A stretch of DNA of 23,026 bases from NCBI GenBank assembly GCA_031366795.1, contig JANLOX010000232.1, positions 1 through 23,026 on the forward strand. The letters are read 5' to 3'. The translations under genes were made by a program, and so were the position numbers. Every line of letters begins with the position of its first letter. Within the stretch, counting starts at the first letter, position 1. The DNA comes from Candidatus Eiseniibacteriota bacterium (lineage in GTDB: Bacteria; Eisenbacteria; RBG-16-71-46). Shown here piece after piece: positions 1 to 23,026 of the stretch. A model generated the notes under the pieces. That model did not search any database and was not told the DNA's origin. It was given only the letters and a program-made list of their open reading frames with translations.

Positions 1-1
1 C

Positions 2-1096
2 CCGATCGGCGGCTTCAGCAACGCCAAGTTGTTTTACTCGGTGAACAAGACCCCGTATGTCAGCGCCAACATGCTCCCGACGGGCAACCCGGACGAGTAC
101 GGTGCCGAAATCCCGAATGAATCCTTCGGCGTGGTGCGCTACTACCTCGTGATCACCGATTCTTACGGCGGCACGTTGTCGCTGCCGCCTGGGGCCCCCG
201 CGCTCGACACCTATGAGTACGTGGCGGGGCCGGCCACGACGCTGCTGTTCGACGCGTTCGAGGCGGCGGATGGGTGGGCCACGTCGTACGCCCCCGACAC
301 GCCTGTGGCGGTCACGGGAATTTGGGAGCGGGGCGTGCCGATCGCGTCGCTCGCTCAACCCGGCGCCGACCATTCGCCCTCTGGCACCCAGTGCTATTAC
401 ACCGGCAACGCGCCGGCGGGTTCTGACCCGGGCGTCAATGACGTCGATGGCGGCAAGACCACGCTGGTCACCACGACGTTCAACGCCACCCCGGCCGGGA
501 TCATCAACCCGATCATCAGCTACTGGCGCTGGTACTCAAACGACGTGGGAGACGCCCCAAACGAGGACCCGTGGCGGGTCTTCGTCTCGAACAACAATGG
601 TTCCACCTGGGCGCTCGTCGAGAACACGAAGGCAAGCAGCAGGGGGTGGCAGCGCAATGTGTTCGCAATCAAGGATTACGTGACGCCGACAAGCACGATG
701 AAGATGCGCTTCATGGCGCAGGACACGCTGAACCCATCGATCGTCGAGGCAGCCGTCGATGACTGGTCGATCGTGGGCTACTCCTCGACCTTGGGTGTGC
801 CCACGCCGCCGTCGCTGACCGAGTTCGCCATGCAACCGGCGTGGCCCAATCCCAGCAGCGGCGCCACGCACCTAAGCTTCACGTTGCCCACCTCGAGTCG
901 CGTCGATCTGGCGGTATTCGATCTCGAGGGACGCCGTGTGCGTTCGCTGCTGGCGGCGGAGCAACCGCCGGGCGCGCACTCGGTCTCATGGGATGGCCGT
1001 GACGGCGTGGGCAAGCGCGTCGCCAGCGGGCCATACTTCGTGAGGCTCACCCGAGGCGGCCAGACGGTCTCACGCGCAGTCGTGTTGATGCGCTGA
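2..1096 (+). CDS. 5'-truncated secreted/surface protein with a beta-sandwich domain and a C-terminal FlgD-Ig/T9SS-type sorting domain
   Basis: Frame is open from the window edge (ccg atc ggc...). Beta-rich, Thr/Gly/Asn-rich body (YWRWYSND...EAAVDD). Tail WPNPSSG...VFDLEGRRVRSL...WDGRDGVGKRVASGPYFVRL is the typical FlgD_ig/secretion-tail pattern. Confidence 0.8.
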   Translation, partial: PIGGFSNAKLFYSVNKTPYVSANMLPTGNPDEYGAEIPNESFGVVRYYLVITDSYGGTLSLPPGAPALDTYEYVAGPATTLLFDAFEAADGWATSYAPDTPVAVTGIWERGVPIASLAQPGADHSPSGTQCYYTGNAPAGSDPGVNDVDGGKTTLVTTTFNATPAGIINPIISYWRWYSNDVGDAPNEDPWRVFVSNNNGSTWALVENTKASSRGWQRNVFAIKDYVTPTSTMKMRFMAQDTLNPSIVEAAVDDWSIVGYSSTLGVPTPPSLTEFAMQPAWPNPSSGATHLSFTLPTSSRVDLAVFDLEGRRVRSLLAAEQPPGAHSVSWDGRDGVGKRVASGPYFVRLTRGGQTVSRAVVLMR

Positions 1097-1118
1097 TCGA
1101 ATCGCTGCGAAGGAATGA

Positions 1119-1163
1119 AGAGGGCGCCTGACCATCAGCCGGTCACGCGCCCTCTCCTGTTTT
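1119..1163 (+). terminator. Probable intrinsic terminator between convergent genes
   Basis: Inverted repeat AGAGGGCGC-CTGACC...GGTCA-C-GCGCCCTCT followed by CCTGTTTT, about 20 nt after the stop at 1096. Confidence 0.65.
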
Positions 1164-1217
1164 GCGGAGCCCGGCCATGCGGAACCGGCTCGTAGGCTTG
1201 CCCCGGGCGCGTCTCGG

Positions 1218-3245
1218 CTATTCCACCGAGAAGGTGACGCTCACCCCTCGCGGTGCCGCGGGCAGGAAACGCTGCTCGCCAAAGCCGCCGATGAACCCGG
1301 ACTCTGCGTAACGGCGGTCGAACAGGTTCTGGAGCCTGGCGCCCGCGTGGATGCGGCCAGTGTGCGCCTGCGCGCCTAGGTCCCACTCCGCGACGGCGCC
1401 AAGGCGCTGCGTCTCGCCCTTGTCGAGGAAGCGGCGGCCGATCAACCTGCTTCCCGCCTCCACCGACCACCACGGCTGCGGCGTCCAACTCAGCGAGGCA
1501 TTGCCAGTGCCCAGCGGCACGCCGTTGATTTGGCGGCCATCGTGGTCGCCGCCGTCGAACGTCGTCGGCGTATAGGCGCCGCCGAACCGGGCAGCCAGAT
1601 GGCCCTGCAACGGGCACGCGAGGCTCGCTTCGATGCCGCGGTGCCAGCTCTTCGAGATGTTCGCGTAGCTCAGCGTGTTGAGATCAAAGTCGATCTCATT
1701 GCGCACGCCCATCGAGTAGCCGGTCAACTGCGCGGTCCAGCCATCGCCACGATCCCAGCGTCCCCCCAATTCGAGATTCACCGCGGTCTGCGGATCGAGC
1801 TGGCCATTCGAGATCAATAGGGCACTCGGCCCGAAGAAGAATGGCCGCTGGTCGTATAGCTGGAACAGGGTCGGCACACGGAACGCCGTGCTCATGTTGC
1901 CATACGCGGTGCCATGCGTGCCCAACTGCAGCGTGAGACCCAGCAAGGGGCTGAATGCCGACAGCGTGCGCGTCTTTGTCCTGGTTCCGGCGATTACATC
2001 GGCGGAGTGCACCTGTGTGATGTCCCCGCGCACGCTGAGCCGGGCCACGGTACGCGAATCGAGTTCAAGGCGCGCGCCCAGCGTCGCGGCACCCATCGAA
2101 CGCGTGCTGCGGGTGCGGGCGAGCGCCGCGCCACGGCCCAGATCCGGGTCGAACGCTTCGTATTGAGATCGCAGGCTCGACTGCTCGCCCGTCGCTTCTC
2201 CCTGCCACACCACGCGGACGCCGCTAAGGTTCGAGTGCGCCCGCCATGCGAGCGAGGCGCCACCGGTGGTGCCGAGCGTGTGGTGGAACTGGGACTGGAA
2301 GAACAGGGTCTGGACCTGGTCGGCGTCCTCGTGGCTCACATAGGGCTTGAACGCCCACGCCGGCTCCGGCCCCGGGCTCGCCTGTACGCTCGCCCCGAGA
2401 CTGCCGCGGCGCGAGTGCTTGAAGTCGATGCGCGAATCCGCATTCGCTGGATTCGCGTCGAAGTCCTGCTGCGTCAGCGCCCCCGGATCCTGCCGGTTGG
2501 CGTCGAGCACGGTCATGTCGATCCGCCACTCGCGGCTACTCCGGCGCATCACGGCTTCGCCGCTGCCGCCATACACGCGTTCGCGGCTGTGCGTGCGCCA
2601 GCCGTCGACCTCACGCGCGAGCGCGCTCGCGCCGAAGCTCGCACCGCCCCAGGGCCCGCTGATCCCGGCATCTCCCCCGCGCAGCCCGAAGCTGCCCGCT
2701 CGCGCCTGCGCGCGTGTGACGAATTGGCCGGACACCGGCGTGCGCACGACATTGACGATGCCGCCTTCGCTCGCGTCGCCGTAGGCCCACGCACCGGGAC
2801 CCTGCACCACTTCGATGCGCTCGATCGCACCCGGAGCGATCCAGTCCCAATCCACGTTGCCGTTCTCGAGGTCGCGCACGTCGCGGCCATCGACGAGTAA
2901 TTTGAGATATGAGCTTTCCCCGCTGGCGGTGAAGCCCCGCGGGTCCACGATCGTGGCGTCCCCGCTCGAGGTCTCGCCGTAGGAGAACAACCCCGGCACC
3001 GTCTGCAGCAAGGTCGACAACCGCGTGGAGCCGGCGCGCCGGATATCGTCGCGGGACAGCACGAACGCTGCCGCAGGAATATCCTCGAGACGGTCCCGTC
3101 CCTTGAGCGCCGTGACTTCGACGCCTGGAATGGGAACCACCATCGTGTCCGCGGTAGCACCAGCCGCGGCGACCGTTCCCGGCACCGCACAGGGGCTCGC
3201 GGCCAGCAATCCCGCCATCACCCACATTCCTGCGACATGCTTCAC
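1218..3245 (-). CDS. TonB-dependent outer membrane receptor
   Basis: Signal peptide; plug motifs (LLQTVPG, RGF, LLVDG, IERIEVVQGPGAWAYG..GGIVNVV); barrel end NLFDRRY...PRGVSVTFSVE. GTG start at 3245 is preceded by AAAGGA (ORF track starts at 3272). Confidence 0.92.
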   Translation of the reverse strand: MKHVAGMWVMAGLLAASPCAVPGTVAAAGATADTMVVPIPGVEVTALKGRDRLEDIPAAAFVLSRDDIRRAGSTRLSTLLQTVPGLFSYGETSSGDATIVDPRGFTASGESSYLKLLVDGRDVRDLENGNVDWDWIAPGAIERIEVVQGPGAWAYGDASEGGIVNVVRTPVSGQFVTRAQARAGSFGLRGGDAGISGPWGGASFGASALAREVDGWRTHSRERVYGGSGEAVMRRSSREWRIDMTVLDANRQDPGALTQQDFDANPANADSRIDFKHSRRGSLGASVQASPGPEPAWAFKPYVSHEDADQVQTLFFQSQFHHTLGTTGGASLAWRAHSNLSGVRVVWQGEATGEQSSLRSQYEAFDPDLGRGAALARTRSTRSMGAATLGARLELDSRTVARLSVRGDITQVHSADVIAGTRTKTRTLSAFSPLLGLTLQLGTHGTAYGNMSTAFRVPTLFQLYDQRPFFFGPSALLISNGQLDPQTAVNLELGGRWDRGDGWTAQLTGYSMGVRNEIDFDLNTLSYANISKSWHRGIEASLACPLQGHLAARFGGAYTPTTFDGGDHDGRQINGVPLGTGNASLSWTPQPWWSVEAGSRLIGRRFLDKGETQRLGAVAEWDLGAQAHTGRIHAGARLQNLFDRRYAESGFIGGFGEQRFLPAAPRGVSVTFSVE

Positions 3246-3296
3246 GTGGAATCCTTTCGCAGCCGGCCGCACCCCGCTCGAGGGCGCAGCATTGGG

Positions 3297-3725
3297 CTAG
3301 GCCTCGAGCGCGGCGTCGAGTGTGATGTCGATGTGGCTGAGTAGGCGCGAAATCGGGCAGCCGGCCTTGGCGCCGTCCGCTGCCGCCTTGAACTGTTCCG
3401 CCGTGGCGCCGGGCACTTTGGCCTTCATTTCCAGATGGACGCCCGTCACCGACCAGCCGGCGTCCAGCTTCTCGAAGTTGAGCGTCGCCTTCGTGCGGAT
3501 CCAGTCCGCGGTCAGACCCGCGCCAGCCAACTGGCCCGCGAACGCCATCGAGAAACAGCCTGCATGGGCAGCCGCGATCAATTCTTCTGGATTCGTCTCG
3601 GTGCCGTCCGCGAAGCGCGAGCGGAACGAGTAGGCCTGGTTCGCGAGCGCGCCACTCTCCGATGAGACGGTGCCCGTGCCCTGCTGCAGTGTTCCTGTCC
3701 ATTCAGCCGATGCGTGACGCTTCAT
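3297..3725 (-). CDS. osmC: OsmC family peroxiredoxin
   Basis: TNPEELIAAAHAGCFSM and GCPIS supply the two catalytic Cys; 142 aa; GGAGG RBS. Confidence 0.95.
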   Translation of the reverse strand: MKRHASAEWTGTLQQGTGTVSSESGALANQAYSFRSRFADGTETNPEELIAAAHAGCFSMAFAGQLAGAGLTADWIRTKATLNFEKLDAGWSVTGVHLEMKAKVPGATAEQFKAAADGAKAGCPISRLLSHIDITLDAALEA

Positions 3726-3783
3726 GCGAATCCTCCATGGCGTTGGAATCCAGCGCCCATCGCGGGGTCGTGTGACGGTGATT

Positions 3784-5226
3784 TCAGAACGGAGCAGCCT
3801 GCTCCGTGGATGGCTCCGCTCAGCAGTACCACGGCTCGGTAAGGTAGGGAATCAGGGTGGCGTCGTGGTGCAGTCCACTGGGCTCCCGCACGGCTTCGGT
3901 CCATCCCTCGAAAACGCGTTGCCGGATCCGCTCGAACAGTTCCAGGCGCGTCAGCCCCGCGGCGGCACCCTGCTCGACCAGCCGGAACAGGTCCCGTTGC
4001 AGCGCGTCGATGGCGGGATCAGGATGCCGCCACGGATACACGAGCGCTTCCGCATCGAACGGCCCCACCTGTTCGCGGATCTCGGGCAGTTCGAGGAGGA
4101 GCGAACCGGCGGGAATCAGCAGCCGGATCGCCAGCTGGACAGGCGCCACGGCGGCCGCCAGCCCCTCGCTTTCCAGCGTTTCGAGCAGATCGCGCAGGGC
4201 AGCCCGGCTCGTCCACGGCGTGAACGGCATGAACGTCGGGCTGAGCGAAAGCCCATGGTCTCGAAACGCCGCGACGACCGCGAGGAAATCTGCGCGCGTG
4301 TGGCCCTTGTCGAGCCGGCTCAACACCGCGTCGTCCAGCGACTCGACGGCGCTGGTGACGAAGGCGCACCCGGTATCGCGCAAGGCCACGAGGTGTTGGC
4401 GATGCGCGAGCAGGTGCTCGATCTTGATCGTCACGTCGTAAGTGATGTGGGGATGCTCCTCGTGCAGCGCACGTACCAGCGGCAGCGCGTGCCCGATGCC
4501 ATTCCAGAAGTCGGGATCGCCGAACGTGATGTGCGTGGCGCCCGCCCGCACCTGGCGCCGCACATCCTCGAGCACTACGTCGCGCGGGACGATGCGGAAG
4601 CGGCCGTCATAAACGGGCACGATCGGGCAATGGCGGCAACGGTGCTTGCAGCCGCGGCTCGCCTCGGTCGCGCCCACCAGCCGCAGGGAACCGTCGCGAT
4701 CGCGCAGCTGGGCGTAGCGCTCGAGCCGCGGCAGCCCATCGCGATTCGGAGCGCGGAAGGCCAGGCGCTCGAACGATGTGACGACCCGCGCGGCGGAAGA
4801 CGTTTCGGCTTGGGATGCCGGCGCGTGGATGAAATCAGGTATTGAGCCCGCCACCCCGCGAGCCGCGAGTCCATTGACGAAATCCAGCAACTCCTGCTCG
4901 AACTCGCCACCCAGCACGGCCGTAGCACCCAGCCCCTGCAACATCGCGGCATTGACCGGCGCGTACAGGCCGAAGAAACACAGGGCCGCCGCGGGATTCA
5001 GCTTCCGCAGGCGAGGCAGATGGCGAACCGCGAGCCGCGTCGCCGTGTGCATCGGCAGGTGGAACGCGATGACATCCGTTCCCGCCGGCAGCGCATCGCC
5101 CTTGGACTCGACCGCGAGGTCGAGCAGCGTGACGTCGTGACCGGCCTGCCTCAGCCATGCTGCCGGTGAGGCCAGCCCAAACGGCTGGCGGCCGAGGTCA
5201 TACGTCGATACGAGAACGACGCGCAT
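3784..5226 (-). CDS. CUAEP-tail radical SAM selenoprotein (B12-binding-like N-terminal domain), 480 aa with Sec at residue 469
   Basis: SRGCKHRCRHC is the CxxxCxxC motif. The C-terminus reads tgg tac tgc TGA gcg gag cca tcc acg gag cag gct gct ccg ttc TGA = WYC-U-AEPSTEQAAPF*. In-frame TGA at 3820-3822, next stop at 3784-3786. Confidence 0.9.
3789..3807 (-). promoter_or_regulatory. Candidate bacterial SECIS element
   Basis: Perfect hairpin ACGGAGCA-GGC-TGCTCCGT (or a 7-bp stem with an AGGCT loop) starting 12 nt after the in-frame TGA, with G in the apical loop. Confidence 0.75.
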
Positions 5227-5234
5227 GGACAGGA

Positions 5235-5831
5235 CTAATCCCCGTAGGGAGAACGGCCCCCCTTGGAGGGACGGAAGTAGGGATTGCGGCCGTCGGCGTG
5301 GTCCGTGGTATCGACGACGCCCACGATCGAGGGCACCAACTCACGGATGCGCACTTCGATGCCCTGCTTGAGCGTGACATCCGCCATACCGCAGCCCTGG
5401 CAACCGCCTCCCAACTGGATGAAGGCCGTCGCATCGCGCACGTCGAGCAAGGTGATGACACCCCCGTGCGACGCCACGGCGGGGTTGATGTCGTCGTCGA
5501 TCACCTTCTGGACCGCGAGTGCCACCGGGTCGGCCCACAGGGGATTCGGGTTGTCGATCTTGAAGCCGCTCTGCCCCTCCTGCTCGACGAAGTCGATGGT
5601 GGCGCCGGCAAGGTTTGGGGCGCTCTGCGGGTCGACCAACACGACCAGTGCCCCGACCGTCACGACCACGTCGTCCGCGCCCTGTTCGGCGCGATCGGCG
5701 AACGCCAGCTGGTACAGGAACACACCCTGTCCGCGGCCCTTCACGCCGAATCGCAGCGCGAGTCCGTCCTTGCCTTGCGCCCTTATCATCTCGAGAATTT
5801 TGTCGCGGGCCACGTCGGTCACGGTGATCAT
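5235..5831 (-). CDS. nfuA: Fe-S biogenesis protein NfuA (degenerate A-type carrier domain plus NifU C-terminal domain)
   Basis: MITVTDVARDKI...GATIDFVE...GFKIDNPN then INPAVASHGG...GGGCQGCG (CxxC). ATG at 5831 with AGGAG RBS; the longer ORF-track start overlaps the upstream gene. Confidence 0.9.
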   Translation of the reverse strand: MITVTDVARDKILEMIRAQGKDGLALRFGVKGRGQGVFLYQLAFADRAEQGADDVVVTVGALVVLVDPQSAPNLAGATIDFVEQEGQSGFKIDNPNPLWADPVALAVQKVIDDDINPAVASHGGVITLLDVRDATAFIQLGGGCQGCGMADVTLKQGIEVRIRELVPSIVGVVDTTDHADGRNPYFRPSKGGRSPYGD

Positions 5832-5862
5832 GGTCACTCCTGGGGCTGATTGAATTCGGGCG

Positions 5863-7092
5863 TTACTCGGTATGGATTTCGAAACGCAACTGGCCGTGAG
5901 CCTTACGCAAGGCGGATTCTGCGTCTTCCGGAGACGCTCCGTGTGTGAACAGGAATCCGAGGTAGCGATGGCCCTCGGGCGGAGCCAGCACCGGATGCCC
6001 GATGGGAATGGTGATCCGGACCTCGTCCACACCGGGAACCGCCAAGGCTCCTTCGATGCCGTGCACACCGTGAAGGATCCCGGATTTAGGCACCGGGACC
6101 ATCATCACCCCGCGGGATTCGGTCTCCCGTTGCCAGTTCTCGACATCCTCGCCCACGGCATGTCGCAGCAGCAATTCCTCGAGCGTGTGCCCCTCACCGA
6201 AGCGCAACGCCCGCGAACATAGCCCTCCAATCGAGCGGGGCGCAATCTCCAGCGGCCAACAGCCCGCCGCATTCAAGCGCACTTCGGCGTGCACGGGGCC
6301 CTGCGTCAGCCCGAGTGAGGCAGCCATCGCCGCGACCTGTCGCGTCGCGGCCTCGAGCTGCCCGCGAGTGTGGCGGGACGGCGTGACGTAGATCGTTTCC
6401 TCGAACGCCGGACCCTCGAGGGGGTCAGGCTTGTCGAACACCGCCAGCACACGCAGTTCCCCGCGGGTGAGCAGGCCCTCAACGGCGATCTCGTCGCCGG
6501 GCACGTACTCCTCGACCAGTACTTCGGCGTCGCTCCCCTCGAGCCCCGCGTCCGCCATGACGTGCACCACGCGCTGGAACGCCGCGGCGAATTCCGCGGG
6601 GGAATTCGCGCGCAGCACACCCCGGCTCGCCGAGAGCGTCGGAGGCTTGAGCACACACGGGTAGTGCAACTGCGACGCGATGGTCCGGGGGTCGGTCGCT
6701 ACAGGCCAGATCTCGAACCACGGCGGAGGCACGCCCGCTTCGGCGAGCACAGCCCGCATCAACCGCTTGTCCCGCGCCTGCTCCACCGCGCGCAGCGGCG
6801 AGCCGGCGTGGCCCAACGCTTCGCCAATCGCAGCAGCGGCGCGCAGGCCATCGTCGTCGCAGGCGAGCACAGCAGTGAGCGGATAGCGCTCATGGAACGG
6901 GCGCGCCGCGAGCACTGCTGCGGCAACATTCACGAAATCGAGCGGCAACACCCCTTGCGGGTTTGCCATGGAGATCCAGGAATCGTGGTCACTCCCCACA
7001 ACAGCCATGAACCCGAGCCGCTGGGCGGCATCGAGGAACGCCTGCGCCTTGTAGGAGCGGGTGCCCATAACGAGAAGAACGCGCGTGTCCAT
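5863..7092 (-). CDS. ATP-grasp domain protein (L-amino acid ligase-like)
   Basis: ARDKRLMR, YPCVLKP..LSASRGV, VLVEEYVPGDEIAVEG, GPVHAEVRL, LEIAPRSIGG, plus a C-terminal LAL-type domain. Confidence 0.9.
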   Translation of the reverse strand: MDTRVLLVMGTRSYKAQAFLDAAQRLGFMAVVGSDHDSWISMANPQGVLPLDFVNVAAAVLAARPFHERYPLTAVLACDDDGLRAAAAIGEALGHAGSPLRAVEQARDKRLMRAVLAEAGVPPPWFEIWPVATDPRTIASQLHYPCVLKPPTLSASRGVLRANSPAEFAAAFQRVVHVMADAGLEGSDAEVLVEEYVPGDEIAVEGLLTRGELRVLAVFDKPDPLEGPAFEETIYVTPSRHTRGQLEAATRQVAAMAASLGLTQGPVHAEVRLNAAGCWPLEIAPRSIGGLCSRALRFGEGHTLEELLLRHAVGEDVENWQRETESRGVMMVPVPKSGILHGVHGIEGALAVPGVDEVRITIPIGHPVLAPPEGHRYLGFLFTHGASPEDAESALRKAHGQLRFEIHTE

Positions 7093-7107
7093 GCGGCAAG
7101 GTTACCA
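7093..7107 (-). promoter_or_regulatory. Extended -10 promoter, likely giving a leaderless mRNA for the ATP-grasp gene
   Basis: Minus strand reads TGG-TAACCT-TGCCGC-ATG; no Shine-Dalgarno; a terminator lies immediately upstream. Confidence 0.5.
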
Positions 7108-7111
7108 CGGC

Positions 7112-7158
7112 AAAAACGAACCGGTCGATCGCACCCGATTGCGGGGCGATCGGCCGGT
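7112..7158 (-). terminator. Intrinsic terminator after the repeat-protein gene
   Basis: Minus strand ACCGGCCGATCGC-CCCG-CAAT-CGGG-T-GCGATCGACCGGT followed by TCGTTTTT. Confidence 0.75.
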
Positions 7159-7179
7159 GACCGGCGGGGGATGCCCGGG

Positions 7180-8970
7180 TCAGTGAACCAGGATCATCGT
7201 GCGGTAGGCGACCTTGCCACCGACCATGAGCCTCGCGAAGTAGGTGCCGCCCGCGACGTGGACGCCGCGGTCGTCGCGCGCATCCCAGGTCGCACTCTGC
7301 GCTCCGGCCTGAAGTTCCGAATCCACCACCGTGCGCACCAGCCGTCCCGCGAGATCGTGGATCCGCAGCGTGGCCCGTGATCGCAACGGCATATTGAAAC
7401 GCAGCGTCGTGGATTCGCGGAACGGATTGGGATACGCCGCCGCAAGACTCACACCGCCCGCGAGTGGCTGGCCGCCTACACCGAGTATGTGCGGGCAGAT
7501 GATTTCACCCACGGCCGTCCATGCGCCCGCGATACCCGGGTCGTAGGAGTCCAGAATCAGGTAGTAGATCCCGCGCGTCGTGAACTTGTAGCGGAAGTGC
7601 TCCATCTGCGCAGCACCCGAGGTATCGGATCCCGCGACGCAGGTTGTGGCGATGCTGTCGCAGTTCGTCACCAGGTAAATCGAAGCGTCGACATCATCCT
7701 TGCCGTTGACGTGCGGGAACACGTAGTCGCACCAGATGCTGTCCCCCGGTGATGCATCGATCCGGTATACGAGGTCAGCGCCCTGCGCCGAGAAACCGGT
7801 GCAGCCCGCTTCGGTCGGGTCGTAGTCCGGGAACGCCAGCGTGTTGTCGCCCGACAACTGGAACGGTCCGCACGGCAGGTACGCGGCCGAAGCGCACTGG
7901 TCGTTGGTCGGCACGTTGAGACCGCAGGTCAGCGAACCCACGAGGGACCAACCGCCATCCGTGTTGAGTCCGTCCGCGTCCAGAACGAGGAAGTACGAAC
8001 CGGTATAGAGGAACCGGAAGTTGAGCGTCTCGGTGCCGCCCGGGCCGGTGTTATTGGCGCCGACGAGGCAGTTCACCGGAGTGCCGCTCTTCTGGCAGTC
8101 GGGCATGATGTACAGGATGCCGTCCGCCGTCGAGGTGTAGGAGACCGACAGGCTGTCGCCCGCATTGACCTGCATGCTGTAGACGACGTCGCGGCCCTGC
8201 GCGAGCGAACCGACGCACGAGGTACTGACGCTCGGGAAGGCGTAATCATTCTGCGCGGTGACGGTGTTGCCGGAGAACAGGAAGCCGCCACAATAAATAC
8301 CCGTCGCGGTCTCACAGCGGTCGTTCACCGGCGGATGCAGGCCGCACGAGAAGAACTGGCCGACGAGCGACCAGTTGCCATAAGTGTCCTGTCCATAGGA
8401 ATCGAGAACCAGGTAATAGGTACCGGTGGTCGGGAAGCCATAACGCAAGTTCTCGGCGCCACCCTGGCGGTTCTCGTCGGCACCTGCCACGCAGCTCGTG
8501 GTCGGCTGCGCGCAATTCTTGATGATGTAGATCGAACCATCCGCGCTCGAGGTGTAGCGCAGCCACACGCTGTCCCCCGCTACAGCGTCGAACCGGTAGA
8601 CGACATCGCGGCCGGACGCCGAGTATCCGGTGCACGACAGCGTCGTATCCGGGAAGTCGTAATCGTTGGTGGCGAGGAAGGTGCTGCCGGCCAGGCTGAT
8701 GTTGCCACACGGAATGCTGATCGCACCGGCGCACTGATCATTGGCGGGCGGGTCGAGCGTCACGCCAAACGGATTGGAGAGCGGCGCCGGGACCGGCTTG
8801 AGGCGCAGCAGTTTGGGCGCACGAACGTGCGCGGTGGACCGCGTGGTTGCGGCCACGAGTTCCACGGGCGTCGTGACCGTGGATCGCGAAGCCGCGGCAC
8901 CTGCACCTGCCGCCAGGGCACACGCGAGCGAGACAATCCCCAACACAAGGCATCGAGAATGGAGCCGCAT
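7180..8970 (-). CDS. Secreted protein with three Cys-rich PPC-like beta-sandwich repeats and a C-terminal FlgD-Ig/T9SS-type domain (596 aa)
   Basis: Signal peptide MRLHSRCLVLGIVSLACALAAGAGA from ATG 8970; three repeats starting NDxC; tail YPNPFRESTTLRF...HDLAGRLVRT...WDARDDRG...GGTYFARL. Confidence 0.85.
   Translation of the reverse strand: MRLHSRCLVLGIVSLACALAAGAGAAASRSTVTTPVELVAATTRSTAHVRAPKLLRLKPVPAPLSNPFGVTLDPPANDQCAGAISIPCGNISLAGSTFLATNDYDFPDTTLSCTGYSASGRDVVYRFDAVAGDSVWLRYTSSADGSIYIIKNCAQPTTSCVAGADENRQGGAENLRYGFPTTGTYYLVLDSYGQDTYGNWSLVGQFFSCGLHPPVNDRCETATGIYCGGFLFSGNTVTAQNDYAFPSVSTSCVGSLAQGRDVVYSMQVNAGDSLSVSYTSTADGILYIMPDCQKSGTPVNCLVGANNTGPGGTETLNFRFLYTGSYFLVLDADGLNTDGGWSLVGSLTCGLNVPTNDQCASAAYLPCGPFQLSGDNTLAFPDYDPTEAGCTGFSAQGADLVYRIDASPGDSIWCDYVFPHVNGKDDVDASIYLVTNCDSIATTCVAGSDTSGAAQMEHFRYKFTTRGIYYLILDSYDPGIAGAWTAVGEIICPHILGVGGQPLAGGVSLAAAYPNPFRESTTLRFNMPLRSRATLRIHDLAGRLVRTVVDSELQAGAQSATWDARDDRGVHVAGGTYFARLMVGGKVAYRTMILVH
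7495..8751 (-). repeat. Three tandem ~140-aa protein repeats (starts near 8751, 8334, 7914)
   Basis: Each unit has NDxC..A..(I/L)xCG, (N/P)DY, CxGxxAxGxD(V/L)VY, GDS, D(G/A)x(I/L)Y, CxxG, G(T/S/I)Y(Y/F)L(V/I)LD, GxW(S/T)xVG and a terminal Cys. Confidence 0.9.
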
Positions 8971-9231
8971 GGGAGCAATCTCCGAGTTGAGCGTGGCGAG
9001 GCGGCAAGCGCGCTGCAAAAACCGCGACCCAAGGGATGGTCCGGCGGCCATTCGAGTGGTGGTATCGCGCGGGGATCGGGCCGGGGTTAGCCGATTTCGA
9101 ACCCACGATGTTGCTGGAAGCCTAAGCATGAGCCTATCACCCACCTGAGGCGTGCGCCACGGCTCCATTGCGACGGGGCGTGGTTTTCCCGTGAATTTTT
9201 CACTCCCAAGACGTCTGCTCCCCCAAGGGGC

Positions 9232-9247
9232 TGCAAGGGGTGCGCCA
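9232..9247 (-). promoter_or_regulatory. Candidate sigma54 (-24/-12) promoter
   Basis: Minus strand TGGCGC-ACCCC-TTGCA fits TGGCAC-N5-TTGC(A/T) with correct GG/GC spacing; intergenic and oriented toward the 8970 gene. Confidence 0.6.
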
Positions 9248-9352
9248 GCCGCCCCGGACGCGAAACCGCCGAAACCACCGCCGGGCACGCCGGGCAGGGA
9301 CGATCGGCGCGGCAATATGCCCCAGCAATAGCGCCGCCTGACCCGGCCCGGC

Positions 9353-10978
9353 CTATTGGTAGCGGGCTCGAACAGCCTGGGCAAACTCCTCAAGGTCATC
9401 GTAGCGATTCGCCCAGGTGGCATAGAGAATGGCCTCGACGTGCTTCACCCCACGGCTCGCCTCGATCCAGCGCTCGATCGACTGGACGGGCCCGTCGTAG
9501 TAGCCGGCGATAATCTGGGGATGCCCTTGCCGCGAGAAGAATTCGAGCGACTCATGGGGCCGCGTCTCGTTCCAGTTCACAACCCCGACACGGGCGTCGA
9601 GTCCGTTCGCGGCGCCCTCCAGGCTGCCCCGCACGAGGTAGAACTCGCGGATCGCATTTTGCCGCGGGTCGAACATGTCGCCCCATACGCAGAGCGTGTC
9701 CCCAGGCAGCATCGCGGCACAGCGGCGCACGGCATTCGCGAGAATGGTGCCCGCCGGCAGACCGGTGCGAATGCAGGCGGAGTCGCCACCGAGCGCGCGG
9801 ATTTCATCGAACATCATGAGGTACCGCCCCGTCCCCCACACCACCTGCATGCGCCGCGCCTCGTCCTCGAGCCGTGCCCAGGTGCCCGCTTCGGACAGGC
9901 AACACGTCGCCTGCGTCCCCCCCACGATCGCCGCATGCTGCCAGCTGCCGAGCAGCCGCGTGCCGTCGGGCCGCGACACGTGGAGCGGCGGCGGATCGTG
10001 CCACTCGGTGTACTGGCCTGCCCACGGATCGCGACCCATCCAAGGGTCGGCGAACGGCGCGAAGTCCACGCCCTCGACCAGCGGCGCTCCGGTCACCGCA
10101 TCGCGCAGCGCGAATGGGGCGTCGGCGCGGCGCACCATGTTCATGGGCCCCGCCTCTTCGATCGCCCAGTCCCGCCACTCGAGCAGGCCGCGCGTGCGGC
10201 TACGGACGCCGAAGGTGATTCGGACTTTGGAGTACTCGAGCGAGTTGAACATCACGTCGTAACGCGTCCACTCCTGGTTCGTCGTGAAGCGGACACTGTT
10301 CATGAAGTGCAGCCGCCGCTTGCCCGCAAACACCCACACGCGCGGACTCCCATGGAAGTCGCGCGTGCGCATCCACCACGACAGGTGGTAGGCGCTCGCC
10401 CGCTTCACCGGCACGTCGTACCACCAGCGCGCGCGCCACAGGCAGCGCTGCGTCGCCACGTGGTTCGAGTCGACGTCGACTCCCCAATCCTGCCCCGCGG
10501 GATTGGCGGGGAAGGCCACCGGCGTGGTGGAGTGCGGGCTGGCTATGCCACCGCGGACTTCGAATTCGGCGTTCTCCACCGGCAGCGACTCGACGAGATT
10601 CGGGTCACCCGCCAGCAGCGCGCCCGAGCGGCCCACCTGGAAGATGCCGGGCACGATCGACAGCCCCAATGAATCGGCGAGCTGCCGCAACCGTGCTGCG
10701 TGCTCGAAATACGCGGGGCGCATGTCGCCGAGACGCCCGAATTTGTGGTCCGCGAGCACCACGCGCCGGTAGCCGGCCTTAGCCGCGCGCGTCCACAGCG
10801 GCGCGATCCGCTCGACGCAATCGGACTCGGACAGGTTGGCGATCTGGTAGAACCAAAGCTCGGGAGGCGGGCCTGCCAGCGGCTCCTTGTGCCGCGCGCA
10901 CCCCGGCATCGCCGCCAACGTCAACGCGATGAGGGCCCACCGCCTCGCACCGCGACCCAGCCGGCTCCATCCCCGCAT
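9353..10978 (-). CDS. Putative lipoprotein with a glycoside hydrolase-like TIM barrel (GH20-like) and an inserted CBM-like jelly-roll
   Basis: Basic N-region, hydrophobic stretch and AMPGC lipobox-like Cys; YLMMFDEIR (DE pair) and VWGDMFDP; central YHLSWWMRT...QEWTRYDVMFNS segment resembles CBM4/9. ATG 10978 with GGAG RBS. Confidence 0.65.
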   Translation of the reverse strand: MRGWSRLGRGARRWALIALTLAAMPGCARHKEPLAGPPPELWFYQIANLSESDCVERIAPLWTRAAKAGYRRVVLADHKFGRLGDMRPAYFEHAARLRQLADSLGLSIVPGIFQVGRSGALLAGDPNLVESLPVENAEFEVRGGIASPHSTTPVAFPANPAGQDWGVDVDSNHVATQRCLWRARWWYDVPVKRASAYHLSWWMRTRDFHGSPRVWVFAGKRRLHFMNSVRFTTNQEWTRYDVMFNSLEYSKVRITFGVRSRTRGLLEWRDWAIEEAGPMNMVRRADAPFALRDAVTGAPLVEGVDFAPFADPWMGRDPWAGQYTEWHDPPPLHVSRPDGTRLLGSWQHAAIVGGTQATCCLSEAGTWARLEDEARRMQVVWGTGRYLMMFDEIRALGGDSACIRTGLPAGTILANAVRRCAAMLPGDTLCVWGDMFDPRQNAIREFYLVRGSLEGAANGLDARVGVVNWNETRPHESLEFFSRQGHPQIIAGYYDGPVQSIERWIEASRGVKHVEAILYATWANRYDDLEEFAQAVRARYQ

Positions 10979-11090
10979 CTGGTTTTCTCCCTTCAAGACG
11001 CGCCCCACCCGCTCCGGAGCGGGCCCATTTGAGCATCGCGCGCACGATAGGCAAATGCCGGGAGCGCGTCGAGTCGCCCGGGAATTCCAC

Positions 11091-11120
11091 TTGACGCATG
11101 AACCGAAATGCATTTTTATT
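11091..11120 (+). promoter_or_regulatory. Probable sigma70 promoter of the arg operon
   Basis: TTGACG at 11091-11096, 17-nt spacer, weak -10 (TTTTAT) lying inside the ARG box. Confidence 0.5.
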
Positions 11121-11124
11121 CATC
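11107..11124. promoter_or_regulatory. ARG box (ArgR operator)
   Basis: AATGCATTTTTATTCATC matches the nnTG(A/C)ATwwwwATTCAnn palindrome; an AT-rich island in GC-rich DNA directly upstream of argR. Confidence 0.85.
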
Positions 11125-11158
11125 TGACTGCATATCTTCTCGCACTAGGGAGGCCGTC

Positions 11159-11626
11159 GTGGCACGAGCCCGCCGTTTGACATTGATCGCCCAACTGCTG
11201 AGCAGCCGACGCTTCGCCAGCCAGGAAGAGGTCGGCAAGGCGCTGGCGCGCGCAGGGATCGAGACCACGCAGGCGACGCTGTCGCGTGACCTGCGCAGTC
11301 TTGGCGTGGCCAAGCGGGCCGATGCCGATGGCGGCAGCTGGTACGAGTTGCCGCATCCCGCCCTTGAAACGCTGGATCGCGAGCGCCGCCGGCTGGACCT
11401 GCGTTCCTTCGTCAATGAAGTCCGCGTGGCCCAGAATCTCGTGGTCGTGCGCACTCCCCCCGGGCATGCGAATGCCGTCGGGCGCGCCATCGACCTCGCG
11501 GAATATGAGGGTGTGGTGGGCACCGTAGCGGGCGACGACACCGTTCTGCTGGTCAGCGAGGATGCCGCCGGGGCGCGGCGCCTGAAGCGCGAACTCGAGT
11601 TACTCGCCAACGGCGGCACGAAGTGA
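11159..11626 (+). CDS. argR: Arginine repressor
   Basis: SQEE, TQATLSRDL, VRTPPGHA, GTVAGDDT; GTG 11159 after GGGAGG. Confidence 0.95.
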   Translation: MARARRLTLIAQLLSSRRFASQEEVGKALARAGIETTQATLSRDLRSLGVAKRADADGGSWYELPHPALETLDRERRRLDLRSFVNEVRVAQNLVVVRTPPGHANAVGRAIDLAEYEGVVGTVAGDDTVLLVSEDAAGARRLKRELELLANGGTK

Positions 11627-12702
11627 CGAGCCCGCTGAGCACGATACCCAAGCGCATGGCCACGCCGTCCGCGGCATCCCTGCCGGCGACTCGCGCGACT
11701 ATCGCGGTGCTTGGCGCCAGTGGCTACTCAGGCCAGGAGTTCGTCCGGCTGGCCTCGGCGCATCCTGGTCTCGACATCGCGCAGCTCGTCTCGCGCGAAT
11801 TCGCGGGGCAGCCCGCGGGAGCCATGCTGGTCGGCCTCGGCGCGCGCGTGGCGCCGCCCGTCGTGACGCCCGGTGCGGCGCTTGCCGCGGTGCGCGAGGG
11901 CGCTATCGACACGATCGTCGCCTGCCTGCCGCACGGCGCCTGGCGCGAGCTGTCGGCCCAGTTCTACGACGCTTCCCCGTCCCCCAAGGGATTGCGCGTG
12001 GTCGATCTGTCCTCCGATTTCCGCGACGAGTCGGCCGATTACCGCTATGGCCAGCCGGAGTCACGGCGGGAAGGGCTTGCGGGCGCCATGCGCATTGCCA
12101 ACCCGGGCTGCTACCCCACCGCTTCGACGCTGGCGTTGTGGCCGGCATTGGCGCGCAACCTGCTCACCGGTCCCATCATGGTGAGCGCCATCTCGGGCCT
12201 GACGGGAGCTGGGCGCACCGCCGCGGCACGCAATGCTTTCGTTGAGCGCGACGGCGGCGCCGAGCTCTACAAGGCCGGCACGATCCACGCGCACGCCAGC
12301 GAGATGGCGCGGCACTGGGCCGGCGCGCATGGCGCTGCACTTCCCGTCGGCTTCGCGCCGCAGGTGGTGCCGATGACGCGTGGCATTCTTGCCGTCATCA
12401 ACGCGACACTCCACGAGCCGCTGAGCCCCGAGCTGGCCCACGAACTGTGGTCGCAAACCTACGCCGACGAACCCTTCGTGCGCGTGCTCCCCGCCGGTCA
12501 GTGGCCCGACACGCGCGCGGTCAAGGGCTCCAACCGCTGCGACGTCGCAGTCACCACGCTGCATGACGGGCGCACACTGCTGGCCACATCGGCCATCGAC
12601 AACCTCGTCAAGGGTGCCGCGGGACAGGCGATCCAGAACCTCAACCTCATGCTCGGCTGGCCCGAGTCCACGGCGCTGCCCGTGGACGGCCTGCCCTGGT
12701 AA
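11623..12702 (+). CDS. argC: N-acetyl-gamma-glutamyl-phosphate reductase
   Basis: GASGYSG, DLSSDFR, IANPGCYPT, DNLVKGAAGQAIQNLN; GTGA overlap with argR (the start could instead be Met at 11656). Confidence 0.95.
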   Translation: MTSPLSTIPKRMATPSAASLPATRATIAVLGASGYSGQEFVRLASAHPGLDIAQLVSREFAGQPAGAMLVGLGARVAPPVVTPGAALAAVREGAIDTIVACLPHGAWRELSAQFYDASPSPKGLRVVDLSSDFRDESADYRYGQPESRREGLAGAMRIANPGCYPTASTLALWPALARNLLTGPIMVSAISGLTGAGRTAAARNAFVERDGGAELYKAGTIHAHASEMARHWAGAHGAALPVGFAPQVVPMTRGILAVINATLHEPLSPELAHELWSQTYADEPFVRVLPAGQWPDTRAVKGSNRCDVAVTTLHDGRTLLATSAIDNLVKGAAGQAIQNLNLMLGWPESTALPVDGLPW

Positions 12703-12728
12703 GCGGTCTCAAGGGAGCATCGCGACTC

Positions 12729-13562
12729 ATGACACAGCGCAATTCCATCGCGCCACCCAAGGCGGCGCCTTCGATTCCGGTCATCGTCATCAAACTCGGC
12801 GGCCGTGCCCTCGATGCGCCCGGCGCCGAAGCCGAGCTGGCGGATGCTCTCACTGCGCTCGAGGGCCACGCCGTGCTGGTGCACGGCGGTGGCAACGAAG
12901 TGACGGCGTGGTGCCAGCGACTCGGCCACACCCCGCAATTCCAGAACGGACTGCGCCTCACCGATGACACCACGCTCGAAGTCGCGGCCGCCGTCCTGGG
13001 GGGTCTCGCCAATGCGCGTCGCGTCGCGAGCCTGAGGGCTCACGGCGTCGATGCCCTTGGCTTGAGCGCGGGTGATGGCGGCCTGCTCGAAGTGCGGCTG
13101 CATCCCGATGCCGCCCAACTGGGCCATGTCGGCGTCGCCACCGGGGTTCGCCTCGAGTTGCTTGAGCAGTTGCTGGCACTCGGGCTGACGCCCGTCGTCT
13201 CGAGTATCGGCGCCTGCGATGGCGCGCTGCTCAATCTCAACGCCGATGAAGTCGCGGGCGCCCTGGCCTCAGGCCTCAAGGCACGCGCGCTGGTCATGCT
13301 CAGTGATGTCGATGGCGTGATGCTCGATGGCGCGCTGGTCTCGCGAATCAATGCGGCCGAACTGCCGCAATTGCTGCAACGCAGCGATATCCGCGACGGC
13401 ATGGTGCCTAAGCTGCGGGCCGCGGCACGCGCGCTCGAGGGCGGGGCGCAACGGGTATGCATCGCCGCATGGCGCGGCCCTGAAACACTCACGCAGATCA
13501 TGAACGGCACCCAGCCGGCCACCACGCTTTGCCGGGGCCATGAGGAGACCACGTATGCCTGA
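12729..13562 (+). CDS. argB: Acetylglutamate kinase
   Basis: VIKLGG, VHGGG, GLRLTD, NLNAD, SDVDGV, GMVPKL. Confidence 0.95.
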   Translation: MTQRNSIAPPKAAPSIPVIVIKLGGRALDAPGAEAELADALTALEGHAVLVHGGGNEVTAWCQRLGHTPQFQNGLRLTDDTTLEVAAAVLGGLANARRVASLRAHGVDALGLSAGDGGLLEVRLHPDAAQLGHVGVATGVRLELLEQLLALGLTPVVSSIGACDGALLNLNADEVAGALASGLKARALVMLSDVDGVMLDGALVSRINAAELPQLLQRSDIRDGMVPKLRAAARALEGGAQRVCIAAWRGPETLTQIMNGTQPATTLCRGHEETTYA

Positions 13563-14859
13563 CGCCACCACGCTCGACACGGCAGCCGTCGAAACTGCCG
13601 CAGTGACCCCGCCCAACGCCGCACCCGCCACGGGTCCTTCGCCGTTTGCGGACGACGAACTGGGACTCATCGCGCCCAATTACCCGCTGCCCCGGCTCGA
13701 GCTGGTCTCGGGACGTGGTGTGTGGGTCACCGACAAGAACGGCACGCGCTACCTCGACTTCGTCAGCGGTATCGCCGTGAATGCCCTGGGCCACGCGGCA
13801 CCCGCCGTGGCGCGCGCCGTGGCCAAGCAGGCGCGTGTGCTGGGGCAGGTCTCCAACCTGTTCGCCAACCGCCCCGCCACGACGCTCGCGCACCAACTCG
13901 CCGAGACGACGGGCTACCCAAACGTGTTCTTCTGCAACTCGGGCACCGAGGGCGTTGAAGCCGCGCTCAAGTTCGCGCGGGCCCGGGCGCGCCAGAAGGG
14001 ACTCAGCGGCCGCGATGTCGTCGCCTTCCGCGGGGGATTCCATGGCCGCACCGCCTTCGCGCTCTCGGCAACCTGGACGCCCTCCTATCGCGAGCCGTTC
14101 GAACCCTTGATGCCCGGCGTCCGCTTCGGTGACTTGAACCAGCTCGCTGGGCTCGACACGCTGATCGATGAGCACGTCGCGGCGGTAATCGTGGAACCCG
14201 TGCAGGGCGAAGCGGGCGCCATTCCTGCCACGCGCGAGTTCCTGCACGCCCTGCGCAAGCGCACCGAAGCCGTAGGCGCGGCATTGATCCTCGACGAGGT
14301 GCAGAGCGGCATGGGCCGCTGCGGCTCCCTGCTGGCGCAGCAGCAGTTCGGCGTCAGCGGCGACTACACGGTGCTGAGCAAAGCGCTCGGCGGCGGTCTA
14401 CCCCTGGGCGCCGTGCTGATGACCGCGGACGCCGCCAGTTCGCTCGCGCCCGGCATGCATGGCTGCACCTTCGGCGGCGGCGCCATCGCGGCCAGCGCTG
14501 GGATGGTGGTGCTCGAACGCGTGAGCAACGCGGGCTTCCAGACGCGCGTCCGCTCTCGCGGGCGCAGGCTGATGGCCGGGCTCAAGCGCGTCGTGAAGGC
14601 GCATGCCTCGGTCGCCGAAGCGCGCGGTCTCGGGCTGTTGCTGGCGATCGACCTCGCGCAGGATGCCGGCTTCGACGCCGCGACCCTCGTGCGCGCCGCG
14701 CGCGAGCACGGACTGCTGCTGGTGCGTGGTGGCGAGCGCGCCGTGCGGCTGTTGCCGGCCCTCATCGTCACCCCTGCCGAAATCGATCAGGCGCTCGAGC
14801 GCCTCGATGCGGCACTGACCTCACTCGAATCCAACACTCCCGCAAAGGACAACTCATAA
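13555..14859 (+). CDS. argD: Acetylornithine aminotransferase (class III PLP enzyme)
   Basis: YLDFVSGIAVNALGH, NSGTEGVEAA, FHGRT, EPVQGEAG, DEVQSGMGR, SKALGGG; ATG 13555 after GAGGAG. Confidence 0.93.
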   Translation: MPDATTLDTAAVETAAVTPPNAAPATGPSPFADDELGLIAPNYPLPRLELVSGRGVWVTDKNGTRYLDFVSGIAVNALGHAAPAVARAVAKQARVLGQVSNLFANRPATTLAHQLAETTGYPNVFFCNSGTEGVEAALKFARARARQKGLSGRDVVAFRGGFHGRTAFALSATWTPSYREPFEPLMPGVRFGDLNQLAGLDTLIDEHVAAVIVEPVQGEAGAIPATREFLHALRKRTEAVGAALILDEVQSGMGRCGSLLAQQQFGVSGDYTVLSKALGGGLPLGAVLMTADAASSLAPGMHGCTFGGGAIAASAGMVVLERVSNAGFQTRVRSRGRRLMAGLKRVVKAHASVAEARGLGLLLAIDLAQDAGFDAATLVRAAREHGLLLVRGGERAVRLLPALIVTPAEIDQALERLDAALTSLESNTPAKDNS

Positions 14860-16190
14860 TGACGCAGGCGACCCAGGTGAAGCGCGCAGTGCTTGCCTAC
14901 TCGGGCGGGCTCGACACCAGCATCATCGTGCACTGGCTCAAAGCCCGCTATGGCTGCGAAGTCATCTGCTACTGCTCCGACGTCGGCCAGGGCGCCGAAC
15001 TCGACGGTCTCGCCGAACGCGCGCGCCGGCTCGGTGCCGACGAGGTGGTCGTCGAAGACCTGCGCATGACGTTCGTGCGCGACTACTGTTTCCCCGCGCT
15101 CAAGTCCGGCGCGGTGTACGAAGGCCGCTACCTGCTCGGCACCTCGCTGGCGCGCCCGCTGATCGCCGCGCGGCAGGTTGCCGTGGCACTCGAGCACGGC
15201 GCCGATGCCGTAGCGCACGGCTGCACCGGCAAGGGCAACGACCAGGTCCGCTTCGAGCTCGCCTACATGTCGCTGGCGCCCGAACTCAAGGTGCTTGCCC
15301 CCTGGCGCGACCCGGCGTGGACGATCCGCTCACGCGAGGATGCGCTGGCCTATGCCGCCCAGCACAACCTACCCGTGCAGCAGACCTCGCGCGACCTCTA
15401 CTCGCGCGATGCCAACCTGTGGCACCTCTCGCATGAAGGCGGAGTGCTCGAAGACCCGGCGAACGCCCCGGAAGAGTCCATGTTCCGCCTGACTGCGGCC
15501 CCGGCATCGCACCCGGCCGAGCCCGAATGGGTCGCCATCGGGTTCGAGGCGGGACGCCCCGTCTCGCTCAATGGCACCGAACTGGATCCCGTGACGCTCG
15601 TCGGCGAACTCAACACGCGCGCCGAGAAGCATGGCGTGGGGCGCGCCGATCTCGTGGAGAGCCGGATGGTCGGCATGAAGTCGCGCGGCGTCTACGAGAC
15701 GCCGGCAGGCACCGTGCTCTATGAAGCGCTCGAAGACCTGTGCCGTCTCGTGCTGCCGCACGACCTGCATCGCACTCGGGCGACCCTCGCGCTGCAGATG
15801 GCGGACCTGATCTACTCGGGCCAGTGGTTCTCGCCGCTGCGCCGCGCCCTGCAGGCATTCGTCGACAACGCCATGCAGGTGGCCACCGGCACGGTCACGG
15901 TCCAGCTCCACCGCGGCACCGCCGTCGCCGTCTCGCGCACCAGCCCGATGTCGCTCTACAGCGCGAATCTCGCGTCATTCGACATGACCGGCTACAACGC
16001 CGCGCACGCCGAAGGCTTCATCCGCTTGTTCGGGTTGCCGCTGGCCGCTGCAAGCCAGCGTGGGTCACGCAAGGATGCCATGCTGGCCAGCCCCGGCGGT
16101 GGCGCCTACGCCCCCACGCCCGGCGCGGCGGATCCCAACGCCACCAAGGCAGCCCAGCCGGCGAAGTCCGAGGTCAGTCATGCAGGCTAA
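14859..16190 (+). CDS. argG: Argininosuccinate synthase
   Basis: LAYSGGLDTS, HGCTGKGNDQVRFE, SRDANLWHLSHEGG, KSRGVYETP; TAATG coupling to argD. Confidence 0.97.
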   Translation: MTQATQVKRAVLAYSGGLDTSIIVHWLKARYGCEVICYCSDVGQGAELDGLAERARRLGADEVVVEDLRMTFVRDYCFPALKSGAVYEGRYLLGTSLARPLIAARQVAVALEHGADAVAHGCTGKGNDQVRFELAYMSLAPELKVLAPWRDPAWTIRSREDALAYAAQHNLPVQQTSRDLYSRDANLWHLSHEGGVLEDPANAPEESMFRLTAAPASHPAEPEWVAIGFEAGRPVSLNGTELDPVTLVGELNTRAEKHGVGRADLVESRMVGMKSRGVYETPAGTVLYEALEDLCRLVLPHDLHRTRATLALQMADLIYSGQWFSPLRRALQAFVDNAMQVATGTVTVQLHRGTAVAVSRTSPMSLYSANLASFDMTGYNAAHAEGFIRLFGLPLAAASQRGSRKDAMLASPGGGAYAPTPGAADPNATKAAQPAKSEVSHAG

Positions 16191-18177
16191 GGCCACGGGC
16201 GGGACGGTGTGGAGCGGCCGTGTCGCGGTGGCACTCGACCCGCGCGCCCAACTGCTCAACGACTCGCTGCCGGTGGACGGCCGGCTGTGGCCGGAGGAGT
16301 TGGCGCTGTCGCGCGCCTACGCGCGCGCCCTGGTCGAAGCGGGCGTCATGACCGATGAAGCCGCCGTGGCGCTGGCGTCGGCGTGCGATGCGCTCGAAGC
16401 CGAGCTGCACGCAGGCACTGCCACGCTCTCGGGTGAGGACGTACATGGCGCCGTGGAGTCGGCGCTCGAGCAGCGCTGTGGCGAGCCGGCGTTGCGGCTG
16501 CACACAGGCCGCAGCCGCAACGACCAGGTCGCGACGCTGCTCCGGCTCAAGGTGATGCAGTTGTGCGAGGACGCGATCGAGCACATTCGCGAAGTGGAGC
16601 GCGCGCTGGTGACGCAGGCCGGCGCCGCCCGCGAGGTTGCCGTGGCCGCCTACACCCATATGCAGCCGGCGCAGCCCATCCTGCTCGCGCACTGGTGGCT
16701 CGCGCACGCCGCGGCGTTCGAGCGGGATGAAGAGCGCTTCCAGTCGGCGCGCGCCGCCGCGGATCGCATGCCGCTCGGCGCCGGTGCGATCGCCGGCTCA
16801 CCGCTGCACTACGATCGCACCGCATTGGCGGCGCGGCTCGGGTTCAGCCGTGTCGCGGACAACAGCCTCGACGCGGTCAGCGATCGTGACTTTGCGCTCG
16901 AGTACCTGAACGCCGCCGCCGTGCTGGCCGTGCACCTGTCGCGGCTCGCCGAGGACCTCGTGCTGTGGTGCTCGCCGGCATTCGGCTGGTTCCTCGCGCC
17001 GGATGGCTTCTCGACCGGCTCGAGCCTGCTGCCAAACAAGCGCAATCCCGATGTGTTCGAACTGACGCGGGGAAAAAGCGCGCGGCTGATGGCAAACGCC
17101 CAGCGGCTCGCCACCCTGATGAAGGGACTGCCGTCCGGGTACCAGAAAGATCTACAGGAAGACAAGGAAGCCGTCTTCGATACCGCCGATACGCTGGACC
17201 GGCTGCTGGCGGCGCTCGCGCCGGCCATCGTGGCGCTGACGCCGAACCCTGCACGCATGGCCGGGACCCTCACGCGCGACCTGTTGGCCGTGGAACTGGC
17301 CGACTCACTCGTCGCCGACGGGGAGCCCTTCCGCACGGCGCACCAGCGCGTCGGAGCGTTGTGGGCCACGGCGGAACGCGCCGGGCTGGATCCCGCGGCG
17401 TTGCCGCTCGAGCAGCGGTTGTCGATCGATGTCCGCTTCACCGATGAGCTGCTCTCGAGCCTCACCGTGGAGACGGCGCTCGCGCGCCGCTCGCACGCTC
17501 CGGGCGGCGGCCCCGGCTCGGTGCACGAACAACTCGAGCGCGCCGAGGAGCGTCTTGGAATGGCGCTGGGCATCGCGCACGGCAAGCATGAGGCGGCGTC
17601 CCCGTCGGAACCAGGTTCACCGCTGACGTTGCGCCGCGCGCGGCTCGAAGACGTTCCCGGCATCGCCGGCGTGATGGCGGATTATGTGGTGCAGGGCGTC
17701 CTGCTGCCGCGTCCCGTCAGTGAGCTCTACCAGTGCGTGCGCGAATTCCACGTCGCCGTTTCCGGAGACCAGGTCGTGGCGTGTGCCGCGTTGCGTGTGC
17801 TGTGGAGTGACCTCGGCGAAGTGCGCTCGCTGGCCGTGCGTCCCGATTTCCACGGCCATGGGCTCGGCGCCCAGTTGGTGGAGGCGGTGCTCGAGGATGC
17901 GCGCGCGGTGGCACTCCCCCGCGTCATTGCGCTGACCCGCGAAGTTGGGTTCTTCGAGCGCTGCGGCTTCGTTGCCGCCTCGCGCGAGGAATTGCCCCGC
18001 AAGGTGTGGACCGATTGCGTCCGCTGCCCGCGCCGCCATGCCTGCGACGAAGTCGCCGTGGTCATGGATCTCGTGCCGGGCGCATCCGCCGCCGCGGCCG
18101 CCGCCGGACGATCGTGGTCACTGCCCATTCCCGAAGTGCGTCACCTCGAGCCTTCGGCCCTCCCGGTGGTTTCGTGA
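16180..18177 (+). CDS. argH: Argininosuccinate lyase fused to a C-terminal GNAT (short ArgA-type N-acetylglutamate synthase)
   Basis: HTGRSRNDQ, YTHMQPAQP, TGSSLLPNKRNPD, YQKDLQEDKE; then, with no stop, LRRARLEDV...EVRSLAV...GHGLG...FFERCGF...LPRKVWTDCVRCP. Confidence 0.93.
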   Translation: MQAKATGGTVWSGRVAVALDPRAQLLNDSLPVDGRLWPEELALSRAYARALVEAGVMTDEAAVALASACDALEAELHAGTATLSGEDVHGAVESALEQRCGEPALRLHTGRSRNDQVATLLRLKVMQLCEDAIEHIREVERALVTQAGAAREVAVAAYTHMQPAQPILLAHWWLAHAAAFERDEERFQSARAAADRMPLGAGAIAGSPLHYDRTALAARLGFSRVADNSLDAVSDRDFALEYLNAAAVLAVHLSRLAEDLVLWCSPAFGWFLAPDGFSTGSSLLPNKRNPDVFELTRGKSARLMANAQRLATLMKGLPSGYQKDLQEDKEAVFDTADTLDRLLAALAPAIVALTPNPARMAGTLTRDLLAVELADSLVADGEPFRTAHQRVGALWATAERAGLDPAALPLEQRLSIDVRFTDELLSSLTVETALARRSHAPGGGPGSVHEQLERAEERLGMALGIAHGKHEAASPSEPGSPLTLRRARLEDVPGIAGVMADYVVQGVLLPRPVSELYQCVREFHVAVSGDQVVACAALRVLWSDLGEVRSLAVRPDFHGHGLGAQLVEAVLEDARAVALPRVIALTREVGFFERCGFVAASREELPRKVWTDCVRCPRRHACDEVAVVMDLVPGASAAAAAAGRSWSLPIPEVRHLEPSALPVVS

Positions 18178-18245
18178 ACCCGCGCTCGAACCGGCATGGC
18201 GCCGGTCCCGCCGCGGACCTTGAAGCAGGAAGGAGCAACACCACG

Positions 18246-19223
18246 ATGAACGAACACCCCGCGCACTTGATCAACCTGCTCGGATTGGACGCCGACTGGG
18301 CGCTCGACCTGTTCAAGCGCGCCGATGTGCTTCGCGCAACGCGCGGCACGGCCAAGGCGCCGCGCCCGTTCGTGGGGCGCACGGCGGCGCTGGTGTTCCA
18401 CAAACCCTCGCTACGTACGCGCGTGTCGTTCACCGTCGGCATGCACGAACTCGGCGGCGATGCCGTCGACCTCTCCGCCGTCGAGGTGTCCGAACACGGC
18501 CGCGAGAGCATCCCGGACGTCGCCCACGTGCTCTCAGGCATGTGCTCGATGGTGGTGATGCGCACGTTCTCGCACTCGCTGGTCACCACCTTCGCCCAGC
18601 ACTCAAAAGTCCCCGTGATCAACGCCCTCACCGACTTCTCGCACCCCTGCCAGATCCTGTCGGACCTCTACACGCTCAAGCGCCGCGGCTTCGACCTCAA
18701 CAACATGACCGTCGCCTGGGTCGGCGACGGCAACAACGTCCTGCATTCCTGGCTGGAAGCCGCTACAATGTTCGGCTTCACGCTGAACATCGCGGTACCG
18801 GACGGCTTCGAGCCGGATGGCGGCCTGTACTTGGAGGCAGAGCGTCGAGCACTCGGGCGGATCAACCGCATGCGCGACCCGAACGAGGCGGTCCGAGGCG
18901 CAGATGTCGTCTACGGCGACACGTGGACCAGCATGGGTCACGAAGACGAAGCCGAATGGCGCCGCATCGCGTTCGCGGGCTACCAGGTGAATGACGCATT
19001 GATGGCCCTAACGGCTCCGGGGGCAGTGTTCATGCACTGCCTACCCGCGCACCGTGGCGAGGAAGTCACGGACGCGGTGCTCGATGGCCCGCAGTCAATC
19101 GTCGTCGAGCAGGCCGAAAACCGCCTCCACCTGCAGAAGGGCCTCATGGTGAAGTTGATGGAGGCGTCCGAGTCGCCGAAGCGAAACCTGCAGAACGCCG
19201 TCCGCGAGGCCCTGGCGCTGTAA
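18246..19223 (+). CDS. argF: Ornithine carbamoyltransferase
   Basis: KPSLRTRVSF, HPCQILSD, GDGNNV, DTWTSMG, MHCLPAHRGEEV, QAENRLH; ATG 18246 after AAGGAG. Confidence 0.95.
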   Translation: MNEHPAHLINLLGLDADWALDLFKRADVLRATRGTAKAPRPFVGRTAALVFHKPSLRTRVSFTVGMHELGGDAVDLSAVEVSEHGRESIPDVAHVLSGMCSMVVMRTFSHSLVTTFAQHSKVPVINALTDFSHPCQILSDLYTLKRRGFDLNNMTVAWVGDGNNVLHSWLEAATMFGFTLNIAVPDGFEPDGGLYLEAERRALGRINRMRDPNEAVRGADVVYGDTWTSMGHEDEAEWRRIAFAGYQVNDALMALTAPGAVFMHCLPAHRGEEVTDAVLDGPQSIVVEQAENRLHLQKGLMVKLMEASESPKRNLQNAVREALAL

Positions 19224-19336
19224 AGCCTCTAAAGGCGCTGCATCGGCCCGAACACGCTGCCCCGCGCTTCCCGCAACCAGCGTATCCGTGCGCCCTTCGG
19301 GCAACCCCCGCGAACGTGAAGCTCGATTGAAGAACG

Positions 19337-19422
19337 TGGTGCCGAGAGCAGGACTCGAACCTGCACGGGGTTACCCCCAAGGGATTTTAAGTCCCCTGCG
19401 TCTGCCATTTCGCCATCCCGGC
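19337..19422 (-). tRNA. tRNA-Leu (anticodon TAA)
   Basis: GCCGGGATGGCGAAATGGCAGACGCAGGGGAC-TTAAAA-TCCCTTGGGGGTAACCCCGTGCAGGTTCGAGTCCTGCTCTCGGCACCA: acceptor stem, long variable arm, GGTTCGAG T-loop and encoded CCA. Confidence 0.97.
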
Positions 19423-19431
19423 ACACCACTC

Positions 19432-19474
19432 GAAAATACAATCGCCCGGAGCTCTCATGAGCGCCCGGGCGATT
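19432..19474 (-). terminator. Hairpin/terminator after actF
   Basis: Minus strand AATCGCCCGG-GCGCTCATGAGAGCT-CCGGGCGATT followed by GTATTTT. Confidence 0.6.
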
Positions 19475-19502
19475 ACGTTAGGCTATTGTCGTCGCGCGAC
19501 GC

Positions 19503-20786
19503 TCAGTGCGTGTGCATTCCTTCGCCGGCTAAAGTGTCGGCCACTTTCACGACAGGGTACTTGCTCAGGAATCCCTGCACCGCCCAGCCGAACACTCCGA
19601 GGAAGCCAATCGTTACCCCAATCTCGGGAAGCCCGATCCACACCTTCTCAGGACTCAGCGACGGCATCACAAGGATGTGCCGGTCCAGCCACATGCCGCC
19701 CATCACGATGATCGCGAACAGGCTCAGCCAGAACGGCGTCGTCTTCGTGGTCTTGTTCAGTAGACCGAGGAACGGAATCACGAACACCAAGCAGAACACG
19801 GTGAAGGCAATCGGGCGCCAAGGTTCCTCGAAGCGTAGGAAGACCCAGCCGGTTTCTTCGGGCATGTTGGCGTACCAGATGGGCAGGTACTGGGCCCAGA
19901 ACTGGTAGGCCCAGAAGATGCAGACGGCGAACATGATCTTGCCGATATCCCACATGTGGTTCGTGGTCAGGTAGCGTTCGAGCTTGTACTGGCCGCGCAG
20001 TTGGGACACGAGGAATGCGGTCATCGCGATGCCGGTCAGGAAGCAGCCCATGAAGAACCACCAGCCGAACAGGTTGCTCACCCACTCGGGGGTCAGCGCG
20101 AGGATGAAGTCGATCGACAGGAACGAGAACACCACGGCGTAGGCCACGCAGATCTGCGGCGCGAGCATGGCGAGTTCGTGGCGGTTCTGCTTTTGTTCGG
20201 CTTCGTCGCCCTTCCAGTTGGCCGACAGTTTCTCGTACGTCGCCTTGAGCTCGGGTACCACGTAGTCCTTGAGCAGGTGGGCGTCGGGCCGCATGGAGAC
20301 GCGGACGAGTTTGTGCGACAGCCACCACACCAGCCCGAGCCCGAGCAGCACGCGGGCGTAGAGGAACGGCAGGTTCAGGAAGGGCTTGAGCCGCGGGGGA
20401 ACTTCGTGCGTCCAGGGCAGGTAGGTCCGCACCCCGACCAGCAACAGCACCACCATGAAGCCATAGGCGTAGGGCAGGTAGGCGGACAACGACTCGGCGA
20501 TGCGCGTGACGGGCCCGCCCCAGCGGCCGTTCGCGAGCCGGATGCCGCAGGCGAGAATGACTCCGCCCTGCGCGATGCCCAGCCAGTACAGCGCGTTGAT
20601 CGTGTAGGCGCCCCACGCGCGGTGCGGCTCAGTGGCGAGCAGGAAGGCAAACGTGATGGCGCCGATGATCATGCAGGCCATCCACAGCATGCGCTTGCGC
20701 GCGCTGGGCTTGCCCGGGATCTTGGAGGCGACGTCCCGCAGGATCGCTTCGCGCTCGGCGGCGGTCATAAGCGTCGGGTGGCTCAT
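19503..20786 (-). CDS. actF: Alternative complex III membrane subunit ActF
   Basis: Polytopic NrfD-like membrane protein (RIAESL, FLNLPFLYAR, DIGKIMFA, WAYQFWAQYLPIWYANMPEE); last gene after actCDE. Confidence 0.88.
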   Translation of the reverse strand: MSHPTLMTAAEREAILRDVASKIPGKPSARKRMLWMACMIIGAITFAFLLATEPHRAWGAYTINALYWLGIAQGGVILACGIRLANGRWGGPVTRIAESLSAYLPYAYGFMVVLLLVGVRTYLPWTHEVPPRLKPFLNLPFLYARVLLGLGLVWWLSHKLVRVSMRPDAHLLKDYVVPELKATYEKLSANWKGDEAEQKQNRHELAMLAPQICVAYAVVFSFLSIDFILALTPEWVSNLFGWWFFMGCFLTGIAMTAFLVSQLRGQYKLERYLTTNHMWDIGKIMFAVCIFWAYQFWAQYLPIWYANMPEETGWVFLRFEEPWRPIAFTVFCLVFVIPFLGLLNKTTKTTPFWLSLFAIIVMGGMWLDRHILVMPSLSPEKVWIGLPEIGVTIGFLGVFGWAVQGFLSKYPVVKVADTLAGEGMHTH

Positions 20787-21346
20787 CGCGGGTTGGTCTT
20801 CTGCTGGTAGCGGATGTAGTTGATCAGGTCGTAGGCCTCGTGGGCGGTCACCAGCGCGCCGTAGTTCGGCATCACCGCGCCACCGTGGCGAATGTATCCG
20901 TAGATGTAGCCATCGCTGCGTCCCCGGGTCATGGCGGCCAGCAGGTCGGGCGGCGGAATGTACTTGGCCGCGACCGGGCCATCACCCTTCATCGAGACGC
21001 CGTGGCACGGCACGCAGGTGCGCATGAACTTGCGCGCTCCCCGCGCGATCGAAGAATCATCGGCGGCCTGCGGATTCGTGAAGGTCTTGTCGAGCCGCGC
21101 GCGCTCGGAGGCTTCCATACCCGGCGCGGTGTTCCACAGTTCGCGGCCACCGACGGGAACACTCACCGAATCCGGGGCCTTGAGGTAGGTCTGCTGCGGA
21201 ACGAGCACGACGCTCGTGCGCATGTCGCGCGTCTTGTAGTACGGCAGGTGCGTAAGCGAGCTCTTGAGGTCACGGCAGCCGCGCTCGAACACCGTGCCGC
21301 CCAGCATCGCGACGAAGCCCATCACCAGCAGGATGCTCTTAACCAT
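20783..21346 (-). CDS. actE: Alternative complex III monoheme cytochrome c ActE
   Basis: Single CVPCH heme motif, distal Met (VMPNYG), N-terminal hydrophobic anchor, position between actD and actF. Confidence 0.85.
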   Translation of the reverse strand: MVKSILLVMGFVAMLGGTVFERGCRDLKSSLTHLPYYKTRDMRTSVVLVPQQTYLKAPDSVSVPVGGRELWNTAPGMEASERARLDKTFTNPQAADDSSIARGARKFMRTCVPCHGVSMKGDGPVAAKYIPPPDLLAAMTRGRSDGYIYGYIRHGGAVMPNYGALVTAHEAYDLINYIRYQQKTNPR

Positions 21347-21893
21347 GGAGCTTCACCTCTTCGGCGCCATGGCCCTTCATAAGTTCAGCGGCGCGCGTGG
21401 CTTCGTCGCCGCGGCATGGCACCCAGATGCCGATGCGGTCGTCGGAGAAACGCGGGTCGGACGGCGAGGGCGCCTTGATCTGCGGCAGGCGACCGAGCGC
21501 CAGCATGCCGAGGAGATTCGAGATGCAGCCGATCAGGATCATGCTTTCGTAGCCGATGATCACGAACGGCGGCAGCGAGGTGAGTTCCTTGCCCCCGACC
21601 ACGAGTGGCCACGAAAACATCGAGTAGAAGCACAGCGAGAACCCGGCGGTGCAGCCGAGGAACGCGCCGCACGCGGTGATCCAGCGCACCAGTGAAGGCC
21701 GCTGCCCGAGCGCGTGTTCGATCGAATGGTGCGGCACCGGGGACTTGACCACGATCTCCTTGTGGCCGAGTCCGCGCAGGCCGGTGACGGCGTGCTCCGC
21801 ATCGTCGACGTAGTAGAACACGCCCAAGACGCCGTGGTACTGGACCTTCGGGCCCTCGAGCAGTTTCTCGATCAAACTCAGGAGGAACTTCAT
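21339..21893 (-). CDS. actD: Alternative complex III subunit ActD (DUF3341)
   Basis: SPVPHH, two TM helices around WPLVVGGK, DPRFSDDR, GAEEV. Confidence 0.88.
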   Translation of the reverse strand: MKFLLSLIEKLLEGPKVQYHGVLGVFYYVDDAEHAVTGLRGLGHKEIVVKSPVPHHSIEHALGQRPSLVRWITACGAFLGCTAGFSLCFYSMFSWPLVVGGKELTSLPPFVIIGYESMILIGCISNLLGMLALGRLPQIKAPSPSDPRFSDDRIGIWVPCRGDEATRAAELMKGHGAEEVKLHG

Positions 21894-23026
21894 GCGGCCT
21901 TCTTGCGGAATGGCATAGGGATCGTTTCCTTGATCTCAGACACCGAGAACGCCGGCAACACGCGCACGAAGATCAGGAAGAACATGAAGAACCATGCGAA
22001 CGAACCGGCCAGCACGCCGGCTTCGGTCCACGACATCTTGTAGTTCACGTCCCAGCTGTAGGGCTCGAACGAGCGCGCCAGCGACGTCACGATGATCACG
22101 AAGCGTTCGAACCACATGCCGATGTTCACGAAGATGGCGATGATGAACATCGCCAGGACATTGCGGCGGACGGGCTTGAACCACAGCACCAGCGGAATGA
22201 TCATGTTGCACGTGATCATGGTCCAGAACGCCCAGGCGAAGTGCCCAGTGGCGCGCCACCAGAAGATGTCCCGCTCGTACTTGCTGGGTCCGTACCAGGC
22301 GAAGAAGAACTCGGTCAGGTAGGAGTAGCCGACGATCGTCGAGGTGAGCAGGATCAGCTTGGCCAGCTTCTCGATGTGATCGAGCGTGACCACGTGCTCG
22401 AGCTTGAACACCTTGCGGATGGGGATCAGCAGGTTCACCACCATCGCGACGCCCGAGAAGATGGCGCCAGCGACGAAGTAGGGCGCGAAGATCGTGCTGT
22501 GCCAGCCGGGCACCTGCGCCATCGCGAAGTCCCATGACACGACGCTGTGCACCGAGAACACCAGCGGCGTGGCGAAGGCGGCGAAGAACAGGTAGGCGCC
22601 GTAGAAGTGCTTCCACTGGTAGTTGGCGCCCGTCCAGCCGGCCGCGAAGATCGTGAACCACAGCTTGGGGATCGGATGCTTGGCGCGGTCTCGCGCGGCG
22701 GCGGCGTCGGGGATCATGCCGACCAGGAAGAAGATGGTGGAGACCGTCATATAAGTGGTAACGGCGAACACGTCCCACTCGAGCGGCGAGCGGAAGTTCG
22801 GCCACAACTGGCGCTGGTTCGGGTAAGGGAACAGCCAGTAGGCGAACCACGGACGGCCCAGGTGGATGATCGGGAACAGGCCAGCGGTCATGACGCCGAA
22901 CACCGTCATCGCTTCGGCCACGCGGTACACCGCGCGGCGGAAGTGTGAGCGGAACAGGAACAACACGGCCGAGACGAGCGTGCCGCAGTGCGCGATACCG
23001 ACCCAGAACACGAAGTTGGCGACGTA
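21890..23026 (-). CDS. actC: Alternative complex III quinol-binding subunit ActC (NrfD/PsrC family), 5'-truncated by the window edge
   Basis: NFVFWVGIAHCGTLVSA, RVAEAMT, HLGRPW, WPNFRSPLEWDVFAV, SVHSVVSWDFA, GWHSTIFAPYFVAGAIFSG, GMWFERFVII. Confidence 0.93.
   Translation of the reverse strand, partial: YVANFVFWVGIAHCGTLVSAVLFLFRSHFRRAVYRVAEAMTVFGVMTAGLFPIIHLGRPWFAYWLFPYPNQRQLWPNFRSPLEWDVFAVTTYMTVSTIFFLVGMIPDAAAARDRAKHPIPKLWFTIFAAGWTGANYQWKHFYGAYLFFAAFATPLVFSVHSVVSWDFAMAQVPGWHSTIFAPYFVAGAIFSGVAMVVNLLIPIRKVFKLEHVVTLDHIEKLAKLILLTSTIVGYSYLTEFFFAWYGPSKYERDIFWWRATGHFAWAFWTMITCNMIIPLVLWFKPVRRNVLAMFIIAIFVNIGMWFERFVIIVTSLARSFEPYSWDVNYKMSWTEAGVLAGSFAWFFMFFLIFVRVLPAFSVSEIKETIPMPFRKKAA

Follow-up and report, generated by a model that had tools for sequence, protein, structure and literature searches.

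A selenocysteine radical SAM enzyme co-inherited with an L-amino-acid-ligase-type ATP-grasp protein, a likely route to an undescribed dipeptide

A 23,026-nt stretch from a Candidatus Eiseniibacteriota bacterium (GCA_031366795.1 JANLOX010000232.1:1-23026; hereafter the window) encodes a predicted radical SAM selenoprotein and an ATP-grasp ligase that form a co-inherited pair across many bacterial phyla, with a coupling that is not absolute. The functional unit is smaller than the five-gene locus in which the pair lies, comprising the two enzymes, usually with a gene for an Fe-S helper beside them. Judging from sequence comparison, the pair likely makes an undescribed amino acid and caps it as a dipeptide.

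All five ORFs lie co-oriented on the minus strand in the order ATP-grasp, nfuA, radical SAM, osmC, and TonB receptor. The gaps computed directly are 31 nt (ATP-grasp to nfuA) and 8 nt (nfuA to radical SAM); that between the radical SAM gene and osmC is 58 nt, given TGA read-through to the stop at 3784-3786, and that between osmC and the receptor is 51 nt, given a receptor start at the GTG at 3245. The ORF coordinates thus agree with the spacing given in an earlier note on this DNA. That note also described bounding terminator-like hairpins and a promoter of the locus's own. Folding supports a hairpin at 7121..7158 (minus strand, z -2.75), which is followed by a U-rich run and closes the upstream gene, and a second at 1117..1157 (both strands, z -5.74 and -4.25), between convergent genes and likely a bidirectional terminator, but a strict consensus scan called neither. 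The same scan found no sigma-70 promoter; the candidate instead consists of an extended -10 element, TGG-TAACCT (7099..7107, minus strand), whose hexamer TAACCT (7099-7104) is placed 6 nt ahead of the ligase start codon (ATG), and the transcript is predicted to be leaderless. A similar hexamer occurs in relatives G001, G002, and G028. At loci with neither nfuA nor the ligase gene ahead of the radical SAM gene, a leaderless-type -10 hexamer stands before the radical SAM start in 30 of 70 cases, against 31 of 1610 background positions; the former figure is slightly inflated, as one locus could contribute several in-frame starts.

The radical SAM gene (core gene 2; 3784..5226, minus strand) encodes a 480-residue protein with a CxxxCxxC motif at residues 193, 197, and 200 (C193/C197/C200) and a CUAEP tail. 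Its score against NF040546 (NCBIfam CUAEP/CCAEP) is 597.7 bits, or 610.7 with read-through, relative to a cut-off of 500, which by sequence makes it a member of a named family without assigned function. Haft and Gwadz (bioRxiv 10.1101/2022.07.06.499078), the one relevant paper found by a full-text search on the family, call NF040546 uncharacterised and describe the CU motif as rare and hinting at heavy-metal contact. With every one of 8000 candidates passing 1e-30 when scored, a set that may include ArsL-type matches, the family is large.

The UGA at 3820..3822 (minus strand) is predicted to be read as selenocysteine, giving a Cys468-Sec469 pair in the tail PWYC-U-AEP. At 79 of 96 loci the tail cysteine is followed by TGA and at 12 by a Cys codon, with five left unresolved, and AEP, SEP, or TEP is conserved behind this position. 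A SECIS-like stem-loop follows at 3791..3805 (minus strand), +15 to +29 after the UGA. Pairing in this stem reaches 94% over 75 distinct TGA sequences versus 57% in the 12 Cys sequences and 44-52% in a slid-partner control, with several pair types in each column. The genome also encodes selA, selB, selD, and a 98-nt tRNA-Sec. Together, the codon alternation, the stem, and the sel genes favour the earlier assignment of a selenocysteine-containing enzyme. The presence of selA in 57/61 genomes rules it out as the cause of the patchy distribution of the pair.

The ligase gene (core gene 1; 5863..7092, minus strand) encodes a 409-residue protein with the Pfam domains ATPgrasp_N, ATP-grasp_4, and LAL_C2. 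Its profile score is 238 bits to BL00235 (PDB 3VOT) versus 117 to BacD, and its structure model (pLDDT 93) matches 3VOT with a TM score of 0.82. Domains, profile scores, and predicted fold therefore identify it as a BL00235-like enzyme of the L-amino-acid-ligase (LAL) type, in keeping with the earlier annotation. With BL00235, BacD, RizA, and DdaF it shares the three-domain LAL architecture, the motifs GPxFEExxYxxP and GPxHxE, and a small residue at the position that in many other ATP-grasp enzymes is the Asn of ExNxR. However, it is only about 24% identical to these ligases and scores below the cut-off for every named equivalog. BL00235, the closest ligase with a solved structure, is reported to make Met-Gly and Met-Met (PMC6920838), and at 24% identity specificity cannot be read from the ligase.

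The earlier note would have been contradicted had the two enzymes failed to co-occur in other genomes; among 61 related genomes, an orthologue of the ligase is present in 16 of the 18 with the radical SAM gene and in none of the 43 without it. Both exceptions break off at a contig edge, and one retains an N-terminal ligase fragment. Relative G033 retains nfuA, osmC, and the flanking genes on either side but lacks the two enzyme genes, which are not adjacent. Further afield, 150 Acidobacteriota divide into 24 with both enzymes, one with the radical SAM only, four with the ligase only (in three of which the ligase adjoins nfuA), and 121 with neither. Of 33 genomes in which no ligase clearly adjoins the radical SAM gene, 25 carry one elsewhere, the remaining eight, among them the single-chromosome G063, having the radical SAM without a ligase. 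Of the 27 supported splits in the radical SAM tree, 21 are found again in the ligase tree.

The gene between the two enzymes (5235..5831, minus strand) encodes an NfuA-type Fe-S carrier and is the only full-length copy in the genome. Its product has in common with NfuA (TIGR03341 / NF008392) a degenerate A-type domain, here Cys-free, and the Nfu CxxC, but scores below the proteobacterial NfuA cut-off (120 vs 269). It also differs from NfuA proper in being a general single-copy gene of the lineage that is present without the pair as well, with full-length nfuA found in 13 relatives lacking both enzymes; because it survives loss of the pair, a role as dedicated subunit is ruled out. Nevertheless, at 58 of the 60 paired loci a neighbouring gene encodes an Fe-S helper of some type (NfuA, an A-type carrier, or YggX). 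Over all 96 loci, NfuA/Nfu or A-type carriers are present at 29 and YggX at 41. Helpers stay beside the ligase where the radical SAM gene is elsewhere or absent, and also stay with the radical SAM gene when the pair splits. The Fe-S helper is thus a recurrent third member without being dedicated, so the link to NfuA made previously stands in this broader form.

The remaining two genes encode an OsmC peroxiredoxin (3297..3725, minus strand; over the TIGR03562 cut-off) and, from profile and Pfam matches, a TonB-dependent receptor (1218..3245, alternative start 3272, minus strand). The earlier note had joined all five genes into one dedicated pathway, and the corresponding rival holds that the receptor imports the substrate and OsmC keeps the tail reduced. 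The gene order is kept in the two same-genus genomes, and the short gaps and bounding hairpins make a single transcript plausible. However, within 5 kb of the 96 loci osmC is found at eight and the receptor at six, nearly all in the bacterium's own lineage; at 78 loci outside that lineage, osmC flanks one and the receptor none. Both also occur in relatives without the pair: osmC adjoins nfuA in five such genomes, forming with it a lineage-specific backbone outside the core, and the receptor, present in 7/18 radical-SAM-positive and 4/43 negative genomes, moves with other genes, elsewhere following an OsmF-type ABC transporter or a MqnE-like gene (read from sequence). Across carriers the five genes accordingly do not all occur together, and the distribution of osmC and the receptor largely refutes the five-gene pathway, which we consider very improbable. 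These two genes are local neighbours only, outside the pathway; of the neighbours proposed earlier, the ATP-grasp gene and an Fe-S helper recur. Separately, a POT peptide transporter gene lies beside 16 acidobacterial loci and has no match in the bacterium's own genome.

The closest characterised relative of the radical SAM enzyme is ArsL, with which it is 32-34% identical over about 420 residues. It does not reach the ArsL cut-off (NF040542; 279.1 vs 450). In a quick tree, CUAEP and ArsL form a clade with support of 100, so that the phylogeny called for in the earlier note points to sister families. The two have in common a two-domain layout with an ArsL-like N-terminal domain, the CxxxCxxC motif, and a terminal vicinal Cys-Cys/Sec motif. 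ArsL, however, ends in the three-Cys RCCLKC, whereas the CUAEP tail (WYC-U-AEP) offers two thiol/selenol ligands and no third Cys, has Sec in place of an ArsL Cys, and is preceded by a helical insertion of about 45 residues. Of 104 near-invariant CUAEP columns, 53 are identical in three RCCLKC proteins and 51 differ from ArsL, including H60, H199, K268, and H309. No structure of ArsL was found by sequence or fold search. ArsL is described as breaking the C-gamma-S bond of SAM, yielding MTA and ACP, and to bind arsenic through three tail cysteines that form its substrate site (bioRxiv 10.1101/2024.02.01.577332; 10.64898/2026.04.29.721666). A review likewise describes it as accepting methylated arsenic, with an 'MCCA' mutant, which we read as Cys-Cys-Ala and thus a two-ligand tail, being the best catalyst on methylarsenate (PMC13598754). 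Among CxxxCxxC radical SAM enzymes, the papers cited here attribute an ACP radical to ArsL alone.

An L-amino-acid-ligase-type gene lies among the ars genes of three genuine RCCLKC clusters, one each in Priestia, Pantoea, and Alicyclobacillus. This ligase appears in 35 plasmid records, many of them near-copies, and its genus tally is that of 35 of the 36 non-Thermomicrobium radical SAM matches. It belongs to a different clade from the CUAEP ligase, suggesting that the pairing of ArsL-type enzymes with ligases of this kind either arose very early or arose two or more times; at 19-24% pairwise identity, orthology of the two ligases is unsupported. Literature searches outside most subscription journals returned nothing relevant on arsinothricin with ATP-grasp and nothing on selenocysteine, radical SAM, ATP-grasp, and arsenic together.

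CUAEP loci carry Fe-S helper neighbours instead of the arsM, arsQ, arsR, and arsN linkage of ArsL type. No ars genes are present in the window, as observed previously; arsR-acr3-arsC-like genes do lie elsewhere in the genome, as does an ArsM-like gene, which is below the arsM cut-off. Probing the 96 loci for arsM, aquaporin, and arsN1 (arsQ being outside the probe set) gave none, and ars-type neighbours occur at two loci, one ArsR-like and one acr3, a near-absence that counts against a regulated arsenic cluster. An arsM over cut-off is present in 53/61 relatives, making it plausible that methylarsenite is available; being near-universal, arsM in trans is uninformative as evidence.

Our preferred explanation, offered tentatively and at less than even confidence, is by analogy with ArsL: the Cys-Sec tail would hold methylarsenite, ACP transfer would give an arsinothricin-type amino acid, and the BL00235-like ligase would cap the product. 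NfuA (elsewhere YggX or an A-type carrier) would keep the [4Fe-4S] cluster loaded, and the C-gamma-S bond of SAM would be cleaved as in ArsL to form MTA and Fe-bound ACP. The vicinal Cys468-Sec469, carried by the helical insertion some 45 residues further out than the ArsL motif, would then bind and deliver CH3-As(III), which has two exchangeable positions. The product would be trivalent arsinothricin, for which a linked arsM would not be needed. Finally, the ligase would use ATP to activate the product carboxylate and join a second amino acid. In support of this, the skeleton of the methionine used by BL00235 is the ACP skeleton, ArsL clusters also carry a ligase, and the 'MCCA' mutant, whose tail presumably has two ligands, reportedly works best on methylarsenic. 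The promoter looks leaderless and unregulated, and ars regulators and exporters are missing from the locus, which points to constitutive scavenging more than to an antibiotic cluster under induction. Against the arsenic reading stand the ars neighbours at only 2/96 loci, compared with ars genes around all three ArsL clusters examined, the lack of an arsM over cut-off in the bacterium's own genome, and the failure of arsM to track the pair. Half of the near-invariant positions are unlike ArsL, the coupling of the two enzymes is not absolute, and the strongest neighbour signal, the Fe-S helpers, is not itself demanded by arsenic chemistry.

The main rival keeps the same enzymes and ACP chemistry but has the tail carry sulfur or selenium (as persulfide, selenide, or methylselenol), giving a homocysteine-, selenohomocysteine-, or selenomethionine-type product and then a thiol or selenol dipeptide that works with NfuA/YggX in iron/Fe-S homeostasis. 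We regard this as possible, if doubtful. It would account for the recruitment of three unrelated types of Fe-S helper, their persistence beside a ligase separated from the radical SAM gene, the scarcity of ars genes nearby, and the unregulated appearance of the promoters; the methionine products of BL00235 fit sulfur and selenium analogues as well as arsenic ones, and the title of a paper links yggX with gshA in Salmonella. Yet the helpers also remain with the radical SAM gene when the pair splits, as would be expected of plain cluster support, neither selD nor a sulfur-transfer family is among the 70 largest neighbour clusters as judged from their sequences, and phosphorus analogues were not used by ArsL (bioRxiv 10.1101/2024.02.01.577332). 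The bacterium's own genome has no match to gshB or GCS2, and bshC-like genes are present in 52/61 relatives, including 16/18 with the pair; because they co-exist with it, the pair is no substitute for the main thiol, and replacement of glutathione or bacillithiol was rejected. A wider version, in which the selenocysteine enzyme makes a C-Se (or C-S) bond from the ACP of SAM and the capped dipeptide is an iron/Fe-S trafficking ligand that thousands of bacteria in soils, fresh water, and the sea use together with YggX and NfuA, strikes us as unlikely.

Two further proposals change either the radical or the element. The enzyme may be a canonical 5'-deoxyadenosyl radical SAM that modifies either an amino acid or the dipeptide formed by the ligase, its Cys-Sec tail serving as redox arm or radical quencher with no metalloid involved. 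The best solved fold match, AprD4 (TM 0.67), the divergence from ArsL at half of the near-invariant positions, and four loci at which ligase-less Cys-Cys members stand behind a linalool-dehydratase-like gene, showing other uses, all speak for it; ArsL is nevertheless far closer than AprD4 (279 vs 32 bits), the two families share their well-supported clade, and both end in the vicinal motif that in ArsL is reported to be the substrate site, leaving this rather unlikely. Alternatively, the acceptor of ACP may be some other soft element bound by the Cys-Sec pair, namely inorganic As(III), Sb, Te, or Hg, as detoxification. The heavy-metal contact hinted at for the CU motif would fit, as would the surroundings of an extra paralog (L071), which include a second ligase besides one ArsR-like and one AhpD/CMD-like gene. 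However, inorganic arsenite is reported to be bound by all three tail cysteines of ArsL, with a single Cys-to-Ala change losing activity (10.64898/2026.04.29.721666), and with ars-type resistance probes positive at only 2/96 loci we think such detoxification improbable.

The narrowing of the unit to two enzymes and an Fe-S helper, in a large sister family of ArsL without assigned function, makes it testable with two purified proteins. Since RCCLKC ArsL clusters carry a ligase of their own, arsinothricin dipeptides are predicted there as well. If sulfur or selenium is the element transferred, the pair would make a redox metabolite of a new class and, with selenium, provide a new route to the C-Se bond. 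If the methylarsenite reading is true, arsinothricin-type compounds would be far more widespread than the arsQML cluster suggests, and the family would be a new methylarsenite sink in soils and waters.

Five minus-strand genes of the window make up the row that the earlier note proposed as a single operon: an ATP-grasp ligase gene (5863-7092), nfuA (5235-5831), a radical SAM gene (3784-5226, with the TGA at 3820-3822 read through), osmC (3297-3725) and a TonB-dependent receptor gene (1218-3245, its start taken at 3245). Given this read-through and receptor start, the intergenic gaps are as claimed. The bounding hairpins are both present (z -2.75 and -5.74), but neither is called by a strict scan. 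The first ATG of the row is preceded, 6 nt upstream, by a TAACCT hexamer in a leaderless-type layout; a hexamer of this type lies before 30 of 70 radical-SAM-first loci versus 31 of 1610 background positions. Secreted proteins whose C-terminal domains are of the FlgD-Ig/T9SS type are encoded on both sides of the operon (29-1096 and 7180-9423). The window also holds a 586-aa ORF (9353-11113) with no matches in Pfam or NCBIfam, similar ORFs lying 5' of the ligase gene or nfuA in several relatives; an arginine operon, argR-argC-argB-argD-argG-argH-argF, whose argH is fused to a GNAT acetyltransferase (11108-19223); and minus-strand Alternative complex III genes (NrfD-type, ActD and cytochrome c; 19503-23011).

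The in-frame TGA of the radical SAM gene is very likely recoded as selenocysteine, judging from sequence. Our set of 96 loci combined the window with 17 relatives and 78 from the best 80 of at least 447 confirmed loci, two duplicates being removed. Directly after the tail Cys, 79 loci have TGA, 12 have a Cys codon and five are unresolved. In a stem at +15 to +29, pairing reaches 94% among the TGA loci, compared with 57% among those with Cys and 44-52% when the partners are slid. The window's genome encodes selA, selB, selD and tRNA-Sec. The annotation of the Thermomicrobium roseum member (L146:7935-9371), which has no ligase gene close by, stops right after WFC and is probably a truncated selenocysteine call.

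The radical SAM enzyme belongs to the CUAEP-tail family NF040546 (score 597.7, cut-off 500), termed uncharacterised (bioRxiv 10.1101/2022.07.06.499078), and falls under the cut-off of 450 for the ArsL profile NF040542 with a score of 279. It is 32-34% identical to three proteins bearing the ArsL tail motif RCCLKC, all of which share 53 of the 104 near-invariant CUAEP columns. The phylogeny that the earlier note called for, a quick tree, unites the CUAEP enzymes with the RCCLKC proteins (support 100). The predicted model (pLDDT 91) best matches AprD4; sequence and fold searches found no ArsL structure. ArsL converts SAM into MTA and a 3-amino-3-carboxypropyl (ACP) species, with arsenite bound by three tail cysteines (bioRxiv 10.1101/2024.02.01.577332; bioRxiv 10.64898/2026.04.29.721666). 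The CUAEP tail, in contrast, offers two ligands and is preceded by a helical insertion of some 45 residues, according to the alignment and predicted model. The window enzyme is distinct from ArsL in score, tail and context, yet likely works like it. ACP-type chemistry is probable; canonical radical chemistry is unlikely.

The ligase and radical SAM enzyme are very probably a functional unit. Their co-occurrence in other genomes, which the earlier note predicted, holds: the radical SAM enzyme exceeds the cut-off in 18 of 61 related genomes, and 16 of the 18, but not one of the 43 negatives, carry a ligase orthologue (at least 47% identity), these relatives being non-independent and mostly incomplete. 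In the two ligase-less positives the locus runs into a contig edge, and one of them retains a fragment of the ligase gene. A relative, G033, lacks both genes, which lie on either side of nfuA, and keeps nfuA, osmC and both flanks. In a sample of 151 mostly incomplete Acidobacteriota genomes (seed included, one unpublished ligase-only genome left out of the counts), 24 have both genes, one the radical SAM gene alone, four the ligase gene alone and 121 neither. At three acidobacterial loci (L178, L180, L181) the ligase gene is convergent on nfuA, and a genome search found no CUAEP radical SAM enzyme. Where no clear ligase gene is adjacent (33 genomes), it lies elsewhere in 24, is a contig-end fragment in one and is missing from eight. 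Across 53 pairs, 21 of 27 supported splits are common to both gene trees, an agreement that common descent could also produce by itself. Searches of the accessible literature found no description of the pair.

The remaining genes of the row are less tightly bound. Full-length nfuA occurs in 13 relatives lacking the pair, adjoining osmC in five; a receptor orthologue is present in 7 of the 18 genomes with the radical SAM enzyme and in 4 of the 43 without it, elsewhere following an OsmF-type ABC transporter or MqnE-like gene. Within 5 kb, osmC is found at 8 of 96 loci and the receptor at 6. Since nfuA, osmC and the receptor also occur in genomes without the pair, the row is best described as an nfuA-osmC backbone carrying it, and a single five-gene system is very improbable. 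What survives of that proposal is the pair and the class of Fe-S helper, which does belong with it: NfuA, Nfu or an A-type carrier occurs at 29 of the 96 loci and YggX at 41, a helper is present at 58 of 60 loci with an adjacent ligase gene, and split pairs retain one beside either gene.

Other neighbours vary. A POT-type peptide transporter, as judged from sequence, lies beside the pair in either orientation at 16 acidobacterial loci (for example L089, 5' of the radical SAM gene), and a DUF169 gene adjoins the radical SAM gene in a minority (L049, L053, L056, L058, L059, L061, L071, L182). Four pseudomonadotal loci (L100, L104, L111, L128) have a linalool dehydratase/isomerase-like gene directly 5' of ligase-less Cys-Cys members. 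A second CUAEP paralogue (L071:8001-14305) lies by genes for an ArsR-like regulator, a CMD/AhpD-like protein, a PLP decarboxylase, a ligase-GNAT fusion and DUF169, possibly a metalloid-regulated cluster. Elsewhere in the window's genome (L201:156-1022, G000:C181, minus strand), an ArsM-like methyltransferase gene has an in-frame TGA at a family Cys position; it lies downstream of an ArsR-rhodanese-like gene and best matches ArsM_AhpD_UU, under cut-off. Several relatives have similar TGA-bearing copies.

Both domains and fold mark the window ligase as an L-amino-acid ligase; its profile scores 238 bits on BL00235 against 117 on BacD. BL00235 forms Met-Gly and Met-Met (PMC6920838). Methionine, ACP-S-CH3, parallels arsinothricin, ACP-As-CH3. 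RCCLKC ArsL clusters on plasmids of Priestia (L147:2635-3858), Pantoea (L148:7461-8777) and Alicyclobacillus (L149:2436-3668) each have an L-amino-acid-ligase-type gene among ars genes, which predicts arsinothricin dipeptides; this ligase matched 35 plasmid records but is only 19-24% identical to that of the window. The same clusters encode a small CMD-like protein ending Cys-Cys, plus arsM, MFS, aquaporin, GTPase or arsN1. The available text of PMC8552651 does not contain the word 'ligase'.

Methylarsenite binds two thiols. Tentatively, the most likely reading is that the radical SAM enzyme would transfer ACP onto methylarsenite held by the tail, the ligase would then join the product into a dipeptide, and the Fe-S helper would keep the cluster in order, the whole route acting as constitutive scavenging. 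According to a review, ArsL turns over methylated arsenic, best as an 'MCCA' mutant (PMC13598754, section 5.1), presumably with a Cys-Cys-Ala tail. The acceptor is the weak step. Several findings speak against arsenic: ars-type neighbours occur at 2 of 96 loci, arsM, present in 53 of 61 relatives, is not tied to the pair, and coupling is imperfect both ways. A sulfur or selenium acceptor, giving a thiol or selenol dipeptide for Fe-S homeostasis, is the somewhat less likely rival, supported by the helper linkage and weakened by bshC-like genes that co-exist with the pair; other soft elements are distinctly unlikely acceptors. Overall, the pair with its Fe-S helper is a real, widespread and uncharacterised two-enzyme module, set within a looser local operon.

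Follow-up and report, generated by a model that had tools for sequence, protein, structure and literature searches.

The stretch of DNA analyzed here (the window) comprises 23,026 nucleotides of a Candidatus Eiseniibacteriota genome and carries, on the minus strand, a radical SAM gene that is interrupted by an in-frame TGA close to its 3ʹ end. Standard gene calling stops at this codon and gives an ORF at 5226..3820 (−) of 468 aa, ending in ...PYLTEPWYC. Beyond the TGA at 3820..3822 (−), the frame continues through an 11-residue tail, AEPSTEQAAPF, to the true stop, a second TGA at 3784..3786 (−). When the first TGA is translated as U, the full gene (3784..5226, minus strand, true stop included) encodes 480 aa, with the predicted Sec469 directly after Cys468. 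A perfect hairpin occupies positions 3789..3807 (−) within the tail coding sequence; it starts 12 nt after the first TGA, counted from the final base of that codon, and codes for the T-E-Q-A-A-P of the tail. An earlier sequence-only reading had described the interrupted frame and the hairpin, both of which were found in the sequence exactly as it had placed them, and had inferred that standard gene callers truncate the gene.

Ahead of the radical SAM gene lie an NfuA-like Fe-S carrier gene (5235..5831, minus strand; 198 aa, with Pfam NifU and Fe-S_biosyn domains), the stop of which is 8 nt from the radical SAM start codon, and a gene for an ATP-grasp ligase of the L-amino-acid-ligase type (5863..7092, minus strand; Pfam ATP-grasp_4, LAL_C2, and ATPgrasp_N). 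The NfuA-like protein scored 120 bits with TIGR03341, under the cut-off of 269, and the nearest solved protein to the ligase was the L-amino acid ligase BL00235 (3vot, E 1.5e-31). On the other side are an OsmC-family peroxiredoxin gene (3297..3725, minus strand; TIGR03562, 179 bits) and a TonB-dependent receptor gene (1218..3272, minus strand; Pfam Plug and TonB_dep_Rec_b-barrel). The receptor was considered as a 'CU motif-type' selenoprotein receptor and rejected, as it reached 24.7 bits with NF049946 against a cut-off of 700 and has no in-frame TGA.

The 480-aa product scored 617.3 bits with the NCBIfam model NF040546, "CUAEP/CCAEP-tail radical SAM (seleno)protein", an equivalog model with a curated cut-off of 500 bits, and residues 3–478 aligned with profile positions 1–467 of 468. 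The alignment runs through the tail, which supports read-through of the TGA. The CUAEP/CCAEP-tail radical SAM family named by the sequence-only reading exists. Pfam Radical_SAM (PF04055) matched the product with 48.7 bits, and the CxxxCxxC cluster motif (C193, C197, and C200; 4627..4650, minus strand) was invariant in an alignment of 14 sequences. As a member of NF040546, the window protein has the CxxxCxxC motif, the C-terminal C-U-A-E-P and the Sec/Cys alternation at the same column, and shows no feature by which it differs from the family; the tail of its lineage is short, with 11 residues after Sec.

If the TGA were an ordinary stop, the enzyme would be the 468-aa product of standard gene calling, ending in ...WYC, and the conservation downstream would have another cause, for instance a terminator, or a hairpin with a regulatory role, ahead of the OsmC gene. 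The homologues speak against this. When 41 related genomes, including that of the window, were searched with NF040546, 14 had a match above the cut-off, each with exactly one in-frame TGA in the context EPW[Y/F]C-TGA-AEP. The 14-sequence alignment showed P460, L462, E464, P465, W466, C468, U469, A470, E471, and P472 to be invariant, and the tails of the relatives extended for 8–20 residues after Sec to a TGA, TAG, or TAA stop. The codons for A-E-P varied at their third positions while the first two were fixed, and such synonymous changes in a frame that is kept argue against an ordinary stop. Further, among 80 named loci from many phyla, the site codon was TGA in 51, TGC in 22, and TGT in 7, and [A/S/V]-E-P followed it directly in every one. 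A natural Cys form occurs in a cultured actinomycete. In 29 of the 80 homologues, a Cys codon takes the place of the TGA and the tail is read without interruption, which likewise argues against a stop, and the alignment of the NF040546 profile through the tail points the same way. The alignment of homologue C-termini that the sequence-only reading had proposed, with TGA opposite Cys codons and AEP conserved behind it, thus came out as it had predicted. A quick tree of all 94 sequences implied at least 12 changes between Sec and Cys.

The hairpin, read from 3807 to 3789, has the sequence ACGGAGCA-GGC-TGCTCCGT, with eight Watson-Crick pairs and a 3-nt loop. We counted 10 perfect hairpins with stems of at least 8 bp in the window, which has a G+C content of 67%, compared with a mean of 6.5 and a maximum of 13 in 30 dinucleotide-preserving shuffles of the window. 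The fold of 45 nt gave a z score of −2.2, and 6 of 200 shuffles folded at least as well. The hairpin of the single sequence is, by itself, not beyond chance, and a G+C-rich hairpin of this commonness would suit an ordinary stop. An alternative 9-bp stem, in which the UGA flank (GAGCGGAGC) pairs with GCUCCGUUC, is the minimum free energy (MFE) structure of the isolated 45-mer; it had no compensatory pairs and was rejected in favor of the compact hairpin, since shuffles equaled its observed pairing values. An Rfam scan of 3650–3950 with E values up to 10 returned only chance-level matches to snoZ206 and malK-III.

Comparison across relatives makes the hairpin significant, although the single fold is not. 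All 14 relatives have the hairpin at this position; 92% of the cells are paired, and five of the eight pairs show compensatory changes. None of 500 shuffles matched its covariation score, and slid registers paired only 46–63%. Using at least six of seven stacked pairs at the fixed place as the criterion for presence, we found the hairpin in 48 of 51 TGA forms compared with 4 of 29 Cys forms, a count over sequences that are related and not independent; it was kept to the 80 named loci, and two stray minus-strand matches were left out. At the same loci, the mean MFE was −11.6 kcal/mol for TGA forms and −8.0 kcal/mol for Cys forms. The hairpin is thus lost in 25 of the 29 Cys forms, which would need a terminator just as much, and no T-run lies 3ʹ of it; both observations argue against the ordinary stop, as does the Sec machinery in the genome described below. 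Taken together, we regard an ordinary stop as very improbable. The hairpin had been called SECIS-like from the letters alone, and the comparison bears this out: it is present, it covaries, and it is specific to TGA forms. Because the hairpin sits in coding sequence, the constraints on peptide and RNA are entangled.

The SECIS elements of bacteria, such as those in formate dehydrogenase genes, are likewise coding-sequence stem-loops immediately behind the UGA, and like them the window hairpin opens its apical loop with a G. Counted from the U of UGA, the apical loop covers nt 24–26 in the radical SAM gene and nt 22–26 in the SECIS of fdhA from the same genome, so that in both the loop starts about 21–23 nt from this U, as in bacterial SECIS elements. 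The window hairpin differs from them in its short perfect stem, its 3-nt loop, and the lack of an evident bulged nucleotide. Within the NF040546 family, a loop G-U was found in 53 of 65 TGA-form loops; acidobacterial loci commonly have loops of the A-G-U-U type, whereas the GGC loop of the window lineage is without the G-U.

The presence of selA, selB, selD and tRNA-Sec in the genome had also been named as a check, and all four were found, with profile scores of 502 bits for selA, 332 bits for selB, 365 bits for selD, and 67 bits for tRNA-Sec. ARAGORN placed tRNA-SeC(tca) next to selD. The selB ORF meets the contig end after 544 aa and is incomplete, and the mRNA-binding C-terminus of SelB is therefore out of view. 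The genome has a second selenoprotein gene, an fdhA fragment that a TGA interrupts in frame (...CNRT-U-HAP...) and in which the spacing from UGA to SECIS loop is nearly that of the radical SAM gene. A candidate second tRNA-Sec in the window (19340–19423; Rfam tRNA-Sec, 47.1 bits) was rejected, as ARAGORN identified it as tRNA-Leu(taa).

The frame would be open in any code that gives TGA a residue, and the codon could in principle be read through a general reassignment to Trp or Gly or through near-cognate suppression. We give this almost no credence. The final stop of the gene is itself TGA, normal stops of table 11 close the remaining long ORFs in the window, the residue at the site in homologues is Cys and never Trp or Gly, a position-specific hairpin goes with the TGA, and tRNA-Sec(tca), selA, selB, and selD are all in the genome. 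By contrast, from the sequence evidence as a whole we consider it very highly probable that the TGA at 3822–3820 is decoded as selenocysteine. Points that weigh against this are the cut-off selB, the GGC loop lacking the G-U, the commonness of the single-sequence hairpin and the alternative fold of the 45-mer, the entangled peptide and RNA constraints, the relatedness of the sequences compared, and the lack of an Rfam match. In the proposed mechanism, the 8-bp stem-loop 12 nt downstream would act as a bacterial SECIS and bring SelB, carrying Sec-tRNA(Sec), to a ribosome that has paused on the UGA codon, after which translation would cover 11 further codons before reaching the true stop.

With the NF040546 score of 617 bits, the homologues, the covarying hairpin, and the Sec machinery, the prediction of a 480-aa selenoenzyme made by the sequence-only reading is well supported at the level of sequence. 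The overall reading, that the gene at 5226..3784 (−) specifies a radical SAM selenoprotein of 480 residues belonging to NF040546, is in our judgment very likely. The protein is almost certainly a genuine selenoprotein; the family is already known and curated, with its Cys/Sec alternation catalogued in NCBIfam.

[quoted passage not shown] ArsL (NF040542), the RCCLKC-tail enzyme of arsinothricin biosynthesis, was the runner-up family for the window protein with 278.8 bits over residues 4–420, under its cut-off of 450 and with the tail unaligned; every other named family besides NF040546 scored 50 bits or less. It is the nearest characterized relative. The two proteins have a common domain plan, and both carry vicinal chalcogen residues on a C-terminal tail. 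They differ in that the ArsL tail R-C-C-L-K-C has three cysteines, whereas the window tail W-Y-C-U-A-E-P has two conserved chalcogens and no third conserved Cys, and in that the window protein has about 48 additional residues ahead of the tail. ArsL cleaves SAM at the C-gamma-S bond into methylthioadenosine and an ACP species, which it joins to arsenite held by its Cys-rich C-terminal tail. Two preprints state that As(III) is bound by this tail and that the C-As bond does not form without it (10.1101/2024.02.01.577332; 10.64898/2026.04.29.721666); in the later one, all three tail cysteines bind As (10.64898/2026.04.29.721666).

An AlphaFold2 model of the protein had a mean pLDDT of 83.9; residues 461–470 averaged 79, compared with 55–56 for the flanking blocks, which suggests that the CU segment docks on the protein core in the model. 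The best solved fold match to this model was AprD4 (6fd2; Foldseek E 1.2e-18, TM 0.66–0.69). AprD4 and the cobalamin-type enzymes TsrM and OxsB gave the best fold matches and share the Rossmann-like N-domain and radical SAM barrel with the window protein, with only 14–19% identity to it and no CU tail in any of them. The Pfam B12-binding match to the protein was weak (19 bits vs. a cut-off of 32.1). A sequence search of solved structures returned only distant radical SAM cores (AprD4 and MgmA, E ~1e-8), and neither this nor the Foldseek search found an ArsL structure.

The ATP-grasp ligase is the conserved partner of the radical SAM gene. The two genes are adjacent in 12 of 13 relatives and at 56 of the 80 named loci, and the ligase cluster occurred in 65 of 93 loci when neighboring genes were clustered. 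By tblastn, 5 of 13 relatives have the NfuA-like gene, and the clustering recovered it at 17 of 93 loci; the TonB-dependent receptor gene, present in 5 of 13 relatives, and the OsmC gene, near the radical SAM gene in 4 of 13, are local neighbors, the latter outside the conserved core. The rest of the clustering, in which many clusters were shadow ORFs of high-G+C genes, consisted of lineage-specific synteny only: G6PD, glucokinase, Lgt, HAD, ABC ATPase, and DUF169 (9 loci).

In our proposal, the enzyme would resemble class B radical SAM proteins: its N-domain would be of the Rossmann type, CxxxCxxC would be the [4Fe-4S] site, and cysteines for auxiliary clusters would be lacking. By analogy with ArsL, the Cys468-Sec469 pair may serve as a soft-ligand arm that keeps a thiophilic substrate (some metalloid or chalcogen species) where SAM is cleaved; the product, an unusual amino acid, would pass to the co-inherited ATP-grasp enzyme of the L-amino-acid-ligase type, and the NfuA-like protein would supply the Fe-S cluster. 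An ArsL-like function of this kind, with a Cys-Sec substrate arm, a ligase, and an Fe-S supply, is a tentative proposal that we consider somewhat unlikely. The rank of ArsL as runner-up family, the role of the ArsL tail, the adjacent ligase, the suggested docking of the CU segment, and a published argument that CU motifs indicate heavy-metal interaction (10.1101/2022.07.06.499078) speak for it. Two conserved chalcogen ligands instead of the three As-binding cysteines of ArsL argue against it, and so do the ArsL model score under the cut-off and the absence of ars genes nearby: neither arsM nor other ars genes were found among the window ORFs scanned, and an ATP-grasp ligase takes the partner position. 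In other phyla, the module of radical SAM gene and ligase lies amid housekeeping genes, which also counts against it.

Alternatively, the C-terminal tail could be mobile and carry the pair as a redox-active selenenylsulfide, supplying electrons or a hydrogen atom by which a radical intermediate of ordinary 5ʹ-deoxyadenosyl chemistry would be quenched or resolved. Animal thioredoxin reductases end in Gly-Cys-Sec-Gly, and interchange of Sec and Cys is usual for redox-active sites. The window protein likewise has a vicinal Cys-Sec near its C-terminus, invariant in 14 of 14 relatives, and the family shows repeated Sec/Cys interchange; an OsmC peroxiredoxin gene lies directly downstream, and AprD4, the best fold match, is an ordinary 5ʹ-dA radical enzyme. 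However, OsmC is nearby in just 4 of 13 relatives, ArsL is by far the closest sequence relative, and the ArsL tail cysteines hold the substrate and do not cycle redox. We therefore consider a redox role improbable, if conceivable.

Extending the substrate-arm proposal, the Sec-tailed ArsL relative and the L-amino-acid ligase might form an undescribed two-step pathway, a speculative idea that we hold to be doubtful. The ACP group of SAM would be transferred onto a thiophilic atom (As, Sb, Se, Te, or S) held by Cys-Sec to give a new carbon-heteroatom amino acid, from which the ligase would make a dipeptide, like the Trojan-horse antimetabolites of BacD-type ligases.

In the literature, our search gave one relevant preprint and found no published description of a SECIS for the CUAEP/CCAEP family. 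The available part of this 2022 preprint by Haft calls the family 'uncharacterized' in one sentence, argues that CU motifs in selenoproteins indicate heavy-metal interaction, a role offered as a proposal, and states that gene callers often truncate CU-motif selenoprotein genes at the CU site (10.1101/2022.07.06.499078). The CU-motif selenoproteins it covers there (SAO-locus proteins, HgcA, and MerT-type) have the adjacent Cys-Sec dipeptide in common with the window protein but are unrelated to it in fold and pathway. In the main text of two bacterial selenoprotein papers (PMC13326102 and PMC12013277), the term 'radical SAM' is absent.

Since NCBIfam already curates the family together with its Sec/Cys alternation, this instance adds little new biology. 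For annotation, the gene should be given as 480 aa rather than 468, as standard ORF calling removes a residue with a probable role in catalysis or substrate binding. The difference between TGA and Cys forms provides a clean natural experiment on the purpose of the hairpin. The chemistry of the family is of interest, as its nearest relative, ArsL, is the maker of an ACP species and a carbon-arsenic bond. If the two-step pathway were true, Sec would act in radical SAM chemistry as a ligand that holds the substrate, a role that we did not find in the literature searched, and the conserved ATP-grasp ligase offers a handle for finding the product of the enzyme.

The radical SAM gene lies on the minus strand, and its open reading frame (5226..3820, 468 aa) ends with ...PYLTEPWYC, followed by a TGA at 3822-3820. 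When this TGA was read as U, the frame stayed open through A-E-P-S-T-E-Q-A-A-P-F until a second TGA at 3786-3784; the read-through product then has the 480 residues that the sequence-only reading had claimed. A hairpin with a perfect 8-bp stem and a 3-nt loop, ACGGAGCA-GGC-TGCTCCGT, was located at 3807-3789 (-), starting 12 nt past the first TGA and within the tail coding sequence. On re-reading of the window sequence, all coordinates and residues of the earlier proposal were correct. The CUAEP/CCAEP-tail radical SAM family that it had named exists as the NCBIfam equivalog model NF040546 ('CUAEP/CCAEP-tail radical SAM (seleno)protein'; cut-off 500), which the read-through product matched with 617.3 bits. 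As residues 3-478 mapped onto positions 1-467 of the 468 in the profile, the tail is covered by it. The second family in the NCBIfam profile search was ArsL (NF040542), with 278.8 bits under a cut-off of 450, and all other families gave 50 bits or less. In Pfam, the protein matched Radical_SAM (48.7 bits), and a B12-binding match was sub-threshold (19 vs 32.1).

NF040546 matches above the cut-off were found in 14 of the 41 genomes searched, the window's own counted, and the family gene in each of these 14 contained exactly one in-frame TGA. The motif EPW[Y/F]C-TGA-AEP was present in all 14 relatives, so that AEP is conserved past the TGA, as had been predicted for homologue C-termini. After AEP, the relatives add 8-20 residues (11-23 in total past Sec) and stop at TGA, TAG, or TAA. 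The invariant columns of their protein alignment included the cluster cysteines C193, C197, and C200, as well as P460, L462, E464, P465, W466, C468, U469, A470, E471, and P472. Within the A, E, and P codons past the TGA, variation in the DNA alignment was confined to the third position, the other two being fixed; this is the signature of translation under purifying selection. This conserved tail argues against the TGA being an ordinary stop.

Scanning a single genome for each species gave 80 named loci, which are the 80 best among at least 547 relatives. According to record titles, most of these 80 came from Acidobacteriota, and the remainder from Chloroflexota, Methylomirabilota, Latescibacterota, Calditrichota, Gemmatimonadota, Verrucomicrobiota, Actinomycetota, and others. 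Within the same set (best 80 of at least 547), W[Y/F]C-x-[A/S/V]-E-P was retained in 80/80, codon x being TGA in 51, TGC in 22, and TGT in 7; the predicted alignment of a Cys codon with the TGA was thus found in 29 of the 80. Over the stretch that was compared, one named locus is a duplicate of a sequence among the 14 relatives, so that 93 of the 94 sequences are distinct. A quick maximum-likelihood tree of the full 94, computed without the Sec/Cys site and without the tail, requires at least 12 changes of the Sec/Cys state. Two classes of tail length past this site were seen among the named loci (e.g., L056, L062, and L072): a short class of 11-14 residues, which is the window's type, and a long class of 25-50 residues with a hydrophobic F-V-type C-terminus, common in acidobacterial loci.

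The window has a G+C content of 66.9%, and 10 perfect hairpins of at least 8 bp (loops of 3-8 nt) were observed in it, against a mean of 6.5 and a maximum of 13 in 30 dinucleotide-preserving shuffles. The 45-nt RNA fold had a z of -2.2, and an equally good fold arose in 6 of 200 shuffles. By the single sequence alone, the hairpin is not beyond chance, and its weight comes from comparative evidence. In the 14 relatives, it was in register and gapless, with 92% of cells paired and compensatory changes in five of the eight pairs, and its covariation score was reached by 0/500 shuffles; when the register was slid by 1-3 columns, pairing dropped to 46-63%. Pairing was retained despite changes in the peptide (e.g., E-E-P-A-A-P, T-E-Q-A-A-P, and E-A-Q-F-A-P), and since the peptide varies while the pairing persists, the constraint is on the RNA. 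A long alternative stem including the UGA flank showed no covariation and was rejected. Among the named loci (best 80 of at least 547), the hairpin, counted as present when at least six of seven stacked pairs formed, occupied the fixed place in 48 of 51 TGA forms versus 4 of 29 Cys forms. Over the 36 nt downstream, the MFE averaged -11.6 kcal/mol in TGA forms and -8.0 kcal/mol in Cys forms of this best 80 of at least 547 (Mann-Whitney p about 1e-5, which overstates independence because the sequences are related). The loop contained G in 65/65 TGA forms and G-T in 53/65, and that of the window's lineage is GGC. The compensatory changes and the tie to TGA forms uphold the claimed SECIS-like hairpin and speak against a terminator.

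The assembly of the window's genome (474 contigs, 96% complete) was found to contain the Sec genes that had been called for: selA (501.8 bits), selB (331.7 bits over model positions 2-340, its ORF running off the contig end after 544 aa), selD (364.6 bits), and, about 140 nt downstream of selD, a tRNA-Sec (67 bits; ARAGORN call tRNA-SeC(tca)). Another tRNA-Sec candidate, at 19337-19422 (-) of the window, was rejected: it scored 47.1 bits in Rfam, barely over the gathering score of 47, and was called tRNA-Leu(taa) by ARAGORN. When selC is screened by Rfam alone, such false positives should be kept in mind. The formate dehydrogenase alpha gene, split between two contigs of this genome (G000:C281:3-719 (-), locus L133, continued on G000:C71), has an in-frame TGA within ...SCNRT-U-HAPSV... 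and is a second selenoprotein gene there. Counted from the U of UGA, the apical loop spans nt 22-26 in the formate dehydrogenase hairpin versus nt 24-26 in the radical SAM hairpin, and both loops start with GG. Read-through by a general code reassignment is contradicted, as are the ordinary stop and the terminator, by the relatives' conserved tail, the Cys forms, the hairpin evidence, and the Sec machinery alike. The comparisons support the proposal: the TGA at 3822-3820 is very probably a Sec codon, accompanied by a SECIS-type hairpin, and ORF callers cut short what is very probably a Cys-Sec protein.

The radical SAM selenoprotein gene (5226-3784) stands third among five co-directional genes on the minus strand, after those for an ATP-grasp ligase (7092-5863, -) and an NfuA-like Fe-S carrier (5831-5235, -), whose stop precedes the radical SAM start codon by 8 nt, and before those for an OsmC peroxiredoxin (3725-3297, -) and a TonB-dependent receptor (3272-1218, -). 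The Pfam domains of the ligase are those of L-amino acid ligases, and among solved structures it is closest to BL00235 (3vot, E 1.5e-31), followed by BacD. Of the 13 relatives, 12 have a ligase homologue beside the radical SAM gene, and the contig of the 13th stops 0.7 kb upstream; the homologue is adjacent in 56 of the named loci (best 80 of at least 547), there usually downstream instead, and neighbour clustering places it in 65/93 loci, the named ones being the best 80 of at least 547. The NfuA-like gene was detectable in 5/13 relatives (tblastn, E up to 1e-5) and, by clustering, in 17/93 loci (named loci again the best 80 of at least 547). OsmC was near the radical SAM gene in 4/13 relatives and the receptor in 5/13; both are local neighbours. 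A DUF169 (COG2043) gene between the radical SAM and ligase genes in 9/93 loci (e.g., L070:7504-8256; named loci the best 80 of at least 547) may be an accessory module member in some Acidobacteriota.

Elsewhere in the window, an arginine biosynthesis cluster at 11623-19223 (+) comprises argC, an argD-type transaminase gene, argG, argH, and argF; the 705-aa argH ORF is a fusion that ends in a GNAT N-acetyltransferase domain. Two secreted-protein genes, at 29-1096 (+) and 7180-9423 (-), carry C-terminal FlgD-Ig-like / T9SS type A sorting domains, the larger having a PPC pre-peptidase domain as well. A 586-aa ORF at 9353-11113 (-) has coding-like GC3 and 86% identity in a same-genus relative, and had no match in Pfam or NCBIfam. 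Of four co-directional ORFs at 19503-23011 (-) with a very high GC3 of 0.87-0.93, three had no NCBIfam match at E up to 1e-8, and the remaining one had a weak DsrP/NrfD-like membrane-subunit match (36 bits).

An AlphaFold2 model of the radical SAM protein from the 14-sequence alignment had a mean pLDDT of 83.9 and a pTM of 0.84; segment 461-470, containing C468 and U469, averaged 79, with blocks of 55-56 on either side. The closest solved folds were AprD4 (6fd2, E 1.2e-18), TsrM, and OxsB, the likeness lying in the radical SAM architecture and a Rossmann-type N-domain. The nearest characterised relative is ArsL, which, as described in part of one report, converts SAM to an ACP species, makes the C-As bond of hydroxyarsinothricin, and has a C-terminal RCCLKC tail that binds As(III) and is needed for the product and not for SAM cleavage (10.1101/2024.02.01.577332). 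A portion of a later report has As bound by all three cysteines of the tail and proposes an Fe-C(ACP) organometallic species (10.64898/2026.04.29.721666). By analogy, the Cys-Sec tail might be a soft-ligand arm gripping a thiophilic substrate, and the ATP-grasp ligase might act on the resulting amino-acid product; we hold this joint reading only tentatively. The main rival to a substrate arm, a redox-active selenenylsulfide arm, seems unlikely. Several points speak against a simple ArsL-like function: the score is sub-threshold, the tail has two conserved chalcogens versus three in ArsL, no ars genes lie nearby, and in other phyla (named loci the best 80 of at least 547) housekeeping genes surround the module. 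A bolder and rather unlikely reading is that the Sec-armed enzyme would transfer ACP and so make a new carbon-heteroatom amino acid, destined for a dipeptide.

The proposal as it stood describes something already known: NCBIfam curates both the family and its switching between Sec and Cys, and they are named in a 2022 preprint, one passage of which lists the family as an 'uncharacterized' CU-motif selenoprotein (10.1101/2022.07.06.499078). A full-text literature search for 'CUAEP' / 'CCAEP' gave no other relevant paper. For this radical SAM selenoprotein, the new increment is the comparative SECIS evidence, namely covariation and the tie to TGA forms, together with the count of Sec/Cys switches.
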